Assembly: GCA_964605735.1 (NCBI GenBank)
Contig: CAZSDS010000001.1
Location: 6,771 to 70,770 of the forward strand
Reading direction: 5' to 3'
Length of the DNA stretch: 64,000 nucleotides
Source of the DNA: an uncultured Candidatus Saccharibacteria bacterium
GTDB taxonomy: Bacteria > Patescibacteriota > Doudnabacteria > UBA920 > O2-02-FULL-48-8
Program-made: the position numbers and the translations under genes
The notes under the pieces: model-generated
Database searches by the model: none
The model's input: the letters and a program-made list of their open reading frames with translations, nothing else
Told to the model about the DNA's origin: nothing
Shown here: positions 1 through 64,000 of the stretch, piece after piece
Layout of the letters: every line of letters starts with the position of its first letter
How positions within the stretch are numbered: the first letter of the stretch is position 1

Positions 1-172
1 CAAAATAGATATCGACGACAACGTCGAAATCAATAATTATATATACAGCAAATTTACACGCAGCGGAACGCGAAGCGACGGTGCCGCGCTCTACACCAGC
101 CCAGGTGGGGTAGTTTATGCGCTGGAGTCCACTCACTGGGATATTGTGGTCGGTTGCTAATCTCCAAAATAA

Positions 173-1195
173 ATGAAAAAAATACTGCTTATCTTAATAT
201 TATTGCTAATTGTTGCCGCTGGGGCATATTACTTTTGGTACATAAATCTCGAGGAAGAAAACCAGGAGCTGGAATCGCCGGAGTTGACCGCATCGGTGAT
301 AGTTTCGGACAGCGTGGTCAGCCCTGTCAATGCATATGACAACAGCGGGGTTTGGTTTGCGCTGAGCAATGGGCAAATGATGAAATATAACATTAGCTCA
401 AAACAGCTATCTGAATATCCTTTGCCGAATATGTCCGGCCAGTCAATCAATAAAATTTATTGGCCACGCTCAGGAAGCGATTTTATTTCGCGCGGCCTTA
501 GTAATGAGAACAACAGCAATAAGATTTTTTATAACTACTATAATTTTAACCAGAAGAAATATTACACCCTGCCTTCAAACGTAATATCTCTGGATTGGCT
601 GAGTGACGGCCTGAGAGTAGTTTTGATCTGGAAGGGCGGGGACGGAAAGATTTCGCTTGTTGTCTCCAATGCTGATGCAACTGGGTACAGAGTTGTAACT
701 GAGCTCCCTTGGGAAGATTTGGTGCCAAAAGCCTCGCCAAAGGGGAATAAAGCTTTATTGGTCCGACAATACCCAACTGACCAGATAAATAAAATTTATC
801 TGTTTGATCTGGACAGCGGGCAGTATCAGGAAATAGTTTCACAAGGTAAAAACAACGGCGTGATCTGGTCTCCTGACGGGGAAAAATTCGTTTATTCCCA
901 AATTGTCGGGAACAGCAATGCTTTGCTTATGTATAATCTTGCAACCGGCGAAAACCTGGATTTGAATATTAACTCCAGCATTGATAAGGCGGGTTTCACC
1001 CAGGACGGGAATTATCTTTATGCATCTGTTCAGGGTCAAAGTGGTGAAAGGATTATCAGGGTAGCTTTGGATACTTTGACGCAGGAAACTGTTTATACTT
1101 TTGGCAACATCGTTAACGCAATAAACTTGGTGCCTATAGGGAAGAAGGTTTATTTTGCCAGCGCTATGGATGGCAAGTTGTACTCAATAGAGTAA
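173..1195 (+). CDS. Secreted or membrane-anchored beta-propeller protein (PD40/TolB-like repeats)
   Basis: 340-aa ORF. N-terminal hydrophobic signal/anchor (MKKILLILILLLIVAAGAYYFWY). WSPDG-type motif (VIWSPDGEKFVYS) typical of PD40 beta-propeller blades. Hairpin terminator immediately downstream. Confidence 0.6.
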   Translation: MKKILLILILLLIVAAGAYYFWYINLEEENQELESPELTASVIVSDSVVSPVNAYDNSGVWFALSNGQMMKYNISSKQLSEYPLPNMSGQSINKIYWPRSGSDFISRGLSNENNSNKIFYNYYNFNQKKYYTLPSNVISLDWLSDGLRVVLIWKGGDGKISLVVSNADATGYRVVTELPWEDLVPKASPKGNKALLVRQYPTDQINKIYLFDLDSGQYQEIVSQGKNNGVIWSPDGEKFVYSQIVGNSNALLMYNLATGENLDLNINSSIDKAGFTQDGNYLYASVQGQSGERIIRVALDTLTQETVYTFGNIVNAINLVPIGKKVYFASAMDGKLYSIE

Positions 1196-1204
1196 TAATG
1201 CAAT

Positions 1205-1243
1205 AAAAAACGAGCCGTCGCGGTGTCGCGACGGCTCTTTCAA
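1205..1243. terminator. Bidirectional Rho-independent terminator hairpin (GAGCCGTCGCG...CGCGACGGCTC) between convergent genes
   Basis: Perfect 11-bp inverted repeat. A-run on the 5' side and T-run on the 3' side. Lies between the stop of the + ORF (1195) and the stop of the - ORF (1274). Confidence 0.6.
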
Positions 1244-1273
1244 TTGAACGGGTTGACCAGTCCAGCTGACCTG

Positions 1274-1855
1274 TTACCTCGTGTAAATCTGGTGAGTGGA
1301 ACGCGTGTTCAGCGCGTCAGTCGAGGATTTCCCTCGGTGAGGATTTGGTCCAGGGTTGGCTGGAATGCCGAGCAGGTCCTTGAAAGCTACCTGCTTCGTC
1401 GTCTGCTTCACGGCCTGGGTGATGACGTTGTTCGTCTGCTTCCTGCGCCGCCGGTGGCGTGAGGGAGCTTTCACAGCAGGCTTTGCTTCGCGAGGCTTGG
1501 GCAGAGCCTTTTTCGCGAGAGCATTCTCAGTGGCGCGTACCTCTGACGGCTTTGGCCGTGACTTTGCGGTCTTCGGCTTGTACAGCAGTGAGAGGGTTTC
1601 AGCAAGTTCCTCTTGCATCCGACGGAGCTGCAGGACTGAGGATTTCTCCTCGGGGCTGACCGCAGATTCCTCAGGGAGCTCGAAGACGTCGACGAAGAAT
1701 CGTCTGGCGTGGCCTCGAACAGCGACCATGAACTTGCTGGGGCCGGTTCCGATGATAGTTACCTTCTGGTTCGCGCTGAGAGGGAAGTCGATTCCCTTGA
1801 AACGCGCCGCGGCATTTTCACTGACAGTAGCTTCGATTGAGTGGGGAAGTATCAC
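1274..1855 (-). CDS. Hypothetical protein with Lys/Ala/Pro-rich basic C-terminal tail (histone H1/AlgP-like low complexity); GC-rich ORFan
   Basis: 193-aa ORF on the minus strand. The overlapping + strand ORF (1356..1883) translates to low-complexity junk. Local GC content is clearly higher than the flanks, suggesting foreign origin. No recognisable catalytic motif. Confidence 0.35.
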   Translation of the reverse strand: MILPHSIEATVSENAAARFKGIDFPLSANQKVTIIGTGPSKFMVAVRGHARRFFVDVFELPEESAVSPEEKSSVLQLRRMQEELAETLSLLYKPKTAKSRPKPSEVRATENALAKKALPKPREAKPAVKAPSRHRRRRKQTNNVITQAVKQTTKQVAFKDLLGIPANPGPNPHRGKSSTDALNTRSTHQIYTR

Positions 1856-2014
1856 ATGCGCCTCCGAACGAAATCTGACTTGATCCGACTTGCGTTGTGA
1901 GTGAAAACTTGTTTGAACGGTCTTGAAACAGTGTTAGCTGGTCAATTGCCTCCTATTGGTTTGTGGGTGCCAACGATTTGTCTATTGTAAAAAAATTTTT
2001 TTGATTTGTCAACT

Positions 2015-4057
2015 CTATTCAAGATGTATTTCAGGTTTCTCAGAGACTTTACTTCCCAGGAATGGGTACTGGGACAGGTCTGAATCTTCATCTAAAATGC
2101 CTAGTGCGTATTTTCGGGAACGTTCGACCAGCGGAAGGTTGGACAGTGTTGCGACTTTAAACCCGTATCCGCTTTGCTCCGTGCCGTATAAATCGCCGCT
2201 CCCGCGGATCTGCAAATCCTTCTGGGCAAGTTCAAACCCGTTTGTGCTTTCAACCATGGCCTGCAAGCGCGGGTTCTGCGCAGCATTTTGATCGTCGGAA
2301 AACAAAAAACAATACGATTGGTGGGAACTCCTGCCCACGCGGCCGCGGAACTGGTGCAATTGGGCAAGGCCAAAACGTTCCGCTCCTTCAATCATCATGA
2401 CAGTTGCATTTGGCACGTCCACGCCTACCTCAACCACTGAGGTGGAAACCAAAATATCCAGTTCGTTGTCTTTAAACTGCCTCATTACGGATTCCTTGTC
2501 TGCGGGTTTCATTTTGCCATGCAACAACCCGATTCTTAAGTTTGGAAAAATTTTGTTCTGGAGCTTTTCATATTCGGCTTGGGCAGATTTAACGCCCAGT
2601 TTGTCTGATTCCTCAATCAAAGGGCAAATTACAAATGCCTGCCGGCCTTGCTTGATCTGTTCAGCGATGAATTGATATGTCTGCGGTCGTTTGTCTTCGG
2701 CCACAAGCTCAGTAATGATCTTGACTCTCCCTTTAGGTAATTCTGAAAGGATGGAAATATCAAGATCGCCGTAAAGCGTTAAAGCCAAAGTGCGGGGGAT
2801 AGGAGTGGCGCTCATAGTCAGCAAGTGGGCGTTGCTATGCTGTTTGAGTGCGGCGCGCTGCTGTACGCCGAATCTGTGCTGTTCGTCAATGACAACAAAA
2901 GCCAGTTTGTCGAATTTGACTTTTTTGTCCAAGAGCGAGTGCGTGCCTATTATTATTTTTGACCGGCCGTTTTTTATGTGCGCCAACAGAGTTTCTCTTG
3001 AGACCGGATTGCCGTTCAAACGAGTGTTGGACGAAGTCAGTAATCCCAGGTCAATTCTGTCGTTTATGAACAGTTTTAAGAGGCTTAAATAATGCTGTTG
3101 GGACAGAACCTCGGTAGGCGCCAATAACACGGCTTGCAAGCCATTTTGCGCGCATAACCACATGCATAAGGCGGCAATGATGGTTTTCCCAGAGCCCACG
3201 TCACCCTCCAGAAGTCTGTTGGCAGGAAACGGCCTGCTTAAATCATCTGTAATTTCTTCCAGCGCCTGTTTTTGTGAAGCCGTCAACTCAAAAGGCAGTG
3301 AATCGATTTTTTCCTGAAGGGATTTTGTCGGGCTTTTAACGGCAAAAGATTTTCGCTCTTGCCTTAGTTTTTTGTATTTCAAAACTCTGATCTGTGTAAG
3401 GAAAATTTCGTCAAAAGCCAGGCGCTTCTGTGCGAGTTTTAGTTGCGCGTAATTATCAGGAAAATGAAAAGTTTTCAGCGCCTTGTCCTCATCCAGCAAT
3501 TTTTCTTTTGCTAAAATCTCCGCCGGCAAAAATTCCGGGACAAAGGATTTGTCCAGGTAAGTCTTGATAATGTTGCGCAGCATTTTTTGCGTGAGGCTGG
3601 CGGTCAGCGGGTAAACCGGAACAAGACGGGAAGTGTGGACCTGCTCAGCTTTCTCCTGCTCATAAACTGGGTTTTGCAGTTGCATCTTGTTTTTGGACGA
3701 AACAACTTTGCCTGAGAAAATAAATTGCTCGTTGACCTTTAAAGCTTTTTGCAAATATGGCTGATTAAACCACACACAGGTGATGGTGCCGCTGTCATCT
3801 CTGACTACAGCCTGGGTCAGCGTAAACCGGCGCACCCTGGTGCGAAAACTTTTGACGCTGATAATCTGCGCCTTGATGTTGGCAAATTCGTTAATTTTTA
3901 AATCAGCTATCGGCGTGAACTGTGACAGGTCATGGTGAGCACGGGGCAAATAAAAAAGCAGGTCTTCCAGGGTGTGGATGCCTAAATGTTTCAGAAGTTT
4001 GGCCCGCGCTGGCCCGACCAGGTAAAGTTTTTCAACCGGAGTTTTCAGTTCAAACAT
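2015..4057 (-). CDS. recG: ATP-dependent DNA helicase RecG
   Basis: 680 aa. Walker A DVGSGKT. DEQH box (VIDEQHRFG). Motif MSATPIPRT. Wedge/OB-fold N-terminal region typical of RecG. Confidence 0.9.
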   Translation of the reverse strand: MFELKTPVEKLYLVGPARAKLLKHLGIHTLEDLLFYLPRAHHDLSQFTPIADLKINEFANIKAQIISVKSFRTRVRRFTLTQAVVRDDSGTITCVWFNQPYLQKALKVNEQFIFSGKVVSSKNKMQLQNPVYEQEKAEQVHTSRLVPVYPLTASLTQKMLRNIIKTYLDKSFVPEFLPAEILAKEKLLDEDKALKTFHFPDNYAQLKLAQKRLAFDEIFLTQIRVLKYKKLRQERKSFAVKSPTKSLQEKIDSLPFELTASQKQALEEITDDLSRPFPANRLLEGDVGSGKTIIAALCMWLCAQNGLQAVLLAPTEVLSQQHYLSLLKLFINDRIDLGLLTSSNTRLNGNPVSRETLLAHIKNGRSKIIIGTHSLLDKKVKFDKLAFVVIDEQHRFGVQQRAALKQHSNAHLLTMSATPIPRTLALTLYGDLDISILSELPKGRVKIITELVAEDKRPQTYQFIAEQIKQGRQAFVICPLIEESDKLGVKSAQAEYEKLQNKIFPNLRIGLLHGKMKPADKESVMRQFKDNELDILVSTSVVEVGVDVPNATVMMIEGAERFGLAQLHQFRGRVGRSSHQSYCFLFSDDQNAAQNPRLQAMVESTNGFELAQKDLQIRGSGDLYGTEQSGYGFKVATLSNLPLVERSRKYALGILDEDSDLSQYPFLGSKVSEKPEIHLE

Positions 4058-4148
4058 GCTTTGATTTTACCATTTCAGGCACGCCTTGAAAAATATGGCA
4101 CTTTGATCGGACTAAAAAGTAAAAATCCCACCTAAGTGGGATTCTTAC

Positions 4149-4224
4149 TGGTGCACTCGGGAGGGATCGAACCTCCGACCTTTGGTTCCGCAAACCAACG
4201 CTCTATCCACTGAGCTACGAGTGC
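4149..4224 (-). tRNA. tRNA-Arg (anticodon GCG by hand fold)
   Basis: 76-nt cloverleaf on the minus strand: GCACTCG acceptor, GCTC/GAGC D-stem, anticodon stem TTGGT/ACCAA with loop TTGCGGA, GGAGG-TTCGATC-CCTCC T-arm, encoded CCA. Overall very similar to bacterial tRNA-Arg. No G3:U70, so not Ala. Confidence 0.75.
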
Positions 4225-4249
4225 GTGCCGTGACCGTAAAAAACCGTAA

Positions 4250-4732
4250 TTAAAATTTCATTTTTCTGGCTATCCTGTCTGAAAAAGTTTCTTCGTGCTC
4301 AAGATCCTCTTCCAGATACTGGCTGAGAAAGTTTTTGATCTCAACCGGATCCTGGTTCGCCAGTTCTATCCTGATGATGCGGTCCAGATATGCCGTAGTT
4401 TCCAGATAAAGAGTTTTTACTTCGGGATTATAGATGATCCAGAATTTTTTGATTGTCTTGTGGCTGTAAAACAGGGAGTTTATGCGAACACCTGTGGCAT
4501 TCAGCGCAATGTTGACGGTTTTTGGCTTTTGCGACGAATAAACTATTCCGATGATGCCGCAGAGCAGAAACAGGATTGCTGTGGTCCAGCTGTCCGTGTA
4601 GATGCCAAACAAAACGAGCAGTGCGACAACCAGTCCGAACAAAACAAACCAAAACGGGTTCTTTTTGTACTCAGGATATTCCAGCGCCTGCCAGGATATC
4701 TCTTTCTTCGGACTTGTTTTTTGGTTGTTCAT
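4250..4732 (-). CDS. Hypothetical small membrane protein (2 predicted TM helices)
   Basis: 160-aa ORF. Two hydrophobic stretches (FWFVLFGLVVALLVLFGIY, TAILFLLCGIIGIVY) followed by a soluble C-terminal domain. Sits between two tRNA genes. Confidence 0.5.
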   Translation of the reverse strand: MNNQKTSPKKEISWQALEYPEYKKNPFWFVLFGLVVALLVLFGIYTDSWTTAILFLLCGIIGIVYSSQKPKTVNIALNATGVRINSLFYSHKTIKKFWIIYNPEVKTLYLETTAYLDRIIRIELANQDPVEIKNFLSQYLEEDLEHEETFSDRIARKMKF

Positions 4733-4780
4733 TTTTAACTCTTTTTGACTTTTTGGGGAATGATTCTCTGGGTGATTCCC

Positions 4781-4870
4781 TGGCGGTGGGGGCGAGATTC
4801 GAACTCGCGGTCCGCGTTAACGGACTCCGGTTTTCAAGACCGGTGCACTAAACCACTATGCGACCCCACC
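4781..4870 (-). tRNA. tRNA-Ser (anticodon TGA)
   Basis: 90-nt type-II tRNA on the minus strand: acceptor GGTGGGG/CCCCACC, anticodon stem CCGGT/ACCGG with loop CTTGAAA, long variable arm, T-loop TTCGAAT, encoded CCA. Confidence 0.85.
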
Positions 4871-4986
4871 CGCGCCACACCAGAAAATAAATAAAGCTCT
4901 AGTTTAAGAGCGTCATTATTCTACCATTTTTGCCTAATTAAGTAAAGATTAAGTAAGGTTTGTAAAAAAAAGACCGAAGCGTCAGG

Positions 4987-5511
4987 TTAACGTTTCGGTA
5001 ATTGCTGGTAAAACACTGTGGTTGCTCTTGCCAGCTGAACATGGCTTTGCGACTGCCTGGCCAGTTCAGATGCGCAGTGGATGGCTTGGGGGAAGTGGCG
5101 GAAAGGCCTAAACCCGTTTTCCGTAAGCAGGTTGCCGGGAATAGTCGAAGCTTTTTTTATTTTGCGGCCGTATGCGTCGACAGCTTCCAAGCCAGCCACT
5201 TTTGACCGGCCGATCACAATGAAGTTTCTGCTGGTTTTGAATTCCTCCAAGTCCGCAGCAGTGGTTGCGATTTCCAGGAGCAGCCAGATTATGGACACTG
5301 ACCGCAGGTACTGGATGCTCCCCAGAAGTTGGTGCGCTGCGGACTCAGCCTCATCCATAGTCGCAAACGGCTGCAAGCCATTGCTCCACATGGATTCATA
5401 GTTCTGTTCAGGCCAGTGGATCGATTTGCCAAATGCAGCGTAGTTCCGCCACTTTCTTCTTCTTTTTCCGACTATTTCCGCCAGGCACATAATACCTCGC
5501 AGAGTATGCAT
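4987..5511 (-). CDS. Hypothetical protein
   Basis: 174-aa ORF with non-repetitive, protein-like composition. Alternative-frame ORFs on the + strand look spurious. No motif recognised. Confidence 0.4.
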   Translation of the reverse strand: MHTLRGIMCLAEIVGKRRRKWRNYAAFGKSIHWPEQNYESMWSNGLQPFATMDEAESAAHQLLGSIQYLRSVSIIWLLLEIATTAADLEEFKTSRNFIVIGRSKVAGLEAVDAYGRKIKKASTIPGNLLTENGFRPFRHFPQAIHCASELARQSQSHVQLARATTVFYQQLPKR

Positions 5512-5742
5512 AAAGCCTCCTTAACATGGGACCTGGTATTTGCACAGGCTTGGTTTTGTGCGAATTTTAGCAGAATTCAAGGAAAAGAAAAAGCCCTGCA
5601 ATGCAGGACCTTCTCTTCATATGATTTTTCAGCCACCCGCGAACAACGGGAGTGATTTGTGTTTCGGCTGATGTTATCCTGTTTTTTTAAGACAGGACTC
5701 AATTATGGCTTTTAACCCATAATCTATAAGTTTCAAATAAGC

Positions 5743-6867
5743 TTACTGCTGGTCTGTGTTGTTGGTGTTATCTGCCGGTTCGTTGCTTTGCGGTTCTTGA
5801 GGCGCTGGAGGAGGAGTTTGCGGCTGAGTGGTGGTTTCAGACTTTACTTCTGGTTTGGAAACTGCTTCCAACTTCAGGGCGTAAGTCTTTTTATCCCTTA
5901 TCTCAGCGGAAATCCTGACGGTTATGTCTACCTTCAAGTCCACAGGTTTAATATTAACATATTCCGTGTCTCTTGTCAGCAAGAATTGGGCGGTACCGAT
6001 GTTAATCGAAGTGGAGGTTACGGCAGTGACTTTACCCTCTGCGGAAACTGAATTTTCTTTCTTGATCTCGGTCATGACAAACGGCTTATTTTCCACTACC
6101 AGTCCGGCTCGTTCAATGTTTTCGATGGCCTGTTCAGTTGTGGTCTTGGAAAGTTCCAGAGCCTTCTGCAGTTCCAATTTGATTTCTCCTTCTGACTGGA
6201 CTTGGGCCGCCTGGATAACTGCGGTTTGCTTGCTGCTCAGGCTGACAATCTTGTTAAGCATTTCAGGCTTGGGTTCAGTCATGTTTTTCTCCGCAACAGC
6301 TTGGGAGGTTTCTCGAATGTCTTTAACGGTTTCATTAACCACTTTTTGGACCTGCTCTTCGGAAATCTTGCCTTCTTTTTGCTTTTGCAGGATGGTTTCG
6401 AGTTCCTCCACGCGGTTGTTAGCGAATTTGATTTGGAGGTTGGTGCGCTGTTCTTCACTGCCGGCAAGCTTCAATTGCATATTCTCCACGATTATTTTAA
6501 CCGGATAAATGGTTTCTCCCGGCACGCTGCCCAGCGCCGCGACAGCAGTTCCAAGAGTCATGCTGATGATAATCAGCAGTCCGCCAATCACGCCGCCGGT
6601 AATTCTGATGAAGCGGGGAATGTGCTGCAGAAACGCAAAGCTAAAAGTTTTTTCATGTTCTGCAGGAATTGAGATTCTGCCAAGAATTTTTTTCCGGATT
6701 TTCATCAAGTCAGGTTTTGGGATTTCTGCTTTTGGGATGTGGGCGATTATGGAAACCAAATTCAAAGAGCCGTTGTCTGACGGATCTTTCTGGAAACTTG
6801 AAACATCGCCCTGGTTTTGCACCCGGCGGATGAGTTCGTCTAATTTTTCCGGTGAATTGGTTAGCAT
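5743..6867 (-). CDS. Putative anti-sigma factor / membrane-anchored coiled-coil protein cotranscribed with an ECF sigma factor
   Basis: 374 aa. Starts 10 nt downstream of the ECF sigma gene on the same strand. Cytoplasmic N-terminal region, single TM (GGVIGGLLIIISMTLGTAVAAL), long extracytoplasmic coiled-coil/E,K-rich domain and a Pro/Gln-rich tail. The arrangement resembles DUF5667-type anti-sigma partners. Confidence 0.55.
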   Translation of the reverse strand: MLTNSPEKLDELIRRVQNQGDVSSFQKDPSDNGSLNLVSIIAHIPKAEIPKPDLMKIRKKILGRISIPAEHEKTFSFAFLQHIPRFIRITGGVIGGLLIIISMTLGTAVAALGSVPGETIYPVKIIVENMQLKLAGSEEQRTNLQIKFANNRVEELETILQKQKEGKISEEQVQKVVNETVKDIRETSQAVAEKNMTEPKPEMLNKIVSLSSKQTAVIQAAQVQSEGEIKLELQKALELSKTTTEQAIENIERAGLVVENKPFVMTEIKKENSVSAEGKVTAVTSTSINIGTAQFLLTRDTEYVNIKPVDLKVDITVRISAEIRDKKTYALKLEAVSKPEVKSETTTQPQTPPPAPQEPQSNEPADNTNNTDQQ

Positions 6868-6876
6868 ATAGGTTGG

Positions 6877-7446
6877 TTAAACCTTGCGCTTTTTCTTGTT
6901 CAATAGTTCCTTGAGTTTGTTTACGGCGCGGTGCTGGATGACTCTGATGGCGCCTTCGGACTTGCTCATTATCTGAGCTATTTCAATATTTTCAAGTTCC
7001 TCAAAAAATTTATAGCGGATTACCTGCTGTTGTTCGGAAGGCAGTTCTTCAATCAGCTCCACTATGATTTTTTGTTCGATCATCAGGTTGGCTTCGTCAA
7101 TGGGGGATGAGGCGTCTTCCAGAACATCCACCACCTCTTCCAGGTCAACAGTAACTTTCTTTACCCGGTAATAGTCAATGACGTTGTTCTTTGCAATCTG
7201 GTAAAGCCAGCTGGTAAAGGCCTTTGCCGAGGAGACCTGTCCGATTTTGGTCCAGGCTTTCACAAAAGTGTCAGCCAGAATATCCTCTGCAAGTTCCCTG
7301 TGACCGACTCGGAAATATATGAATTTATAAAGCCTTTCAGCAAAGTGGTCGTAAATGAGGCCGAATGCTTCCCGGTCCATTTTTTGAGCCCTCTGAAAAG
7401 CCTCGTTTAGTTGTTGTTCGGTCATAATTTCAGACGAAATGCCCAA
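6877..7446 (-). CDS. RNA polymerase ECF-type sigma-70 family sigma factor
   Basis: 189 aa. Region 2 (FVKAWTKIGQ...WLYQIAKNNVIDYYR) and region 4 HTH (LENIEIAQIMSKSEGAIRVIQHRAVNKLKE) are typical of the sigma-24/ECF subfamily. Confidence 0.85.
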   Translation of the reverse strand: MGISSEIMTEQQLNEAFQRAQKMDREAFGLIYDHFAERLYKFIYFRVGHRELAEDILADTFVKAWTKIGQVSSAKAFTSWLYQIAKNNVIDYYRVKKVTVDLEEVVDVLEDASSPIDEANLMIEQKIIVELIEELPSEQQQVIRYKFFEELENIEIAQIMSKSEGAIRVIQHRAVNKLKELLNKKKRKV

Positions 7447-7533
7447 TATTTTGTTACAAAAGTCAACTTTATAAAGGGTTTATATATTATATCAATTTGG
7501 CCATATTTTGGGGATTTAGAAAAAGAACGCCTG

Positions 7534-7734
7534 CTAGGAGAAGGCGTTCGGGTCGAAACCGGGTGGCGGGGTAAAGCTGGATTGGCTGAGCACGTACAGT
7601 GCAATGCTTCCCAGGATGAATGCTGCTGCCAGATAGGCGGCTGCTGCGCCATCTTCATTGTGTTCGATTCTTGCTGTGCACCTTTCAAAACAGAGAATTG
7701 CTGAGCATAAAAGAATCCCGCCAAGAACCGCCAT
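7534..7734 (-). CDS. Small hydrophobic membrane protein (66 aa, 2 TM)
   Basis: ORF with two hydrophobic helices. GGAGG 12 nt upstream of the ATG. Hairpin GAACGCC...GGCGTTC plus T-run immediately after the stop on the minus strand. Confidence 0.35.
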   Translation of the reverse strand: MAVLGGILLCSAILCFERCTARIEHNEDGAAAAYLAAAFILGSIALYVLSQSSFTPPPGFDPNAFS

Positions 7735-7813
7735 GGGTTGATGTTTCCTCCGGTAAGTTGTTCTGTCAGGGGGTTATCCGCGATTTTTTCGTGAATAACT
7801 CTCTGGAGGAAAA

Positions 7814-8188
7814 TTATTTCCTCAGAATTTTTTCCATGGTTTTGCCTTTGGCCAGCTCATCAATCAGCTTGTCCATGTAGCGGATCTCTTTCATGGTTGG
7901 ATCCTTTATTTCTTCAACCCTTACTCCGCAGATCACTCCTGTGATCAAAGAGCGCGCGGGATTGAGCTTGGGTGCTTTCATCAGAAAAGTTTCAAGGTCA
8001 GTCTGCTTTTTCAGTTCTGAATCCAATCGCTTTTTGTTGTATCCGGTCAGCCAGTGAATGATTTCATCAACTTCTTTTTGAGTGCGGCCTTTTCTCTTTG
8101 CTTTGGCGATATAGAGCGGGTAAATACTTGCAAAGCTCATTGAATAGATTCTATGTTTTTTTGCGGGTGTTGTCTCTTGTTTCTTCAT
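7814..8188 (-). CDS. DUF2200 domain-containing protein
   Basis: 124 aa. The sequence ([39 protein letters not shown]) closely resembles the conserved DUF2200 family as I recall it. Confidence 0.55.
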
Positions 8189-8242
8189 AAAAAATTGATT
8201 GTTGCCAGAAATATGGGCACGAATAAATCATGAGCATATTTC

Positions 8243-8335
8243 TGGCGGAGAGGATGGGATTCGAACCCATGAGGCAGGCTATTAACCCGCCGCAGTTTAG
8301 CAAACTGCTGCCTTAAGCCACTCGGCCACCTCTCC
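8243..8335 (-). tRNA. tRNA-Ser (anticodon GCT)
   Basis: 93-nt type-II tRNA on the minus strand: acceptor GGAGAGG, anticodon stem GCAGT/ACTGC with loop TTGCTAA, long variable arm, T-loop TTCGAAT, CCA encoded. Confidence 0.85.
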
Positions 8336-8399
8336 AATATCGCGCTGCTGCGTGCCATGTTGCAGGTGTTATTCTAGCTGGAATGCGCAGGATAGTCAA

Positions 8400-9104
8400 T
8401 TATCCCTGGGCAAAAACAAGCCCCCAAACCTCTTCTGCGCCAGCCTGCTTTAAAGCCCTGCAGGCTTCGGCAAGAGTTGATCGGGTTGTTGAAACGTCGT
8501 CAACAACAATAATTCTTTTGCCTTTCAGGTTTTGGGTGGCATAAAAAGCGTTTTTTACATTCAATACACGTTCCGCGTCCTGGAGTTCTGCCTGTGTTTT
8601 TGTTTTCTTTTTCCTGACAAGCAGGTCAGGCCGCATGGTGATTTCCAGTTTTTTGGCAATGGTCCCGGCAATCAATTCCGCCTGATTAAAGCCGCGCCAG
8701 CGCTTTTTGCTTGAGTGAAGGGGGAGAGGGACCAGTAAAAATTTTTTAAGATATGCAAGCATCTCGAGATTAAGGATTTCTTCGCTCATCATTTCCCCAA
8801 GATTTGATGATATGCCTGAAATAAAACGGTACTTGCAAAATTCAACAAGCTTGCGCGCCAAGGGTTCCTTATAAGGCACGGCGCTGATCAAGCCGTCTAA
8901 CGTTTCAGGGGTTTTGCACGAAGCGTGGGTAAAGCCAAAGGGTGAAGGGCTGCCGCACGCCGGACAGAGCTGGAACTGGTTGCGCTTCAGGTTTTTTCCG
9001 CAGTGCGCGCACAAGTAACACCCTTCCGCGCCGCAGCTTATGCATTTTACCGGAAAGACCAGGTCCAGCAGTGCTTCTTTGATTGTGATGAAAGTTGTAA
9101 TCAT
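8400..9104 (-). CDS. comFC: ComF family protein (phosphoribosyltransferase-type competence protein ComFC)
   Basis: 234 aa. N-terminal double CxxC zinc finger (CISCGAEGCYLCAHCG...CPACGSP). C-terminal PRTase motif RIIVVDDVSTTRSTL. Confidence 0.8.
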   Translation of the reverse strand: MITTFITIKEALLDLVFPVKCISCGAEGCYLCAHCGKNLKRNQFQLCPACGSPSPFGFTHASCKTPETLDGLISAVPYKEPLARKLVEFCKYRFISGISSNLGEMMSEEILNLEMLAYLKKFLLVPLPLHSSKKRWRGFNQAELIAGTIAKKLEITMRPDLLVRKKKTKTQAELQDAERVLNVKNAFYATQNLKGKRIIVVDDVSTTRSTLAEACRALKQAGAEEVWGLVFAQG

Positions 9105-9204
9105 TTAAGGGAGCAAAATACCACAGAAAATATTTTATTGCCAGAGCCTGGTTGTGGACGAAAAAAACACCGGTTGTTGCCGGTGTTTTCGTTTTAAACC
9201 GTCT

Positions 9205-11790
9205 TTAAACTGTTGCCAGGTCCACTTGCTTGATTTCCAAGCCATGAGGTTTTCCAAGAATCTTTACTACAGCGCCTTCTGACAATTCGCCGCTGATTAT
9301 TTTTTCCGCCAGCGGGTCTTCGATCATTTCCTGGATGTTGCGGCGGACCAGACGGGCACCTTGGGCCGGATCAAAACTCTTTTCCGCAATGTAGCGGACA
9401 GCTTCCTTGTCTGCGGTGATTGAAAGCGTCTGATGCTTTTCAATGTGCTTGAAGGTGTTTGAAAGTTCGAGTGAAACGATTTTCTTGATCTCGTCCATGC
9501 CCAGCGGTCTGAAGACCACGATTTTGTCAATGCGGTTGAGCAGTTCAGGGCGCATGGCGTTCTTCAGCGAATCAAGCACCTGCTGTTTCACGCGGTCGTA
9601 TTCTTTTTCCGCTTTTTCGCGGGCGTCCTGGTTTTTGTCGCGCTCAGTGGTGAATCCCAAAGAGTTGGCCTGCTTGTTAAGGTCGGTGATTCCGATGTTT
9701 GAAGTCATAATAATGACTGTGTTTTTGAAGTTAACCCGTTTGCCGGCTGCGTCAGTCAAAGTTCCTTCTTCCAGAATTTGAAGCAGGATGTTGAATACGT
9801 CAGGGTGGGCTTTTTCGATTTCATCGAAAAGGATGACAGCGTATGGTTTCTTGCGAACAGCCTCGGTTAACCGGCCGCCCTCTTCATAGCCTACATATCC
9901 GGCGGGCGCGCCAATCAGCCTTGCCACGTTATGGCGTTCCATGAACTCTGACATGTCCACGCGGATTAGGGCGTCGCGGTCCTCAAAGATTTCCTGCGCC
10001 AACGCTTTTGCCGTTTCAGTTTTTCCTACGCCAGTCGGACCCAGGAACAAGAAAGAGGCGATAGGGCGTTTTGGCGAGCTGATGCCTGCACGCGACCTTC
10101 TGATTGCGGAAGCAATGGTTTTTGTTGCTTCTTCCTGTCCGATGACCCGGCTCTGCAGGATTTTCTCAAGTCCGACTAGTTTCTTGGCTTCTGATTTTAC
10201 CAGTTTGTTGAGCGGAATTTTGGTGATGGTTGAAACGGTTCGGGCGATGTCGTCCGGCGTTATGTCAATCAGGGAACCTGGTTTTCTGTTCACAATTTTC
10301 TGGTATTCCGCTTTTTGCTTTTTCAGTTTGTCTTCCTGGCTCTTCAGGTGCAGGGCAGTGGTGAAGTCCTGGAGCATTACAGCTTTGGTTTTTTCCTCTT
10401 CCAGGCGGCGGAGTTCCATTTCTATTTTCTTGACCACACGGATGTTGCGGGATTTCACGTTGATGGTTTTGGCGTAAGCTGCGGCTTCGTCAATCAGATC
10501 CAGGGCTTTATCTGGCAGGAAGCGGTCAGTCAGGTATCGCGTTGAAAGCTCCACAGAAGCTTTCAGCGCGCCTGGGGTGATATTGACGTTATGGTGTTTT
10601 TCGTACGAAGGGCGAAGTCCTTCCAGGATAAGCAAAGCTTCTTCCTGGGAAGGTTCTTCCACCAGAATTGGCTGGAAGCGTCGTTCAAGCGCGGCGTCAT
10701 GCTCAATGTGTTTTTTGTATTCAGCCAGGGTGGTTGCGCCAATGACGCGGATTTCACCGCGTGCCAGAGCTGGTTTCAAAATATTGGCGGCGTCCAGCGA
10801 GCCAGTGGTTGCGCCGGCCCCGACAATTGTATGCAATTCGTCAATAAACAAAATAACGTTCGGGTTGTCGCGGACTTCGTCAATAACCTGTTTCAGTCTT
10901 TGTTCAAACTCGCCGCGGAACATTGATCCGGCCACAATCAAAGCCATGTCCAAGGTAATGATTTTTTTGTCCAGCAATGAATCAGGCACTTCGTGTTTTA
11001 CGATAGCCAAGGCCAGGCCTTCCACGATTGCGGTTTTGCCCACGCCCGGTTCACCGATCAGCACAGGGTTGTTCTTGGTGCGGCGGTTAAGAATGCTGAT
11101 CATGCGCTCTATTTCCGCTTTGCGCCCGATGACCGGATCAATTTGGCCTTTCGAAGCTTTTTTGGAAAGGTCAGTGGTGAAGTAGTCCAGCGCCGGAGTT
11201 TTTCCCGGATTGACTGGTCTTTCTTCAACTGCCCCCATCTGTCCGTTGCCCATGCTGTTTACGCCACCCATGCTCATGTTGTTCAAATTGATGTTGCCCA
11301 ATGACTGCTCATCAATGTTGAGCAGGTCAGGGAAGCGGGAGACGTTCTCGAAGATCGCGAGCAAGTTCTTTTTCAATTCACCCGGAGAAACTTTCAGGTT
11401 CATGAGAATATGCCTGCCGTCGTTTCCTTCAATGTCTGTGATGCCATAGAGGAAGTGCTCCGTGCCAATAAACTGGTATTGGTACTTGCTGGCAATGATC
11501 GCGGATTTTTCAATAATTTCGCGCAGGTCAGTGGTCAGTTTTGGCTGCCAGCGGTCAGACATCCGGTTTTCATTCATGCGGATGATTTCTTCACGGACCA
11601 TTTCCGGGGTAATCTTGTTCTTCAGCAAAATTTCTGAGGCAAATGAAGAAATCTCCTCAATGATGCCAAAGAGAAGGTGTTCGGAGCCAATGTGGTCGTG
11701 TCTAAGATCCTCTGACAGTTTCTGCGAGGTGATCAGGGCGTTTTTTGCCCTGGAGGATAACCGTTCTAATATGAAAGAAAAATGGTTCAT
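9205..11790 (-). CDS. clpC: ATP-dependent Clp chaperone ATPase, ClpC/ClpB family (two AAA+ modules, Clp_N repeats)
   Basis: 861 aa. Two Clp_N repeats. Walker A GEPGVGKT and GPTGVGKT. Sensor motif RYLTDRFLPDKALDLIDEAAA. The short middle domain between NBD1 and NBD2 suggests ClpC rather than ClpB, but that call is uncertain. Confidence 0.9.
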   Translation of the reverse strand: MNHFSFILERLSSRAKNALITSQKLSEDLRHDHIGSEHLLFGIIEEISSFASEILLKNKITPEMVREEIIRMNENRMSDRWQPKLTTDLREIIEKSAIIASKYQYQFIGTEHFLYGITDIEGNDGRHILMNLKVSPGELKKNLLAIFENVSRFPDLLNIDEQSLGNINLNNMSMGGVNSMGNGQMGAVEERPVNPGKTPALDYFTTDLSKKASKGQIDPVIGRKAEIERMISILNRRTKNNPVLIGEPGVGKTAIVEGLALAIVKHEVPDSLLDKKIITLDMALIVAGSMFRGEFEQRLKQVIDEVRDNPNVILFIDELHTIVGAGATTGSLDAANILKPALARGEIRVIGATTLAEYKKHIEHDAALERRFQPILVEEPSQEEALLILEGLRPSYEKHHNVNITPGALKASVELSTRYLTDRFLPDKALDLIDEAAAYAKTINVKSRNIRVVKKIEMELRRLEEEKTKAVMLQDFTTALHLKSQEDKLKKQKAEYQKIVNRKPGSLIDITPDDIARTVSTITKIPLNKLVKSEAKKLVGLEKILQSRVIGQEEATKTIASAIRRSRAGISSPKRPIASFLFLGPTGVGKTETAKALAQEIFEDRDALIRVDMSEFMERHNVARLIGAPAGYVGYEEGGRLTEAVRKKPYAVILFDEIEKAHPDVFNILLQILEEGTLTDAAGKRVNFKNTVIIMTSNIGITDLNKQANSLGFTTERDKNQDAREKAEKEYDRVKQQVLDSLKNAMRPELLNRIDKIVVFRPLGMDEIKKIVSLELSNTFKHIEKHQTLSITADKEAVRYIAEKSFDPAQGARLVRRNIQEMIEDPLAEKIISGELSEGAVVKILGKPHGLEIKQVDLATV

Positions 11791-11992
11791 GTTTTCTCCT
11801 GTTCAATTATGAATTCTTCAAATTTTTGCTGTTATTTCCATTCTGGTTTCCGGTTTTTGTGCAACCTGCCGACATTCACATTTTTCCAGTAATCTACAGC
11901 CACAAATTGAAAAATTTATAATCTACTATACTATTATTATACCAGTTAAGTCAAGGGGTCAATTGGCGGGTTAATCAATTATTCAGCGATAT

Positions 11993-12445
11993 ATGGCAAA
12001 AGTGGGACACAAAGAACCAATTAGTGCATACGACCAGGCTGTGAAGTACCTGTCTTTGCGGATTCACACGAGTTTTGAGCTGAAAAATAAGCTGAAACGG
12101 AAGAAGTTTGCCGAGCGGGAAATTGATGAGGTTCTGGCGAGGCTGAAAGAGCAGAAATATCTGAATGATGAGGATTTTGCGCGGGTTTTTGTGCAGAATT
12201 TGGTGAAGTACAAAACTTTTGGATATTTCGGCATAAAAAATAAACTCAGACAGCGGGGGATTCCGGACAATGTTTCCGGACAGATTTTGGACGAAGAGAT
12301 GGATTTGGAGGTTGAAAAGAAAATCGCTCAGAAAGCGATTGGTAAAAGTTTTAAGAAAGATAAGTTGAAGCTGGTGCAGATGCTGACCCGCAAGGGTTTC
12401 AGGAGCCAGGTGGTCAGCGCGGTTGTGGGCGAGTTTGAAGAATAA
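11993..12445 (+). CDS. recX: Recombination regulator RecX
   Basis: 150 aa. Three-helix-repeat pattern and conserved N-terminal motifs (YLSLRIHTSFELKNKL...) typical of RecX. Confidence 0.75.
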   Translation: MAKVGHKEPISAYDQAVKYLSLRIHTSFELKNKLKRKKFAEREIDEVLARLKEQKYLNDEDFARVFVQNLVKYKTFGYFGIKNKLRQRGIPDNVSGQILDEEMDLEVEKKIAQKAIGKSFKKDKLKLVQMLTRKGFRSQVVSAVVGEFEE

Positions 12446-12490
12446 AAAAACTGCACCGGATCATTAAGATCGGGTGCAGAGGTGTTTATT
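12444..12490. terminator. Bidirectional intrinsic terminator (CTGCACCGGAT...ATCGGGTGCAG)
   Basis: 11-bp stem with one mismatch. A-run upstream and T-rich downstream. Lies between convergent recX and the minus-strand membrane protein. Confidence 0.55.
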
Positions 12491-13295
12491 GTGAAGCTTT
12501 CACCTGCCCAGTTTTTTCAGGCTTTGGGCTTAGCTTCAGGAGCAGGTGCTCTCGTCGGCCGGCTGGCTCATGGGCAGTCAGCGTTGTTGCCAAATTTTGT
12601 ATAAGCGCCTCTCTGATTGCTTTTCCCTCCTTTGATTTTCCAAAACGGCTGGTGTTTTGAATGGCGTCGATCGCCCCCTCGATGATCAGGTACCTTCTCT
12701 CGGCGACATATCTCCAGTCCGTCTCTATCTCCTCTAACCGTTCTACGATGCTAGAATGCACAGCATGGTAGTCGATTTCGGTGAGGAATTTTATGGCTTG
12801 TTCAACTCTTAAGGTGACCTTGTCGCCGATGGTGTCTGTCAGTGTGATGGTGACGTGACCATAACCATCATCAATCCTGTAGTTTGTGATTCTTAGTCCT
12901 CCCGTCACTTTCAGATTAATCCGCGGTTTGGAGAACCATCCACCAAGCGGAATCGAAATCCCAGGTCCGCTTTTGTCTCCTTGCGAACTTATGTCAACCC
13001 ACAATTCGCCACGGTTCAAATTGAAATCGGCTTTCTTGCCGACCACGTTGCAATTCCAGTAGTCACTGAGCCAGTTCAACAAGTCTTTATCGAATAGCGA
13101 GCTCCAGATCAGCATGTTCAGCAGGATTGTTCCCGCCAGAATCCCGAATACTGAAATGTGTTCAGGATTGACCAGCAAAACTGCTCCAGAAAGGATGACA
13201 GGAACCGCGGTAAACATGATGAGGAGTTTGACTCCGCCCCGCGGGATCGGGAGATAGTGACTTGCGATGCCACAGTTCTTGTAATGGTAAACCAT
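12486..13295 (-). CDS. Hypothetical membrane protein (2 N-terminal TM helices plus soluble domain)
   Basis: 269-aa ORF. Hydrophobic helices (LLIMFTAVPVILSGAVLLV, VFGILAGTILLNMLIW) then a ~200-aa soluble domain. No motif recognised. Confidence 0.5.
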   Translation of the reverse strand: MVYHYKNCGIASHYLPIPRGGVKLLIMFTAVPVILSGAVLLVNPEHISVFGILAGTILLNMLIWSSLFDKDLLNWLSDYWNCNVVGKKADFNLNRGELWVDISSQGDKSGPGISIPLGGWFSKPRINLKVTGGLRITNYRIDDGYGHVTITLTDTIGDKVTLRVEQAIKFLTEIDYHAVHSSIVERLEEIETDWRYVAERRYLIIEGAIDAIQNTSRFGKSKEGKAIREALIQNLATTLTAHEPAGRREHLLLKLSPKPEKTGQVKASQ

Positions 13296-13488
13296 CTTAA
13301 GGCTCCTTTTTAACCGGCCTTTTACAGGCGGGTGGCGCTGCGGGTTGGCCTATAAATCCAACCGGCACGCCAGGAATCAACTCGAGTTGTCCAAAGAACA
13401 ACCGTTACCAGGCTTATTCCCGGTAACGGCTAATGATAGCGTTTTTTTGTGGTCTGCGTCAACAAAAAACCGCCCTCTTTGGGGCGGT

Positions 13489-14391
13489 TTAAAAATTCAT
13501 GTTATTCAGCCTTTGGATGCGGTCTTGAATAGGCGGGTGGGTCTGGAACATTCCCGCAAACCAGGAAACACTGTCCCTCTTAGCCTGGTGTTCCTTAAGC
13601 GGGTTCACAATGTACAAGTGTGCAGTAGCTTTGTTTGCAACTTCCAGCGGTTCATGGTCACTGGCAATTTTTTGCAATGCTGAAGCCAGACCTTGCGGGT
13701 AACGGGTGAGGAGTGCGGCAGATGCATCCGCCAGGTATTCCCGTTTTCTTGATACCGCCAGCTGGATCAAAGTCGCGGCAAGAGGAGAAAGCAGTGCCAG
13801 TACAATGGCAATAATTGCAATTGGGCCTGAGCTGCTGTTATTTTCCCGATTTCTGCTGCCGAAGAATGACATGCGCAGCATCCAATCCGCCAACAAAGTG
13901 ACAAGGCCAACCAATACTACAATAATTGTGGTTAGTCGAATGTCATAATTGCCAATATGAGCCAATTCATGCGCCATGACGCCTTCCAATTCTTGCTTAG
14001 TCAATTTTTGCCTCAAGCCGGTGGTGATTGCCACAACTGCATGCTTGGGGTCCCGGCCAGCGGCGAATGCGTTAGGTGAGCTGTCTTCGATAATATAGAT
14101 TTTTGGCGTAGGCAAACCTGCGGCAATGCTTAAGTTTTCAACCGTGCGATAAAGTTCTTCGTCATCAGATCTTTTTATTTCCTTTGCCCCGGAAATTCCC
14201 AAGACAACTTTGTCAGAAAAAAAGTAACTGAAAATGCTCAAGCCAATGGAGATGGCAACAGCAATTGGCAAGATGCCCGGCTGATTTGTGTACAAAGAAA
14301 AGACATATCCCAGCGCAATGATCAGCGCCAGGATAAATGTCATAAGCAAAGCCGTATTTCGTTTGTTGCGTGCAATCTCGGTATAAACCAT
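13489..14391 (-). CDS. htpX: Zinc metalloprotease HtpX (peptidase M48)
   Basis: 300 aa. HEXXH motif in HELAHIGNYD. Four TM segments. Conserved downstream Glu. Directly follows lemA, the usual lemA-htpX pair. Confidence 0.85.
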   Translation of the reverse strand: MVYTEIARNKRNTALLMTFILALIIALGYVFSLYTNQPGILPIAVAISIGLSIFSYFFSDKVVLGISGAKEIKRSDDEELYRTVENLSIAAGLPTPKIYIIEDSSPNAFAAGRDPKHAVVAITTGLRQKLTKQELEGVMAHELAHIGNYDIRLTTIIVVLVGLVTLLADWMLRMSFFGSRNRENNSSSGPIAIIAIVLALLSPLAATLIQLAVSRKREYLADASAALLTRYPQGLASALQKIASDHEPLEVANKATAHLYIVNPLKEHQAKRDSVSWFAGMFQTHPPIQDRIQRLNNMNF

Positions 14392-14394
14392 AGT

Positions 14395-14943
14395 TTAGAA
14401 CTGGACCTTAACTGGTTGCCCTTCAGCTCCGGTTTCGTCGATGTCAAAGAAAGCTTTCTTTGCAAAACCGAACATGTTGGCCAGCAGGTTGGTAGGGAAG
14501 GTCTCTACTTTGATGTTGTAGTCGCGGACATTGCCGTTATAGAAGCGGCGGGACGCCTGAATCTTGTCTTCTGTGTCTGTGAGGTCGCGCTGCATTTGCA
14601 TGAAGTTCTGGTTTGACTTCAAGTCCGGGTAAGCTTCAGCCACGGCAAACAAGCTCTTCAAAGCGCCGGAAAGTATATTTTCATCTTTGGCCAGTTCCTG
14701 CGGGTTTGACGCGTTCATGGCCAGATTCCTGGCTTTGGTTACGTTTTCCAGCACGGAACTTTCCTGCGCCGCATACCCTTTAACTGTGTTGACCAGGTTA
14801 GGGATCAGGTCATAGCGCCTTTTCAATTGCACTTCAATATCAGACCAGGCTTCTTCCACGCGGTTGCGTGCTGTGACAAGGCTGTTGTAGGTGAAAACAA
14901 CCCCAATAATCAGAACCGCGAGTATAATCAATACAATTGTCAT
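14395..14943 (-). CDS. lemA: LemA family protein
   Basis: 182 aa. N-terminal TM plus conserved LemA sequence (NSLVTARNRVEEAWSDIEVQLKRRYDLIPNLV). Confidence 0.85.
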   Translation of the reverse strand: MTIVLIILAVLIIGVVFTYNSLVTARNRVEEAWSDIEVQLKRRYDLIPNLVNTVKGYAAQESSVLENVTKARNLAMNASNPQELAKDENILSGALKSLFAVAEAYPDLKSNQNFMQMQRDLTDTEDKIQASRRFYNGNVRDYNIKVETFPTNLLANMFGFAKKAFFDIDETGAEGQPVKVQF

Positions 14944-15015
14944 ATTTGTCCTTTGTTTACTTATTAAACGCCCATTTTCTTAATTTTTTATTGCTTAAGC
15001 TTTATTATATTCCAT

Positions 15016-15045
15016 TTGTTTTAACCCTGCAAAATATGGTATAAT
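15016..15045 (+). promoter_or_regulatory. Putative extended -10 promoter for gatCAB (TTGTTT ... TGgTATAAT)
   Basis: TGnTATAAT at 15037-15045, about 20 nt upstream of the gatC RBS region. Weak -35. Confidence 0.45.
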
Positions 15046-15066
15046 AGCTCATATTAAAGGAAAAAA

Positions 15067-15354
15067 ATGTCTATATCAATTGACGAAGTTGACCGAATCG
15101 CAAAGCTGGCACGTTTGAAATTCTCAGACGAAGAGAAACCAAAACTCCAAACAGAACTTAGTGCAATTTTAGACTACGTTGATCAGTTGAAAAAAATTGA
15201 AGGCAAAACTCCGGACATTGACATGTCTCAGATGGACGGGGTTAATTTGATGCGCGATGACGTGGCTGAAATGAACCTGCCCGCAGAGGAATTTTTGAAG
15301 CAGGCGCCAGCCAGGGAAGGGAACTACATTAAAGTAAAGAGCGTGTTGGAATAA
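15067..15354 (+). CDS. gatC: Asp-tRNA(Asn)/Glu-tRNA(Gln) amidotransferase subunit C
   Basis: 95 aa. Conserved GatC sequence (IDEVDRIAKLARLKFSDEE...LSAILDYVDQL). Immediately upstream of gatA. Confidence 0.8.
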   Translation: MSISIDEVDRIAKLARLKFSDEEKPKLQTELSAILDYVDQLKKIEGKTPDIDMSQMDGVNLMRDDVAEMNLPAEEFLKQAPAREGNYIKVKSVLE

Positions 15355-15355
15355 T

Positions 15356-16801
15356 ATGGAATTGCACGAACTGACCATCAAAGAAGCTGCGCAGAAATTA
15401 CGCAATAAAGAAATTTCATCAGTCGAATTGACCAAGCATCATATTGACCGGATCAAAGCAATTGATCCGGAAGTGCATGCTTATTTGTACGTGGCCGAAA
15501 ACGAATCAGCAGGTGAGGCGGCTGAGGCTGACAAGCTGATTGACCAGAATATTTCGCTGTTGACCGGCGTGCCTTTTGCGGCCAAGGACAATATTTTGAT
15601 TGCCGGGTACCAGGCAACAGCCGCATCAAAGATTTTGGAAAACTATAAAGCACCTTACAGCGCGACTTCCATGAAGCGCCTGATGGCTTCTGCTCCAGTA
15701 TTGTTGGGAAAAACAAATTTGGATGAGTTTGCCATGGGTTCCTCCACTGAAAACTCCGCTTTCGGCCCGACAAAAAACCCTTATGACACAACCCGCGTTC
15801 CAGGCGGTTCGTCCGGCGGCTCTGCCGCGGCAGTTGCCTCAGGGCAGGCTATTTTTGCTTTTGGCACAGATACAGGTGGTTCAGTCAGACAGCCAGCATC
15901 TTTCTGTGGCGTAGTTGGTTTGAAACCTACGTATGGACGAATTTCAAGATACGGGTTGATCGCCTTGGGCTCATCCTTGGATCAGCTTGGTCTTTTTACA
16001 AAAACAGTCGAAGACGCAGCAATAGTTTTGGAACAAGTGGCTGGTCCGGATGAGTACGACACCACTGCCTTGCCAAAAGCAGTGCCTCAGTACACATCTT
16101 TCTTAAAGGACGACATCAAAGGTTTGAAAGTCGGCATTCCTAAGGAATATTTTGCTGAAGGTTTGGATCCAGAAGTCAAGCAGATCATTGACAGCGCCAT
16201 AAAGAAATATGAAGAACTGGGCGCGATCATTGAAGAAACCAGTCTGCCGCATGCCGAATATGCATTGGCAGCATACTACATTATCTTGCCTGTAGAAATT
16301 TCCGCCAACCTCTCCCGTTATGACGGAATCCGCTACGGCTTGTCAGTGCCTGGTGCGTCTCTGGAAGATACTTACTTTAACTCAAGATCCCAAGGATTCG
16401 GCAATGAACCCAAGCGCCGCATTATGATAGGTACGTATGCTTCCTCAGCCGGCTATTTTGACGCCTACTATAAGAAGGCTAAACTTGCCCAGGAACTGAT
16501 CCGCAATGACTTCGTTGAAGCTTTCAAAAAATATGACGTACTCCTTACGCCAACCTGCCCGACACCGGCATTCAAAATAGGAGAAAAGGAAGACCCTCTT
16601 TCAATGTACCTTGCTGACATTTACACCGTAGGTTTGAACATTGCCGGAGTACCTGGCATGTCTGTCCCGGCTGGAGTCACAAAAAACGGATTGCCGGTTG
16701 GTTTGCAGATTGTAGCCCCTCATTTTAAAGAAGAAAACCTGTTCTGGGCCGGACATGCCTTTGAACAGTCTTTGGGATTAAAATTAAAACCAAAAATTTG
16801 A
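15356..16801 (+). CDS. gatA: Glutamyl-tRNA(Gln) amidotransferase subunit A (amidase signature family)
   Basis: 481 aa. Amidase signature region (GGSSGGSAAAVASG) and Ser-cisSer-Lys triad context. Confidence 0.9.
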   Translation: MELHELTIKEAAQKLRNKEISSVELTKHHIDRIKAIDPEVHAYLYVAENESAGEAAEADKLIDQNISLLTGVPFAAKDNILIAGYQATAASKILENYKAPYSATSMKRLMASAPVLLGKTNLDEFAMGSSTENSAFGPTKNPYDTTRVPGGSSGGSAAAVASGQAIFAFGTDTGGSVRQPASFCGVVGLKPTYGRISRYGLIALGSSLDQLGLFTKTVEDAAIVLEQVAGPDEYDTTALPKAVPQYTSFLKDDIKGLKVGIPKEYFAEGLDPEVKQIIDSAIKKYEELGAIIEETSLPHAEYALAAYYIILPVEISANLSRYDGIRYGLSVPGASLEDTYFNSRSQGFGNEPKRRIMIGTYASSAGYFDAYYKKAKLAQELIRNDFVEAFKKYDVLLTPTCPTPAFKIGEKEDPLSMYLADIYTVGLNIAGVPGMSVPAGVTKNGLPVGLQIVAPHFKEENLFWAGHAFEQSLGLKLKPKI

Positions 16802-16802
16802 T

Positions 16803-17267
16803 ATGAAAAAACTTTTTATCATTTTTGCCGTCATTCTTCTGCTTAGTCCGTTTATAGTGGCGGCTCAGACCAACCCTTGCACGTCAGCAGGGAACGGCGG
16901 CGATCTTGGAAAATGCGTATCGCAAATCTACGTCTGGTCAATCGGCGTTTCTGGGTTGCTGGCAGTGGTCATGTGCATTTTCGGCGGATATTTGGTGATG
17001 TCAGCCCGCGGCAATGGCCAACAGGCCGCAAACGGCAAAACGTACATTGTTTCTTCCTTGATTGGGATGGTTTTGCTGCTTGGCGCTTACCTTATTTTGA
17101 ACACCATCAATCCGGATTTGGTCAATTTTAATGTCAATCTTCCTTCACTCCCGGCGAATACGCAGCAACAGCAAGGCAGCCAAAACACAAACACCCAACA
17201 GCAGAACCAGCAGAATAACAATAACCAGTCAGCGCCAGTAAACAATATTGTCCCCACAGGTCCATAA
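16803..17267 (+). CDS. Small secreted/membrane protein (signal peptide plus 2 TM, Q/N-rich tail) inserted between gatA and gatB; VirB2/TrbC-pilin-like topology
   Basis: 154-aa ORF translationally coupled to gatA (start 1 nt after the gatA stop). Signal peptide MKKLFIIFAVILLLSPFIVAAQ. Two hydrophobic helices. C-terminal QQQ/NNN low complexity. Confidence 0.5.
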   Translation: MKKLFIIFAVILLLSPFIVAAQTNPCTSAGNGGDLGKCVSQIYVWSIGVSGLLAVVMCIFGGYLVMSARGNGQQAANGKTYIVSSLIGMVLLLGAYLILNTINPDLVNFNVNLPSLPANTQQQQGSQNTNTQQQNQQNNNNQSAPVNNIVPTGP

Positions 17268-17278
17268 ATGTAAGAACT

Positions 17279-18763
17279 ATGAATTACGAACCAGTCATCG
17301 GTCTTGAAGTCCATGTACAACTGAAAACGCAAAGCAAGATGTTTTGCCGCTCAAAGAATGCGGAAAGCACGGAGCCGAATGTCCACATCTGCGAACTTTG
17401 CACCGGCCAGCCAGGAACTCTGCCTGTCATTAACCGTGAAGCTGTAAAGAAAGCTGTCATGGTTGGCTTGGCTTTGAATTGTGAAATTGCGGAATATTCC
17501 AAATTCGACCGAAAAAATTATTTTTACCCTGATTTGCCTAAAGGTTATCAAATTTCCCAGTTTGACATGCCAATCAATGGCAAGGGTCATTTGGATGTGG
17601 TTGTGGGCGGCGAGGTCAGAAGAATAGGGATTACCCGCGCGCATTTGGAAGAAGACGCGGGCAAACTGATGCATCCGGCTGGAGCCAAGTACAGTTTGGT
17701 GGATTATAACCGCGCCGGCGTGCCCCTTTTGGAAATCGTCAGCGAGCCGGATATCCGCGGCAGTGAAGAGGCAAAAGTGTATTTGCAGGAACTGCAAAAC
17801 ATAATGCGATATTTGGGCGTGTCAGACGCTGACATGGAAAAAGGACATTTGCGCTGTGACGCCAATATTTCTTTGCGCAAGAAAGGTGAAAGCGGATTCC
17901 CTCCGTATAAAGTGGAAGTGAAAAACATGAACTCTTTTAAGGCCGTGGCCTCGGCAATTGAGTTTGAAATAACCAGGCAGGCGGAATTATTGGACGAAGG
18001 CCAGACCCCGGCAAAAGAAACCCGCGGCTGGGTGGATGAGAAAGGTATTACTGTAAGCCAACGCTCAAAGGAAGAGTCGCAGGATTACCGGTACTTCCCG
18101 GAGCCTGATTTGCCTGTCATGCATTTTACCCAGGAGTGGGTTGGCGAGATCAGGCGGTTATTGCCTGAGCTTCCAATGCAGCGCAAAGATCGCTTCGTGA
18201 AAGAATTTGCAATGAACGAAAAAGATGCCCAAACAATGGTGGCTTACAAAGAGCTGGCTGATTATTTTGAGCAGGTTTTATCCGAACTTGATGCCTGGAT
18301 GCAGGCAGAGAGCAGGGATTTGAGCATTGAGGACAGAGCAAAGTATGTGAGGTTGGCAGTAAACTGGTGCTTGGGCCAATTCCTTGCGCTTTTGAATGAG
18401 AATAAAATGCTGCCGCAGGAGTCAAAAATTAACCCGGAAAATTTTGCAGAATTGCTGAAGTTGATTGGCACTGGTAAGGTTTCCCAGCTTTCCGCAAAAG
18501 ACGTGTTCGCCAAGATGTTCGAAACCGGCGAGGATCCTTCAGTATTGCTTGACCAAATGGGACTGGCGCAAGTGTCTGATGAGGGCGCAATTCTTGATGC
18601 GGTAAAGAAAGTCATGGCGGCCAACCCAAAGGCCGTTGAAGATGCCCGAATAAAAGGGGAGAAAGCATTTGGCTTCCTGGTAGGACAGACAATGAAAGAA
18701 TTGAGAGGCAAGGGAAATCCGCAAATCATCAACGAACTGCTTAAAAAAGAAATGGGTAGCTAA
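17279..18763 (+). CDS. gatB: Asp-tRNA(Asn)/Glu-tRNA(Gln) amidotransferase subunit B
   Basis: 494 aa. Conserved GatB N-terminus (PVIGLEVHVQLKT...KMFC). C-terminal YqeY-like domain. Confidence 0.9.
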   Translation: MNYEPVIGLEVHVQLKTQSKMFCRSKNAESTEPNVHICELCTGQPGTLPVINREAVKKAVMVGLALNCEIAEYSKFDRKNYFYPDLPKGYQISQFDMPINGKGHLDVVVGGEVRRIGITRAHLEEDAGKLMHPAGAKYSLVDYNRAGVPLLEIVSEPDIRGSEEAKVYLQELQNIMRYLGVSDADMEKGHLRCDANISLRKKGESGFPPYKVEVKNMNSFKAVASAIEFEITRQAELLDEGQTPAKETRGWVDEKGITVSQRSKEESQDYRYFPEPDLPVMHFTQEWVGEIRRLLPELPMQRKDRFVKEFAMNEKDAQTMVAYKELADYFEQVLSELDAWMQAESRDLSIEDRAKYVRLAVNWCLGQFLALLNENKMLPQESKINPENFAELLKLIGTGKVSQLSAKDVFAKMFETGEDPSVLLDQMGLAQVSDEGAILDAVKKVMAANPKAVEDARIKGEKAFGFLVGQTMKELRGKGNPQIINELLKKEMGS

Positions 18764-18773
18764 AACAGCAATT

Positions 18774-18808
18774 AAAAAAGAGCTTCTGAGAGGCTCTTTT
18801 TATTTTTT
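18774..18808 (+). terminator. Intrinsic terminator after gatB
   Basis: Hairpin AGAGCTTCTGAGAGGCTCT followed by TTTTTATTTTTT. Confidence 0.6.
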
Positions 18809-18854
18809 CCGAGGAGTGATAGAATTCTGGAAGCGAGGAAAACACGGAGGAACT

Positions 18855-19250
18855 ATGGACCCGATGACCGGCAAGATGATCAAGCAGGCCCTGTACAACG
18901 TTTGCCAGCGTTGGAGGTTCTATCAGAAAGATCTTGGTACAATCAAGGCGCCTGAATTTGTTTCGGATCGCATTGCGGAGACATATTTTGCTCTGCAGGC
19001 AATCGACCATCGGAGCGATTTTGCTCCGGCAATGGCTGTTTTCGCCAGCGAACTCGGGCTGACACAGTGCAATCTGCAGGACATGGGTTTCTGCGGCGAG
19101 GCGGAAGAAAGAGCCCGCGAAATGATTGCACGCGCAACGCGCATGAATGACTACGAGGGCATGATAGTGTTCATCAAAGAGATCTCCAGCGATCTCCTGG
19201 AGCGCTCAAACACAGGGAACATCGGCAATGCCGGCCACGCACAAGCGTGA
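18855..19250 (+). CDS. Hypothetical protein (GC-rich ORFan)
   Basis: 131 aa counted from the ATG at 18855, which has GGAGG 5 nt upstream. The long ORF frame opens at 18816. GC content is noticeably higher than neighbours. No motif recognised. Confidence 0.45.
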   Translation: MDPMTGKMIKQALYNVCQRWRFYQKDLGTIKAPEFVSDRIAETYFALQAIDHRSDFAPAMAVFASELGLTQCNLQDMGFCGEAEERAREMIARATRMNDYEGMIVFIKEISSDLLERSNTGNIGNAGHAQA

Positions 19251-19258
19251 GCCGGTTT

Positions 19259-20143
19259 TTATTTTGCCAGAAAATTTTTCGCGAGCTTAACTGCTTCGCT
19301 GGCATTCTTGATCCAATGGATTCGCCCATCGCGTTTAAACCAGGTCATCTGGCGTTTGGCAAAATGGTGAATGGCTAGTTTAAGTTCGCTGACCATTTTG
19401 TCATAGTCCAATTCGCCTTTGAGGTGTTTTGAGACGTATCGATATTCCAGGCCAAGCTCTTCAAGTCTTCTATGCGTCAATCCTTGGTTTAAAAGCCTTT
19501 TTATTTCTTTAACCAATCCCTGCTTTAGCCGGAGTTTCAGCCTTCTATCAATAAGTTTGAAGAGTTTTTCCTGGGGATGATTGATTCCCATAATCAAAGC
19601 ATTATATCCAGGTGATTTTTTTGCTTTTGGAACCGGCTGACCGGTTGTTTTTACTATTTCAATTGCCCTGACCAACCTGGCTGGATTTTTTGGATCAATG
19701 GTTTTAGCCCTGTCTGGATCCAGTTTTTTTAGCATGGCAAAAAGTTGGGCCGGTGTTTTTCCCTCCAGCTGGCGGCGGAGCTTTTTGTTGGGCTTAACTT
19801 CCGGTATTTCAAGGTTGTCAATCAGCGCGTAAATATAAAAAGCCGTACCTCCCACCAGAATCGGCACTTTTCCTCTTTTTTGGATTTCAGTTATGGTCTT
19901 GGCGGCAATTCGCTTATATCCAGCCACGCTGAACTGTTTTTTAGGGCTGGCTACATCCAGCAGGTGATGGGGAACCTGTTTTTGTTCGCTCTTTGTCACT
20001 TTGCCGGTTCCGATATCCAGCCCTTTGTACACCTGCCGGGAATCGGCAGAAATAATCTCCCCGTTTAATTTCTTTGCCAGAGCGATCCCGAGGCTGGATT
20101 TGCCGGAGGAGGTTGGCCCCAAAACCACGATCAATTTTTGCAT
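19259..20143 (-). CDS. miaA: tRNA dimethylallyltransferase
   Basis: 294 aa. P-loop GPTSSGKS and conserved SADSRQVYKGLDIGTGK region. Confidence 0.9.
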   Translation of the reverse strand: MQKLIVVLGPTSSGKSSLGIALAKKLNGEIISADSRQVYKGLDIGTGKVTKSEQKQVPHHLLDVASPKKQFSVAGYKRIAAKTITEIQKRGKVPILVGGTAFYIYALIDNLEIPEVKPNKKLRRQLEGKTPAQLFAMLKKLDPDRAKTIDPKNPARLVRAIEIVKTTGQPVPKAKKSPGYNALIMGINHPQEKLFKLIDRRLKLRLKQGLVKEIKRLLNQGLTHRRLEELGLEYRYVSKHLKGELDYDKMVSELKLAIHHFAKRQMTWFKRDGRIHWIKNASEAVKLAKNFLAK

Positions 20144-20649
20144 CTGTAACTTTTCTGAATAATTCTTCGGTTACTCTTACTCTTCACTATTACTATAGGA
20201 CTGGTTAAGTCTTCCGTTTAATTTTGGACAATTTCATGCCAGCAAACCTGGAGTCTTTGCGCAAACCGTACCCGCTTTTTTTCATGCGGGGGCGTTTTTT
20301 TATTTCCCTTTTTTCGGCCTTTGTAATAAATTCTTTTTCTTTCTTCATAAAATTCGTTTAAGACGAAACAGCTACATGCTTGTTACAACTCTGATGTCCG
20401 GATTTTGCGCACCCAGACAGCGGCAGCAATCTAAATATCATCAACTTTCTTGGTTTACTATACTAAATCCAATTGCTGGGCAACAATGGTTTTTATGTAA
20501 CAATCACAAATTAATCGTACTTTGTTTTTGTTTCATATGCAAATTCTCTTTAAGGCCACCCAAAAGTTTATCCATAGGTTTATTGGCACCTGTGAATTCT
20601 GTCCAAATATGTTAAGCAATTAATCATATAAAACTAAACTTGTTGTACA

Positions 20650-22875
20650 GTGGTTATTGCTCAGCCGGACAGGTATTTTTTATTCATGTTAAGTATCATC
20701 ATTCCAACATACAATGAAAAAGATAACCTCTCTGAACTCGTCAAGAGAATTGTCCGGTCCCTTCAACAGAAAGGGTTGGAGTATGAAATGGTTTTTGTCG
20801 ACGACCATTCCACGGACGGAACTTACGAGTACCTGGAGGAGCTAAAGGAGATTCTGCCCCTACAATTAATCATCAAACAAGGACCGCGCGGAAAGGCGCA
20901 GTCTTTACTGCAGGGGTTCCAGCACGCGCAGGGAGACATTCTGGCTTTTATTGACGCGGATTTGCAGTATCCGCCTGAAGCCCTTCCTGAAATGTTGGAG
21001 AAACTGGATAAGGCGGATGTTGTCGTTGGGAATCGCAACTACGCCCCTGGCCAGGCGCTGAGGGGTTCATTAACCAAACTGTATAACTTAGCCATTGGCC
21101 GGGTTGTTTTGGGGCTGGACTGCGATGTTCAATCAGGCATGAAAATTTTCAAGCGCGAGGTTTTGCGCAGTCTTGAGTTAAGCCCAAGCAAATGGGGTTT
21201 TGATTACGAATTTCTGTTCAAGTCAAAGCGTCTTGGATGGAAAATTTCGCAAGTCGATATTGATTTTGCTGAGAGGGTGAATGGGGAAAGCAATGTGAAT
21301 GTTCTCAGGACTGGTTTTGAACTGGCTGGAGGAGCGTTAAGCCTTCGTGCAAAATACATGCTCATGACTGTGTTTAAATTTCTGGACCATCCGCACCAGA
21401 GCGAAAGGTTGGGGTACAACTATTCCAATGAATCAGATTTTCTCTTTCTTCCGGAAATCCACAGTGCCAAGAAGCACATTTACCCTGAAACAGTGACCTT
21501 CGTTTTTTTGTGTGCCTTGGCGCTCTCAGCTGTGATTTATGGGGCGCATGAATTGACTGGTTGGTCTGTGTTGGTTGTGGTATCAGGCATAATTTCCTTG
21601 TTTTATTTTGGGTTAATGGTGTTTAAGCTTTACACGGTTTATGTTTCCTTCCAAAAGAAGTTCTTAAGCGTATCGGATGCTGACGTTGCGTCTCTGGACG
21701 AGGAGGAGCTTCCTGTCTATACGGTCTTGATTCCTCTTTATAAGGAATCGGAAGTGGTTACGCAGATTAAACGAGCCATGATGTCCATTGATTATCCTTT
21801 AGACAAGCTGGATTTTGTGATCACGCTTGAGCACTATGACAAAGAAACCATTGAAGCTATCGACAATGCAGGGTTCCCGGTTCAGTTCAAGAAATGTATT
21901 TTGCCGGATGTCCAACCAAAGACAAAGCCAAAAGCACTGAATGTGGCTTTTCCTCAGACCAGAGGAGAGTTTCTGGTGATTTACGACGCTGAGATCATTC
22001 CTGACCATGACCAGTTGAAAAAGGCTTATATCACTTTCCGCGATAATCCGGATGTGGACGTCCTTCAAACCAGGCTGGACCACTATAATGCCGACCATAA
22101 CATGATAACCAAACTGTTCAATGCCGAGTTCGCCTTTCATTTTGACATGTTCCTGCCCGGCTTGATGCGCATGAATGCGCCGATTCCATTGTCCGGGCAC
22201 AGCACTCACTTCAGAAGAAAAGCGCTTGAAGACATTGGTGCCTGGGATCCATACAACGTGACAGAGGATTGTGATGTGGGTATCAGGATGGCCAGGCTGG
22301 GCAAGCGCGTGGAGATTTTGGATTCAATGAGCTATGAGGAAGCGACCACCACAGTGAAAACCTGGGTTGGCCAGCGAGCGCGCTGGATAAAGGGTTTCAT
22401 TCAGACAGCAATTGTTCATTTGCGGCACCCATTCAGGTTCATGCGTGAAATTGGCGGCGCCAAACAGTTTGGAATTTTTCTGCTGACGGTGCCAGCAAGC
22501 GTAGCGGTTAATCTGCTCAATTTGGTGTATTGGATTTTGCTGGTCGGCTGGATTTTTACAGAATCTGAATTCATCAAGGCTTTGTTCCCGGGACCGATCT
22601 TCTACGTTTCACTGGTCACATTTGTTGCTGGGAATTTTATATTCATTTACTTGAATTTGATCGGTGCTTACTTGCGGGGAAGATATGCCCTGGTTCCGTA
22701 CAGCCTGCTTTCGCCTTTGTACTGGATCATGCTTTCTTATGCCACAGTCAAAGCGTCTGTTGAACTAATCATTAAGCCTCACCATTGGGATAAAACCAAA
22801 CACGGCGCCCACCTGAAGAAGAAGGTCGAAGAGCCGGTTGTTGTCAAACGATATGCAATACCAACGAACACGTAA
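20650..22875 (+). CDS. Two-domain family-2 glycosyltransferase: N-terminal DPM1-like GT2 plus TM region plus cellulose/chitin-synthase-like processive GT2 (D, DxD-like, TED, QxxRW)
   Basis: 741 aa. N-terminal GT2 (IIIPTYNEKDNL...VDDHSTDGT...DADLQY). Second catalytic domain with VIYDAE, VTEDCDVGIR (TED) and QRARW (QxxRW). Multiple TM helices between and after the domains. No PilZ domain seen. Confidence 0.85.
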   Translation: MVIAQPDRYFLFMLSIIIPTYNEKDNLSELVKRIVRSLQQKGLEYEMVFVDDHSTDGTYEYLEELKEILPLQLIIKQGPRGKAQSLLQGFQHAQGDILAFIDADLQYPPEALPEMLEKLDKADVVVGNRNYAPGQALRGSLTKLYNLAIGRVVLGLDCDVQSGMKIFKREVLRSLELSPSKWGFDYEFLFKSKRLGWKISQVDIDFAERVNGESNVNVLRTGFELAGGALSLRAKYMLMTVFKFLDHPHQSERLGYNYSNESDFLFLPEIHSAKKHIYPETVTFVFLCALALSAVIYGAHELTGWSVLVVVSGIISLFYFGLMVFKLYTVYVSFQKKFLSVSDADVASLDEEELPVYTVLIPLYKESEVVTQIKRAMMSIDYPLDKLDFVITLEHYDKETIEAIDNAGFPVQFKKCILPDVQPKTKPKALNVAFPQTRGEFLVIYDAEIIPDHDQLKKAYITFRDNPDVDVLQTRLDHYNADHNMITKLFNAEFAFHFDMFLPGLMRMNAPIPLSGHSTHFRRKALEDIGAWDPYNVTEDCDVGIRMARLGKRVEILDSMSYEEATTTVKTWVGQRARWIKGFIQTAIVHLRHPFRFMREIGGAKQFGIFLLTVPASVAVNLLNLVYWILLVGWIFTESEFIKALFPGPIFYVSLVTFVAGNFIFIYLNLIGAYLRGRYALVPYSLLSPLYWIMLSYATVKASVELIIKPHHWDKTKHGAHLKKKVEEPVVVKRYAIPTNT

Positions 22876-24559
22876 AATATTTTCTTCACCTGAATTATGG
22901 CTTGGTTTTGCCGCTGCGATCGCTGGCATGGCCGGAGTCTGGTATATCTACTCTCTTGGTTTGGTGAAAGAATTGACTGACGCTTACGCCCATCTGAATT
23001 TTTCCAGAATGATGTTCGAAAGCCTGACCCCGGGGATAAGCCAGATCGGACTTTGGCCGCCGTTGCTCCATATGCTCATGGCTCCGTTTACCATGATTCG
23101 TCCTTTGTATGAATCTGGGCTTGCCGGAGCTGTGGTGCTGATTCCGTTTTACATCCTGGGGACAGTTTACACTTACAAACTGGTGAAATTGTTTACTCAG
23201 AATGAATGGCTGTCTGTTTTGGGCGCGGTGCTGTTCATGGCAAACCCTTACGTCATTTACTACTCCGCAGTCCCAATGATGGAAGTGCTGTTCCTGGCCA
23301 ATTTGATGGCGGTTGCGTATTATATGGCCCGATGGTACATGCTGGGGAATCTTTCCAGTCTGGTGCTGACAGGCGTGTTCGCAGCCTTGGCCGCATTGTC
23401 TCGGTTTGAGGGGCTCATACTGGCGCCACTGGTGGGAATTTTGTTGGCAATTGATTTGCTTAGGCGAAGGAAAGGGCTCGCCCAAACGCAAGCAGTGCTG
23501 ATTTTGTTTTTGCTGTTGGCAGCGCTTGGTCCTCTGGTTATTTTGGCCTATAGCTGGTATTTTGGCGGATCGCCGATGGCGTTTACAGGCGGGGATTGGG
23601 TAAAGTCTGCAGCTGCTGATGAAGGATTTTTGACCCAGGGCAGTTATTGGCAGTCTCTGCGGTACAGTTTGTATGCGGCCTTTTATATGGTTGGTCAGAA
23701 TTTGATCATTTTTGCGCTGGCCACTTTGCCGCTGTTATTTTTATTCAGAAAAAGGTTTGAAGTTATGAGCGTTCTGCTTGTCCTGGCCAGTCCGGCAATT
23801 TTCATCATTATTGCTTTGGCCAGCGGGAGTTATAACATTGGAGTGCCTGACTTGCCGCCGCATACCGTGTTTCTGAACGAGAGATATGGTCTAAGCTGGA
23901 TAGGTTTTGTGATTGTTTCGCCTTTGTTGTTGATGGGGACCGTACTTAGTCTGGCGGTCCGCAGGAAATATTTATACCGATTGGCGCTGGCAGCTGTGAT
24001 ATTGGGCGCTTCCGCGATGTTGTATTCTGCGGGAGATTTCCTCTACGCGGCAACTGCCAAAAACAAGTTTTTTGCTGTCCGGAACAACATTAACTCTCCG
24101 CGTGCGTTTCATATTGGCGCGGGTGAGTTTTTGAACTCTGAATATGATTTTGGGAAGATTTTGATAACGCGGGCAGACAATGACCCAGTGCTTGCCACAT
24201 CCCAGATCCCTTTAAGCAATTACATTTACGAAGCGAATTATTTGTATTTCGACCAGGCAGTGGAAGAGCCTTGGATATTCGCGCGCTGGGTTGTGATGAA
24301 CAGGGAAGATCCCGGCGAAAGACTTGCATCACAATGGGCGGAGAATGAGCAGTTTGCCAGCTTTTATGAATTGGCTTATGAGAATATTGGGCGTGCAGTT
24401 TACAAAGTCAAGGATGATGCGGTCAGGTCTTACGCGATTGAACACCAGCTTGATGCCGGAAGGATACCTTCCATTAACTCCGGCATCGCCAAATGGGATC
24501 CCTCCAACGTGTATGACCAACTGCAGATTGAGAGTGGGATTACTGTAAAAAAAAACTGA
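22838..24559 (+). CDS. Polytopic membrane protein, putative GT-C-fold glycosyltransferase (ArnT/PMT/YfhO-like)
   Basis: 573-aa ORF overlapping the upstream gene by 38 nt, so the start is uncertain. About 9-11 TM helices with a DAYAH-containing first loop. ~200-aa C-terminal soluble domain. Confidence 0.55.
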   Translation: MLSNDMQYQRTRKIFSSPELWLGFAAAIAGMAGVWYIYSLGLVKELTDAYAHLNFSRMMFESLTPGISQIGLWPPLLHMLMAPFTMIRPLYESGLAGAVVLIPFYILGTVYTYKLVKLFTQNEWLSVLGAVLFMANPYVIYYSAVPMMEVLFLANLMAVAYYMARWYMLGNLSSLVLTGVFAALAALSRFEGLILAPLVGILLAIDLLRRRKGLAQTQAVLILFLLLAALGPLVILAYSWYFGGSPMAFTGGDWVKSAAADEGFLTQGSYWQSLRYSLYAAFYMVGQNLIIFALATLPLLFLFRKRFEVMSVLLVLASPAIFIIIALASGSYNIGVPDLPPHTVFLNERYGLSWIGFVIVSPLLLMGTVLSLAVRRKYLYRLALAAVILGASAMLYSAGDFLYAATAKNKFFAVRNNINSPRAFHIGAGEFLNSEYDFGKILITRADNDPVLATSQIPLSNYIYEANYLYFDQAVEEPWIFARWVVMNREDPGERLASQWAENEQFASFYELAYENIGRAVYKVKDDAVRSYAIEHQLDAGRIPSINSGIAKWDPSNVYDQLQIESGITVKKN

Positions 24560-24585
24560 ACAGGCGGAATGTTGTTGAGGCAAAT

Positions 24586-25731
24586 GTGTTTCCCGGCATA
24601 TCAGACCTTTTTAGGGAAAAACAGGTGGAGTGCGCCGCCAGTGATCCTAAAGATGTAACGATAGAAGAACAATCTTTAGATAAGAATAATCTCAAACAGA
24701 TGGTTAGGGATTATTACTATTCATGTCTTAAGCCCTACTACAGATACGGTGTTGCGGACCTGGGAGGGAGGGGGAACTCAGAAGCGCAAAGTTATGGCTT
24801 GCTCCAGTCGCTTTGGATGGATGATAAGAGGACTTTTCGTGACGTGTGGCTTTGGACCAAGGAAAATCTTCAGCGCCAGGAAGATTATCTTTTTTCCTGG
24901 GACTTCGACCTTAAGCATGATTTAAGAACTTTCCCAGCGAAAAAAGCAGTTATCAAAGATTATAATTCCGCATCTGACGCTGATGAGGATATTGCCATGG
25001 CCTTATTTTTGGCTGGTGAAGCATGGGAAAAACCAGGGTACATTACCGAGGCCAAGAAAATAATTGCGGGAATATGGAGAAGAGAAGTTTATGAGCACCA
25101 GGGTTTGCTTTATCTTCTTCCCGGCGCGTGGGGCGCTGAGAACAACCAAATTGTGGTGAACCCCTCATATTTTTCCCCGGCCGCGTATAAAATTTTTGCA
25201 AAATATGATCCGAACCATGATTGGAATAAACTTGCCAGTGATTCGTATGCAGTGTTGGAGCGGATCAGGGGAGGGATTAACAGAGGCGAGTTCAATGACT
25301 TTCCGCCGAACTGGGTTGTGATCGACAAAAACTCCGGAAGAATGACTCCGTTTACGGGCAAGGCGGACAGCTTAGACTATTCCTATGACGCATTCCGCAC
25401 TCTTTGGCGATCCGCTTATGACCAGCTGACTGTGCCTAGCCTTGAATCTTGGGATTACATCTCTTCGTTGGAAAGCGAGATACGTCGGGATTGGGAGGAT
25501 GATCAACTGCTTTGCACCTTGTATAACTTTGACGGAAGGATGTTGCTTTGCAATCCTGCGCCAACTGGACTTTCAGGGCTAATCGGAGTTTTGTCCGTAT
25601 CAAATGGTTTTCTGGCGGAGCAGGTTGTGAAGCGGAATTATTTGCTGGGCGGAAAACTGCAGTTTCCGGAGGACAATTTTTACGGCCAGAGCTGGCACTG
25701 GTTTGGAGTGTATTTGTTTACCCGTTCCTAA
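24586..25731 (+). CDS. Glycoside hydrolase family 8 (endo-beta-1,4-glucanase, BcsZ-like)
   Basis: 381 aa. ASDADEDIAMALFLAGEAW matches the GH8 active-site signature (A-[ST]-D-[AG]-D-x2-[IM]-A-x-[SA]...[FW]) as I recall it. No obvious signal peptide. Confidence 0.7.
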   Translation: MFPGISDLFREKQVECAASDPKDVTIEEQSLDKNNLKQMVRDYYYSCLKPYYRYGVADLGGRGNSEAQSYGLLQSLWMDDKRTFRDVWLWTKENLQRQEDYLFSWDFDLKHDLRTFPAKKAVIKDYNSASDADEDIAMALFLAGEAWEKPGYITEAKKIIAGIWRREVYEHQGLLYLLPGAWGAENNQIVVNPSYFSPAAYKIFAKYDPNHDWNKLASDSYAVLERIRGGINRGEFNDFPPNWVVIDKNSGRMTPFTGKADSLDYSYDAFRTLWRSAYDQLTVPSLESWDYISSLESEIRRDWEDDQLLCTLYNFDGRMLLCNPAPTGLSGLIGVLSVSNGFLAEQVVKRNYLLGGKLQFPEDNFYGQSWHWFGVYLFTRS

Positions 25732-25774
25732 GAAAAAACTCCCCAAGAAGGGGAGTTGTTCAGGGAGTTATTTT

Positions 25775-27739
25775 TTACCATCCCGCGTTTTTGGCAAGGT
25801 TATAGGCATACTCTGGCCAGAAAGTTCCGGCGCTCGGGCCGCCGTTGCAGCTGCCGTCTGATTCGCCTGGAGCTTTAATCCAAAGGTAAGCATCTACAGA
25901 TCCGTTGCCGGTGTTGGTGGTTGGGGTTTGTCCAAGCGCGCGACCCTGCGGGTTGCACCACTGGTAGTCCGGAGCAGGTCCGCGGCCGTTTCGCGAAGTA
26001 TCGATCACGAATTTCTTGCCGCCAACCTTGCCTGAAACCTGTTGTCCATAATTGATATTGTCCTGGGTTGAAACAAAGTTGGAAGTGTTGAGCGCAAAAC
26101 CGTTTGCAGAATCAACGCCCGCTTTTCTCAGTCTGGACGCCATTTCGTCAGGGTTGACCCAGCCGGAATGCCCGGCGTCTATGTATACTGCCGTATTCGG
26201 ATTTTTTCTGAGAATGTGGACCGCATCTCTGAGAGTATTCATGCGGACTTCTTTGTCGTGTCCGGACAAACAATCCATCAGGGACAGCGCATCCGGTTCC
26301 AAAACTACCAGGGCTTTGGCATTGCCGATTCCTGCACCAATTGCCCCGATCCAGGATTTGTACGCTTCCGGACTGCCGACTCCACCGGCTGAGTAGCTTC
26401 CGCAGTCTCGTTGTGGAATATTGTAAGCTACGAACACAACGGTTTTTCCGTTTGCCGAGTTTACTGCTTTGCGGACATCCTCATAGACGTTGCCGTTCCA
26501 TCCGCCAAGCCACTGGGCAATAGGCTGTTGCGCCAATTTTTCTATGGCTTGTGCTTGCCAGTGACCCCGGTTGTTGTTGACCCAGTTCTGTGCCTGGCTG
26601 TGCGGATTGACGTAAAAGTCAGCGTTGCCTAATGGGTTTCCGGTCAAGTTAACGACAGGCTCATTAACAGGCGGTGTTGGAGCAGGTTGTGGTTGTTGGG
26701 GAGCTGGTGTTGGCTGGTTCTGTTGGCTATTGGATTCTGGCCGCACTAAAGTCTTGCTCATTGCCGGAGATGACCAGTGCAGGGAAGCGGTTGCTTCGCC
26801 CCAGCGTTCATAATATTCCATTTTAACTGGATAGGATTTTCCAGCTTCCAAGTAAATGTGTCCTGTGTTTTCAGTGGCTGGATGGTCGCTCCAGTTGTCT
26901 ATAATCAACTGGTTGTTTACCCAGACGCGCACGCCGTCATCTGAAAGACTGTGGAAAGTGTAGTGGGTGCTTTGGGCAGGTTTGATGTTTCCTGTCCATC
27001 GTGCGGAAAAGTTGTCACGGGGAATATTTGAATCTGGTGTGCCTGCTTTCCAGTCAAAATTGATGACCGGTTCTGTTTTTGTAACTTTCAGGCCGTTGAA
27101 GTCTATCCTGTCAAAGTATTCCGCAGAAAATCCGGAACCATTGGCGTTGTCAGTTGGAAGACCTGTGCCTGTTTGTGAGATTGGATACAGCTGGTTGCGG
27201 GGAATTATTTCTTTGTGCTGTCTGTTGCTGGACCAGGACAATTGCATTATTGCTCTTCCTGTGTTTTCGTAATACTCAAGTTTGATTGGATATTTTTGTC
27301 CCGCGTTCAGGTGGATGTACCCGATATTTTCTGTTCGGGGGTGATCTGTCCAGTTGTCGATTATCAGTCTGCCATCCACCCACAGACGCACGCCGTCGTC
27401 AGAATAAGTATAGAAGTTATAGGTATCAGAGTGGCGGGGCACCACTGATCCTTCCCAACGCGCGGAATACGTTTCATTGTGCATGCTTGGGTCAGGGGAG
27501 TTGTAATCCCAGTCAAAATTCACTTGCTCGTCAATTCGGGTGATTGACTGGCCGGTAAAATTTTGATTGTCATAATAAGTGGCTGTTAAGCCGGTGCCAG
27601 TGGAGGCAACAGCCTGTGGGTAGCCCCACTGGGTAATGGTAGTCATGCCGAGCATAAGAGCCAGGGCAACTGCAGTAAGTTTGCGAATTTCTGATGGGTT
27701 TGTTTTTTGGTTTAAACTTGTGGTCTGTGTTGAGGCCAT
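25775..27739 (-). CDS. Secreted glycoside hydrolase family 6 (cellulase) with two N-terminal PA14 domains
   Basis: 654 aa. Signal peptide. Two PA14-like modules (GLTATYYDNQNF...SARWEG; GFSAEYFDRIDF...SARWTG). Pro/Gln-rich linker. GH6-like signatures (YNIPQRDCGSYSAGG; VVLEPDALS). Confidence 0.7.
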   Translation of the reverse strand: MASTQTTSLNQKTNPSEIRKLTAVALALMLGMTTITQWGYPQAVASTGTGLTATYYDNQNFTGQSITRIDEQVNFDWDYNSPDPSMHNETYSARWEGSVVPRHSDTYNFYTYSDDGVRLWVDGRLIIDNWTDHPRTENIGYIHLNAGQKYPIKLEYYENTGRAIMQLSWSSNRQHKEIIPRNQLYPISQTGTGLPTDNANGSGFSAEYFDRIDFNGLKVTKTEPVINFDWKAGTPDSNIPRDNFSARWTGNIKPAQSTHYTFHSLSDDGVRVWVNNQLIIDNWSDHPATENTGHIYLEAGKSYPVKMEYYERWGEATASLHWSSPAMSKTLVRPESNSQQNQPTPAPQQPQPAPTPPVNEPVVNLTGNPLGNADFYVNPHSQAQNWVNNNRGHWQAQAIEKLAQQPIAQWLGGWNGNVYEDVRKAVNSANGKTVVFVAYNIPQRDCGSYSAGGVGSPEAYKSWIGAIGAGIGNAKALVVLEPDALSLMDCLSGHDKEVRMNTLRDAVHILRKNPNTAVYIDAGHSGWVNPDEMASRLRKAGVDSANGFALNTSNFVSTQDNINYGQQVSGKVGGKKFVIDTSRNGRGPAPDYQWCNPQGRALGQTPTTNTGNGSVDAYLWIKAPGESDGSCNGGPSAGTFWPEYAYNLAKNAGW

Positions 27740-28019
27740 TAAGTTCCTTATCGTTAATTTTTTATGCTTCGCTATTAAATTTTTTTGCGACGAACATGAG
27801 GGGGAAATTGTTACACGTTCGTTGCATAAGCTATTTTAACTGATAAGTAACAATTCGCAAGCAATAAAAGTGTGGTTTATGCACAATAATGTTGATAAGA
27901 TGAGGTAAAGTGCTTGCTTCATTAAAGAAAGTGTGGGATAAAAAATTTTTATCCAATTGGCGGTGTAAGAAGATACGATTGCTCGCGTTTTTTTAACTGG
28001 TTGGCGTCCTGAAATAGGG

Positions 28020-28048
28020 TTGACAAACCAGAAGAAATAGTGTATACT
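28020..28048 (+). promoter_or_regulatory. Near-consensus sigma70-type promoter TTGACA-17-TATACT
   Basis: TTGACA at 28020-28025, 17-nt spacer, TATACT at 28043-28048. About 80 nt upstream of the ATG at 28129. Confidence 0.6.
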
Positions 28049-28128
28049 GCTTTGTTCTTTTAAGTTGCTTCAAAATTTGTTCGGAGGATGTGTTTTACTT
28101 TCGCTAAGGCGATTTTTCACGGGAGGAA

Positions 28129-28728
28129 ATGATGAAGAAGTTGATGTACAGCTGGATCGCTTTGGCGATCATCGCGGCCACAACCGTGGCTTGCGGCAAG
28201 AGCAGCAGTCCCACGGCGCCGGCAACAACAGAGGCGCAGGCGGCAGAAAAGTTCGAGATCTATGTCTGGCGTACAGACTCGAACCAGGTTCTGGTTGAGG
28301 CTCGCTGCAACGCTCTGATTGCGATCAAGAAAGAGGATCGCGCCCGCATGTCGCCGGACGACACTCCGGAATCGCTCATCATCCGTGAGTGGAGCAGGGC
28401 GATCGGCGACCCTGATCCGAGAACGGCATTCAAGGACTGGTATACTCAGTACGGCAACGGCAACACCGGACATTTGGACTGGCCAGTAACTGTATGGGGG
28501 CCAATCACCGTCAAGGGCGACCGGTTCGAATTCCAGTTCTTGATGGACACGTTCAAGTTGCCAGCGAGCGATCTGCTGGAATTCGACAACGAACAGTTCC
28601 AGGACCGGTTTAATGTGTATCCGACTAACGCGGCACACATTTCTCGGGCTTCGGCTTTCCCCTTGATTCGCGTGGTCGCCGGCTCGGTTTCGGCCTTGCC
28701 AACGACACGTCCCGAACGGACTCAGTAG
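28129..28728 (+). CDS. Hypothetical lipoprotein (GC-rich ORFan)
   Basis: 199 aa. Signal peptide with lipobox-like TTVAC. Strong RBS GGGAGGAA. Markedly GC-rich codon usage versus flanks. Own promoter and a terminator (GGCGGTTGCGGAACA...TGTTCCGCAACCGCC plus T-run) at 28750-28800. Confidence 0.5.
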   Translation: MMKKLMYSWIALAIIAATTVACGKSSSPTAPATTEAQAAEKFEIYVWRTDSNQVLVEARCNALIAIKKEDRARMSPDDTPESLIIREWSRAIGDPDPRTAFKDWYTQYGNGNTGHLDWPVTVWGPITVKGDRFEFQFLMDTFKLPASDLLEFDNEQFQDRFNVYPTNAAHISRASAFPLIRVVAGSVSALPTTRPERTQ

Positions 28729-28817
28729 AACACCAACGCACGAAGAGGCGGTTGCGGACATTTGCATTAGCATTTGTTCCGCAACCGCCCTTATTTTTTA
28801 AGTACCGTTTCGCGGAA

Positions 28818-30632
28818 TTATAGCTTTCGTCCCAAAATTTCAGTCACCAAAAGGTCCGCAAACTTATTCAGTTCCATAACGCCCAAATCTTTATGGTTTC
28901 TTGCGCGCACCGACACTTTTTTGGCTTCCATTTCTTTTTCGCCAATAATCAACATATAAGGGATTTTCTGCATTTCAGCTTCGCGAATTTTTTTGCCGAT
29001 CGACTCGTTTCGCCCGTCAATTTCAACGCGCACCCCCATGTCTTTGAGTTCGGCGTAAACCTGTTCAGCGTATTTAACTTGCTTGTCGGTTATTGGCAGG
29101 ATCTTGGTTTGAACCGGGGCCAGCCATGCCGGAAATGCACCGGCAAAATGTTCAATCAAAATTCCCATAAACCTTTCGAATGAACCAAGCAGAGCGCGGT
29201 GGATGACTATCGGAGTTTTGCGCGTGCCGTCTGCATCAACGTATTCAAGTTTAAACCGCTTTGGCATTTGAAAATCCAATTGAACAGTTGCCAATTGCCA
29301 CTTTCGTCCGAGCACGTCCTTGATTTGCATGTCAATTTTCGGGCCGTAGAACGCGCCATCTCCCGGATTTATTTCATATTTCCACTTGGCCTTTTTCAGC
29401 GCCTGCGCCAAAGATTTTTCCGCGGCCTCCCATTCCTCCTGTGTACCCAAAGCCTTTTCAGGCTTGGTGGAGAGGAAGACGTCTTCAACTTCCATTCCAA
29501 AGACTCTATAAATTGATTTTATTCGGTTGAGCAGATTTGCGACTTCGTCACTGACCTGATCCGGGGTTAAAAAGATGTGGCAGTCGTCCTGGGCAAACGC
29601 ACGGGTTCTGGTCATGCCGCCTAAAGCCCCGGAAAGTTCGTTGCGGTGCAAAGTGGACATTTCAGCAAAGCGCAGGGGCAGATCGCGGTATGAATACAAG
29701 CCCTGGGAAAACAGGATCATATGGCCAGGGCAGTTCATTGGCTTAAGCGCGAAGTCCCGGCCCTCCACTTTGAATTTAAACATGTCATCGGAATAGTGTT
29801 CCCAGTGGCCGGAAGTTTTCCAAAGTTCGGCATCAAACATCAAAGGCAGTTTCACTTCCTTGTATCCATCGCCGTAAGAAACCTCGCGGACAAATTTTTC
29901 AAGCTCATTTCTGACAATTGTTCCATGAGGCTGGTAAAAAGGAACGCCTGGCGAAAGTTCGTGAAAAAGGAATAACCCAAGTTTTGGTCCAATAACCCTG
30001 TGGTCGCGCTTGGCAATTTCTTCCTGCAATTTTACGTGCTCTTCCAATTCTTTAGCTGTTTCAAAAGCTAATCCATAAATGCGCTGCATCTGTGCGTTGG
30101 CCTGGTCGCCGCGCCAATAAGCGCCAGAAATCTTATCCAGCTTAAAGCTTTGCGGGTCAATCTCTGAAGTATTTTCAACGTGTCCGCCGCGGCAGAGGTC
30201 CGTAAATTTTCCGGTTTTGTAAAGAGTCACTGTTTCCACTTTGTCAGACTCTTTTTTCTGTTCATTGATTTTTGCATCGCTGTTCAGGATTTCATCAGCG
30301 ACAGTTGTGCCATATTTTTCAATGTCTTTGATCAGCTCAATTTTGAATGGCTGGTTGTGGTCTGTGAAATATGCTTTGGCTTCGTGCGTGGTCATTTCAT
30401 GCTTTTCAAAGGGCAGTTTTTGTTTGACCAATTCCCGCATGCGTTTTTCCAGTTTCTTTATATCTTCCGGAGTGAGTGGTCGAGGCAGAAGGAAGTCATA
30501 GAAAAATCCGTGTTCAATAACCGGCCCAACACCAAGCTGAGCCTTGGGAAACATTTCCAACACCGCGCTTGCCAGAATGTGGGCGAGCGAGTGTCGCAAG
30601 TTATGCAGTTTGTCTGTTTTGTTATTTTTCAT
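28818..30632 (-). CDS. thrS: Threonyl-tRNA synthetase (short form lacking N-terminal TGS domain)
   Basis: 604 aa. Class II aaRS motifs and ThrRS editing-domain/catalytic-core sequence (HRDLPLRFAEMSTLHRNELSGALGGMTRTRAF). C-terminal anticodon-binding domain. Confidence 0.9.
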   Translation of the reverse strand: MKNNKTDKLHNLRHSLAHILASAVLEMFPKAQLGVGPVIEHGFFYDFLLPRPLTPEDIKKLEKRMRELVKQKLPFEKHEMTTHEAKAYFTDHNQPFKIELIKDIEKYGTTVADEILNSDAKINEQKKESDKVETVTLYKTGKFTDLCRGGHVENTSEIDPQSFKLDKISGAYWRGDQANAQMQRIYGLAFETAKELEEHVKLQEEIAKRDHRVIGPKLGLFLFHELSPGVPFYQPHGTIVRNELEKFVREVSYGDGYKEVKLPLMFDAELWKTSGHWEHYSDDMFKFKVEGRDFALKPMNCPGHMILFSQGLYSYRDLPLRFAEMSTLHRNELSGALGGMTRTRAFAQDDCHIFLTPDQVSDEVANLLNRIKSIYRVFGMEVEDVFLSTKPEKALGTQEEWEAAEKSLAQALKKAKWKYEINPGDGAFYGPKIDMQIKDVLGRKWQLATVQLDFQMPKRFKLEYVDADGTRKTPIVIHRALLGSFERFMGILIEHFAGAFPAWLAPVQTKILPITDKQVKYAEQVYAELKDMGVRVEIDGRNESIGKKIREAEMQKIPYMLIIGEKEMEAKKVSVRARNHKDLGVMELNKFADLLVTEILGRKL

Positions 30633-30784
30633 AAGAATATTGTGACGCAGCGTGTTTGTTCGGATGCGGGCTGACGGAGTTCGCTTTCAGGCGAACGAGT
30701 CTTGAGCAGAAAATTTAACGCGAGTTAAATTTTACTGCGTACCGCAGACGGACAAACCGCGCAGTCAATATCTATAAATTAAGG

Positions 30785-30915
30785 AATAAAAAAAAGCACA
30801 TACGTGCTTGGGACTCTCGCGAGTGGTTCCACCCAATGCTTATCTTAATTCCATCCACTAACGCGGGAAGCAAGCGCTTGCCTCAATGGTTGGTGGCCAT
30901 ATCATCAGCAAGATG
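30785..30915 (-). promoter_or_regulatory. Putative T-box riboswitch leader (Thr specificity) with terminator/antiterminator, upstream of thrS
   Basis: Minus-strand sequence GCAUUGGGUGGAACCACUCGCGAGAGUCCCAAGCACGUAUGUGCUUUUUUUU. The GGGUGGAACC core matches the T-box consensus (AGGGUGGNACCGCG). It can form an A1 helix UUGGG:CCCAA around a 7-nt bulge UGGAACC and an A2 hairpin ACUC-GCGA-GAGU. The competing terminator AAGCAC-GUAU-GUGCUU plus U8 overlaps the 3' strand of A1. An upstream candidate specifier is ACCA in CCACCAACC. Stem I seems short. Confidence 0.5.
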
Positions 30916-30920
30916 TTTTG

Positions 30921-30949
30921 ATTATATACCCGTTTATTTGCGCCGTCAA
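30921..30949 (-). promoter_or_regulatory. Sigma70-type promoter TTGACG-17-TATAAT driving the thrS leader
   Basis: On the minus strand: TTGACG (plus-strand 30944-30949 complement), 17-nt spacer, TATAAT (30921-30926 complement). Located just after the dnaE stop. Confidence 0.6.
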
Positions 30950-30955
30950 AAACCC

Positions 30956-33900
30956 TTAACTTATTAAGGCTTTAATCTTACCTTTTAGTTCTTCGTTCAT
31001 GGAGATTTTGAAAGGGGTTTTGATTTTTTGCTCATTGATCACCAGGTTCACATCCAGATTGCCGGGGTATTGTTCAAACAGCTTTTTCAATTCCACAAAA
31101 ATATCTTGTGAGACATTGCCTGGGATTTTTATGGTCACGGTTGGTGTGCCATTTGAACCTGTGCGCGCCGGTTTGGCAGGCTGGGGGATCATGGCCATAT
31201 TAAACTCTTCCACTTTCTCCGCGAGGAATTTAGGCACCCCATCCTTGTCAGAAACCTTTCCGGTGATCAACAGGATCCGATCTGATTCAATCAGCTGGCC
31301 GAATTGTTGCAGTACTTTAGGGAAGATCAGTACTTCAATTACGCCGGTTTTGTCTTCCACATCCACAAACCACATGGGGTCTCCCTTTTTGGTCATGATT
31401 TTCTGGATGCGGGTGACTACGCCGCCAATTGTCAGTTCATTCTGTGTTTTTGATTGGGAAGCTAACTTGATAGGCCGCGCGACTTTATTGATGTGCTCCT
31501 GCACATCATCCATTGGGTGAGCTGTGACGAACAAGCCCAGCAATTCTTTTTCCCAGTTGACTTTGTCGCGTTTAGTGGCCGGCTCGACCTCGTGAAGTTT
31601 AAGCTTTGCCTGCGGCAATTGCGCTTCGCCAAACAAACTGTGCTGTTTTTCTTCGGACAATTTGAATTGGTTGCGGGCAAATTCCAAAATAATTTCAGAA
31701 TTGCCCAATAAAGCACCGCGTTCCCCAAGGCTGTCCATTGCCCCTGATTTAACTAAAGACTCCCATGACTTTTTGTTGAAATTTCTCGTTTTGATTCTTG
31801 TCAGGAAGTCTTCCATATTTTTGAATTTTCCACCTTCCTTACGAATTGCAATAATCCGATCAATTACATCAGATCCCAAATTTTTGATCGCGTTCAATCC
31901 AAAGCGAATGTGTTTTTCGTCGATAACGGTAAAACCGGACCGGCTTTCATTTACGTCCGGCGGCAAAATTTCAATGCCCAAAACGCGACACTCTTCAATG
32001 GCCTCTACCACGGTATCCATGTTTCCTGATTCAGCAGTCAAAACCGCGGCCATAAACTCCACTGTGTAATTGGCTTTCATGTAAGCAGTCTGGTAACTGA
32101 CCACACAGTAGGAAGCAGAGTGTCCTTTGTTGAATCCGTAAGCAGCAAATGGCTCAATCCAGCTCCAAATGTTTGTCGCTTTTTCCTCAGACCAGCCTGA
32201 GGTGTCCATACAGCCTTTAATAAACTTAGCCTTTTGCTTAGCCATTTCTTCCGGAATCTTTTTACCCACGGCTTTTCTGAATTTATCAACCTCTTCCCAG
32301 GAATATCCGGCTAAATCATGTGCGATTGTCAGCAAGTCGTCCTGGTAAACCAAAATTCCATAAGTTCGTTCCAGAATTTTTTCAAAGGCCGGGTCAAAGT
32401 ATTTGATCAGGCTTGGTTTGTGTTTGCGGGAAATATATTCAGGGATGAATTGCATCGGACCGGGGCGGTATAAAGCAATCATGGCCATGATGTCAAAAAT
32501 AGTGGAAGGCTTAAGTTCCATCAGGTAGCGCGTCATGCCTGAAGAGCCCAACTGGAACACGCCAAAAGTATGGCCTTCTGACAGGAGTTTGAAAGTCTTT
32601 GGGTCAGGGTGGGGAAGATTGTAAATATCGATCTTCACGTTGTGGCGGGCTTCCGCAATCCGCACGGCCGCTTCCAGTATTGATAAGTTTCGAATACCCA
32701 AAAGATCCATCTTGATCACACCAATAGCATTGTTGTTGGCGTTGACATCCAAAGCATACATGTCGTATTGCGTGATGACGCGGTTGCCGTCAGGTTCAAG
32801 CTGCAGCGGCATGTAGTCGGTCAGCTCAGTCGGGGTGATGATGATGCCGGCCGCGTGAATGGAAGCGTGGCGCGCGCCGCCCTCAAGCTTCTTGGCGATG
32901 TCAATAATTTTCCTGGTTTCAGGGTCTTTTTCATAAACCTCTTTCAGTTCGTTGTTCAGGTTCATGGCTTTGTCCAGGGTCATATGGAAACCCTGTTTGC
33001 CCATAGGGATCATTTTGGCGATTTGATCGCATTTGGCGTAGGCAACTCCAAGCGCCCGTCCCACGTCCCGGACAGCGGCGCGCGCCTGCATGGTTCCAAA
33101 CGTAATGATCTGCGCCACTTTCTCTTTTCCGTATTTGTTCGTAATATATTCAATTGCCTCATCACGGCGGTTATCAGCAATATCCAAGTCAATATCAGGC
33201 GGAGTAGGGCGGTGTGCCGTCAAGAATCGTTCAAAAGGAATCGCAAACTCCAGAGGATCGACGTTTGTAATACCCAGAACATAACCAACAATACTGCCGG
33301 CCGCGCTCCCTCTGGTGTTGGTGATGGCGCCCAAGGCATGTGCGCCTTCAACAATGTCAGCCACCATCAAAAAATAAGTGTCGAAGCCTTTCATTTCAAT
33401 GATGCCCAGCTCATAGTCAATGCGCTGTCTGACATTTTCCGGTATTTCACCGGTCTGGCCATATTTAAGCAACGCCCGTTCATAAGTGAGCTCCCGCAAA
33501 TACTGCGCCGGTGTTTTTCCTTCAGGCACTTCCACTTTAGGGAAATAGCGCTGGTTCGTTAAAATCTCCAAATTACAGCGTTCAGCGATTTTCGCGCTTT
33601 CCGCAACAGCATCTGGATAATCCGCAAAGCGTTCATACATTTCATCAGCAGACTTAAGCGACAAATCATAGGCACGCATATCAAGCCGGTCAGAATCAGA
33701 AGTGGTTTTGCCTGTGCCGATGCAAACCAGAACATCCTGAGCTTCACTGTCTTCCGGACGCAAGTAATGGCAGTCAGCGGTGGCGACTAGCTTCAAACCG
33801 TTTTTTCGCGCAACTTCCACCAGCCTGGTGATCAGTTTTTCTTCGTGATCATCGCGTACCCGCGCGTTCCGTTGTATCTCAATATACAAATTTTCCCTGC

Positions 33901-34399
33901 CGAAAATATCTATGTACTTATCAACCACTTTCTGCGCTTCCTCTTCTGATTTGGTCATCACTGCGCGCGCGATCTCTCCGCGCATGCATCCGGACAAGCA
34001 AATAATTCCTTCCGCATGTTCCTTCAGTGCCTGCAAATCGATCCTTGGCTTGTAGTAGTAGCCCACAGTATGCGCCAGAGTCGTCAGTTTCATCAAATTT
34101 TTGTAGCCGGCATCGTTGCTGGCCAGCAACGTCAGATGGAAATAGTTGGCATCCTGTTTGCCTTCTTTGTCTTCCATGCGGCGTGGGGAAATATATGCCT
34201 CAACTCCGATGATCGGCTTAACCTCGTTTTCCCGGCAAAGATTGTAAAATTCAATCGTCCCATACATTACTCCGTGGTCGGTGATGGCCAAACTGGACAT
34301 ACCCAGCTCCTTGGCGCGCTCAACAAGTTCCTCAGTCTTGGACAGGCCATCCAGCAGGGAGAAATGGGAATGTAGATGTAGGTGGGTAAATGGCTTCAT
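30956..34399 (-). CDS. dnaE: DNA polymerase III alpha subunit
   Basis: About 1147 aa from the likely start MKPFTHLHLHSHFSLLDG (PHP domain). The ORF frame opens further upstream at 34477. Polymerase core, HhH and OB-fold regions present. Confidence 0.9.
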   Translation of the reverse strand: MKPFTHLHLHSHFSLLDGLSKTEELVERAKELGMSSLAITDHGVMYGTIEFYNLCRENEVKPIIGVEAYISPRRMEDKEGKQDANYFHLTLLASNDAGYKNLMKLTTLAHTVGYYYKPRIDLQALKEHAEGIICLSGCMRGEIARAVMTKSEEEAQKVVDKYIDIFGRENLYIEIQRNARVRDDHEEKLITRLVEVARKNGLKLVATADCHYLRPEDSEAQDVLVCIGTGKTTSDSDRLDMRAYDLSLKSADEMYERFADYPDAVAESAKIAERCNLEILTNQRYFPKVEVPEGKTPAQYLRELTYERALLKYGQTGEIPENVRQRIDYELGIIEMKGFDTYFLMVADIVEGAHALGAITNTRGSAAGSIVGYVLGITNVDPLEFAIPFERFLTAHRPTPPDIDLDIADNRRDEAIEYITNKYGKEKVAQIITFGTMQARAAVRDVGRALGVAYAKCDQIAKMIPMGKQGFHMTLDKAMNLNNELKEVYEKDPETRKIIDIAKKLEGGARHASIHAAGIIITPTELTDYMPLQLEPDGNRVITQYDMYALDVNANNNAIGVIKMDLLGIRNLSILEAAVRIAEARHNVKIDIYNLPHPDPKTFKLLSEGHTFGVFQLGSSGMTRYLMELKPSTIFDIMAMIALYRPGPMQFIPEYISRKHKPSLIKYFDPAFEKILERTYGILVYQDDLLTIAHDLAGYSWEEVDKFRKAVGKKIPEEMAKQKAKFIKGCMDTSGWSEEKATNIWSWIEPFAAYGFNKGHSASYCVVSYQTAYMKANYTVEFMAAVLTAESGNMDTVVEAIEECRVLGIEILPPDVNESRSGFTVIDEKHIRFGLNAIKNLGSDVIDRIIAIRKEGGKFKNMEDFLTRIKTRNFNKKSWESLVKSGAMDSLGERGALLGNSEIILEFARNQFKLSEEKQHSLFGEAQLPQAKLKLHEVEPATKRDKVNWEKELLGLFVTAHPMDDVQEHINKVARPIKLASQSKTQNELTIGGVVTRIQKIMTKKGDPMWFVDVEDKTGVIEVLIFPKVLQQFGQLIESDRILLITGKVSDKDGVPKFLAEKVEEFNMAMIPQPAKPARTGSNGTPTVTIKIPGNVSQDIFVELKKLFEQYPGNLDVNLVINEQKIKTPFKISMNEELKGKIKALIS

Positions 34400-34533
34400 G
34401 TGGATTACATTATCGCAAAAAATTCCTGAACAATCCAATTTGCCGGCAAACCCCCGAAATTTCAGGCGAACAGGCAAAAGATGGTATAATAAATGGGCAA
34501 ATTAAAACTGTTTTTGGCCGGACAAACACAAAA

Positions 34534-35358
34534 ATGAATTTTGAAGAGAACGATAGGGCAGAAGAATGGTTTCTGATCATAGGGGATTGGTTCAGATCAA
34601 CCCACAGGCGCTGGTTTTATGCGCTTTTGCTGGTCATTGCCATGGCTATACCTCTGCAGATTTTCCTGAAATACAGTTTCCGCCAGGTTTTTGTTTCGAG
34701 CATCTCGGAATTGAGGGTAAACTATGAGCCGGTCACCAAACTGCCTTTGGAGGTTGTTGAAACGAAAGTATTTGATCTGGGCAACGGGACCTACTCCGGC
34801 TATGCTCGGGTGAAAAACAACAACAGTGATTGGGGAGTGCCTGAGCAGAAATACATTTTTGCGTTTCTGGCCGGATCAGGAGAACAAGTTATGGCCTCAA
34901 GCGGTGCAACTTTTATTCTTCCGTTTTCGGAAAAAATCATTGCCTTCCCTCGATTCCAGTCTGACAAAGCGCCGAACAGGATCAACTTTACTCTTCAGCA
35001 ATCAGAGTTTATCCGCCCTCCGCAGTTGCCCGTTGTGAATTTTGAAATCCAGCGCAGATCTCTAAGCTCAGAAGTCAACCAGACGATAGTCTCTGCGGTG
35101 ATAGTCAACCGTTCTCCGTTTAGGATTACCCGGGTGGACTTGCCAGTCCTTTTGTTTGATAATCAGAACCGGATCATAGGAGTAAATTACACGAACATAA
35201 ATGACCTGACCTCCAACGAATCCCGCTCCTTCCAATACACGTGGTTTAACCGCATTAACAATGTCTCACGCATTGAAATCATTCCGGAATTGAATCCTTA
35301 CAACCGGGATATTTTCGGCGCTGTGCCGGGACAAAACCCTTTCGACGACCTTGAATAA
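34534..35358 (+). CDS. Hypothetical membrane-anchored protein with two tandem ~100-aa extracytoplasmic domains, translationally coupled to the SEDS gene
   Basis: About 274 aa from the ATG at 34534. The ORF frame opens at 34390. Single N-terminal TM (WFYALLLVIAMAIPLQIFL). Ends 8 nt inside the ftsW/rodA start. Confidence 0.5.
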   Translation: MNFEENDRAEEWFLIIGDWFRSTHRRWFYALLLVIAMAIPLQIFLKYSFRQVFVSSISELRVNYEPVTKLPLEVVETKVFDLGNGTYSGYARVKNNNSDWGVPEQKYIFAFLAGSGEQVMASSGATFILPFSEKIIAFPRFQSDKAPNRINFTLQQSEFIRPPQLPVVNFEIQRRSLSSEVNQTIVSAVIVNRSPFRITRVDLPVLLFDNQNRIIGVNYTNINDLTSNESRSFQYTWFNRINNVSRIEIIPELNPYNRDIFGAVPGQNPFDDLE

Positions 35359-36466
35359 TTTCCGCCTGTGGACCAGGAACTTACATTACTTTGATGTGTT
35401 TCTATTCGGCAGCAGCATATTGCTGCTGTTTTTGGGCTTGCTTATGGTTTATTCCACGACCAATGCGGATAGCGGCTCAAGCCAGCTGCTCAGGCAGGCT
35501 TTGTTTGCCGGGATCGGGTTGGTGGGCATGTTCGCCCTAACCTTTTATGATTACCGGAATTTGAAAAAATTGACGCCTTGGATTTACATTGGTGTGATTG
35601 TGGCCTTACTGGTAGTATTTTTTTTCGGCCCGGCCGTAAGGGGTTCGGCCCGTTGGATTGATCTTGGATTCTTCCGTCTTCAACCGGCTGAATTTACCAA
35701 GCTGGCTATGATTATTATTATGGCCAAATACCTGGACCAGACCGGCGAGAAACTGAAAAATTTCCGATACGTTCTGCTTTCCGCAGTTTATTTAGCCATT
35801 CCAATGTTTTTGATTTTGATCGAACCGGATTTAGGGTCGTCTCTGGTTGTATTGTCTGTCTGGTTTGGCTTGCTGTTGTTTTCGAAAATAAACAAGAAGC
35901 ATGTTTTGGTGCTGGTCGTCAGTTTTTTGGTTCTGGCTGTGTTGGCATGGTTTTTTGTCCTGCATGACTACCAGCATGAACGCGTCTATACCTTTTTGGA
36001 TCCGGACCGCGACCCTCAGGGGCAGGGTTATAACGTTCTGCAGTCAATCATTGCGGTCGGTTCCGGCCAGTTGTTGGGAAGGGGAGTTGGGCGAGGTTTC
36101 CAATCCCAATTGGATTTTTTGCCGGAGCGTCAGACTGACTTTATTTTCGCCTCCACCGCCGAAGAATTGGGCATGGTTGGCAGTGTGGTGCTTCTCGGCT
36201 TGTATTTTGTGGTTTTTATGCGCTTGATAAAAACCTGCCGAAGCGCTCGCGATAACTTTGGAATGTATTTAAGCCTTGGCGTATTTATCATGCTTCTTAC
36301 GCAAGTGGTGATAAACATCGGGATGAACATAGGAATCATGCCGGTTACCGGAATTCCTTTGCCGTTATTGAGTCTGGGGGGCAGTTCCATGATAACCACA
36401 CTTTTAAGCCTTGGCATTGTGCAGAGCGTGGTAGCCAGACAAAAAGCTGTGCGGTTCGGAGTATAA
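35351..36466 (+). CDS. FtsW/RodA/SpoVE family (SEDS) cell-wall polymerase
   Basis: 371 aa. About 10 TM helices. Conserved SEDS motifs (DLGSSLVV, QLDFLPERQTDFIFA, PVTGIPLPLLSLGGSSM). Confidence 0.85.
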   Translation: MNNFRLWTRNLHYFDVFLFGSSILLLFLGLLMVYSTTNADSGSSQLLRQALFAGIGLVGMFALTFYDYRNLKKLTPWIYIGVIVALLVVFFFGPAVRGSARWIDLGFFRLQPAEFTKLAMIIIMAKYLDQTGEKLKNFRYVLLSAVYLAIPMFLILIEPDLGSSLVVLSVWFGLLLFSKINKKHVLVLVVSFLVLAVLAWFFVLHDYQHERVYTFLDPDRDPQGQGYNVLQSIIAVGSGQLLGRGVGRGFQSQLDFLPERQTDFIFASTAEELGMVGSVVLLGLYFVVFMRLIKTCRSARDNFGMYLSLGVFIMLLTQVVINIGMNIGIMPVTGIPLPLLSLGGSSMITTLLSLGIVQSVVARQKAVRFGV

Positions 36467-36563
36467 TTTTAACCAAAGCAAACTTGCCTTGACGCTTCAT
36501 TACCCCAGACCTATGATTAAGACAGATGGCAGTAATGATGGAATTCATTAACAATAAATCACA

Positions 36564-36920
36564 ATGAACAAATTCGATTTTAAGAAAATAATTGAATGGT
36601 TGTCTCAAATGCTCAGGTGCCCGGTCTGCGGATACCGATACAGCCTCGAACAAACCAAAATTATCGACTCTAAAGACGAAAAAAGCGGGCCTAACGCCGC
36701 GCTGCTGATTCATACTGATTGTGAACGATGCAAAAGCTCGGTGGTTTTCAGCATCGCAGTTGACGGTCCGGAGATTTTCTCAGTCGGCATGGTTACGGAT
36801 CTGACTTCCCAGGACACCACCAAATTCAAAAATACTGAACCTATCGGCTCTGATGAGGTCCTTGCCACCCATCAGTTTTTGCAGGACTTCAATGGTGACT
36901 TTCGCGAGGCCTTGAAATAA
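36564..36920 (+). CDS. Hypothetical zinc-ribbon protein
   Basis: 118-aa ORF with CPVCGY ... CERCKS (CxxC...CxxC). Confidence 0.4.
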   Translation: MNKFDFKKIIEWLSQMLRCPVCGYRYSLEQTKIIDSKDEKSGPNAALLIHTDCERCKSSVVFSIAVDGPEIFSVGMVTDLTSQDTTKFKNTEPIGSDEVLATHQFLQDFNGDFREALK

Positions 36921-37212
36921 TATCGCTGATAGTGTATAGTGTCTAATCTGGCACATGCCGGTTACGGACGGAGGACTCATGCTGAAAGCAATTCGTGAAT
37001 TCGACCTTCGGGAGTTTGTCGCTTCAATTCCCAACAGGATCATGGGTATGGTCGGCAGTGTTGTCAGCTGGCCATTCCAGAGAGTAATCAATCTGGCTGA
37101 AAGGCGCGGTCACGGGATGAATATCCCGATGTAGGCTTCAGCTTCGTGAAGTTCCGGCGGTCCGCTCTGCGGCCCGCCTTTTTCTTTTTGTGCGAGGGGA
37201 GATAAGCGGGAG

Positions 37213-37241
37213 TTGACGACCAGGCGGAAAAATGTTAAACT
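37213..37241 (+). promoter_or_regulatory. Putative sigma70 promoter TTGACG-17-TAAACT upstream of rplY
   Basis: Hexamers at 37213-37218 and 37236-37241. About 25 nt upstream of the rplY ATG. Confidence 0.45.
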
Positions 37242-37266
37242 TTGGAAGCATTATTTAGACTAATTT

Positions 37267-37944
37267 ATGGCAGAAATCACGATAAACGCCACAAAACGCA
37301 CAGTTTCCGGCAAACCGGTTAACAAGCTCCGCAAGGTAGGAAAGCTTCCAGCTGTTGTTTATGGCCACAATGTTCAATCTGAAAACATCGAAGTCAGCGA
37401 AAATGAATTCCTGAAGGCTTTCAAAAAAGCCGGCGAATCCACAATCGTAAACCTTTCCGTGGAAGGCAAGAATATCCCAGTTTTGATCCAGGATGTTCAC
37501 AATCACTATTTGAAAGACACTCCAATCCACGTGGACTTTTATGCGGTAAACATGAGTGAAAAGCTGACTGCTACAGTACCTTTGCACTTTATTGGCGAAT
37601 CTCAGGCTGTTAAGGCTCTGGGTGGTACCCTGGCGAGAAACCTTTCTGAGGTTGAAGTGGAATGTTTGCCAATGGATTTGCCTCAGAGTTTGGAAGTTGA
37701 TATTTCAGCTTTGAACACTTTTGACGACGCAATCCGCATTTCCGACCTTAAGGTTTCAGATAAAGTTGAAATCTTGGGTAATCCGGAAGAAGTTATCGCT
37801 GTTGTGACCCCGCCTCGTTCTGAAGAAGAAATGAAGGAACTGGATCAGGCACCTGTCGCGGCTGACGTTACAGCAGTTGAAGGCGTGGTCAAGCCTGAAG
37901 CCCCTGCAGAAGGCGAAGCTCCAGCCGAAGAAAAGAAAGAGTAA
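37267..37944 (+). CDS. rplY: 50S ribosomal protein L25 / general stress protein Ctc (long form)
   Basis: 225 aa. Conserved L25 N-terminus (RTVSGKPVNKLRKVGKLPAVVYGH). C-terminal acidic/AE-rich Ctc extension. Confidence 0.85.
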   Translation: MAEITINATKRTVSGKPVNKLRKVGKLPAVVYGHNVQSENIEVSENEFLKAFKKAGESTIVNLSVEGKNIPVLIQDVHNHYLKDTPIHVDFYAVNMSEKLTATVPLHFIGESQAVKALGGTLARNLSEVEVECLPMDLPQSLEVDISALNTFDDAIRISDLKVSDKVEILGNPEEVIAVVTPPRSEEEMKELDQAPVAADVTAVEGVVKPEAPAEGEAPAEEKKE

Positions 37945-37961
37945 GAAACGAACTTAAAAAA

Positions 37962-37990
37962 CACTGGCAACCGCCAGTGTTTTTTGTTAT
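37962..37990 (+). terminator. Intrinsic terminator after rplY
   Basis: ACACTGGC-AACC-GCCAGTGT hairpin followed by TTTTTGTT. Confidence 0.65.
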
Positions 37991-38011
37991 AGTTGTTTTA
38001 GGGAGGGAGCA

Positions 38012-38707
38012 ATGGTTTTTGGCCAGAGGCAGGTGGTCGTCGGCCATTTTTTTGAGCAGGTTGCTCACACAGTTTTTGGCGGTGAGTTGTGCCGCAACGA
38101 CGACGGCGATATTTGCATCTGGAAGACTGGAACGACTATCGAGGTTAAATCCTCTTATCTGCAGTCCTCTTATGGGATCCGGTGTGATTTGGATCAGATG
38201 GAGAAGTACAAGAGGCGATTGCCGTTCCCGTTTTCCCACGCACACTACGTGTTCTTCGGGTATGACAACCCGCGGGACAAGAGCACCAAGTCAAACACCA
38301 TGGCAGTCCATAAGACCGAAAGCGCCATCAGCAGGTATTTGGCAAAGTCGGTGAGATGGTGCCTGGTTTTTGATTATTCGATTGTTCTCAGGTGGAAGGA
38401 GGTCATAGAAACGTCTGATCGCAGCATCCTTGGCCACAAAGGCACGCTGTCAGTGGATCTGAAGTGGCAGGAGCTGTTGGTGTACGCCAATGGCGGGCTC
38501 GGGCACAAATTGCGCCTTTTGGGCCTTGATCCTGAAGATTACACAGTGTTGTCTGGTCAGACGCAAATAAGGAAGGAATTTGACCTTTTTGGCAGGAAAC
38601 CGGTGAGCTTTGAAATAAAAATGGTTCTGCCCAAAAAGGTCGCCTCTAAATTCCAAAAGCGGATGAAACGGCGAGGAGTCGCCCTGTCCGCGTCCCGGCC
38701 TGCGTGA
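38012..38707 (+). CDS. Hypothetical protein with possible PD-(D/E)xK nuclease-like motif
   Basis: 231 aa. Strong RBS GGGAGGGAG. Candidate D...E-x-K core in NDDGDICIWKTGTTIEVKSS. Basic C-terminus. Isolated between a terminator and convergent prmC. Confidence 0.5.
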   Translation: MVFGQRQVVVGHFFEQVAHTVFGGELCRNDDGDICIWKTGTTIEVKSSYLQSSYGIRCDLDQMEKYKRRLPFPFSHAHYVFFGYDNPRDKSTKSNTMAVHKTESAISRYLAKSVRWCLVFDYSIVLRWKEVIETSDRSILGHKGTLSVDLKWQELLVYANGGLGHKLRLLGLDPEDYTVLSGQTQIRKEFDLFGRKPVSFEIKMVLPKKVASKFQKRMKRRGVALSASRPA

Positions 38708-38920
38708 ACCTCTGGACCCTAACAGGGCAGTAGCGCAGGTTTCTCTTTTTTCTGTAACTTTTTATCTGGTGAGTCGTTAATTAATTAGTGGAGTAAATTT
38801 TCTTGTAATGAAAAAAATCCTTCAAATAATCCTATTCATTTTGGTTTGTGCTTTTTTCTTTAACGTCAATTTCGAATTCAGGCGAGTGGAAGAAACAGAA
38901 AAAGCCAGCGCTGTGGAGCG

Positions 38921-39760
38921 CTAGGCTGTTTTGTTGTGCTTGCGCCAAATGCGCGCGAAGCGGGGAACCCCTGAAAGGTCTTTGAATATTTCCACCCGGG
39001 AATCTGGCAGATGTTCTTCTGCCAGTTTTTTAATTTCCTCTGCCTGGTCATGCCCGAATTCCAGGTAAATCAAAGGTTTTGATTCAGATTCAGCCAGCTC
39101 TTTAAACAGTTGTTCGTAAAGGGCGAGCCCTCTCTTTTTTGCCACTAGAGCCTCTTTTGGCTCAAATTTAATGCTCGGGTCAGTGATTGCGGGCAAGTAG
39201 GGCAAGTTGGCGACAATAACGTCATAATCCGTGCCAGTGGTTCGGGTCAGGTCACTGCGGTAAAATTTCACTTTCACGCGGTGAGCCGCTGCGTTTTCCT
39301 CAGCAACGGCAAGAGCGCGGGCTGAGAGGTCGGAAGCTGAATAGTGGTTCGCGTTGCTCAGGGTTTTGGCCAAGCTGATGATGATGCAGCCGCTGCCAGT
39401 GCCAATGTCCAGAATTTTGAGGTTATGTTTGCCTTTTAGCTCAAATGCGATCCGCTCGACTAAAATTTCTGTTTCAGGGCGGGGAATGAGCACATGTTTA
39501 TTGACCTTGAACTTATAACCAAAAAACTCTTTAGTCCCAGTAAGATATGCAACGGGTAGCCCTTTTTTTCGGTCTTTGAGTATGTCCAAATACTTCGCGT
39601 ACTTGCTTGGATTTATGTTCAAAAGCCGATTGGAAATCAGATCTTCTTTGCTAAGTCCTGTGACGAACCGCAAAAGCACTTCTGCGTCCAAAGATGGAGA
39701 AGTGCTGTCGGTATTTTCCAAGAATTTTGTGCCTTCGTTTAAGGCTTCCACGTAATTCAC
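38921..39760 (-). CDS. prmC: Release factor glutamine N5-methyltransferase PrmC (HemK)
   Basis: 279 aa. SAM-binding DIGTGSGCI. NPPY-type motif IVANLPYL. Immediately downstream of prfA. Confidence 0.85.
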   Translation of the reverse strand: MNYVEALNEGTKFLENTDSTSPSLDAEVLLRFVTGLSKEDLISNRLLNINPSKYAKYLDILKDRKKGLPVAYLTGTKEFFGYKFKVNKHVLIPRPETEILVERIAFELKGKHNLKILDIGTGSGCIIISLAKTLSNANHYSASDLSARALAVAEENAAAHRVKVKFYRSDLTRTTGTDYDVIVANLPYLPAITDPSIKFEPKEALVAKKRGLALYEQLFKELAESESKPLIYLEFGHDQAEEIKKLAEEHLPDSRVEIFKDLSGVPRFARIWRKHNKTA

Positions 39761-39762
39761 GA

Positions 39763-40836
39763 TTATTTGGCCACGGTTTCTAATTGTCTGCGCTGGTCCT
39801 CCGCTATCATGGCATCAATGATAGGTCCAAGTTCGCCATCCAGTATCAAACCGATTTGGTTCCAGTTTTGGTTTACGCGGTGGTCGGTGATTCTGTCCTG
39901 AGGGAAGTTGTATGTGCGGATTTTCTCTGAGCGGTCACCTGTGCCGATTTGCGACTTTCGCTTGTCGCGGAGTTCCTTGGCTTTGCGTTCCTCTTCTAAC
40001 GCCATGACGCGGGCGCGCAAAATTTTGAAAGCTTTTTCCCGGTTTTGCGCCTGGGAGCGTTCATCTTGCATGACAACCATGATCCCGGTAGGGATGTGGG
40101 TCATGCGCACCGCCGAGTAAGTGGTGTTAACGGATTGTCCGCCATGCCCGGAGGATGTGGTGGCTTCAATTTTTATGTCCTTAGGGTCAATTTTGAAATC
40201 CACCTCTTCTATTTGCGGCAAAACGGCAACAGTGACGGTTGAGGTGTGTACGCGTCCTGCTTTTTCAGTTTCAGGCACGCGCTGGACGCGGTGCACCCCG
40301 GATTCGTATTTGAATTTTGAGTAAGCACCCGTACCAATGATTTCGAAAATCACTTCCTTGTAGCCGCCGACTGGAGTGCGGTTTGCAGAATCTATGTGCA
40401 CTTTATATCCGTGGCTTTCCGCAAATTTGCTATACATGCGGAAAAGCTCTGCTGCGAAAATAGTGGACTCGTCGCCGCCGGCGCCGGCGCGGATTTCCAT
40501 TATTATGTCATTGTCATCATATGGATCTTTAGGGAGCAGGCCGATTCTGACTTGTTCCTTGAGTTCGGCTGCCTGCTTTTTCAATCCAGGAAGTTCTGCA
40601 GCGGCCATTTCAGAAAGCTCATTTTTTTCTTCAATCAGTTTTTCATTATCCGCAATTTCATTCAGGACTTTCTCAAGGCGGTTGATATTCGTGACCAACG
40701 GCAAAAGCTCGGTTTGCCTTTTACCGAGTTTTTTCAGTTCCTGAGAATCAGTGGTGTTGCTGAGTTTCTCAGAAATTTCGTCATATTCTTTTATGATATG
40801 TGCGTAATTGAGTTCCATTAGATTAGTTCGTACCAA
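39763..40836 (-). CDS. prfA: Peptide chain release factor 1
   Basis: 357 aa. GGQ motif ([11 protein letters not shown]). RF1-type PxT tripeptide ([14 protein letters not shown]). Confidence 0.9.
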
Positions 40837-41144
40837 ATAACTTTTAGCGCTATGTTAGGAGTGACTGGTTTCTTGTACCTTTCGGAATAATACTTGTACA
40901 TGTCTTCAATGTGTTCGTATTTTTCGTGGCCTTCCCAATCTTTATCCGTGAGGTGCTTAAACAGTTTCTCTTCCACCTTGACTAGCTTTGCGGTGGCAAA
41001 CCTTTCCTTAGTATTGGTGTCGAGAAAATCAACAATGTCGCCAGTCTGGAGGTTTTTGTCGTCAAAAAGACGCCAAGTAATTTTTTTAATGCCTTGTTGA
41101 ATAAACGGTATTACGTGCGAGTCGAATTTTAAAGTTTTGTTCAT
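40818..41144 (-). CDS. ASCH domain-containing protein
   Basis: About 108 aa from MNKTLKFD. Resembles the ASCH fold ([15 protein letters not shown]...). The upstream part of the long ORF is unlikely to be coding. Confidence 0.5.
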
Positions 41145-41214
41145 ATATCTATATGTGTAAATAAAAAACACGCTTGTATATACAAAGTATATAGGGAAGC
41201 GTGCTTTTTGTCCC

Positions 41215-41466
41215 TTAAGCCTGGGTCTTGAGTTTCTTGGTAATGCGCTTTGACTTGAGTTCTGCAGCCTTTGAGGTCTTCTTGCGGAACTTGTCGATGG
41301 TGCCGGCGGTGTCAATCAGGTTCTGTTTGCCGGTATAGAAAGGATGGCAATTTGAACAGATTTCAACGTGCATTTCAGCGAGGGTTGAACCGGTATGGAA
41401 GGTATTACCACAAGCACAAGTGACCTTGGCTTGAGAGTGATATTGTGGGTGGATTGATTCTTTCAT
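41215..41466 (-). CDS. rpmE: 50S ribosomal protein L31 (zinc-binding type)
   Basis: 83 aa from [10 protein letters not shown]. CxC...CxxC motif (CACGNTF...[12 protein letters not shown]). Confidence 0.85.
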
Positions 41467-41776
41467 AGCCCACACAGGATAACACATATCAGCGAATAAA
41501 TCAAGGGCGGGAAGAATTTATCCACAAACTACGGCTTTTGAACAAACTTTTCGCATTTTTGCTGTCGTTGGGAAGTACTTTTTTCCACGTCACAAAATCA
41601 TTACCAGGAATTATGATTTTACTTGCGTTAATTGCTTAATAACCCACTTTAGGCAAAAACCATGAGTTTTTGTTTAGGTGGGTTCTTTATGCGCCATCGT
41701 CAGCAAATTCTTCAAAGGTCGACTGAAGATAGGCAAGCAAGAACGTCAAAGAAAATAATTAAATTCTAAATACAAT

Positions 41777-42370
41777 ATGAAAAAACTTATTGCAGGTCTT
41801 AGTTTGTTTGCTTTGGCCTTTGCGGTCATGCCGGCTGGCGCAGCGACAATCTCCAATGTTGCTGACTCAACTGCGCGGATCACTTACAGGCTTTCCACGT
41901 TGTTGAATTTGAGCAACTCGAACAGTGCTGACATCTCAAATGAAATTGTCACTTCTGCCAACTCGGGGAACAATTCAATTTCCTCATCTGATTTCCAGTC
42001 AGGAACAGGCATTTCTACGGGCAATGCCACTTCTGTTGCCGATATCCTAAATGAGGCGAATGACACTTCAGTAACTACTGAACTGGATACTGACTTTGGT
42101 CCGACGGGCGAAGATCTCGTCACAAACATTTGGGATGATTCTGATGCGAGAATCAGGAACCGACAGCGGGAACGCCAGACTATTTCCAACTCCAATACTG
42201 TGGAAGTAATGAACGCGGTTGTGACTGGCTCTGACACCGGTTCAAATGAAACCACGTCTGATGAAGGATTGCAGGAATCATCCATAACCACTGGAGAAGC
42301 TGCTTCAGCCACAGGCGTAACAAGCAGATTCAACAGGGTAATGGAATCCATTTCCCGCATGATTCGTTAA
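41777..42370 (+). CDS. Secreted Ser/Thr/Asn-rich repeat protein, paralogous to repeats of the downstream giant surface protein
   Basis: 197 aa. Signal peptide (AVMPAGAATI). Contains one copy of the ANSGNNSIS...TG...ADILNEAN repeat unit also found four times in 42463..45375. Confidence 0.55.
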   Translation: MKKLIAGLSLFALAFAVMPAGAATISNVADSTARITYRLSTLLNLSNSNSADISNEIVTSANSGNNSISSSDFQSGTGISTGNATSVADILNEANDTSVTTELDTDFGPTGEDLVTNIWDDSDARIRNRQRERQTISNSNTVEVMNAVVTGSDTGSNETTSDEGLQESSITTGEAASATGVTSRFNRVMESISRMIR

Positions 42371-42462
42371 AACATAAGCCAGCGGAGGGGGCATCCCTCA
42401 CCGTTCCCTCCTTGCTTTATGGTTTGGAACAGACTCAGTTTTTATCGCTAAATTAATTAGGA

Positions 42463-45375
42463 ATGAAAATGATAAAAAGGAAAACTATTTCGAGAAAATT
42501 TGCCGATGCCGCGTATGTTGCGGTCGGGGTTTGCCTGATTGCGGCCACTGCCATGTTGCCAATTTTCTCTACTTGGGTTTTAGCCATAGAGGATGAGCCT
42601 GTTTTGGAAAATGCCGCACAGTGTGAATCAACAACTCTGCCTGAAGAAACTGGTGTTGAGGTTGAACCTGATTCTGCTGTCGAAACCCCTGAAGTGGAAG
42701 ATCCTGAGGTCGAAACTCTCGAAACCGAAGCTGTTGAAACAGAAATAAAAGATGAAACGCAGGAGGATGAAACACAGGAAAAGACTGTAGAAGAAAAGGC
42801 AGAATCCCTGCCTGAGGTTAATGAGCCTTCACGGGAAGAAATTGCAGGTGAGGACAACGCAGAACAAGAATTTTCTGAAGGAAATGAATCTAAACCAGCG
42901 CTTGAAGATGAAGGTGATAAGGAAACGGAGGAATTGGACGGGGAAATGGAAAATGAAACTTTTGATTCTGAAACTGTTGCTGAAGAGGAAGGTATTGCGG
43001 TAAAAGAGGAAAGCATTACCGAAATAGAAAATTCAAATACGGTTGATATCTGCAATGATGTTGATTCCGTCGGCAATACGGGAGGCAATGAAATTGAGTC
43101 TGAGGAAACGGCCAGTGATACGGAGATAGAAACAGGGGATGTGAACGTTTACGCCAACGTTTTGAATATAGTAAACACAAACAACATCAATTCAGAAATT
43201 GTTCAGATCACGGAAAACTTCAACAATCTTTCAGCTGATATTTTAATGAACCAGCCGGAGACCACGCCCACCCAAATGAGCCATGATTTGGTTGCGGGGC
43301 TTTGCCAGAACATACACTGCCAGTCGTTAACCACCTTTAAGCTGACCAACAGCAACAATGCAACGGTAAACAATGACATAGACCTGGCTGGGAATTCTGG
43401 CGGCAATTCCATTTCCGGCGCCGGAGAAAATAGCGCTATTCGCACCGGAACTGTAAACGCGTTGGTCAACATCATCAATATCGTCAATAACAATGTCATA
43501 AATTCCCGCTGGACCATTGCGACTTTTAATATTTTCGGCGATTGGGAAGGGGACCTGGTTCTTCCTTCCGAGCTTTATTTTGACCAATACACAACTGTAG
43601 GGGCGGACACAGGCGTAACTGAGCACAACATGAACAAGATAGTTTTGAATGTGAACAATAATAATCAAGCCGCCATCAGCAACAACGTCAACGCGAACGC
43701 AAACAGCGGCGGGAACACTGCCAAAGGCGCAATATTGCAAGATGCTTCAACTGAGACCGGGGATTCGGAAAGCTTAACTAATGTTAAAAATATGGCAAAT
43801 GTATCCCTGGTCAACAGCAGTTGGTTTTTGAATATCGTCAACACTTTGGGAAGCTGGACCGGAAACGTTTATTCTTTGCCGGAAAATATGGATTTTGAGC
43901 AAACTCCTTTAGGTATGACTTTTTTCTCCGCATCAGGGGCGGATGAAAATGCTTTGCAGGAATTCCACGATGCGGTTGGGGGGCTGGCACAAGGGGATGA
44001 AGTGACAATCGAAATAGAAAACAACAACAAGGCGGTGATTAACAACAACGTGGATGTGCAGGCCAATTCCGGCGGAAATGAAATTGATGGCGGTGATCTG
44101 CAGAACACCAGGATCATCACTGGCTACAGCCGCGCCCTGGCCAATATCCTCAATTTTGCAAACATTAATCTGATAAATTCCAACCTCAACGTGGGACTGA
44201 CGAATATTTTCGGGTCGTGGAATGGGAATATTGTTTTTGGTTACCCTGATTTGGCGGTGAACCAGAGTTTGTTGCAGGGAGCCGTGCCTGTCTCCAGCGG
44301 TTCGCGCGTCAATTACGAGTTGCAGTACAGCAACAACTCCGGTTCAACAATGTCCAACGCAGTCATGGCGTGGACATTTGATCCGCAGGTTTATAGTTTT
44401 AGCCACGCTAACATCAAAGGCTTGTTTCCTGTTTCTGACGGAGTTTTGGAGGTGAAGATAGGAAAGCTTGTTCCGATGGCCTCTGGTCGCGTGCAAGTGC
44501 AGTTGAACACCAAAGTTGGTTTGGAGCAAGGGTTTGAGGTCGAAACTGTTTCGGAAATCAGCGGAGGTGGGCCGGAAAAAAATCTTGATAACAACACTCA
44601 CGTTCTCACAGCCCTCGCCTCAGCTTCATATAATGAGGTGCCTGAACTGCCAAACCCTAACGTTACACCCGGTGCCCCTTTTGCGGCTGCGCCGCCGGTA
44701 ACCAGGATGTCGGCGATTTCCAGCGCGCTGTTTACCAAAGTCACCAAAGTTAATGATTCCGCCGGGCGTGAATTGAAAGCAGGTGATTCGGTAAAGTTTA
44801 CAATTACAATCGAAAACCAAAATACCGAAAAAATTTACAGCGCTGTCATGAAAGACCAGATGGTGGGGCCTGACGGGAATACAGTTTCGTTTGATGAGCA
44901 GGAACTTGGCGAGCTTTTGCCGAATGAAAACATTATTTTTGAATATTCGCTGGAGATAACGCAAGAAGTTATGGATGGAACGTACACCAACTATTTTTGG
45001 ATTGAGGGATTGGATAACATGCTGAGGCAGACCAAAACTTTGACCGCGTCCAGCGCCTTTGCCGTCAAACAGGATCCGGTTATGGTGATTAATGAAACCG
45101 AGCAATTGCCGCAGGTGACAATTGTTCCGGACAGACAAACGATCACCCGCGTGGTTAACCCGGCAGTCACGGGTGGGGAGTTACATTTGCCGCCTTTGGT
45201 TTTAGGCTCTGTTATTGACCAGACTCAAGCAGATGACGGTTTCAATGAACCGCAAATTCCTGGTTCGAACGAGCTAATGCAGTTGATTGTCACGCTGGTG
45301 CTGGTTGTAGGGTCTGCAGCGGGGTACGCGATTTACAAGTCAATGCATCGAACAAATAATTTAGGAAGTGGTTAA
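42463..45375 (+). CDS. Large cell-surface protein: signal anchor, acidic Glu-rich region, four ~45-aa N-x-(V/I)-D-x-x-(A/G)-N-(S/T)-G-G-N ... A-N-(I/V)-(L/I)-N repeats, DUF11/CARDB-like beta domains, C-terminal TM anchor
   Basis: 970 aa. Repeats at NDVDSVGNTGGNEIESEE..., NNDIDLAGNSGGNSISGAG..., NNVNANANSGGNTAKGA..., NNVDVQANSGGNEIDGG.... C-terminal hydrophobic helix LVLVVGSAAGYAIY followed by basic residues. Confidence 0.7.
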   Translation: MKMIKRKTISRKFADAAYVAVGVCLIAATAMLPIFSTWVLAIEDEPVLENAAQCESTTLPEETGVEVEPDSAVETPEVEDPEVETLETEAVETEIKDETQEDETQEKTVEEKAESLPEVNEPSREEIAGEDNAEQEFSEGNESKPALEDEGDKETEELDGEMENETFDSETVAEEEGIAVKEESITEIENSNTVDICNDVDSVGNTGGNEIESEETASDTEIETGDVNVYANVLNIVNTNNINSEIVQITENFNNLSADILMNQPETTPTQMSHDLVAGLCQNIHCQSLTTFKLTNSNNATVNNDIDLAGNSGGNSISGAGENSAIRTGTVNALVNIINIVNNNVINSRWTIATFNIFGDWEGDLVLPSELYFDQYTTVGADTGVTEHNMNKIVLNVNNNNQAAISNNVNANANSGGNTAKGAILQDASTETGDSESLTNVKNMANVSLVNSSWFLNIVNTLGSWTGNVYSLPENMDFEQTPLGMTFFSASGADENALQEFHDAVGGLAQGDEVTIEIENNNKAVINNNVDVQANSGGNEIDGGDLQNTRIITGYSRALANILNFANINLINSNLNVGLTNIFGSWNGNIVFGYPDLAVNQSLLQGAVPVSSGSRVNYELQYSNNSGSTMSNAVMAWTFDPQVYSFSHANIKGLFPVSDGVLEVKIGKLVPMASGRVQVQLNTKVGLEQGFEVETVSEISGGGPEKNLDNNTHVLTALASASYNEVPELPNPNVTPGAPFAAAPPVTRMSAISSALFTKVTKVNDSAGRELKAGDSVKFTITIENQNTEKIYSAVMKDQMVGPDGNTVSFDEQELGELLPNENIIFEYSLEITQEVMDGTYTNYFWIEGLDNMLRQTKTLTASSAFAVKQDPVMVINETEQLPQVTIVPDRQTITRVVNPAVTGGELHLPPLVLGSVIDQTQADDGFNEPQIPGSNELMQLIVTLVLVVGSAAGYAIYKSMHRTNNLGSG

Positions 45376-45676
45376 GGTTTTGAAAAAACGGCTATCAAAC
45401 AGCCGTTTTTATATGGCTTGCCAAAACTGCCGCTTTATGGTAGACTAGCAAAGCATTATTAACCATGCATACTTTTTCGCTCCTGTATCTTCAAGTCCGG
45501 AGAAATGAGCGGATCCGCCAAGCTTTGCTGCGGCGGACTGATGTGTTCGGGCCTGTCTGCGTACAAACCTCTTAGAGATAGAGGACTGTCGCAGATCCGG
45601 AACGCAAATGACGAAAGTAGAAGTTCTGTCGGCTGTTTTAAGCCAACCGGCAGGAAATTAAGGAAAGGAAACAATT

Positions 45677-46405
45677 ATGAAAACCATCACATTGATGGAC
45701 ATGCTTAAGGCTGGCGTGCACTTCGGCCACAAAACCTCTCTTTGGAATCCAAAGATGGCGCCGTACATTTACACCCAGCGCAACAACATACACATCTTGG
45801 ATCTGGAAAAGACCAAGACCAAACTGACCCAGGCGTTGAACTACGCCAAGGAAGTCGCGGCCCGGGGCGGTACGATTTTGTTCGTGGGTACAAAGCGCCA
45901 GGCCAAGGAAGTGGTCCGCAAGGCTGCTGAATCAGCTGGTATGCCATACGTGGTAACCCGCTGGCTGGGCGGCACTTTCACCAACTTCCGAACCATTCAG
46001 CGAACCATCAAGAAAATGGAACGCTATGAGAAGATGATCGCGGAAGGCGAGATCAAGAAGTACACAAAGAAGGAACAGCTGATGATCGCCAGGGAACTGG
46101 AAAAAATGAAGCAGTTCTTTTCCGGTATCAAGGACATGAAGAAACTTCCTGACGCTATTTTCGTTTTGGACGTAAAGTACGACCACATTCCGGTTGAGGA
46201 GGCTCGCCAGTCAAAGGTTAAAGTTATTGGCTTGGTTGACACCAACTCAGACCCTTCCAAGGTTGACTACGTCATCCCTTCAAATGACGATGCAATTAAG
46301 GTCATTGAATTCATGGCCAATGCCATGTCTGACGCTATCTTGGCCGGCAGGAAGAACGCCGCTTCAAACGTGATGGTTTCTGAATCAGCGGCTGTTGCTA
46401 AATAA
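45677..46405 (+). CDS. rpsB: 30S ribosomal protein S2
   Basis: 242 aa. Conserved N-terminus MLKAGVHFGHKTSLWNPKM and S2 signature region. Confidence 0.9.
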   Translation: MKTITLMDMLKAGVHFGHKTSLWNPKMAPYIYTQRNNIHILDLEKTKTKLTQALNYAKEVAARGGTILFVGTKRQAKEVVRKAAESAGMPYVVTRWLGGTFTNFRTIQRTIKKMERYEKMIAEGEIKKYTKKEQLMIARELEKMKQFFSGIKDMKKLPDAIFVLDVKYDHIPVEEARQSKVKVIGLVDTNSDPSKVDYVIPSNDDAIKVIEFMANAMSDAILAGRKNAASNVMVSESAAVAK

Positions 46406-46450
46406 TATCAGCAATACAATTACGCAATTTAACAAACAGGAAATAAAATT

Positions 46451-47038
46451 ATGAATTACAAGACAGAGGATATCAAAAAGCTTCGCGAACTGACCGGTGC
46501 AGGCATGATGGATGCCAAGAAAGCCCTGGATGAAGCAAAAGACATGGACGACGCTGTTGCTCTTCTCAGAAAGAAGGGACATGCTTCTTTGGCCAAGAAA
46601 GCTGAGCGCACCACCAAGGAAGGAATCATTTCTTCATATATCCATGCCGGCGGCAAAGTCGGGGTGTTGGTTGAGCTTAACTGCGAGACCGATTTTGTTG
46701 CCCGAAATGAGGAATTCCAACAGCTTGCCACGGAAATTGCTTTGCACATCGCGGCTGCTGCGCCAATCTGCGTGACCAAGGATCAGGTTCCGGCTGACAA
46801 GATTGAGGCTGAAAAGGCAATCTACATGGAGCAGGTCAAAGACAAGCCTGAAAATATGCGCGAGCAGATTGTAAACGGAAAACTGGAAAAATACTACGAA
46901 CAGGTTGTTCTGCTTGAACAGCCGTATGTCCGCGACCCGGATAAGAAGGTTAAGGATTTGCTTGCAGAAAAAGTCGGCAAGTTGGGTGAAAATATCCAAA
47001 TCCGCCGATTTGCCAAATTCACTTTGGGCGCTGAATAG
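46451..47038 (+). CDS. tsf: Elongation factor Ts (short form)
   Basis: 195 aa. LRELTGAGMMDAKKAL UBA-like N-terminus and EF-Ts core (GGKVGVLVELNCETDFVARN). Confidence 0.9.
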   Translation: MNYKTEDIKKLRELTGAGMMDAKKALDEAKDMDDAVALLRKKGHASLAKKAERTTKEGIISSYIHAGGKVGVLVELNCETDFVARNEEFQQLATEIALHIAAAAPICVTKDQVPADKIEAEKAIYMEQVKDKPENMREQIVNGKLEKYYEQVVLLEQPYVRDPDKKVKDLLAEKVGKLGENIQIRRFAKFTLGAE

Positions 47039-47065
47039 GGCATTCAATAAACGAAATACCAATAA

Positions 47066-47917
47066 ATGATCATATTAAGCTGGATTTTGCTTGTAGTCGG
47101 GCTACTCGGCCTGTTTACGGTTATCCTGGCCAAACTGCCAGGGGTTTTGACAAGGCCGACAATCGGCGGGAGAGTAAGAATTGTCACAGCCGCGGAAGGT
47201 TTATGGTCCTACATTTCAAGGAAGATAAAATACGGCTTGGGTAAAATCTGGCATTTCATTTTGGAAGCAAAGGATTTAAAGCCTACGCCTTTGATCAACC
47301 ACCAGGTGCAGAAAGTCAAACAGGTGTTCAAGGTGCGCATTCGTTCTTCCAAGGAAGAGCCGCTTTGGATGCCTGAGGTAACTGCTGTTATTGATCAGGC
47401 CAAGGCTGCGCCTGATGAGCAGACTGCTGAGCACTTGTACCTGGAAGCAATCAAAACTGACCCGAACAATAAGGAAGCTTATGAGGGTTTGGGCCGCCTG
47501 TATTTGCAGGAAAAAAATTACAAAGAAGCAGCGGAAACTTTTAAGTTTTTGACCCGTTTGGATCCAAAGCGCGACACTTACTGGAGCAATTTGGGTTTGT
47601 CTTTGTATTCGATTCAGGAATACCGCGATGCCGCAAAGGCTTATGAGAAAGCTGTGCAGATGAACGGCAAAATTCCGGCAAGATGGGTAAACCTGTCTTT
47701 GTGCTATGAGGCCATGCATGATTTGCCCCGCATGATCAAGGCGTTGAACCAGGCCGTGCAGTTGGATCGCCGGAATATCAATTACTTGCTCATGCTTTCC
47801 GATGCTTACCTAAAGTATGGGAACAGGGTTAGGGCAGAAGAGGTTCTGGAACAGGTTTTGGCCATTGATCCTACGCACAGGGTTGCACGCGAAAAGCTGA
47901 TGAAGATCAGGATCTAG
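47066..47917 (+). CDS. Tetratricopeptide repeat protein with N-terminal TM anchor
   Basis: 283 aa. N-terminal hydrophobic helix. Several TPR units (AEHLYLEAIKTDPNNKEAYEGLGRLYLQEKNYKEAAETF...). Confidence 0.7.
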   Translation: MIILSWILLVVGLLGLFTVILAKLPGVLTRPTIGGRVRIVTAAEGLWSYISRKIKYGLGKIWHFILEAKDLKPTPLINHQVQKVKQVFKVRIRSSKEEPLWMPEVTAVIDQAKAAPDEQTAEHLYLEAIKTDPNNKEAYEGLGRLYLQEKNYKEAAETFKFLTRLDPKRDTYWSNLGLSLYSIQEYRDAAKAYEKAVQMNGKIPARWVNLSLCYEAMHDLPRMIKALNQAVQLDRRNINYLLMLSDAYLKYGNRVRAEEVLEQVLAIDPTHRVAREKLMKIRI

Positions 47918-47969
47918 GTTGATTTGTAAAGGGTTTTTTGGTAGACTTTTACAGTTAGTCAAAATTTAC

Positions 47970-48044
47970 GCCGGCTTAGCTCAGTGGTAGAGCAACTGTT
48001 TTGTAAACAGTAGGTCGTGGGTTCAAATCCCTCAGCCGGCTCCA
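47970..48044 (+). tRNA. tRNA-Thr (anticodon TGT)
   Basis: 75 nt. Acceptor GCCGGCT/AGCCGGC. Anticodon stem ACTGT/ACAGT with loop TTTGTAA. T-loop TTCAAAT. Discriminator U. CCA encoded. Confidence 0.8.
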
Positions 48045-48045
48045 T

Positions 48046-48131
48046 GGGCAGATGGTAGAGCGGTCAATTACACCAGACTGTAAATCTGGCGCCATTCGGC
48101 TACGCAGGTTCGAATCCTGCTCTGCCCACCA
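48046..48131 (+). tRNA. tRNA-Tyr (anticodon GTA)
   Basis: 86-nt type-II tRNA starting 1 nt after tRNA-Thr. Acceptor GGGCAGA/TCTGCCC. Anticodon stem CCAGA/TCTGG with loop CTGTAAA. Long variable arm. T-loop TTCGAAT. CCA encoded. Confidence 0.85.
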
Positions 48132-48133
48132 TA

Positions 48134-48160
48134 GAAAAAAACCGACTTTGGTCGGTTTTT
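48134..48160 (+). terminator. Intrinsic terminator after the tRNA-Thr/Tyr pair
   Basis: ACCGAC-TTTG-GTCGGT followed by TTTTTTT. Confidence 0.7.
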
Positions 48161-48190
48161 TTCTATTATGTAGACTGTGCGGATTCGAAC

Positions 48191-48313
48191 GGGCAGAAGT
48201 GAGACAAGTCGGTGAGCGACGATGCCGAACGTCGAAAAATGTACAGTGTACATTTTTCGCTGCCCTGTCTACGCCAGTTGCAACGAGCGTTGAGAATCCT
48301 GCTCTGCCCACCA
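48191..48313 (+). pseudogene. Degenerate tandem tRNA-Tyr-like copy (123 nt) with internal 23-nt perfect palindrome and its own hairpin/T-run
   Basis: Starts with the same acceptor 5' half GGGCAGA and ends GAATCCTGCTCTGCCCACCA, identical to the tRNA-Tyr 3' end, followed by ATAGAAAAA. The T-loop is altered (TTGAGAAT) and the body carries AAAAATGTACA-G-TGTACATTTTT. The flanks repeat TTTTTCTATT(A)TGTAGAC (48156-48176 and 48344-48360). Confidence 0.45.
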
Positions 48314-48928
48314 TAGAAAAATTCCTCACCGAAAGGTGGGGAATTTTTCTATTTGTAGACTTTTATGACTTTGCATAAAAATATGCTTTCAGGTGTGTGC
48401 ATTTTGAGACCTTGACTTCTTTCATAAAGCATGGTAATCTTATACACCACACATCCAAAGAGGAGGAATTCGTTGTTGAGGCGACAGCTCCGTTTGATGC
48501 CTATGGTGGGAAGGGGTATTCTCCACATAACCTAAATGCTACCGGGGCAGGTGCATGATTGTGGAAATATCCTGAGCCAAGTGTGCTCGCGTAGAGTGGT
48601 CGTCTCCTTGTGCCGGGTACAGAAGACTTGCTTTTATAATGGTGCTGAGTGACACCCAAAATTGCAAGGAGTTTGGCCTATACTGGTTGAGCAGGGCCTA
48701 CCGATCGTCCGATCGCGGATCTCTGCAATAAAGCCGGACAGCCACCTTCTGTTAGGGATTGTTGGGAATCACATTTCCGAGCTGAATCCCACAACAGTTC
48801 TAATCCCCGGTACACGTCTTTTTTCCGCCCTTGCCGCCTTTAGGTCAGGGCTTTTTATTTTCATGTTATTTGTGTTATAATAATTCCGAAGAATAGTCGG
48901 CTTCGAAACAAATTATTTAATAAAACAT

Positions 48929-49327
48929 ATGGAACCCAGCGAAACACGTGTTTTGATTGTGGAAGACGAAGAAATCCTGCTTACAGCCCTCTCTGAGGAG
49001 TTGAAACAGGAAGGTTTTCAGGTGCTTGGCGCCAAAGACGGGGCTGAAGGAGTGGAGAAGGCCAAGTCCGAAAAACCTGACCTGATCCTGCTTGATTTGG
49101 TAATGCCTCGCTTGGACGGAATTGGTGCACTGAAACTTCTGAAAGAAGGGGAAGAAACCAAGGATATCCCTGTGGTCATCCTCACCAATTTGTCAGACTA
49201 TGACAAAATTTCCGACGCTCTTTCGTTAGGCGCTATGGATTATCTGGTCAAAGCGAACTACCGGTTGGAAGAACTCGTCAATAAGATAAAGACTGTTTTG
49301 GAACGCCAGACGCCAACAGCCGCTTAA
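48929..49327 (+). CDS. Response regulator, receiver (CheY-like) domain only
   Basis: 132 aa. Phospho-acceptor context (DLILLDLVMPRLDG) and T/K motifs (ILTNLSD ... YLVKAN). Confidence 0.8.
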   Translation: MEPSETRVLIVEDEEILLTALSEELKQEGFQVLGAKDGAEGVEKAKSEKPDLILLDLVMPRLDGIGALKLLKEGEETKDIPVVILTNLSDYDKISDALSLGAMDYLVKANYRLEELVNKIKTVLERQTPTAA

Positions 49328-49347
49328 TAATTAAGCCAACAAGCCAT

Positions 49348-49617
49348 ATGGCAACAACAGAAGATTACAAAAATCTTATCAATGATATTTTGGCTAAACA
49401 GGCCGTCATCCTCGGCCAGGATATTGTCATCCTCAAGGCCAAGAACGTGGTTGGTTTGACTTTGGATGACCAGGGGAAAGTTCAGGACATTTCCGGCAAT
49501 CCGGAAGAGGTCCTGCAAAAATTAGTCGACGAGTATATTGCTTTGTCAGGACAGATTGTGAAAAATATTCTGAACCCCGTCGTGGCTAAATACCCGGAAA
49601 TAAAAGTCACTTTGTAA
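49348..49617 (+). CDS. Hypothetical small protein
   Basis: 89-aa ORF between the receiver and kinase genes. No motif recognised. Confidence 0.4.
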   Translation: MATTEDYKNLINDILAKQAVILGQDIVILKAKNVVGLTLDDQGKVQDISGNPEEVLQKLVDEYIALSGQIVKNILNPVVAKYPEIKVTL

Positions 49618-49633
49618 AATTAAAAATAAAAAT

Positions 49634-49942
49634 ATGTTAGCGCTAAGTTCTGAGATTAACAACATAATCCAGGCGTTGATTCTGGTCATTATAATTGGCA
49701 TGTTTTACAGCCTTTGGATGACCACCAAAGCTTATGGCGGGTTGATTGGCCGCGCCATCAGGTATATGGGCATGGGGATCATCCTGATATCCATAGTGGT
49801 TATGGAAAAAATGCTGATCAATTTCAGCGTAATCACCAATTCCACCAATCTTATGCTGGCTGTTGATGTCCTGACTTTGTTGTCGTTGTTCTTCTTGTCT
49901 TTGGGGTTCAAGAAGCTGGCCGCAATTGCAAAAGCGCCATAG
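49634..49942 (+). CDS. Hypothetical membrane protein (3 TM)
   Basis: 102-aa ORF that is strongly hydrophobic. Confidence 0.45.
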   Translation: MLALSSEINNIIQALILVIIIGMFYSLWMTTKAYGGLIGRAIRYMGMGIILISIVVMEKMLINFSVITNSTNLMLAVDVLTLLSLFFLSLGFKKLAAIAKAP

Positions 49943-49993
49943 AAGCGCGGTTTTCGCATTGCCGATTACAATTTGAGATAAAAACAAAAAGGG

Positions 49994-51769
49994 ATGAACT
50001 TTAACTCGACAATCTACTGGGTCTTGTGGAGTTTGGCAATCTACACCATGATTGTCGTTGTTTTTATTTGGTGGGAAAACAGGAAGATGCGCAAAAGCCT
50101 GCACCAAAAAGAGCAGGAAATGCAGCGCAGGATGTATGAAGTTTCCATTTTAAAGGAGCTGGGCGAGAGAATCGGCTATTCTTTGAATGTTCAGAAAATT
50201 GTGGACGTCATTACTGGTTCTTTGCGCAGACTGCTTCCGTATTCCACGGTATCTTACATGCTACTGGGGGATGAGGGCCGCATTATTTTTCACTGCGTAC
50301 TGGAGGAGTCAGTTAACAAGAAATTCGTGGACAACGTCCGCCTCCGCATGCTTAAGTCTTTGGCCGCCCTTCTGAACAAGGAGATTAAGGGGGACCTGCT
50401 GGATGAAAGCATTTCCGGCACCATCACGGATGAAACCAATAAAAAAACAGTCCAGTCATTTTTTAATATTCCTGTTGTCATCAACAACGTCCCGGTTGGA
50501 ATTTTGAACGTGGCTTCCACGGAAGAGGGTTTGTACAAGGAAGATGAAATCACTATCCTTTACACGATCATGAATCAGGCTTCTTCCGCAGTGTCCAAAC
50601 TGGAAAACATTTTAAGCCAGGAAAAAGGCAAGCTTAATGCCATGGTTGAATCCATGGCTGATGGGGTGTTCATGGTGGACATCCGCAACCGGTTGCTGGT
50701 TATTAACCCTGCGGCCAAGGACATGTTGGGAATTGATAAAGACCAGCCGAACATGTTCGATATTCTGGATGCGCTTTCATCAAAAATTGACATCCGCACA
50801 AAAATTGAGGAAAGCTTAAAGACCGGTCATTTGATTACGGAAGAAAAATTTACTATTGGCGACAAAGTTTTGCGAATTTTGGTCAGTCCGGTGAAGGACC
50901 CTGAAAACAAGCCATTGGGCGCAGTGGTGCTGTTCCATGACGTGACCAAGGAAACCGCTATTGAGAAAATGCGTGAGGATTTTACCAGCATGATGGTCCA
51001 CGAATTGCGCAGCCCTTTGACCGGCATCCGCTCCATAGCCAATCTTCTGCGTGAAGACAAGATCAAGAACGAACAGCGCAAGTACCAGGAGTTTATAGAT
51101 TTGATCGTGACTAATTCGGCGAGCATGCTTGATTTGGTTAACGATTTGCTGGATGTGGCCAAGCTTGAGGCCGGTAAATTCCAGGTCATGAAAAAAGCTA
51201 CGGATGTCTTGAACCTGATTAAAATGCGAATGGAGTCGTTCGAGTCCCTGGCAGGGGAGAATCAGCTGAAGCTTGAGTCAAAAATTGACCCGAATTTGCC
51301 TAAGGTCGTGACTTTGGATGAGACCAAGGTGGGCCAGGTTTTGAATAACCTGCTTTCCAATGCGATCAAATTCACCAAACCAGGCGGCAAAATCACAGTT
51401 TCCGCTTTTCCTCTGAAGACTAAGGAAGACATGTTGAACAAGGTTGCCAGTTTGGGCATGATTTGGCCGGGCCTTAAAGAGGTTAAATTCAAAGATGATG
51501 TTTTGGTGATGGCGGTCAGCGATACCGGCGTGGGTATTCCTGAGGATGAGAGCGAAAAGCTGTTTAACAAATTTACCCAGCTTGAGAATTCTGCGGGCTC
51601 AGAGAAAAAAGGAACCGGCTTAGGGTTGGTCATCAGCAAAGGTGTGGTTGAGGCGCATGGCGGGGTCATCGGCCTTTGTTCTGAACTGGAAAAGGGGACA
51701 ACCTTTTACTTTACAATCCCATTAAATGCCCGGAGCGAACCTGTGAGGGCGGAAAAAGTCAAAGCATAA
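49994..51769 (+). CDS. Sensor histidine kinase (TM anchor, GAF-like and PAS-like regions, HisKA, HATPase_c)
   Basis: 591 aa. H-box MVHELRSPLTGI. N box (LLSNAIKFT). G1/G2 boxes (DTGVGIP, GTGLGL). Confidence 0.85.
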   Translation: MNFNSTIYWVLWSLAIYTMIVVVFIWWENRKMRKSLHQKEQEMQRRMYEVSILKELGERIGYSLNVQKIVDVITGSLRRLLPYSTVSYMLLGDEGRIIFHCVLEESVNKKFVDNVRLRMLKSLAALLNKEIKGDLLDESISGTITDETNKKTVQSFFNIPVVINNVPVGILNVASTEEGLYKEDEITILYTIMNQASSAVSKLENILSQEKGKLNAMVESMADGVFMVDIRNRLLVINPAAKDMLGIDKDQPNMFDILDALSSKIDIRTKIEESLKTGHLITEEKFTIGDKVLRILVSPVKDPENKPLGAVVLFHDVTKETAIEKMREDFTSMMVHELRSPLTGIRSIANLLREDKIKNEQRKYQEFIDLIVTNSASMLDLVNDLLDVAKLEAGKFQVMKKATDVLNLIKMRMESFESLAGENQLKLESKIDPNLPKVVTLDETKVGQVLNNLLSNAIKFTKPGGKITVSAFPLKTKEDMLNKVASLGMIWPGLKEVKFKDDVLVMAVSDTGVGIPEDESEKLFNKFTQLENSAGSEKKGTGLGLVISKGVVEAHGGVIGLCSELEKGTTFYFTIPLNARSEPVRAEKVKA

Positions 51770-51772
51770 CCC

Positions 51773-52033
51773 ATGTCAGATTTTTTGAAACAAGACATAT
51801 TCTTCTTTGTTGCAACAGTCTCGGTTTTTATGGTGGCAATTCTGCTGGGTGTGTTTTTGGTCTACGTGATCAGAATAGCCAGGACAGTTGACCATATTTT
51901 AGTCCGCGTCAGAGAGGAAACTGATATAATAACGGATGAGCTGGGTGAGTTGCGCAGAAACATCCGCAAGGAAGGGGTGAAACTGAAGCATTTCGCCAAA
52001 TTCGTAAACAACGTCAAGAAAAAAAGTAAATAA
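51773..52033 (+). CDS. DUF948-like small membrane/coiled-coil protein
   Basis: 86 aa. N-terminal TM then a charged helix. Often adjacent to YtxH-like genes. Confidence 0.45.
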   Translation: MSDFLKQDIFFFVATVSVFMVAILLGVFLVYVIRIARTVDHILVRVREETDIITDELGELRRNIRKEGVKLKHFAKFVNNVKKKSK

Positions 52034-52044
52034 GGAACAGAATA

Positions 52045-52392
52045 ATGGCAAAGAAAAACCATGGGGGCTTGAAGGTTGGGTTGGGTCTGGCGGCGATTGC
52101 CGCAGCCGCTGCTGGGGCGTATTTCTTTTATGGCCCCCAGGGGGCAAAGAACCGCAAAAACATGAAGGCTTGGGCGGTCAAGGCCAAGGGTGAGGTCATG
52201 GAAAAAGTTGAGAAGCTCTCTGATGTCAGCGAGAAGACATACAACCAGACTGTGGATACAGTCATGGCCAAGTACAAGAAATTGAAGCACGTGGCGCCAA
52301 AGGAATGGGCAGGGGTGCAAAAAGAGCTGAAGAGCTCCTGGAAATCCGTGAAGAGTGAAGTGGAGAAGGCTGCTAAAAAGTACAGGAAATAA
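52045..52392 (+). CDS. YtxH-like domain protein (glycine-zipper N-terminus plus Lys-rich coiled coil)
   Basis: 115 aa. GLAAIAAAAAGAYFFYGPQGAKNRK followed by KxxK repeats. Confidence 0.5.
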   Translation: MAKKNHGGLKVGLGLAAIAAAAAGAYFFYGPQGAKNRKNMKAWAVKAKGEVMEKVEKLSDVSEKTYNQTVDTVMAKYKKLKHVAPKEWAGVQKELKSSWKSVKSEVEKAAKKYRK

Positions 52393-52404
52393 CAAATAAC
52401 CCCG

Positions 52405-52620
52405 CTATCCGGCGGGGTTTTCTAATTTATTGAGGCAGTGATTTACAATTTTCAACTCTTGGTCGTGAACATAAACTGTTCTGGCTAAATTATCAACCGA
52501 TTTCTGAAGTAAATTGAAATCATCTCTAAGTTCTTGCATATCGTTTTTTGATGCAGCTTCTTCTTGGACTACGGTCCGCAAGGCTCCCGAAATCTTTTGT
52601 ATGTCGACGTTTGTAAGCAT
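52405..52620 (-). CDS. Hypothetical small coiled-coil protein
   Basis: About 71 aa from MLTNVDIQK. The upstream part of the ORF frame is probably not translated. Low support. Confidence 0.3.
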   Translation of the reverse strand: MLTNVDIQKISGALRTVVQEEAASKNDMQELRDDFNLLQKSVDNLARTVYVHDQELKIVNHCLNKLENPAG

Positions 52621-52738
52621 TATATAGAAATTAAGTAAATATATTTTAAACTTGGGCAAAATGGCTGTAAATAGCCGGTTGTGGATATACTGTAGTCCTT
52701 GATATTTTTCACGATTTCTGTTATAGTATTCCAGTCCC

Positions 52739-52814
52739 GCCCAGATAGCTCAGTTGGTAGAGCGCGTCCATGGTAAGGACGAGGTCTCCGGTTCAATCCC
52801 GGATCTGGGCTCCA
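52739..52814 (+). tRNA. tRNA-Thr (anticodon GGT)
   Basis: 76 nt. Acceptor GCCCAGA/TCTGGGC. Anticodon stem CGTCC/GGACG with loop ATGGTAA. T-loop TTCAATC. Discriminator U. CCA encoded. Confidence 0.85.
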
Positions 52815-52852
52815 GAAGAATTTAAGCCAGAAGAATTTAAGAAAGAACCACC

Positions 52853-53011
52853 ATGTCACAAGACAATATGATTTCGCTGGAATGCACGGTTTGCAAGCAC
52901 GTGAACTACAACTCACGAAAAAACAAAAAACTTATCCCTAACCGCCTGGTTATGGAAAAGTTTTGCAAATGGTGCAAGAAGCACACTGAACACAAAGAAA
53001 CCAAGAAATAA
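52853..53011 (+). CDS. rpmG: 50S ribosomal protein L33 (zinc-ribbon type)
   Basis: 52 aa, below the 60-aa ORF track cutoff. [18 protein letters not shown]...[22 protein letters not shown] matches the L33 C4 zinc-ribbon pattern. ATG at 52853 preceded by a purine-rich stretch. Confidence 0.75.
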
Positions 53012-53080
53012 TCCACAGCGGACCCCTTCCATACTAAATTTGGATAATTTAATTTAAAAGGGTAAGTAACCCTTTTAATT

Positions 53081-53764
53081 ATGACCAAAACTTTGGATTT
53101 CAAATTGAAAGTTATTCGTAAAAGAGCTGAAGGGTATTCCATCAACGAGTTGGCGAAACAGTTCCATATATCAAAGAGTACAGTATCGCTGTGGGTCAGG
53201 GACACGCCTGTCACTGAGACAGGAATGCAAAGACTGACCTCCAGAATCCCAAAGGGACCTATAGTTTCAGGTTTACGAAGGAAGGCAAGGTCAAATGCTC
53301 TTAGGAGATTGTATTTTGAAAGCGCCAAAATTGAGACTGTGAAGAATAGACTAGATTCATTTTCGCAGAAACTAGTTTGTGCAATGATTTATTGGTGCGA
53401 AGGCGCGAAAAAAGATGACCAAGTTAGGTTTACAAATTCTGATCCCGACCTAACTCGGAAATTTATTGATTTGCTGGAGAAAGAATTCTGTGTGAAAAGA
53501 TATAGGATAAAATGTAGGCTTCACTTGCACTCCTACCATAGCAATGAAGAGCTTCACCGTTGGTGGTCTGGTAAGCTGAATATTGGGTTGACGCAGTTTC
53601 AAAAACCTTATTTGAAATTAAATGGCGGCCAGCGAATAAGGTTAGGTTATCCGGGTTGTGTGCATATAAGTTACTATGATACCATAGTGGCTAGGAGATT
53701 GTTATTTTTAGCGAAAGCTTATTTAGAAAAGGGATTTGTGTCTGATAATGGGGGCATAGTGTAA
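53081..53764 (+). CDS. HTH-domain protein with possible LAGLIDADG-type homing-endonuclease-like C-terminal domain (COG3780-like)
   Basis: 227 aa. N-terminal HTH (YSINELAKQFHISKSTVSLWV). Candidate single LAGLIDADG-like motif (VCAMIYWCEGAKKD). The last 15 nt overlap the 5' end of tRNA-Trp. Confidence 0.5.
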   Translation: MTKTLDFKLKVIRKRAEGYSINELAKQFHISKSTVSLWVRDTPVTETGMQRLTSRIPKGPIVSGLRRKARSNALRRLYFESAKIETVKNRLDSFSQKLVCAMIYWCEGAKKDDQVRFTNSDPDLTRKFIDLLEKEFCVKRYRIKCRLHLHSYHSNEELHRWWSGKLNIGLTQFQKPYLKLNGGQRIRLGYPGCVHISYYDTIVARRLLFLAKAYLEKGFVSDNGGIV

Positions 53765-53823
53765 CGGTAGCACAACGCTCTCCAAAAGCGTTTGTTGAGG
53801 TTCAAATCCTCATGCCCCTGCCA
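53750..53823 (+). tRNA. tRNA-Trp (anticodon CCA)
   Basis: 74 nt. Acceptor GGGGGCA/TGCCCCT. Anticodon stem ACGCT/AGCGT with loop CTCCAAA. T-arm TGAGG-TTCAAAT-CCTCA. Discriminator G. CCA encoded. Confidence 0.85.
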
Positions 53824-53830
53824 ACAAAGG

Positions 53831-53880
53831 ACATTAGCTAAACCTGCCTGCCGGTAGGCAGGGCTAGTGTTTTTTGTTAT
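53831..53880 (+). repeat. Cassette-boundary element copy 0 (split version): CATTAGC / GCTAGTG arms separated by a 24-nt insert hairpin, then TGTTTTTTGTTAT
   Basis: GGACATTAGC-taaaCCTGCCtgccggtaGGCAGG-GCTAGTGTTTTTTGTTAT directly 3' of tRNA-Trp. Probably also the tRNA terminator. Confidence 0.6.
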
Positions 53881-54076
53881 TCTAATCTTATGCAAAAGAG
53901 AGACTTCGGAGTTATTTTCTGGATGCACTTGATTTTGATTTTCGCGATTTACAGTTCGCCATTTTGGCTTAGCTGGAAAATAATTTTATTTTTTGTTGGA
54001 CTATATTACTTGCAGCTTTTGATATTCAAGAACTGCGTTCTCACACCCAGCGGATGAAATATTTTACGAACACTTT

Positions 54077-54571
54077 ATGAAACACCTCAATGAAAACGAA
54101 TCTAAAGAAGCTCTAAAATGGATTGATTTAGCTGCTGAAGTTGCTAATCAATCACCTTGCTTGCGAGCACATTGTGGCGCAGTTATTGTTAAAGATGTGA
54201 AGGTGATTGGAAAGGGGTTTAATTCGCCACCACAAAATAATCCAGAATTTAGAACTTGTTTGAACGAATACGATATCCCTGCTGGATTCAGGCATGATCG
54301 TACTTGTTGTATCCATGCTGAGCAAAGAGCTATCACAGATGCCATCAGGCAAGGGCATGACACAAAGGGAGCAAAGATTTATTTCGTTCGAACAGATGAA
54401 TCGGGAAATAAATTAAATGCATCAAGATTAGTGTGCACGATTTGCAGCAGAGCAGTTTTAGATGCGGGTATAGTCGAATTCATATTGTATTGGGAAGATG
54501 GCATAAGAAGTTATAATACAAAAGAATTTAACGAAGGGTCATATGCCTATATGACTCCTTCAGTTTCATAG
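54077..54571 (+). CDS. CMP/dCMP deaminase zinc-binding family protein (dCMP deaminase-like)
   Basis: 164 aa. HAEQRAI (H-A-E) and CTICSRAV (PCxxC-type) zinc ligands. ComEB-like size. Confidence 0.75.
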   Translation: MKHLNENESKEALKWIDLAAEVANQSPCLRAHCGAVIVKDVKVIGKGFNSPPQNNPEFRTCLNEYDIPAGFRHDRTCCIHAEQRAITDAIRQGHDTKGAKIYFVRTDESGNKLNASRLVCTICSRAVLDAGIVEFILYWEDGIRSYNTKEFNEGSYAYMTPSVS

Positions 54572-54670
54572 CTTGAGTATCGCACGAGATAGAGTTACCA
54601 CAGCTTCTGTAAAAACACCTTCAATTATTATCGTTTGTCGAAAACTAATAGTCTTTGTTATGCTATTTCC

Positions 54671-55378
54671 ATGAAGATAAAGTTGGGTTTTTCTACGGGG
54701 ACGTTATATAAACATCTTAAAACTAAAGATGCTTTGTTGGCTATTAGAAAAGCGGGGATTGTTGGGGTAGAGTTAGGATTTGTTAAAGCCCTGGATGAGG
54801 ATTGGTTATCTAACGTTGTTGCTTCAGAGCTTGAAGAATTTGAGTATGTTAGTATGCATGCTCCAAAGTTCGAATACGATGACAATACTGCAAGTTACTC
54901 GATTCTGCAAAAAATTGCGCAGTTCCATACAAGTATAAGAAAACTCGATACAGTTGTTTTCCACCCAGATCCTATTAAGAATTTTTCCGTATTATCCAAA
55001 GCGGGTATCCCCGTAGCAATTGAGAACATGGATAATCGTAAACCTTCGTTTCAAAACCCTTTTGAGCTAATAAAGATTTTAGATAAATTCCCGGAATTTA
55101 AAGTTGTGCTTGATGTTAATCATATATTTTCAAATGATTCATCTATGAGGCTGGCCGAAGAATTTTACCGTCTGTTAGGCGATAAAATAGTCCAGATTCA
55201 TTTAAGCGGGTATGCCGGGTACCATGAACCATTATTCGAAACTGAACAGCAGCAGATTTTTAAATCTATTCAAAATTTAAAAACTCCAATCATTGTCGAA
55301 AGCGTACTGCCACCAGAAGACTTGGATAAGGAAAAAAACTATATTCTTAATCTGGCTAAAAATATTAGCGGAAGCTAG
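54671..55378 (+). CDS. Sugar phosphate isomerase/epimerase (xylose isomerase-like TIM barrel)
   Basis: About 235 aa from MKIKLGFSTG. Metal-ligand-like residues (VSMHAPKFEY, AIENMDNRK, VLDVNHIF, QIHLSGY). Ends with the shared N-I-S-G-S-stop tail. Confidence 0.6.
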   Translation: MKIKLGFSTGTLYKHLKTKDALLAIRKAGIVGVELGFVKALDEDWLSNVVASELEEFEYVSMHAPKFEYDDNTASYSILQKIAQFHTSIRKLDTVVFHPDPIKNFSVLSKAGIPVAIENMDNRKPSFQNPFELIKILDKFPEFKVVLDVNHIFSNDSSMRLAEEFYRLLGDKIVQIHLSGYAGYHEPLFETEQQQIFKSIQNLKTPIIVESVLPPEDLDKEKNYILNLAKNISGS

Positions 55379-55392
55379 TGTTTTTTGTTATG
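55360..55392 (+). repeat. Cassette-boundary element copy 1: TATTAGC-GGAA-GCTAGTG hairpin plus TTTTTTGTTATGC
   Basis: Overlaps the last five codons and the stop of the TIM-barrel ORF. GNRA tetraloop. T-run. 8 nt before the next ATG. Confidence 0.65.
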
Positions 55393-55400
55393 CTTCTCGC

Positions 55401-56087
55401 ATGGAAACATCAATCATCATTAGAATAAAAAACGAAGCAGAGAACTTACGTAGATTACTGGAAATACTACAAAAGCAGGACTACCAGAACTTTGAGATAA
55501 TACTTGTGAATGATAATTCAAAAGATGGTAGCGAGCTTGTATTAAAGGATTTCTTCGATGCGACAAGATTCAAGGTCGTAAATTTGGAAAGAAAGTTCGA
55601 TTATGCCTACGCATCTAATTTTGGAGCCACTAATTCTTCAGGAAAGTACTTGGTGTATCTGAGCGCGCATTCCTTTCCAATATCCACCAGCTGGTTGTCA
55701 GCTGGAATAAAGCATTTCCAGAACGAGAAAGTTGCTGGAGTTTTTGCTTATCCCTTAGCAAATCCAGAAGCAAACCTCATCGAAAGAATTATTTTCACTG
55801 GCTACACAAAATTAGCCCACTCGAAACGGAAAGAATATAGAGAAGTAAGTATGGGGGTTCTTGGATCGACCAACGCGATTTACAGAAAAGATCTTTGGGA
55901 ATTGCACAATTTTTCAGAAAGACACGCTCACGGTGGAGAAGATTATGAATGGGCTTTACACTGGACAGCAAAAGATTATGTAATCATTCATGACCCTGCG
56001 TTTAGAGTCTATCATTCACATAACCTCAATCCGTTAGGTTTGATAAAGCAATATTTTCGTTGGAGAGAGATGACGAAGCCAAGATGA
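55401..56087 (+). CDS. Family-2 glycosyltransferase (single domain)
   Basis: About 228 aa from METSIIIRIKNE. VNDNSKDGS. DxD-like context. No TM. Confidence 0.65.
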   Translation: METSIIIRIKNEAENLRRLLEILQKQDYQNFEIILVNDNSKDGSELVLKDFFDATRFKVVNLERKFDYAYASNFGATNSSGKYLVYLSAHSFPISTSWLSAGIKHFQNEKVAGVFAYPLANPEANLIERIIFTGYTKLAHSKRKEYREVSMGVLGSTNAIYRKDLWELHNFSERHAHGGEDYEWALHWTAKDYVIIHDPAFRVYHSHNLNPLGLIKQYFRWREMTKPR

Positions 56088-56113
56088 TCCAAGCTTCATA
56101 CCGCAGCCTTCAA

Positions 56114-56521
56114 CTATTCTTCGTAATTCCCTGAAGACTCTGGCTGGTAAAGAATCTCTTTTATAGTGTAAGTTTTGATTCCTCCGGGAACTTCCCAGTC
56201 GATATTCTGACCAACTCTCTCACCAAGAATAGCTGTCCCAACTGGAGCCAAAACCGAAATCTTCCCAGAGCTAATATCAGCCTCGTCTGGGTAAACCAAC
56301 TGGATCGTTATTTCTTTTCCATGATCATCTGCAAGCAGCACTTTAGATCTCATGCTGATTACATCGCCCGGAATATCTTTAGGTTCAACAACTTGCGCTT
56401 TATCAAGCTCTTCTTTTAACAACTCAATGTATTTATGGTTTCTCGAATCTTTGTACGAAGAATTGACGACCTCCCTCAAGCGCTCTAAATCAAGTTTCGT
56501 AATGTATATGGTTTTGCTCAT
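56114..56521 (-). CDS. GreA/GreB-family protein lacking the N-terminal coiled coil (Rnk-like)
   Basis: 135 aa. C-terminal FKBP-like Gre domain sequence (ISVLAPVGTAILGERVGQNIDWEVPGG). Confidence 0.65.
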   Translation of the reverse strand: MSKTIYITKLDLERLREVVNSSYKDSRNHKYIELLKEELDKAQVVEPKDIPGDVISMRSKVLLADDHGKEITIQLVYPDEADISSGKISVLAPVGTAILGERVGQNIDWEVPGGIKTYTIKEILYQPESSGNYEE

Positions 56522-56616
56522 ATTTATTCTTAATCTCGCATAGTTATTCTAAGCATCTTACACCTTAAACCGAACCGAAGCAATAGGTAGCTAATACCTA
56601 TGTTTTTTGTTATTCT

Positions 56617-57066
56617 TTGACCATGGATAAGCAAAATGTCAGAGTTGGAATAGGGGTATTTATCTTCAAAGATGGTAAGTTCCTTATGGGTCAAAGGAAA
56701 AATGCACACGGAGATGGAACTTGGTCAGTGCCTGGTGGTCATTTGGAATTCGGCGAATCATTTTCAGATACGGCAATCCGCGAAGCAAAAGAAGAAACCA
56801 ACTTGGATATTACAAATGTCAGGTTCGGGGCAGTCACTAATGACTATTTTGAAATTGAAGGAAAGCACTACGTTACAGTATGGATGTTGAGTGATTATAA
56901 ATCTGGAGATGTTAAGATTATTGAACCTGATAAGTTTGTTAAGATGGAGTGGCGTGATTTCAAAAATCTTCCAGAGCCGCTCTTCCAACCTTGGAAACAA
57001 TTGTTAAAATCGGAATTTATTGAAAAAATTAAATCTTCATTAAATCAAAACATTAGCGAAAGCTAG
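56617..57066 (+). CDS. NUDIX hydrolase
   Basis: 149 aa. Nudix box GGHLEFGESFSDTAIREAKEETNL. Ends with the N-I-S-E-S-stop tail. Confidence 0.8.
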   Translation: MTMDKQNVRVGIGVFIFKDGKFLMGQRKNAHGDGTWSVPGGHLEFGESFSDTAIREAKEETNLDITNVRFGAVTNDYFEIEGKHYVTVWMLSDYKSGDVKIIEPDKFVKMEWRDFKNLPEPLFQPWKQLLKSEFIEKIKSSLNQNISES

Positions 57067-57082
57067 TGTTTTTTGATATGCT
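57048..57082 (+). repeat. Cassette-boundary element copy 2: CATTAGC-GAAA-GCTAGTG hairpin plus TTTTTTGATATGC
   Basis: Overlaps the terminal codons and stop of the NUDIX ORF. Confidence 0.65.
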
Positions 57083-57125
57083 TTTCGTATATTCAAAATT
57101 TTATAAATTCGGGTAAGAATACCAC

Positions 57126-58016
57126 ATGAGCGACTCTAGAGAAAAAGACTTTTTTACCTATGGACCAGTGCATTTGGAAGTTACTGACGGTGAAAAATCA
57201 GTTCGTTTTTGGCGTGACATTCTGGGGCTGACATTACGCAAGGAAGGTGGAGAAATTGAACTCGGTACATCAGAAAGGACCTTGGTAGTTTTGCATCCGG
57301 TAGCCAGGCGTCCTTTCATGCAGGGCCACAGCGGACTTTATCATTTGGCTATACACATGCCAACAGAGCCGGAATTCGCCAGGGTACTTGCCAGGCTCAT
57401 TTCTAAAAATTACCCAATTGCCCCAACTGACCACATCATGTCTAAATCGATTTACATGGAGGATCCGGATGGTATTACAGTTGAAATTACATTGGAGACA
57501 ATCAACCGATTCGGTTCATATGACATAACTGAAGAAAATTTCAGGGTTATTGATTCTGAAGGTCGCGAGCGCGGCATGACCGAGGCTCTTGATGTCCGGG
57601 AAGTGCTTGCCACGCTTTCGGACAATGATTTGGATAAGCCTTTTCCACCTGACACTTACATTGGGCACGTCCATCTTTACGTTGGTGACCTGAAAGCCGC
57701 GTACGAGTTCTACCAGAATCTTGGTTTTCTCCCAAACCTGTTCACGCCATTTGGTTTTGCTGATTTGAAGGCAGGGGGAATCTTCCCGCACCGTCTTGCC
57801 GTTAACACATGGCAGGGAGTGGGTGCTCCGCCAGCCCCGGAAGGTACTGCAGGTCTGAAGCATTTCATTTTAAACTTTAAGTCTGCTGATTTCTTAAAAA
57901 ATGCATTGGCTGGAATGCCTGAAGCCAAAAAAACAGACAAAGGACATATTGTAACCGACCCATCCGGGAACAATATACTTTTGGTTGCAGAAGAAAAGGA
58001 CATTAGCGCGAGCTAA
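57126..58016 (+). CDS. VOC (glyoxalase/bleomycin-resistance/dioxygenase) superfamily protein, two-domain
   Basis: 296 aa. Two beta-alpha-beta-beta-beta modules with His/Glu metal-ligand candidates (VHLEV, HLAIHM, HVHLYV). Ends with the D-I-S-A-S-stop tail. Confidence 0.65.
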   Translation: MSDSREKDFFTYGPVHLEVTDGEKSVRFWRDILGLTLRKEGGEIELGTSERTLVVLHPVARRPFMQGHSGLYHLAIHMPTEPEFARVLARLISKNYPIAPTDHIMSKSIYMEDPDGITVEITLETINRFGSYDITEENFRVIDSEGRERGMTEALDVREVLATLSDNDLDKPFPPDTYIGHVHLYVGDLKAAYEFYQNLGFLPNLFTPFGFADLKAGGIFPHRLAVNTWQGVGAPPAPEGTAGLKHFILNFKSADFLKNALAGMPEAKKTDKGHIVTDPSGNNILLVAEEKDISAS

Positions 58017-58030
58017 TGTTTTTTGTTACC
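57996..58030 (+). repeat. Cassette-boundary element copy 3: CATTAGC-GCGA-GCTAATG perfect 7-bp hairpin plus TTTTTTGTTACC
   Basis: Overlaps the terminal codons and stop of the VOC ORF. GNRA loop. T-run. Confidence 0.65.
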
Positions 58031-58057
58031 ATTTAAACATAATTTAAACGCAAAAAT

Positions 58058-58468
58058 ATGGATATCAATTTTTGGGCTGTAGTAGTCTCTGCTTTGGCCT
58101 CAATGGTCATTGGCAGTATCTGGTTTGGTCCTTTGTTTGGGAGGATGTTTATGGATGTTTCAGGGCTCTCAAAGATGACTCCTGAACAGCGTGCTGAAGC
58201 ACAGAAAGCCATGGGTATGTCTTATATGATCCAGGCTGCGGCAAGTCTGGTTATGTTTTATGTTCTGGCCCGCTTTATTTCAGGGATGGACGAAATGACC
58301 CTGCAGGGCGGTCTTATGACAGCATTATGGATTTGGATAGGGTTTATAGTGCCAATGAAAATTGGTGACGCCATCTGGGGCGGCAGCTGGAAGCTTTCAG
58401 CGCTCATTGCAGGCAACAGCCTGGTTACGCTTCTGGTCACAGGAGCAATTCTTGGCAGCTGGAAATAG
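58058..58468 (+). CDS. DUF1761-like small membrane protein
   Basis: 136 aa. 3-4 hydrophobic helices. Conserved-looking GxxWFGP motif (GSIWFGPLFG). Confidence 0.45.
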   Translation: MDINFWAVVVSALASMVIGSIWFGPLFGRMFMDVSGLSKMTPEQRAEAQKAMGMSYMIQAAASLVMFYVLARFISGMDEMTLQGGLMTALWIWIGFIVPMKIGDAIWGGSWKLSALIAGNSLVTLLVTGAILGSWK

Positions 58469-58506
58469 TTTGCGACTTTTAAAATAAAACTTGTTATAAT
58501 ATTTCC

Positions 58507-58920
58507 ATGAAAGAACCAATTACAATAGAAACAACAATCAATGCCCCGATTGAAAAAATCTGGGAGTACATGAATAATCCTGAGCACATCACTAAGTGGT
58601 GTTTTGCACAGGATGACTGGCACGCGCCACGGGCTGAAAACGATCTTAGGGTCGGTGGGAAGTTACTGACCAGAATGGAAGCAAAAGACGGCAGTTTTGG
58701 CTTTGATTTTGGTGGAACATATACTGCAGTAGAAGAAAACAAGTTGATTGAATATGTATTGGGCGACGGCCGCAAGGTTAAAGTGGAGTTTATCAAAGAA
58801 CCTGAAGCGTATCGGGTGGTTCAAACTTTTGACCCAGAAGATCAGAACACAAGAGAGAAACAAAGAGAAGGCTGGCAGGCGATACTCGATAACTTCAAAA
58901 AGCACGTAATAAATAATTAG
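58507..58920 (+). CDS. SRPBCC superfamily protein (AHSA1/Aha1-like activator-of-Hsp90-ATPase domain)
   Basis: 137 aa. Pattern EPITIETTINAPIEKIWEYMNNPEHITKW typical of the AHSA1/START-like fold. Hairpin terminator GGCGGTTC-ATA-GAACCGCC plus T5 at about 58942-58968. Confidence 0.6.
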   Translation: MKEPITIETTINAPIEKIWEYMNNPEHITKWCFAQDDWHAPRAENDLRVGGKLLTRMEAKDGSFGFDFGGTYTAVEENKLIEYVLGDGRKVKVEFIKEPEAYRVVQTFDPEDQNTREKQREGWQAILDNFKKHVINN

Positions 58921-59031
58921 CCTTGGTTGATTAGAGTGAAGGCGGTTCATAGAACCGCCTTTTTGAGCCTATAGCTATAAAAAAAATGAGCTTTCTGGTA
59001 AACTAAAAAAGCAACAGTTAACATAAAGAAC

Positions 59032-60177
59032 ATGGATTACAGAGAAAAAAGCATAGAGGAACACAAGAAAACTAAGGGCAAATTGTCAGTTGATTCGAAA
59101 ATGCCTCTGAACAATAAAGAAGAATTATCAATTGCATATACCCCGGGCGTGGCAGGTCCGAGCATGGAAATCGCCAGAGACAAGTCTTTGGCATATGACC
59201 TGACCAGCACCAAGAACGGCGTGGCTATTGTTTCAGACGGTACCGCAGTCCTCGGTCTTGGGGACATAGGGCCAGAAGCTGCTCTTCCTGTAATGGAAGG
59301 CAAGGCTGTTTTGTTTAAACGTTTTGCGGGGATAGACGGATTCCCAATCGTATTGAACACAAAAGATCCGGAAGAAATTATTGCAGCTGTCAAAGCCATT
59401 GCCCCAACGTTTGGCGGCATTAATTTAGAAGACATTTCTGCACCGCGTTGTTTCGAAATTGAAGAAAGTCTTAAAGCTGAGTTGGATATTCCTGTGATGC
59501 ATGATGACCAACACGGCACGGCTGTGGTAGTTTTGGCTGGTTTAATCAATGCTTTGAAGCTGGCCCGCAAAGACAAGTCAGTTAAAGTAGTTTTGAGCGG
59601 GGCTGGTGCCGCTGGCGTGGGGATCGTCAAAATTCTGCTCAATTACGGAATCAATAATATTATTGTTTGCGACAGCAAAGGTGCGATTCACAACGGGCGC
59701 ACTGATTTGAATGACGAGAAAAAGAAGTTGCTTGCAATCACCAATCCTGACTCAGAAACCGGTCCTTTGAAGGAAGTGATCAAGGGTAAGGATGTTTTTA
59801 TTGGAGTCTCAGCGCCAGGACTTCTAACTGCTGACGATGTTTCAGCCATGAATGAGAAGGCTATAATTTTTGCGCTTTCAAATCCCGTGCCTGAAATCAT
59901 GCCGGATGAAGCAAAAACCGGCGGTGCGTTTATTGTGGCATCAGGGCGTTCTGATTTTCCAAACCAGGTAAATAACGTGCTGGCCTTTCCGGGTATTTTC
60001 AAAGGCGCGATTCGCTCAAGGGTTAAAAAAATAACGGATGAAATGGAAGTGCGCGCCGCAGAAGCATTGGCAAACCTGGTAAAAGACCCAACACCGGAAA
60101 AAATAATTCCTAGTCCTTTTGAAGATGGGATTGCAGAAGCAGTGGCAACTGCCATAGACAACGCCAGCGGATTGTAA
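59032..60177 (+). CDS. NAD(P)-dependent malic enzyme (short bacterial form)
   Basis: 381 aa. Conserved N-terminal malic enzyme region (LSIAYTPGVAGPSMEIARD...IVSDGTAVLGLGDIGP...) and Rossmann GAGAAGVGI. Confidence 0.85.
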   Translation: MDYREKSIEEHKKTKGKLSVDSKMPLNNKEELSIAYTPGVAGPSMEIARDKSLAYDLTSTKNGVAIVSDGTAVLGLGDIGPEAALPVMEGKAVLFKRFAGIDGFPIVLNTKDPEEIIAAVKAIAPTFGGINLEDISAPRCFEIEESLKAELDIPVMHDDQHGTAVVVLAGLINALKLARKDKSVKVVLSGAGAAGVGIVKILLNYGINNIIVCDSKGAIHNGRTDLNDEKKKLLAITNPDSETGPLKEVIKGKDVFIGVSAPGLLTADDVSAMNEKAIIFALSNPVPEIMPDEAKTGGAFIVASGRSDFPNQVNNVLAFPGIFKGAIRSRVKKITDEMEVRAAEALANLVKDPTPEKIIPSPFEDGIAEAVATAIDNASGL

Positions 60178-60234
60178 TAAGATGGTTGGGTCAAATTAAC
60201 CAGGCGGTTTTAAACGGCGGCAAAAGGAATCCGC

Positions 60235-61416
60235 ATGGAACCATTAGCATCAAAAATCAGGCCAAAAACTCTTGAGGAGTACATAGGTCAGGAACACTTA
60301 GTGGGCGAAAGTAAGCCTTTGAATGTGGCCATGAAAGAGGGTCACATCTTTTCGTTTATTCTATGGGGTCCGCCAGGCGTTGGGAAAACAACTCTGGCCC
60401 GCATTTACGCCAACTCAGTCAAAGGCAAACTCTATGAGTTATCAGCCGTATCAGCCGGAAAAGACGACATCAAGCAGATCGTCAATGACCAGACGTTAAG
60501 AGTGGGTCCCAAAATTTTGTTTTTGGACGAAATTCACCGCTTTAACAAAGCACAGCAAGATTTTCTTCTTCCATATGTAGAGCGGGGGACTTTGGTTTTG
60601 ATAGGTGCAACCACAGAAAATCCAAGCTTTGAAGTGATCCCAGCTTTGCTTTCCCGCACCCGCGTGTTCGTGCTCAATGAGCACACAGAGGAAGACATGA
60701 AAGAGATCATCAAGCGCACCGGGATAAAAGTTCCGGCTGATGCTCGGGACTGGCTCATCCGCATGGCCAACGGCGATGCACGCCAAGCCATTACAGTTTT
60801 GGAGAACGCCCAGATTCTGTACAAGAAAATAACAGTCGAAGCGCTCAAAAACACCATCCAGAATACCTTTATCAGATTCGATAAAAAAGGCGAGGAGCAC
60901 TATAACACAATCAGCGCGTTCATAAAGGCAATGCGCGCTTCCCAGCCAAATGCCGCACTTTACTATTTGGCGCGCATGATAGACGGCGGCGAAGACCCTA
61001 AGTTCATTGCCCGCCGCATGGTTATTTTTGCTTCAGAGGATATTGGAGTGGCCCAGCCCACAGCATTGGTAGTCGCAAACGAAGTTTTCCGGGCAGTGGA
61101 GACTATCGGCCTTCCTGAGGCGGCCATAAACCTGGCGCATGGCGTAGTATATCTTTCAAATGCCCCTAAAGACCGCACCGCATATGATGCGTATTTTGAG
61201 GCGTTGGAGGATGTGAAAAAACACGGCAACCTGGCAATACCTTTGGCAGTGCGGAATGCACCAACCAAACTTATGAAAGACCTTGGCTACCATAAAGGCT
61301 ATGAACTGTACATGAAAGAAGATGTTTTGCCGGATAAATTGAAAGGCAAAAAATACTGGAAACCTAAAAAGAAATCCGAACCAAAAGAAAAGAATGAAAA
61401 AAACCATAACGGTTAA
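60235..61416 (+). CDS. rarA: Replication-associated recombination protein A (AAA+ ATPase MgsA/RarA)
   Basis: 393 aa. Walker A GPPGVGKTT. Walker B ILFLDEIHRF. Sensor and C-terminal MgsA helical domain. Confidence 0.85.
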   Translation: MEPLASKIRPKTLEEYIGQEHLVGESKPLNVAMKEGHIFSFILWGPPGVGKTTLARIYANSVKGKLYELSAVSAGKDDIKQIVNDQTLRVGPKILFLDEIHRFNKAQQDFLLPYVERGTLVLIGATTENPSFEVIPALLSRTRVFVLNEHTEEDMKEIIKRTGIKVPADARDWLIRMANGDARQAITVLENAQILYKKITVEALKNTIQNTFIRFDKKGEEHYNTISAFIKAMRASQPNAALYYLARMIDGGEDPKFIARRMVIFASEDIGVAQPTALVVANEVFRAVETIGLPEAAINLAHGVVYLSNAPKDRTAYDAYFEALEDVKKHGNLAIPLAVRNAPTKLMKDLGYHKGYELYMKEDVLPDKLKGKKYWKPKKKSEPKEKNEKNHNG

Positions 61417-61948
61417 CGGCACTCTGATTGAATACACTCACAAAAAAAGCGCCAAGGCAAAAAGAATAAGAATTGCGATTTACCGGGGCGGAGAAATTAT
61501 TTTAACCACTCCAGTTGGGATGCCGGAGCTTTTAGCGGTGCAATTTTTCCGCTCCAAAGCGGGATGGGTGCTGGAAAAATACGCAAAGGCCAAAACTCTA
61601 CCGCCGCCTGATAAAGCAGACACGCGCGGGGAATACCTCAAGCACAAAACAGCGGCTTTGAAACTGGTCAAAGAAAGGCTGGTGCATTTCAATCAGCACT
61701 ATGGCTTTAAATACAATCGCGTATCGATCAAAAACCATAAATCGCTTTGGGGCAGCTGCTCAAGGCGTGGCAATCTTAATTTTAATTATAAGCTGGCGCT
61801 TGTTTCCCCAGAACTGGCGGATTATGTCATTGTCCACGAACTTTGCCACTTGAAAGAGTTCAACCATTCGCCGAAATTCTGGTCCTTGGTGGCTGAAACC
61901 ATCCCGGACTATAAACAGCTCCGCAAAGCCATAAAAGGCCTGCAATAA
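61394..61948 (+). CDS. YgjP-like metal-dependent hydrolase (DUF45/SprT-like M48 family metallopeptidase)
   Basis: 184 aa. Motif HELCHLKEFNHSPKFW (HExxH...NHS). Overlaps the rarA end by 23 nt. Confidence 0.7.
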   Translation: MKKTITVNGTLIEYTHKKSAKAKRIRIAIYRGGEIILTTPVGMPELLAVQFFRSKAGWVLEKYAKAKTLPPPDKADTRGEYLKHKTAALKLVKERLVHFNQHYGFKYNRVSIKNHKSLWGSCSRRGNLNFNYKLALVSPELADYVIVHELCHLKEFNHSPKFWSLVAETIPDYKQLRKAIKGLQ

Positions 61949-62061
61949 GTCGCAGTTTTCCCGCAAAAAGGCGTTTTTTCGGGCAATATTGATTTTCTCA
62001 TTGCTTTGGCTATACTACCCAGTAGCAAGTCGGCGATAAAGAATTAATCAATAAGGAGACT

Positions 62062-62739
62062 ATGGCAAACGAAAGAAACACGGGGGGACAATTGGTCACA
62101 GGTTTGGTGTTACTCGCGATTGTACTGATCGGCATCTACTTCGCCACCAGAGGCGGCAATGATGACGAAAACAACAATCAGGAAAACCAGAACCAGGAGC
62201 AACAGCAGGAGCAGAATCAGGGTGAAACCCCAACTCCAACTCCTCAGCCATCAAACGGTGATGACACCGGGGATGATATCCAGGGCAACGTTTCAGTAAC
62301 CGGCACTTTGCGCGAATCTGACAACGCTGCACGCGGCAACTACATGGTTGAAAGCTCACGCGGCAAGTTCTATGTTTCAACTTCACGCGATTACTCTTCA
62401 AGAGTTGGGCAGGAAGTAACATTGCAGGCTGACGGCACAGTCAACAGCTACACTTTCTTGGGCTTCTCAGGTGTAACTCCGGACAACGGCAACGGCGATG
62501 ACGCAGGCGATGTCGGCGGTGCGCCAACAGAAGAACCAGCAGCAGAAGTTACGTTCACAGGCAAGCTGATGCAGTCAGACAACGCAGACCGCGGAAACTA
62601 TGTGATTGTTTCAGGTGCTACCAAGGTTTATCTCAAAACAGTTCGCGATTACTCAGCTTGGGTTAACGAAAACGTGACACTTACAGCTGAAGGGACACTG
62701 AACAGCTTTTCTGGAGCAGTACTGAACAAAGCTTCCTAA
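62062..62739 (+). CDS. Hypothetical membrane-anchored protein with N/Q-rich linker and two tandem ~60-aa domains
   Basis: 225 aa. TM (LVTGLVLLAIVLIGIYFA). QNQEQQQEQNQ low complexity. Internal duplication (TGTLRESDNAARGNYMVESSRGKFYVSTSRDYSSRVGQEVTLQADGTVNS // TGKLMQSDNADRGNYVIVSGATKVYLKTVRDYSAWVNENVTLTAEGTLNS). Terminator ACCGCC...GGCGGT plus T7 at about 62760-62800. Confidence 0.5.
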   Translation: MANERNTGGQLVTGLVLLAIVLIGIYFATRGGNDDENNNQENQNQEQQQEQNQGETPTPTPQPSNGDDTGDDIQGNVSVTGTLRESDNAARGNYMVESSRGKFYVSTSRDYSSRVGQEVTLQADGTVNSYTFLGFSGVTPDNGNGDDAGDVGGAPTEEPAAEVTFTGKLMQSDNADRGNYVIVSGATKVYLKTVRDYSAWVNENVTLTAEGTLNSFSGAVLNKAS

Positions 62740-62903
62740 TAACATAAAAACCCACAAAACCGCCGTAAAAAATACAGGGCGGTTTTTTTGTTGCGCGTTT
62801 TTTAAGCCTTGACCTTTGTTGAAGCTTCTGGTAACATCTCTGCGGGAAGTCATTGGTTCCGGGAGGGGTTATGGGTCCATGATCCGAAAAACAAGGGGGA
62901 GAA

Positions 62904-63179
62904 ATGCAAGTTCAAAGCTTTGAGGCCAGAGCGAATCAGATATACGATTTGCTCGTGGCCCGCGGCGCACCAGAAGGGAAAAGGCGGGGGTTTGCCCTGT
63001 ATGTGCTCTCACCCGGCGAACAAAGCCTAAATGGGTGGGTAATTGGCGGCAGGCTTGGCAATGCAACTTACTGCGTGGTTTCAGGAAAGGGCGTCATCAA
63101 CCCCGACCCTGAAGACTTTACGGAGGAGCATCAGGAGCTTATTCAAGAGCTCAACCAGGCACTGCAGAACTTTTTGTAA
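62904..63179 (+). CDS. Hypothetical small protein
   Basis: 91-aa ORF with RBS GGGGGAG 6 nt upstream. Protein-like composition. Confidence 0.4.
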   Translation: MQVQSFEARANQIYDLLVARGAPEGKRRGFALYVLSPGEQSLNGWVIGGRLGNATYCVVSGKGVINPDPEDFTEEHQELIQELNQALQNFL

Positions 63180-63278
63180 TCGCGTTAACTTCATGTCAGC
63201 GCGATTTTTTATTTACCGGGAAAATTCCTTGGAAATCTGGTATAATGGTAGTGTTAAAAGTTTAATATAATTTTTAAA

Positions 63279-63818
63279 ATGGAACTGATATTCGTAAGGC
63301 ACGGTGAAACTGTTTACAACAAAAACAAGCAATTGATGGGGCAGAGAATTGATGCTTCTTTGGACAGCGATGGAATTAACCAAGTAAAGGCAATATTGCA
63401 AAAAATTCCCACGAACTTTACCATTATTTATTCCTCACCCCTGAAAAGAGCGGCGGAAACCGCCCAATTAATTTCTGATCATTTTGAAAAAAACGTTCAA
63501 TACAGGCATGAATTGCTGGAACGTGATTTCGGTTCTTTGTCCGGAAAAACCTGGCAGCAAATTAATTCAGAAACTGGAAAGCCTGCAAGTGAGCTGGATA
63601 CCAACCTCCAATATGATTATTCTGAGTATGGAGGAGAGAGTGTTGCTGATGTAAAAAAACGGCTCAAGGAGTTTATTAGTGAAATGAAGCAGAAGCATCC
63701 GAACGACAGAGTTGTTGTTGTGGCGCACAGGGGAATAATCAATTTAATGGAAAGCCTATACCAATCCCAAGAACATAATGCCATGGATAACGCCAGTATC
63801 CATACGTTTGTATTTTAG
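63279..63818 (+). CDS. Histidine phosphatase family protein (phosphoglycerate mutase-like)
   Basis: 179 aa. RHG motif (FVRHGETVYN). Second His in VVVVAHRG. Confidence 0.75.
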   Translation: MELIFVRHGETVYNKNKQLMGQRIDASLDSDGINQVKAILQKIPTNFTIIYSSPLKRAAETAQLISDHFEKNVQYRHELLERDFGSLSGKTWQQINSETGKPASELDTNLQYDYSEYGGESVADVKKRLKEFISEMKQKHPNDRVVVVAHRGIINLMESLYQSQEHNAMDNASIHTFVF

Positions 63819-63856
63819 AAATTTTTCCTTTATCCTTATACCAAAGGAACAAAATA

Positions 63857-64000
63857 ATGAAACCTAAATTCATCATATTGGTTCTGCTGGTCCTCGTAAT
63901 TGCCGGAGCTGTTTACTTTTTAAGCGACAACTCCAGTCAAACCGGGGAAGAACAGCTGGATACAAACCAAAGCCAGAGCCAAAATCAGAACCAGAACCAG
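63857..64000 (+). CDS. Partial (3'-truncated by window end) membrane-anchored protein with Q/N-rich region; paralog-like to 62062..62739
   Basis: ATG at 63857. Hydrophobic anchor ILVLLVLVIAGAVYF then SQSQNQNQNQ low complexity. Runs off the end of the window. Confidence 0.35.
   Translation, partial: MKPKFIILVLLVLVIAGAVYFLSDNSSQTGEEQLDTNQSQSQNQNQNQ

Follow-up and report, generated by a model that had tools for sequence, protein, structure and literature searches.

In Streptomyces, the cellulose synthase-like protein CslA is paired with a GH6 enzyme, CslZ (PMC9040799, PMC11022532), a pairing to which we liken the processive synthase and GH6 enzyme described here. In K. xylinus, the endoglucanase that serves cellulose synthesis in the bcs system is CMCax. 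Homopolymeric runs that yield more than one protein are also on record: the dnaX gene of T. thermophilus holds an A9 slippage site (PMC1088944), and in C. rodentium tssM1 an A11 run just 5' of a stop codon gives two required isoforms (PMC4256274). A large share of bacterial genomes show evident selection against A/T runs once these reach nine nucleotides (PMC1088944).

The locus lies in a 64-kb window (the whole stretch of DNA that was analysed, 64,000 nt) and comprises the following features, with the evidence for each in brackets.

20686..22875, + strand: dual GT2 protein, likely 729 aa; open reading frame 20650-22875, 741 aa (Pfam, PDB sequence matches, AF2, fold search)
20686-21369, + strand: its N-terminal domain, a polyprenyl-phosphate glycosyltransferase (PP-GT) of the DPMS/GtrB/ArnC type (Pfam, PDB, fold)
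21475-22875, + strand: its C-terminal part, a processive membrane-embedded synthase with about six predicted TM helices (Pfam, PDB, fold)
22853..24559, + strand: GT-C-fold polytopic membrane glycosyltransferase, likely 568 aa; open reading frame 22838-24559, 573 aa (AF2, Foldseek, PMT_2)
24547..24555, + strand: A9 homopolymer (GTA AAA AAA AAC TGA), a proposed slippery site (run count, junction alignment)
24556..25731, + strand: linker and GH8 endoglucanase domain; open reading frame 24586-25731, 381 aa (Pfam, PDB matches, frame analysis)
25737..25757, no strand assigned: palindromic hairpin resembling a terminator, within the 43 nt that separate the convergent GH8 and GH6 genes (consensus scan, pattern match only)
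25775..27739, - strand: secreted PA14-PA14-GH6 protein, 654 aa (Pfam, PDB matches)
about 27739-27602, - strand: its N-terminal signal/anchor
27595-26738, - strand: its PA14 dyad
3' of the PA14 dyad and before the GH6 domain, - strand: its Pro/Thr/Gln-rich linker
26641-25778, - strand: its GH6 catalytic domain

The reading frame of the dual GT2 protein is open from GTG 20650; its homologues align from M13, and the likely start is therefore ATG 20686. Pfam assigned PF00535 to residues 15-174 of the 741-aa protein and PF13641, PF13632 and PF13506 to residues 357-632. Sequence matches in the PDB were to DPMS (5mlz, 9e-33) and BcsA (1.5e-12), and fold searches with an AF2 model (pLDDT 84) matched the N-terminal half to DPMS, ArnC and GtrB and the C-terminal half to BcsA and hyaluronan synthases over ~450 columns. 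The motifs D51D52, D102xD104, YD446AE, T538E539D540 and Q575RARW579 were present, with TED and QRxRW invariant among 25 homologues. Among NCBIfam models the synthase half scored best against PgaC/IcaA (116.8 bits, versus 72.2 for CelA) and covered the PgaC profile nearly from end to end; both scores are far under their cut-offs, and so the synthase itself does not define the sugar. Some sources label homologues 'XagB' or 'PNAG synthase-like'. Roughly one clade-A synthase in two has no N-terminal PP-GT domain, and in those cases it is usually not encoded nearby either.

The GT-C reading frame overlaps the end of the GT2 frame, by 23 nt when counted from its likely start, ATG 22853 (P0121). The match to PMT_2 was weak (23.2 bits against a Pfam cut-off of 26.1), a cut-off that was passed by the relatives P0129 and P0163. 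An AlphaFold model (pLDDT 91.8) was searched against the PDB with Foldseek, and the top matches were all GT-C enzymes (STT3, ALG12, DPY19, ArnT, AftB and PglB; TM ~0.5). Asp48, in the first extracytoplasmic loop, and H52 were invariant across 33 homologues. The membrane part is followed by a soluble C-terminal domain of ~160 aa, and the frame ends in VKKN and a stop codon on the A9 run. In some homologues a C-terminal LysM takes the place of GH8, and for this reason we place the C-terminal end outside the cell; this orientation is an inference that rests on the fold class, on the LysM fusions and on TM helices counted by hand, and was not computed from coordinates.

The GH8 domain (Pfam, 130.5 bits) carries the ASDADEDIA signature, the acid E66, D131/D133 and D268 at the base position, and its best PDB matches were CMCax (1wzz), CelA (1cem) and BcsZ (3qxf), the first being the K. 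xylinus enzyme introduced above. The GH8 family also contains chitosanases, xylanases and licheninases. Neither a signal peptide nor a hydrophobic segment was detected in the GH8 protein of the window. The domain is encoded in the -1 frame with respect to GT-C. That frame runs open through the A9 from 24532 onward, and GTG 24586 is probably not the real start. Gene callers do annotate a separate GH8. A GAGG stands 5 nt upstream of this GTG in the window, though not in relatives, and so leaves room for a cytoplasmic GH8 that is initiated on its own. In two related loci (L002 and L018) a separate GH8 has its own signal peptide.

Pfam scores for the two PA14 modules and the GH6 domain of the convergently encoded protein were 224.6 and 217.3 bits. 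All four conserved GH6 aspartates are present (D445, D483, D521 and D628), the best PDB match being CelA1 of M. tuberculosis (1up0, 9.5e-77), with a further match to T. fusca Cel6A (4.9e-62). The two PA14 modules share 46% identity with one another and match the PA14 dyad of RsgI3 (6qe7, 1e-76).

An earlier note had described a four-gene beta-glycan locus here, and had held that it would be refuted by a non-processive second GT2 domain, by unrelated folds for GH8 or GH6, or by a lack of co-conservation in relatives. The observation held: an ORF and Pfam check of the window found the four reading frames and all of the claimed domains where that note had put them, and none of its tests went against its reading, all being in favour. 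The second GT2 domain is of the processive type, by its BcsA sequence matches, its BcsA/hyaluronan synthase fold and its invariant TED and QRxRW. The polytopic GT-C-like protein was upheld by the AlphaFold model and PDB fold search, and the two PA14 modules joined to GH6 by Pfam. GH8 and GH6 are true family members with their catalytic residues intact, as they are in all five catalytic domains of the locus. The claim that this is not a canonical bcs operon also held, since profile searches (Pfam/NCBIfam) found no PilZ or BcsB domain in the four locus proteins, and CelA and BcsZ equivalog scores were far under their cut-offs. The flanking genes scanned were housekeeping genes or had no Pfam match. 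No flippase gene and no deacetylase gene of the PgaB/IcaB type is present in the locus.

We compared related loci in species-representative, GT2-selected genomes, setting the GT2 clade of the window against a paralogue clade at ~40% identity. The genes are kept as a unit: CPR lineages share the order of processive GT2, GT-C and GH8, with GH6 convergent to them. In the window's clade GT-C lay directly downstream of the synthase in all cases (30/30), GH8 followed GT-C in 16 of 27, and GH6 was in the locus in 14 of 32; the corresponding counts for the paralogue clade were 7/43, 0/39 and 0/47. Since only about half of the related loci have them, we regard GH8 and GH6 as accessory to the pair of processive GT2 and GT-C.

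Fusions were frequent. GT-C and GH8 form a single reading frame in 14 of 19 adjacent pairs, and in ~25 of 63 homologues. Among more distant GT-C relatives, one chain combines PP-GT, processive GT2 and GT-C (P0382), two fuse processive GT2 to GT-C (P0380 and P0435), and others join GtrA, PP-GT and GT-C (P0386) or PP-GT, GT-C and a GH5 cellulase (P0401). In the last of these a non-homologous beta-1,4-glucanase occupies the position of GH8. Three points had escaped the earlier note: most relatives have GT-C and GH8 fused into a single protein, and in the window the two are linked by a conserved slippery A9 run; the DPM1-like N-terminal domain and GT-C make up a donor-maker and donor-user pair; and only the processive GT2 and GT-C are strictly conserved together.

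Apart from the A9 at the GT-C/GH8 junction, the window holds no A9/T9 run, whereas shuffles expect 11.8 +/- 4.8, and the junction A9 is likewise the sole run of at least nine in each related locus. An exact A9 occupies the same junction in L001, L006, L080, L081 and L082, so that six taxa including the window, with GT-C proteins 45-63% identical, have an exact A9, then a stop, and GH8 in the -1 frame. On the GT-C tree these taxa fall into two distinct branches. The run is the only invariant block of an alignment that is otherwise diverged (52% mean column identity around the run), and the peptide that would follow a slip is conserved even before any start codon is reached. Four of the five relatives (L001, L080, L081 and L082) have their first in-frame GH8 start only 48-144 nt after the GT-C stop. 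A conceptual mRNA with one added A gives a 959-aa reading frame that aligns end to end with the natural fusions in a single HSP. No stimulatory RNA structure 3' of the A9 was conserved among the junction relatives, which fits transcriptional slippage and removes one support for ribosomal frameshifting. No fused A10-like state was found among eight KK[NK]-ending proteins with a K-run junction. Taking together the junction in six taxa, the open -1 frame, the missing signal peptide and the absence of a start codon for 48-144 nt in four of five relatives, we propose that the A9 is a programmed site of transcriptional slippage (+1 A) or of -1 ribosomal frameshifting that yields a GT-C-GH8 fusion, for which the dnaX A9 and tssM1 A11 serve as precedents. 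Comparative genomics indicates this; the recoding itself is inferred and has not been shown.

We read the locus as a conserved, self-contained machine, independent of BcsB and PilZ, that would synthesise, decorate and trim a beta-linked surface glycan of a monoderm CPR bacterium, the glycan being most likely a beta-1,4-glucan similar to cellulose. We give this a probability of about 0.55; both the recoding and the nature of the polymer are inferred, and there are no biochemical data for any family member. The C-terminal GT2 half, as homology and fold support, would polymerise sugar from a nucleotide donor without PilZ or BcsB and, like BcsA and hyaluronan synthase, pass the chain through a TM channel of its own. 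The N-terminal half would make a polyprenyl-phosphate sugar that is flipped to the outer face and taken by GT-C as donor; homology and the fusion proteins support these enzyme classes, and the acceptor, probably the emerging polymer as in a three-component extracytoplasmic glycosylation system, is inferred. Comparative genomics places GH8 on the outward-facing C-terminus of GT-C, by plain gene fusion in most relatives. In this genome the 959-aa fusion would arise, by inference, if RNA polymerase slipped from A9 to A10 or if the ribosome slipped by -1 on A AAA AAA; standard decoding would give free GT-C as well, the ratio of the two isoforms being set by slippage. The secreted PA14-PA14-GH6 protein may bind carbohydrate and cut the same polymer further out, for release, remodelling or wall passage like CslZ in Streptomyces, also by inference.

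The same architecture could serve a polymer other than cellulose, with hydrolases tuned to it: either a beta-glycan built on GlcNAc or GlcN (like PNAG, chitin or chitosan), or a beta-glucan that is branched or of mixed linkage. The higher PgaC/IcaA score and near full-length PgaC profile, the homologue names, the chitosanases within GH8 (CAZy), and LysM, a module that binds GlcNAc glycans, on some GT-C homologues favour this reading. However, GH6 is most similar to the proven cellulases CelA1 and T. fusca Cel6A, the best GH8 matches are endoglucanases that act on cellulose or alongside it, P0401 has a GH5 'Cellulase' domain in place of GH8, no deacetylase is encoded in the locus, and LysM is equally well explained by peptidoglycan anchoring. 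We consider this alternative unlikely.

Alternatively, the A9 may not be a recoding signal: GH8 could be made alone from GTG 24586, the split could be a tolerated or decaying frameshift, or the run could be a phase-variation switch in the DNA, leaving GH8 cytoplasmic, non-functional or on/off. The GAGG, the separate annotation, the hypermutability of homopolymers (PMC1088944) and the lack of a conserved downstream structure can be cited for it. Against it stand the exact A9 in six diverged taxa, in genomes otherwise purged of A9/T9 runs, the absence of a fused A10-like state, the peptide conserved 5' of the first possible start and the lack of an in-frame start for 48-144 nt in four relatives; moreover, the GH8 of the window lacks a signal peptide, whereas its orthologues are fused to an outward-facing end or have their own. 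This too seems improbable.

A third possibility is that the hydrolases are nutritional or host-attack cellulases of an epibiont, merely co-regulated with the synthase, and that PP-GT and GT-C O-glycosylate secreted proteins such as the GH6 enzyme at its linker, as PMT-type GT39 enzymes do on cellulases elsewhere. In its favour are the PMT_2-like GT-C, the Pro/Thr/Gln-rich linker, the requirement for a GT39 in cellulase glycosylation in Caldicellulosiruptor bescii (PMC6151902), and the resemblance of the PA14 dyad to environmental polysaccharide sensors (PMC6852018). Yet 30/30 loci have GT-C directly after the processive synthase and only 14/32 have GH6, the two glycosyltransferases are single polypeptides in P0380, P0382 and P0435, and covalent fusion of GH8 to GT-C would be odd for a foraging enzyme, and we regard this reading as very unlikely.

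Equally remote is lipid-primed synthesis with en bloc transfer (a polyprenyl-P-sugar primer from the N-terminal domain, extended and exported by the processive domain and ligated by GT-C to a wall or protein acceptor, with tethered GH8 setting length or clipping the primer), for although PP-GT and processive GT2 share one chain, all three activities are fused in P0382 and the en bloc transferases STT3 and PglB are top structural neighbours of GT-C, about half of the clade-A synthases have no PP-GT yet retain GT-C, the layout of P0386 is the classic three-component one for single sugars, STT3 and PglB dominate solved GT-C structures so that their rank says little on function, and both take diphosphate-linked rather than monophosphate-linked donors.

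On the preferred reading, a small-genome bacterium of the CPR/Patescibacteria type would carry a widely conserved gene set that makes and trims a surface polymer, inferred to be cellulose-like, without the usual helper proteins. If the proposed recoding is true, the trimming enzyme would depend on slippage at nine A's to become joined to its partner in the membrane.

The earlier note, made from the sequence alone, had described a cellulose- or chitin-synthase-like locus with a dual GT2, a GT-C membrane protein, a GH8 and a secreted PA14-PA14-GH6. All four open reading frames (ORFs) lie where it had placed them; the finding is real, and its interpretation holds. With the likely starts of the first two genes corrected, the features are as follows.

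20650-22875 (+), GT2: 741-aa dual protein, putative polyprenyl-phosphate glycosyltransferase (PP-GT, DPM1-like) followed by a processive synthase; likely start ATG 20686
22838-24559 (+), GT-C: 573-aa membrane protein; likely start ATG 22853
24547-24555, A9: run of nine A's at the end of the GT-C ORF
24586-25731 (+), GH8: 381-aa ORF in the -1 frame relative to GT-C
25775-27739 (-), GH6: 654-aa PA14-PA14-GH6 protein

The two GT2 domains of the first protein occupy residues 15-174 (PF00535) and 357-632 (PF13641, PF13632 and PF13506). In a PDB sequence search, the N-terminal domain matched the solved PP-GTs Pyrococcus DPMS (5mlz, 9e-33), ArnC and GtrB (1e-20 to 1e-17), and a fold search superposed this half on the same three enzymes. 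It keeps DADLQxPPE, with D102xD104 and Q106 fitting the DPMS motif, and met our criterion for a PP-GT: a GT-A domain with a DxD and an interface helix, resembling solved PP-GTs (fold TMt 0.56-0.61). The AlphaFold model places a linker next and then the TM helices of the synthase; polyprenyl-phosphate transfer itself is inferred, without activity data.

The C-terminal half matched BcsA in the PDB search (1.5e-12) and contains the processive-synthase motifs YD446AE, T538E539D540 and Q575RARW579; TED and QRxRW showed no variation across 25 homologues. In the model (pLDDT 84), two TM helices precede the second GT-A domain and about four follow it, and this half superposes on BcsA and on the Chlorella-virus and Xenopus hyaluronan synthases over ~450 columns (448 for RsBcsA, 4p00). 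It qualifies as a BcsA-type core by the criterion applied, a GT2 catalytic domain bearing D, DxD, TED and QxxRW together with an integrated TM channel. The modeled protein stops ~30 residues past its last TM helix. This tail contains a motif, PHHWxKTxHG (residues 710-719, window 22777-22806), in which P710, W713, K715, T716 and H718 are invariant; it is also retained in P0382, a triple fusion among distant relatives, and the model is of low confidence in that region. In its pattern, [FW]x[VK]Tx[KH], there is a possible resemblance to BcsA's FxVTxK gating loop.

The earlier note had also held that this is not a canonical bcs operon, and that claim stood when PilZ, BcsB and equivalog scores were tested. 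Pfam detected neither PilZ nor BcsB in the four locus proteins or in the flanking genes scanned. GT2 scored 72.2 and 61.8 bits against the CelA equivalogs TIGR03030 (cut-off 699) and NF008558 (cut-off 992), and GH8 scored 107.6 bits against the BcsZ equivalog NF008305 (cut-off 299 bits). We infer that the locus works like a cellulose synthase system; with these criteria unmet, it lies outside the Bcs family. The best curated model for the synthase was PgaC/IcaA (TIGR03937), yet its score of 116.8 bits was far below the 422-bit cut-off, and the synthase itself therefore does not tell us the sugar. No deacetylase domain of the PgaB/IcaB type was found in the locus by Pfam.

The GT-C protein was recognized by fold. 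PMT_2 scored 23.2 bits on it, under the gathering cut-off of 26.1, which the relatives P0129 (31.9) and P0163 (26.3) exceed, and no PDB sequence match was obtained even at E <= 1. Its AlphaFold model is very confident (pLDDT 91.8), and all 22 top matches in a PDB fold search (E <= 0.001) are GT-C enzymes: STT3, ALG12, DPY19, ArnT, ALG9, AftB and PglB. The first loop contains the invariant residues Asp48 and His52, with D48 scored across 33 homologues. The protein thus met our criterion for a GT-C fold, which asks for a polytopic fold whose first extracytoplasmic loop holds a conserved acidic residue.

Both glycoside hydrolase assignments are solid, with catalytic residues intact. GH8 scored 130.5 bits against its Pfam model (cut-off 24) and contains the A[ST]D[AG]D..[IM]A signature that we required; in alignments its E66 falls on the SEG/SEGM catalytic Glu and its D268 on D278 of CelA, and the best solved match is of the CMCax/BcsZ type. 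The 381-aa ORF has no hydrophobic segment and fails the criterion of its own export signal peptide. GH6 scored 217.3 bits and has all of D445, D483, D521 and D628. Its best matches are endoglucanases of ~290 aa, CelA1 and TfCel6A, not cellobiohydrolases, and it meets the length criterion for the short-loop endo type. The closest solved relative is M. tuberculosis CelA1, at 9.5e-77 across the whole catalytic domain. Homology searches with the GH6 domain did not resolve its origin; CPR homologues are 50-60% identical. A terminator-like palindrome, identified by pattern match, lies between the convergent GH8 and GH6 genes.

We examined conservation of the locus by scanning one genome per species, in which at least 505 stretches encode GT2 relatives (dual or C-domain only). 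The 80 that were kept split into two clades: that of the window (C-domain at least 50% identical, 32 loci) and a paralogue clade, ~40% identical.

Gene content of the window's clade and the paralogue clade
GT-C directly downstream of GT2: window's clade 30/30; paralogue clade 7/43
GH8 immediately after GT-C: window's clade 16/27; paralogue clade 0/39
GH6 within the locus: window's clade 14/32; paralogue clade 0/47

A metagenome scan with a single GT-C query confirmed no relatives, and one with a GT-C alignment found 16 more loci, with a processive GT2 immediately upstream in all where the sequence permits. Together with the synteny counts, these loci indicate that the invariant core is a processive GT2 plus a GT-C, with the glucanases as commonly present accessories. 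Of the window's clade, 24/46 have a fused N-terminal PP-GT domain. Near synthases that lack it there is mostly no separate PP-GT gene; 5 of 15 show just a weak match, at 26-29% identity. The closest relatives of the window, which is part of a 797-kb contig, are CPR/Patescibacteria MAGs, and many of the GT2-relative records are labeled CPR (Saccharibacteria, Peribacteria, Doudnabacteria, Paceibacterota, Ryanbacteria, Woesebacteria and others). A few are labeled as unrelated phyla, which we treated as MAG labels of uncertain value.

The paralogue clade (L029, L031-L035, L037-L075 and others) is CPR-wide and has the same dual GT2 architecture. It lacks adjacent GH8 or GH6 and mostly lacks an adjacent GT-C; in many of its loci, a GT-C homologue of weak similarity (25-31% identity) lies 5-12 kb downstream.

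The genes surrounding the locus are housekeeping (GatCAB, MiaA, ThrRS, DnaE, RecG, ClpB and FtsW). MiaA, GatB and ThrRS were rejected as module members, being syntenic in the closest relatives only, as were a 199-aa lipoprotein-like ORF (28129-28728, +) and a 144-aa ORF (18816-19250), which have no homologue in any related locus. The 199-aa ORF, between the GH6 gene and thrS, has a lipoprotein-like N-terminus (…AATTVAC, then GKSS) and no Pfam match; an antisense ORF (28117-28773, -) overlaps it, and 28020-28048, just upstream, gives the region's best sigma-70-like match (11/12). The intergenic sequence that separates miaA from the GT2 gene (20144-20649) is AT-rich and ~500 nt in length, long for a 0.8-Mb genome, with a T-rich terminator-like hairpin at 20273-20294; in the related locus L099, a 47-aa minus-strand ORF is called within this region. 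Rfam found only tRNAs in the window, and no riboswitch, for c-di-GMP or otherwise, in the region upstream of GT2. Between gatA and gatB, a small secreted protein with a T4SS_pilin (PF18895) match is encoded at 16803-17267 (+); it keeps this position in L080, L099 and the P0122 contig, an odd conserved insertion into the gatCAB cluster. Elsewhere, a large uncharacterized 970-aa ORF (42463-45375, +) has no Pfam match at E <= 1e-5, nor do the ORFs at 34390-35358 (322 aa, just upstream of ftsW/rodA) and 12486-13295 (269 aa).

Gene fusions provided further evidence of how the products are arranged. About 25 of 63 GT-C homologues, proteins of 900-966 aa, have GH8 at the C-terminus, and 14 of 19 adjacent GT-C/GH8 pairs form a single ORF. 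Two GT-C homologues have a C-terminal LysM in place of GH8, and in two loci (L002 and L018) a separate GH8 has its own N-terminal hydrophobic signal. From these three arrangements we infer that the GT-C C-terminus and GH8 are extracellular, in agreement with the GT-C fold class. Rosetta-stone fusions were drawn from distant GT-C relatives (27-31% identity).

Fusions among distant GT-C relatives
P0382 (1471 aa): PP-GT, processive GT2, GT-C
P0380 and P0435: processive GT2, GT-C
P0386: GtrA, PP-GT, GT-C
P0420: PP-GT, GT-C
P0401: PP-GT, GT-C, GH5 cellulase
P0378: GT-C, another glycoside-hydrolase core

These fusions tie PP-GT, synthase, GT-C and an outward-facing glycanase together as one functional unit. 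In P0401, a non-homologous beta-1,4-glucanase (GH5) takes the position of GH8. The P0401, P0386 and P0382 sequences are Arg/Ala-rich and do not look like CPR proteins; they suggest the possibility that the logic of a GT-C plus a glycanase reaches beyond CPR.

In the window, GT-C and GH8 are not fused in frame. The GT-C ORF ends GTA AAA AAA AAC TGA, and the -1 frame of GH8 is open from 24532 to 25731, overlapping A9. This junction meets our criterion for a slippery run: at least nine A's where two ORFs meet, the second of them lying in the -1 frame and uninterrupted over the run. Five related loci have a run at the matching junction (L001, 9419-9427; L006, 3866-3874; L080, 7713-7721; L081, 3973-3981; L082, 1792-1800), each with exactly nine A's, a stop within two codons, the -1 offset and a -1 frame open over the run. 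An exact A9 and -1 offset in six taxa, with most other relatives fused in frame, satisfied our criterion for site conservation. The GT-C proteins of the A9-bearing relatives are just 45-63% identical to that of the window, and eight distinct GT-C proteins terminate in KK[NK]. In a 150-nt alignment of the six junctions (mean column identity 52%), A9 is the sole invariant block. Translated past the run, the -1 frame gives a conserved linker that aligns among the A9 taxa and with the linkers of natural fusions. Adding one A yields a conceptual ORF of 959 aa that aligns end to end with natural fusions in a single HSP (P0131: 42% identity, query 42-959, subject 43-966). In a neighbor-joining tree, the A9 type forms one clade with a nested signal-peptide-type member; L006 is separate, in another clade.

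Selection against A/T runs is evident from nine nucleotides in a large proportion of bacterial genomes (PMC1088944). The 64-kb window contains one A9/T9 run, against 11.8 +/- 4.8 in dinucleotide shuffles. A9 is also the sole run of at least nine in each related locus, and 7 of the 22 such runs within 1.46 Mb of fetched loci fall at the GT-C/GH8 junction.

Comparative sequence thus makes it likely that A9 mediates recoding, and programmed slippage that yields a GT-C-GH8 fusion beside free GT-C is the likely, and best, explanation of the junction; neither RNA nor protein evidence is available, and recoding has not been shown experimentally. Transcriptional slippage is more likely than ribosomal; a -1 ribosomal slip on A AAA AAA yields an identical protein. 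Six foldings of the sequence 3' of A9 gave inconsistent scores against shuffles (z +0.99 to -2.08) and no common hairpin that could serve as a stimulating structure, and in our own reading of the junction sequences an upstream Shine-Dalgarno-like stimulator was not conserved. A caveat concerns separate initiation of a signal-less GH8: in the window only, GAGG lies 5 nt ahead of GTG 24586, and such initiation therefore cannot be excluded there. In L001, L080, L081 and L082, no in-frame ATG, GTG or TTG occurs until 48-144 nt past the stop. A sequencing error was rejected: six taxa assembled independently of one another share the run length, and a Logan assembly matches at 100% identity over 7,090 bp, A9 included.

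In public assemblies, the GH8 genes called at the A9 junction are truncated; in the P0122 contig, GH8 is split into calls of 113 and 227 aa.

Slippage on A runs has precedents. The dnaX gene of T. thermophilus employs an A9 run (PMC1088944), and in C. rodentium tssM1 an A run just before the stop gives two isoforms, both required (PMC4256274). As in dnaX and the tssM genes of C. rodentium and Y. pseudotuberculosis, the run lies at or next to a stop, here that of a membrane-protein ORF, a different frame encodes the missing C-terminal domain, several species conserve the site and two isoforms are expected (PMC1088944, PMC4256274). Unlike those cases, this locus lacks experimental proof of recoding and belongs to a different gene family, and relatives of the window use a plain fusion or a separately secreted enzyme. 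We found no report of programmed recoding in CPR in the literature searched, which was incomplete.

Known glycan systems each resemble part of the locus. Like proteobacterial Bcs (BcsA-BcsB-BcsZ-BcsC), it has a processive GT2, whose motifs are D, DxD, TED and QxxRW and which has a TM channel of its own, and a GH8 endoglucanase encoded just downstream (PMC8892547); of the systems compared, Bcs comes closest on the GH8 side (PMC8892547). Unlike Bcs, it has no PilZ, BcsB, BcsC or c-di-GMP module. Its synthase has ~6 TM helices rather than 8 and an extra N-terminal PP-GT domain, GT-C stands in the place of BcsB, and GH8 would be tethered to GT-C instead of being a soluble periplasmic enzyme. Clostridial Ccs, like our locus, is a Gram-positive-type cellulose system, and its endoglucanase CcsZ is the nearest membrane-tethered cognate glucanase (PMC8892547). 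However, CcsZ has its own tether and belongs to GH5, and Ccs keeps a BcsB homologue and acetyltransferases, with no GT-C and no recoding.

For the GH6 side, the nearest system is CslA-GlxA-CslZ of Streptomyces (PMC9040799, PMC11022532), which with LpmP makes an apical cellulose-like glycan. Here too a monoderm has a cellulose-synthase-like GT2 without BcsB and a membrane-associated GH6 hydrolase transcribed opposite to the synthase (PMC9040799, PMC11022532), and both GH6 enzymes are of the short endoglucanase type. Unlike the Streptomyces system, our locus has neither the GlxA copper oxidase nor an LPMO; the Streptomyces cluster has no GT-C, GH8 or PP-GT domain. CslZ is a lipoprotein without binding modules, whereas our GH6 bears a PA14 dyad, which M. 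tuberculosis CelA1 (Rv0062) also lacks. A cellulose-rich mycobacterial matrix has been described (PMC8892547); to our knowledge, no cognate synthase gene adjoins that of CelA1.

The PP-GT/GT-C pair is best matched by three-component systems (GtrA/GtrB/GtrC, CsbB/YfhO and GacI/GacL), in which a GT2 PP-GT works with a polytopic extracytoplasmic GT-C (PMC11127046, PMC9574508); the distant relative P0386 links the two by joining GtrA, PP-GT and GT-C in one chain. Unlike those systems, our PP-GT is fused to a processive synthase, and the locus has no flippase gene. The cited systems decorate polymers assembled on lipid carriers, whereas our GT-C bears a glucanase and is tied strictly to a synthase-type GT2. 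In the literature searched we found no obligate pairing of a processive GT2 with a GT-C, no GT-C-GH8 fusion and no account of this module in CPR, and searches combining CPR or Patescibacteria with cellulose synthase or endoglucanase likewise returned nothing describing this module; as coverage was incomplete, absence is no proof.

Homology and fold support a synthase-translocase resembling BcsA and hyaluronan synthases, a PP-GT, a GT-C with a catalytic Asp, and two families of inverting beta-1,4-glucanases (GH8 and GH6) with intact active sites, all of whose activities are inferred. We consider it very likely that the locus is a unit for glycan synthesis and processing. The hydrolase families tilt us narrowly towards a beta-1,4-glucan backbone (probability ~0.55), because GH6 resembles CelA1 (9.5e-77), GH8 resembles CMCax, CelA and BcsZ, and P0401 has a GH5 'Cellulase' domain. 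Fusions and synteny suggest a division of labor in which PP-GT would supply GT-C with a polyprenyl-phosphate sugar, GT-C would act on the synthase product at the outer face, GH8 would be held next to GT-C, and the secreted PA14-GH6 would work further out.

The role of GT-C remains open. The addition of side branches is the role we favor, but our confidence that GT-C decorates the polymer falls a little short of an even bet. It is possible that GT-C instead ligates a lipid-primed chain, or glycosylates proteins.

On the whole, the locus is of a known type, synthase-dependent beta-glucan secretion with a cognate glucanase; two features give it wider interest, its GT-C partner and a conserved candidate for recoding at A9. 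A bolder joint reading, which we hold only tentatively and think will rather fail than stand, is that CPR have a cellulose-like machine class of their own, in which GT-C, fed by a PP-GT fused to the synthase, replaces BcsB as the obligate partner and GH8 is attached by A9 slippage in one lineage; programmed slippage would then set the ratio of GT-C to GT-C-GH8.

As a candidate for programmed recoding, the A9 junction is clean; gene callers annotate a truncated, start-less and signal-less GH8 there, and such GH8 annotations may be systematically wrong. Strict pairing of synthase and GT-C could help to explain the branching or anchoring of synthase-dependent polymers in monoderms. CPR/Patescibacteria are a large share of bacterial diversity and are host-attached, and their surface glycans are essentially uncharacterized. 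Conserved and compact at four genes, the module is a defined target and a route to a CPR surface polymer; if the bolder reading were true, this system would be among the candidates for the source of the surface polymer behind epibiont attachment.

Follow-up and report, generated by a model that had tools for sequence, protein, structure and literature searches.

Integrons carry an intI gene, their sites have an attC architecture and their cassettes do not have their own promoters. We analysed a 64-kb stretch of DNA (the window) from a tiny-genome Patescibacteria bacterium, in which a row of unrelated accessory genes adjoins tRNA-Trp. This array resembles an integron in layout. However, it lacks intI, the hairpin that serves as its site measures 18 nt (about 34 nt if the A/T runs are counted) and has no attC architecture, and every unit has its own predicted promoter; hence, insertion in the manner of an integron, as proposed in a sequence-only reading of the locus, is not borne out. 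We read the locus as an array of single-gene cassettes without an integrase, anchored at a tRNA gene, and give a probability of roughly 60% to the view that 53.8-58.9 kb arose by accretion of small accessory-gene cassettes at the 3' flank of tRNA-Trp. One short hairpin module, with a predicted terminator and promoter, separates the genes of the row and also bounds similar but differently filled rows in many relatives; the arrangement looks like a gene-capture platform without a recombinase gene of its own. This reading builds on observations of the anatomy, the family distribution, the variable content and the differing contexts of one unit. The genes are as follows:

52853-53011: rpmG, upstream of the HTH ORF and tRNA-Trp
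53081-53764, + strand: ORF with an HTH and a single LAGLIDADG-like domain, between rpmG and tRNA-Trp
53750-53823, + strand: tRNA-Trp (CCA), head of the array (ARAGORN; Rfam tRNA model 65 bits; CCA end encoded)
53875-54571, + strand: unit 0, with a TGTTATTCT-N6-ATG promoter pattern, a 55-aa ORF (53890-54057, +), then a dCMP/cytidine deaminase (54077-54571, +; Pfam dCMP_cyt_deam_1, 7.7e-13)
54655-55378, + strand: unit 1, headed by the promoter half TTGTTATGCTATTTCCATG without a hairpin; its xylose-isomerase-like TIM-barrel ORF (54671-55378, +; Pfam AP_endonuc_2) ends inside copy 1
55401-56521, mixed strands: unit 2, with a GT2 glycosyltransferase (55401-56087, +; Pfam Glycos_transf_2, 1.3e-24) and a Rnk/GreA-like factor (56114-56521, -; Pfam GreA_GreB and Rnk_N)
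56623-57066, + strand: unit 3, NUDIX hydrolase (Pfam NUDIX, 1.7e-21; ends inside copy 2)
57126-58016, + strand: unit 4, two-domain VOC/glyoxalase protein (Pfam Glyoxalase; ends inside copy 3)
58058-58962, + strand: units 5 and 6 and island end (Pfam, sequence, GC profile)
58058-58468, + strand: DUF1761, unit 5 (Pfam)
58491, + strand: promoter-only junction TTGTTATAATATTTCCATG between DUF1761 and AHSA1/SRPBCC
58507-58920, + strand: AHSA1/SRPBCC, unit 6 (Pfam)
about 58931-58957, + strand: GC-rich terminator-like hairpin closing the island (sequence)
from 59032: malic enzyme gene of the backbone, downstream of the island

Pfam confirmed the gene calls of the island, TIM-barrel, NUDIX and VOC among them. 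The small, separately bounded units described earlier beside tRNA-Trp are real and lie in an island of low GC content (38-40% across 53-57 kb, 43% across 57-59 kb, compared to 46% for the window).

The repeated element proposed as their boundary was recovered by pattern, repeat and covariance-model searches of the window. The pattern CATTAGCNNNNGCTARTGTTTTTTG, with up to 3 mismatches, gave 7 matches versus 0.01 expected, and the 3' half of the element, GCTARTGTTTTTTGWTA, gave 5 versus 0.07. An independent repeat search returned a 44-nt family with 6 copies (53848, 54629, 55359, 56581, 57047 and 57997), and an unfiltered covariance-model search of the full 64 kb found 6 copies, 5 of them inside 4.2 kb, and no others. 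Sequence reading and pattern searches place CATTAGC-N4-GCTARTG plus T6 at 55363, 57051 and 58001; besides these three main hairpins, there are an extended composite form after tRNA-Trp and variant-stem copies at 56583 and 37962:

53824-53876, + strand: copy 0, leader ACAAAGGAC, composite hairpin, T6-G; outer arms CATTAGC 53832-53838 and GCTAGTG 53863-53869, inner GC-rich hairpin 53843-53862; -28.1 kcal/mol, z -5.6; covariance model 32 bits, with insertion
55363-55401, + strand: copy 1, TATTAGC (55363-55369), loop GGAA, GCTAGTG (55374-55380), T6-G directly following, TGTTATGCT, 6 nt, ATG of the GT2 gene; 52.3 bits
56583-56623, + strand: variant-stem copy, ATAGGTA-GCTAA-TACCTAT, T6, TGTTATTCT, 6 nt, ATG of NUDIX; -8.7 kcal/mol, z -2.0; 18 bits, E 0.057; no directly adjoining same-strand gene upstream
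57051-57090, + strand: copy 2, CATTAGC (57051-57057), loop GAAA, GCTAGTG (57062-57068), T6-G directly following, TGATATGCT, then a vestigial start (ATA where ATG is expected); 53 bits
58001-58025, + strand: copy 3, CATTAGC (58001-58007), loop GCGA, GCTAATG (58012-58018), T6-G; 49.2 bits
37962-37992, + strand: outlying copy (hairpin 37962-37986), compensatory stem CACTGGC-AACC-GCCAGTG, T6-GTTA; -18.9 kcal/mol; 36.7 bits

Copies 1, 2 and 3 fold as predicted (-12.3 to -14.6 kcal/mol, z -4.1 to -5.3), copies 1 and 2 share 89% identity across 44 nt, and base pairing is preserved in the stem variants at 37962 and in locus L142. The range originally given for the copies holds for the five within 4.2 kb, but not for the sixth at 37962-37986, which lies between an L25-like ORF upstream (recognised by eye from its translation) and an orphan ORF (38012-38707) without Pfam or NCBIfam match. 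Copy 0 had been taken for a locally split site; this view has to be dropped, as it forms a composite hairpin, and other genomes (L072, L028, L088) have the same inner CCTGCCTGCCGGTAGGCAGG-like extension. Likewise, the degenerate hairpin copy suggested at about 54640 is no hairpin: 54625-54665 does not fold (-2.2 kcal/mol, z +0.3; covariance model 9.8 bits), and the site has the promoter half in common with the other copies and nothing else. Different terminators are found at the window's other six tRNAs.

The hairpin turned out to be half of a junction module of about 45 nt, the other half being TGTTATNCT-N6-ATG. The first half consists of an AT-rich 7-8-bp hairpin with a tetraloop, an A-run on one side and a T6 run on the other; the stem has only 3 G-C pairs. 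It reads as a predicted Rho-independent terminator for the upstream tRNA or gene, and folding agrees with the intrinsic-terminator anatomy that had been put forward. The second half, with TGTTATNCT 6 nt before the ATG, would represent an extended -10 promoter from which the next gene is transcribed as a leaderless mRNA. Public scans yielded 102 distinct sites, most of them in MAGs labelled Patescibacteria, and 98 sites gave the consensus ccaACAAAaaAC-ATTAGC-gAAA-GCTAGTG-T6-GTTAt, followed at constant spacing by an ATG. At 32 of the 102 sites, an ORF of at least 60 aa begins exactly 15 nt past the first five T's of the run, a position 6 nt after the -10 box. The window has 7 plausible gene starts of the form TGnTAnnnT-N(4-9)-ATG, and 5 of them fall within 53875-58492. 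Cassettes joined by a module with these two halves would therefore each be an independent transcription unit. Terminator function alone is not a sufficient explanation for the near-invariance of the stem across MAGs of very different lineage labels.

As claimed before, the hairpin overlaps the ends of three unrelated ORFs, which share an (N/D)ISxS-stop tail with the stop codon in the 3' arm: NISGS in the TIM-barrel, NISES in the NUDIX and DISAS in the VOC protein. The common tail is probably a by-product, with the conserved part of the unit ending shortly before the ORF does and the ORF running into the next hairpin, whose arms contain TAG in two of three frames. The VOC protein is extended by ~9 C-terminal residues (AEEKDISAS) whose codons lie in an AAAGGAC leader and copy 3, and 12 of 12 homologues end about 9 residues earlier. 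For the TIM-barrel, alignments with homologues mostly stopped at about residues 225-230 of the 235-residue query. The NUDIX C-terminus, SSLNQNISES-stop, lies inside copy 2; tails of its orthologues diverge after '..IK' and are hairpin-encoded again in L142 (NASES). That such ORFs have no stop codon of their own is a reading based mainly on the NUDIX gene, and the overlap is rare outside the window (stop inside the hairpin at 4 of 102 sites, just 2 of these outside).

Beyond the window, 68 genome and 66 metagenome loci were recovered; they were gathered by hairpin search, which biases the array frequency upwards, and their taxon labels are record titles, some evidently wrong (e.g. a Binatia label). 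Many family sites are located 9 nt past a tRNA CCA end or downstream of a remnant of a tRNA 3' end: intact tRNAs directly precede 24 copies (His 9, Trp 6, Asp 3, Asn 3, Gly 3, Glu 1) and 51 follow CCA-like ends, many of which are tRNA 3' remnants. Members also stand after many protein genes in MAGs labelled several Patescibacteria lineages. Since the family follows at least six kinds of tRNA and many protein genes, the element does not represent an att site confined to the terminator of tRNA-Trp. Could the element simply be a common terminator? It is indeed widespread, yet it clusters here and in other arrays of single-gene units (e.g. L100, L124, L072, L033, L021); in L100, NUDIX, an unknown ORF, NERD, CopC-cupredoxin and DUF4037 are set apart by 5 copies, and L124 has 4 copies. 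The G.U wobble form is enriched in module context (30/42 copies versus 8/37 elsewhere), no other recurrent stem occurred in the same T6-GTTA context, and a search of viral contigs gave 0 matches.

Cassette content varies among relatives, a point on which the sequence-only reading depended: zero, one, two or four different genes follow tRNA-Trp. In L030, the gap is empty (tRNA-Trp, hairpin, tRNA-Cys), while in its relative L033 the space between these tRNAs holds four genes with four copies of the hairpin. L074 has one cassette, L056 a two-ORF insert plus a remnant, and L078, a relative of the window, a HAD gene instead plus a tRNA-Trp remnant. Related genomes thus do not carry the same genes in the same order. 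NUDIX orthologues (80-86% aa identity) occur in five neighbourhoods; the upstream module is kept in 4 of the 4 with readable DNA, in which similarity starts at the hairpin/T-run and stops after '..IK', and a hairpin also lies upstream of the orthologous unit in L008, L142 and L143. All contigs returned by exact-protein look-ups were 100% identical to the window. Neither an excised circle nor an allele of the same species with an empty site nor a recombinase was seen.

The reported lack of a recombinase holds for the 20 window ORFs scanned. Among 135 non-redundant ORFs near hairpins there was no recurrent recombinase family, and all-against-all clustering revealed no common family. The HTH ORF, whose last 15 nt overlap the tRNA-Trp 5' end, had been named as a candidate actor. 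It does have a LAGLIDADG-like fold; it is absent from six other arrays (L021, L033, L056, L078, L100, L124). It is therefore not needed in cis, and we regard it as a neighbour of the array and a mere candidate for a role in the mechanism. The missing secE-nusG, previously read as a hotspot sign, is uninformative: none was noticed by eye downstream in six relatives with rpmG-tRNA-Trp (L021, L030, L033, L056, L078, L139).

As for the direction in which events ran and the mechanism of recombination, we infer the following. A circular or incoming unit would recombine at a sequence common to unit and chromosome. This sequence, which would be the 3' part of the tRNA (T-loop onward) or else the module, would be duplicated by the event. 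In relatives, and at tRNA-Tyr here, such duplication may give rise to tRNA-remnant-plus-hairpin boundaries, and in the window's array to hairpin-only boundaries; both kinds of duplication occur at one tRNA-Asn locus (L109 versus L111/L128). The enzyme would act in trans and not be array-encoded, possibly a tRNA-targeting tyrosine integrase encoded elsewhere or host general recombination on 30-75 nt of shared sequence. The module family would circulate among Patescibacteria along with the genes that follow it; module-plus-gene units occupy different neighbourhoods in different genomes and pile up in tandem behind tRNA genes. No tRNA-Trp 3' remnant is detectable upstream of the window's own copies, and the putative tRNA-integration route appears in relatives and at tRNA-Tyr only, not at the window's tRNA-Trp copies. 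The tRNA-Tyr repeat is independent evidence in this genome for tRNA 3'-end insertion:

48112-48321, + strand: 28 nt of the tRNA-Tyr 3' end as a perfect direct repeat (48112-48139 and 48294-48321; repeat search, sequence) that starts in the T-loop, stops 8 nt past the CCA and brackets a 154-nt insert

The hairpin that follows tRNA-Trp was found to recur in the window well above expectation: its full pattern matched seven times over both strands (0.01 expected), its 3' half five times (0.07 expected), and an independent repeat search returned a 44-nt family with six copies. A covariance model, built from 54 copies outside the window and run over all 64 kb with filters off, recovered copies 0 to 3, a variant-stem copy at 56579 (18 bits, E 0.06) and an outlier at 37953 (36.7 bits), with no hairpin copies beyond these six; five of them lie within 4.2 kb of low-GC DNA. 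The element consists of a 7-bp stem and a 4-nt loop, spans 34 nt with its A and T runs and has no bulged bases.

tRNA-Trp and the hairpins behind it
53750-53823, tRNA-Trp with encoded CCA, followed by ACAAAGGAC, the hairpin arms CATTAGC and GCTAGTG (copy 0) and T6-G
55363, start of the 5' arm of copy 1, loop GGAA
57051, start of the 5' arm of copy 2, loop GAAA
58001, start of the 5' arm of copy 3, loop GCGA, 3' arm GCTAATG

Folding energies of the three simple copies range from −12.3 to −14.6 kcal/mol (z −4.1 to −5.3), well below shuffled sequences. Copy 0, previously read as a split site that would mark an empty locus, is a longer composite hairpin (−28.1 kcal/mol) in which an inner GC-rich helix stacks on the outer arms; since the same composite form recurs in other genomes, we abandoned the idea of a local interruption. 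Two independent short-read assemblies (SRR7082976 and SRR7082966) match the window with 100% identity elsewhere and are both interrupted within copy 0 at window positions 53850-53869 (the ends of loci L136 and L137 and the start of L069), which could reflect composite-hairpin repeats or population heterogeneity at this junction.

By its anatomy the element would be a compact intrinsic terminator, in agreement with the sequence-only reading: stable stem-loops are placed directly before T6, after tRNA-Trp or at ORF ends. Because the stems are AT-rich, a generic terminator scan misses most copies; all that it catches is the inner hairpin of copy 0 and, on the reverse strand, copy 3. Behind the T-run, TGTTAT(G/T)CT is followed after exactly 6 nt by the ATG of the next gene (53875, 54656, 55386, 56608 and 58492), and units of the island show TGTTATNCT-N6-ATG, a predicted promoter, directly behind the hairpin. 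Five of the seven plausible gene-start contexts of the form TGnTAnnnT-N(4-9)-ATG in the window fall inside the island. Following standard promoter rules, we infer that the TGTTATNCT box is an extended -10 promoter with transcription probably starting at or next to the start codon, which would yield leaderless mRNAs. The hairpin would terminate transcription and the box would start that of the next gene. Behind copy 2, where ATA stands in place of a decayed ATG, the VOC gene relies on another signal of similar type, located 45 nt further on. The site at 54640, taken earlier as a partial hairpin copy, does not fold and has only the downstream half in common with the family.

Other roles of the hairpin were considered. 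Rfam matched tRNAs only, both over the island at E up to 1 and over the whole window at gathering score, and offered no known RNA family for it. A function as regulon operator is made less likely by the T-run and the conserved strand asymmetry (a G.U wobble), which favour a role at the RNA level. DNA-uptake sequences were dismissed, since there are far too few copies and these are clustered.

The genes of the island were assigned by Pfam to dCMP deaminase, a xylose-isomerase-like TIM barrel, GT2, Rnk (minus strand), NUDIX, VOC, DUF1761 and AHSA1. The GC content is 38-40% at 53-57 kb and 43% at 57-59 kb, compared to 46% for the whole window, and the island ends at a GC-rich hairpin ahead of the malic-enzyme gene. 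Three unrelated ORFs (TIM, NUDIX and VOC) indeed end inside a hairpin, with their stops at TAG or TAA of the 3' arm, and share the (N/D)ISxS tail noticed earlier (NISGS, NISES and DISAS, respectively). The VOC tail is an extension of ~9 residues, absent from 12 of 12 homologues inspected, and TIM homologues mostly align only to about residues 225-230 of the 235 in the query. The shared tail is therefore a by-product of the fusion of ORF ends with a hairpin in which two of the three frames contain TAG. Such overlap is rare outside the window: stops inside the hairpin occur at 4 of 102 sites, two of which are the window's own copies. Strain variants of the same species were sought by exact-protein look-up with NUDIX, rpmG, malic enzyme and VOC, and every contig retrieved was 100% identical to the window. 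The VOC homologue closest to that of the window (60% identity) is encoded on a 253-kb contig (L138, Logan SRR10663361, ~5500-10900) among densely packed small accessory genes (DUF1801 twice, CutA1, NUDIX, glyoxalase-like, OmdA and RibD_C). None of the hairpins is present in this region, so similar cargo also accumulates without the module.

Loci in other genomes were collected by hairpin search, and taxon labels are those of the records. Scanned with the exact pattern, a set with one genome per species yielded 68 loci and metagenomes 66 more; the exact pattern had no match among the viral contigs of IMG/VR, and a phage or viral origin was discarded. Matches with the G.T wobble and T6-G(T/A)T occur in MAGs labelled Doudnabacteria, Magasanikbacteria, Saccharibacteria, Berkelbacteria and Patescibacteria, the few remaining ones in MAGs with apparently wrong labels, and in records that are not Patescibacteria-like most matches are perfect palindromes whose contexts are unrelated. 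The consensus of 98 distinct sites reads ccaACAAAaaAC-ATTAGC-gAAA-GCTAGTG-TTTTTT-GTTAt. When the wobble position was left free in the genome scan, G was found in 30 of 42 copies in module context, compared to 8 of 37 elsewhere; other stems exist in the T6-GTTA context and none of them recurs. This asymmetry, together with stem changes that preserve pairing (at 37962 and in L142), points to selection on the folded strand. At 32 of 102 sites, an ORF of at least 60 aa begins exactly 15 nt after the first five T's of the run.

Wobble-form copies by upstream context
Directly after an intact tRNA: 24 (His 9, Trp 6, Asp 3, Asn 3, Gly 3, Glu 1)
After a CCA-like end: 51 (many of them recognisable tRNA 3' remnants)
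After protein-coding sequence: 42

The module is also present in records labelled Binatia, Verrucomicrobiia or Gammaproteobacteria (L003, L005, L008, L020 and L045 from DASPNG01; L050 from DASPKQ01; further L017, L031, L032, L042, L046 and L054). DASPNG01 and the window share 77% nucleotide identity over the NUDIX gene (L008), and the labels look like binning or classification errors. A full-text literature search, which included the sequence itself as query, returned no description of the element, of terminators or leaderless promoters in CPR bacteria, or of CPR cassette arrays; one candidate match turned out to be an unrelated repeat gene.

Loci of other genomes and metagenomes with the hairpin
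L030, tRNA-Trp locus: tRNA-Thr, rpmG, tRNA-Trp, hairpin, tRNA-Cys
L033, relative of L030 with the same flanks: ~4.1 kb from tRNA-Trp to the last hairpin, four single genes
L074: tRNA-Trp of the L030 type, hairpin, then the glycosyltransferase cassette of L033
L078: tRNA-Trp, intact hairpin, promoter, HAD hydrolase, decayed copy of the tRNA-Trp 3' end, different terminator
L021: tRNA-Trp, then three to four mini-cassettes that each end with a 3' remnant of tRNA-Trp and an A-run/hairpin/T-run
L056: insert of two ORFs, then remnant and hairpin
L100: five hairpins in 3 kb between NUDIX, an unknown ORF, NERD, CopC-cupredoxin and DUF4037
L124: four hairpins, preceded by remnants of the tRNA-His type
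L072: tRNA-His followed by another array, in which one hairpin is composite like copy 0

Co-oriented single-gene units form arrays in several genomes. Those of L033 comprise a 201-aa ORF, two APH-like kinases and a group-1/4 glycosyltransferase (APH and GT1/GT4 Pfam matches in the ORF set), and a hairpin copy, in one case decayed, lies behind each of the four. The last closing hairpin of L021 is of the window type. L078, which has no HTH ORF, shares 77% nucleotide identity with the window over tRNA-Thr-rpmG. As anticipated from the window, the cassette content at tRNA-Trp varies between related genomes (L030, L074 and L033; L078 versus the window). The kinase and glycosyltransferase genes of L033 and the HAD gene of L078 are missing from the tRNA-Trp loci of relatives. 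At L030 6225-6298 and L033 1059-1132, wholly different tRNA-Trp alleles lie between flanks that are ~85-90% identical; the whole tRNA gene appears to have been replaced along with the downstream cassettes.

Could such a cluster simply be inherited vertically, with the hairpin as a terminator favoured in the lineage by descent or convergence and the similar gene ends as a coincidence? The element has the anatomy of a terminator and sits at terminator positions after many unrelated genes and tRNAs, and some tRNA-His/hairpin/gene arrangements look syntenic across genomes. This explanation is already disfavoured and we consider it highly improbable, given the excess of the pattern over expectation and its confinement, in five of six copies, to a short low-GC stretch of a window whose backbone genes carry diverse GC-rich hairpins and whose other six tRNAs are followed by unrelated, mostly GC-rich terminators. 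The differing content behind tRNA-Trp and the tRNA remnants that mark insertions in relatives argue against it as well.

The NUDIX unit allowed a single gene to be followed through different surroundings, as orthologues with 80-86% amino-acid identity were found in five neighbourhoods.

Neighbours of the NUDIX gene
Window: upstream Rnk, downstream VOC
L008: upstream a second NUDIX, downstream amidase
L142: upstream unknown region, downstream 150-aa ORF
L143: upstream 99-aa ORF, downstream 189-aa ORF
P0349 contig (protein order only): upstream rplU, DUF6864 and an 86-aa ORF, downstream RecR

For each of the four neighbourhoods with DNA, the hairpin, T6, a TG-extended -10 box and a leaderless ATG lead into the gene, and the similarity of the unit starts at the hairpin/T-run, not before, and ends just past the '...IK' codons. 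In the window (SSLNQNISES) and in L142 (NASES, arm CGCTAGC), the last codons and the stop are provided by the hairpin that comes next, in L008 and L143 by unrelated sequence. That orthologues occur with and without a downstream copy would also be expected if the hairpin alone were mobile, i.e. a REP- or MITE-like palindrome, with or without the promoter, inserted between pre-existing genes or into their 3' ends, in which case the genes need not be cassettes. The near-perfect 34-nt palindrome with several copies per genome, the replaced or extended native C-termini of the three island ORFs and the frequent identity of copies within one array (loop GAAA in 5 of 5 copies of L100, TCAA in 3 of 4 of L033) fit to this idea. 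However, the genes themselves relocate, as the NUDIX neighbourhoods and the genes of L033 and L078 illustrate, and the island is compositionally foreign. Neither target-site duplications nor a GTAG-type REP head were found, no Y1/RAYT or DDE transposase was present in 155 ORFs scanned, and the position of the hairpin, 9 nt after CCA at many tRNAs, is too regular for random insertion. We thus regard a mobile hairpin as quite unlikely.

About half of the boundaries in relatives include 3' remnants of tRNAs, which are of the same kind as the tRNA at the array head and represent a different allele; this suggests that units arrive from other genomes. Direct repeats of tRNA 3' ends around inserts are present in L021, L056, L078, L100, L124 and L072 and at tRNA-Tyr of the window, where a perfect 28-nt repeat (GAATCCTGCTCTGCCCACCATAGAAAAA) extends from the T-loop to 8 nt past CCA (48112-48321). 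The two repeats bracket an ORF-less insert of 154 nt. The hairpins behind them differ, and TTTTTCTATTnTGTAGACT comes next in both cases; the arrangement resembles an att-type duplication whose insert is minimal or has decayed. Next to it, ~550 nt between the tRNA-Tyr region and a response-regulator gene (48360-48930) contain no convincing ORF; no Rfam match was obtained there even at E up to 1, and RNase P RNA, which had been considered for the gap, received no support. A second kind of boundary emerged at tRNA-Asn. Locus L109 reads tRNA, hairpin, gene X, whereas a related contig (L111 and L128) carries insert 1 between the tRNA and a remnant with hairpin and insert 2 between two hairpin copies, so both the tRNA 3' end and the hairpin occur as duplicated boundaries. 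Upstream of the window's own copies, tRNA-Trp remnants gave no match at up to 3 mismatches, and local alignments were not significant (p = 0.02-0.6, uncorrected for 6 tests); only the AAAGGAC leader ahead of copy 3 is shared.

Established by these comparisons are the anatomy of the module, its distribution as a family, the variable content behind tRNAs, the occurrence of one unit in several contexts and two kinds of duplicated boundary. We rate the window array as a tRNA-anchored island or cassette array. As a broader reading, to which we assign a probability of roughly one in four, we suggest that Patescibacteria possess a platform for gene capture. In this platform, the ~34-nt hairpin with its leader, usually 9 nt behind a tRNA, would act as recombination site for promoter-bearing single-gene cassettes that are inserted, excised and exchanged between lineages, the recombinase being encoded elsewhere or a host enzyme; it would represent an independently evolved analogue of integrons. 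As to how the array itself grew, we regard it as most likely that units enter as circles or incoming DNA and recombine at a sequence in common with the chromosome, either the 3' part of a tRNA or the module, which would thereby be duplicated. The homotypic tRNA remnants and a locus in which both flanking hairpin copies carry the rare TTTC loop argue for such duplication of a resident sequence. Loops as crossover markers were otherwise uninformative, as they differ even between copies with 97% identical flanks. The enzyme would act in trans, without being encoded locally. Candidates are a T-loop-targeting tyrosine integrase encoded elsewhere or RecA, which would act on stretches of 30-75 nt, the only ones conserved between the diverged genomes.

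In line with the sequence-only reading, no recombinase was detected in the window: Pfam revealed no integrase, resolvase or transposase in 20 ORFs (10 of the island and 10 further unassigned ones), and the remaining ORFs were taken as housekeeping by eye from their translations. Among 135 non-redundant ORFs within 5 kb of hairpins, Pfam revealed no recombinase family with at least two members, and all-against-all BLAST clustering of 2,974 ORFs from 135 loci yielded only housekeeping neighbours and no other shared family. A recurrent neighbouring enzyme as engine was dropped on these grounds.

The only local actor suggested earlier was the HTH ORF between rpmG and tRNA-Trp. Members of its family with a named source are all from Patescibacteria, measure about 220 aa and are always wedged beside tRNA genes.

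ORFs of the HTH and LAGLIDADG-like type
Window 53081-53764, plus strand, between rpmG and tRNA-Trp
L139 5001-5669
L104 844-1521
L135 786-1316
L097 620-1273

GIY-YIG ORFs
L028 579-845
L034 4413-4658
L085 1610-1873
L104 1652-1999

In L139 (Parcubacteria) the ORF is found at the corresponding place, and both there and in the window its stop lies inside the D-arm region of tRNA-Trp, with an overlap of 15 nt with the tRNA 5' end. The LAGLIDADG fold is an alpha-beta-beta-alpha-beta-beta-alpha arrangement in which the motif helix ends with an acidic residue. The AF2 model (pLDDT 92) suggests a fold of this kind, and E107-G108-x-K110 is invariant in 35 homologues; Pfam gave no LAGLIDADG match, Foldseek hits were not significant and DSSP assigned fewer strands than expected for this fold. 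The four GIY-YIG ORFs (81-115 aa) lie directly against the 5' ends of genes for tRNA-Asn, tRNA-Glu and tRNA-Gly or overlap them, and at three of the four loci a hairpin lies 160 nt to 2 kb downstream, behind an insertion. From such ORFs, homing with co-conversion can be construed: endonucleases encoded at tRNA 5' ends would cut alleles that lack them, and repair from the donor would copy the endonuclease gene, the tRNA allele and the downstream cassettes. The predicted fold with its invariant E-G-x-K motif, the overlap with tRNA-Trp, the GIY-YIG ORFs next to tRNA-Asn and tRNA-Glu ahead of insertions and the exchanged tRNA-Trp allele between the close relatives L030 and L033 are compatible with this scenario. 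So is the position of HTH ORF homologues within the tRNA Leu-Val-Phe-Gly cluster, which differs between relatives as expected for free-standing homing endonuclease genes. Yet no such ORF is found near the arrays in L021, L033, L056, L078, L100 and L124, while L104, L135 and L097 have the ORF and no insertion behind the tRNA. In addition, the best structural match of the model is WhiA, a non-catalytic regulator, and the nuclease role is putative. Co-conversion by homing therefore appears a far-fetched source of the arrays. The absence from six arrays suggests a separate mobile layer rather than the engine of the arrays, and the HTH ORF lost its role as candidate actor.

The layout is reminiscent of integrons, sedentary integrons and CALINs. 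Tandem, co-oriented and mostly single-gene accessory units are each bounded by a small palindromic site, array content differs between relatives, and the same cassette appears in different arrays. A stricter version of this analogy is that a dedicated recombinase encoded elsewhere uses the folded or duplex hairpin as both attI and attC, with circular single-gene cassettes and a defined crossover, e.g. G|TT after the 3' arm. For this version speak a nearly invariant stem with variable loops, AAC and GTT triplets around a 6-bp stem core, the conserved G.T wobble, the arrays of co-oriented units in several genomes and the start of NUDIX similarity at the 3' arm/T-run boundary. The site contains the ends of ORFs, which also holds for many cassettes of integrons, and the cargo is akin to that of chromosomal integrons (NUDIX, VOC, SRPBCC, kinases, methyltransferases). 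On the other hand, neither the 20 window ORFs nor the surroundings of any array or of about 100 sites contain intI, and no recombinase recurs among the 135 neighbours. attC sites are imperfect palindromes of ~57-141 nt; they contain R''-L''/L'-R' boxes (RYYYAAC ... GTTRRRY) as well as extrahelical bases, and their central spacer is unpaired. The window site, in contrast, is an 18-nt hairpin (34 nt with A and T runs) whose stem is flanked by AAC/GTT triplets only, without R/L boxes or extrahelical bases. Each unit has its own predicted promoter instead of a common Pc, and the array is anchored at a tRNA. The remnants at about half of the relatives' boundaries point to the tRNA, not the hairpin, as crossover region, and the TTTC loop in both flanking copies fits duplication of a resident site better than two-site exchange. 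The window array is integron-like in layout and lacks intI, attC architecture and Pc-dependent cassettes, so that the integron manner originally proposed is retained for the layout only; a dedicated hairpin-specific recombinase seems doubtful to us.

Among the further systems compared, tRNA-targeted genomic islands, and the CIMEs and IMEs that are mobilised in trans by tyrosine integrases of ICEs or prophages, likewise insert at the tRNA 3' part, generate direct repeats from the T-loop to beyond the 3' end, accumulate in tandem by successive insertions and may lack an own integrase. In contrast, each unit described here is a single gene, and at 0.5-1.7 kb the units are much smaller than typical islands; no integrase was seen at any array. 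The tRNA-Trp array of the window has hairpin repeats instead of tRNA repeats, and one terminator-promoter junction accompanies arrays at six different tRNAs. REP/BIME elements (RAYT) and the paired uptake sequences of Neisseria and Pasteurellaceae are also conserved multi-copy palindromes downstream of genes, able to terminate or stabilise RNA. They number hundreds to thousands genome-wide, compared to about six clustered copies in 64 kb; the consensus has no GTAG head, no RAYT/Y1_Tnp was among the ORFs scanned, and the hairpin is coupled to a predicted promoter and leaderless start and tied to tRNA ends and variable genes. Acinetobacter pdif modules and other Xer-exploiting elements are recombinase-less small gene modules as well, bounded by short palindromic sites and shuffled by an external enzyme, and the hairpin with its flanks is readable as 11-6-11 nt. 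It bears no sequence resemblance to known dif sites, however, its copies are direct instead of alternately inverted, and it has the anatomy of a terminator (A-run/T-run, RNA-level wobble). Free-standing homing endonuclease genes in tRNA clusters (segB of phage T4) resemble the HTH-LAGLIDADG-like and GIY-YIG ORFs in their varying positions between or just upstream of tRNAs, whereas the loci described here are chromosomal and bacterial and the putative ORFs are not consistently found at cassette arrays.

Patescibacteria (CPR) have very small genomes and depend on hosts, and little is understood of the ways in which they acquire and shuffle accessory genes. A conserved, portable terminator-promoter junction around exchangeable single-gene units would let such tiny genomes add ready-to-express genes while leaving the neighbours undisturbed, with tRNA flanks as preferred docking sites. 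If the gene-capture reading is true, each cassette brings its own terminator, promoter and leaderless start, making the system a functional analogue of the integron; if a dedicated recombinase exists, the integron principle would have been invented a second time, independently. Judged from sequence patterns, leaderless extended -10 promoters and sequence-conserved terminators are likely transcription signals of CPR bacteria. With a single 40-nt covariance model, thousands of CPR MAGs would become searchable for variable accessory genes and islands. For the few CPR strains now engineerable, the module is also a candidate for an insulating expression part.

Two loci deviate from the tandem arrangement. 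On a 3.2-kb contig (L123, 1279-2346), identical segments of remnant, hairpin and downstream sequence face each other as a large inverted repeat, which is either a palindromic assembly artefact or a real inverted duplication. The outlier copy in the window (37962-38707) has the stem CACTGGC/GCCAGTG, in which the substitutions keep base pairing. This compensatory-stem module follows an L25-like ORF (assigned by eye from the translation) and precedes an orphan ORF of 231 aa without Pfam or NCBIfam match; the segment may be a solitary cassette outside the array.
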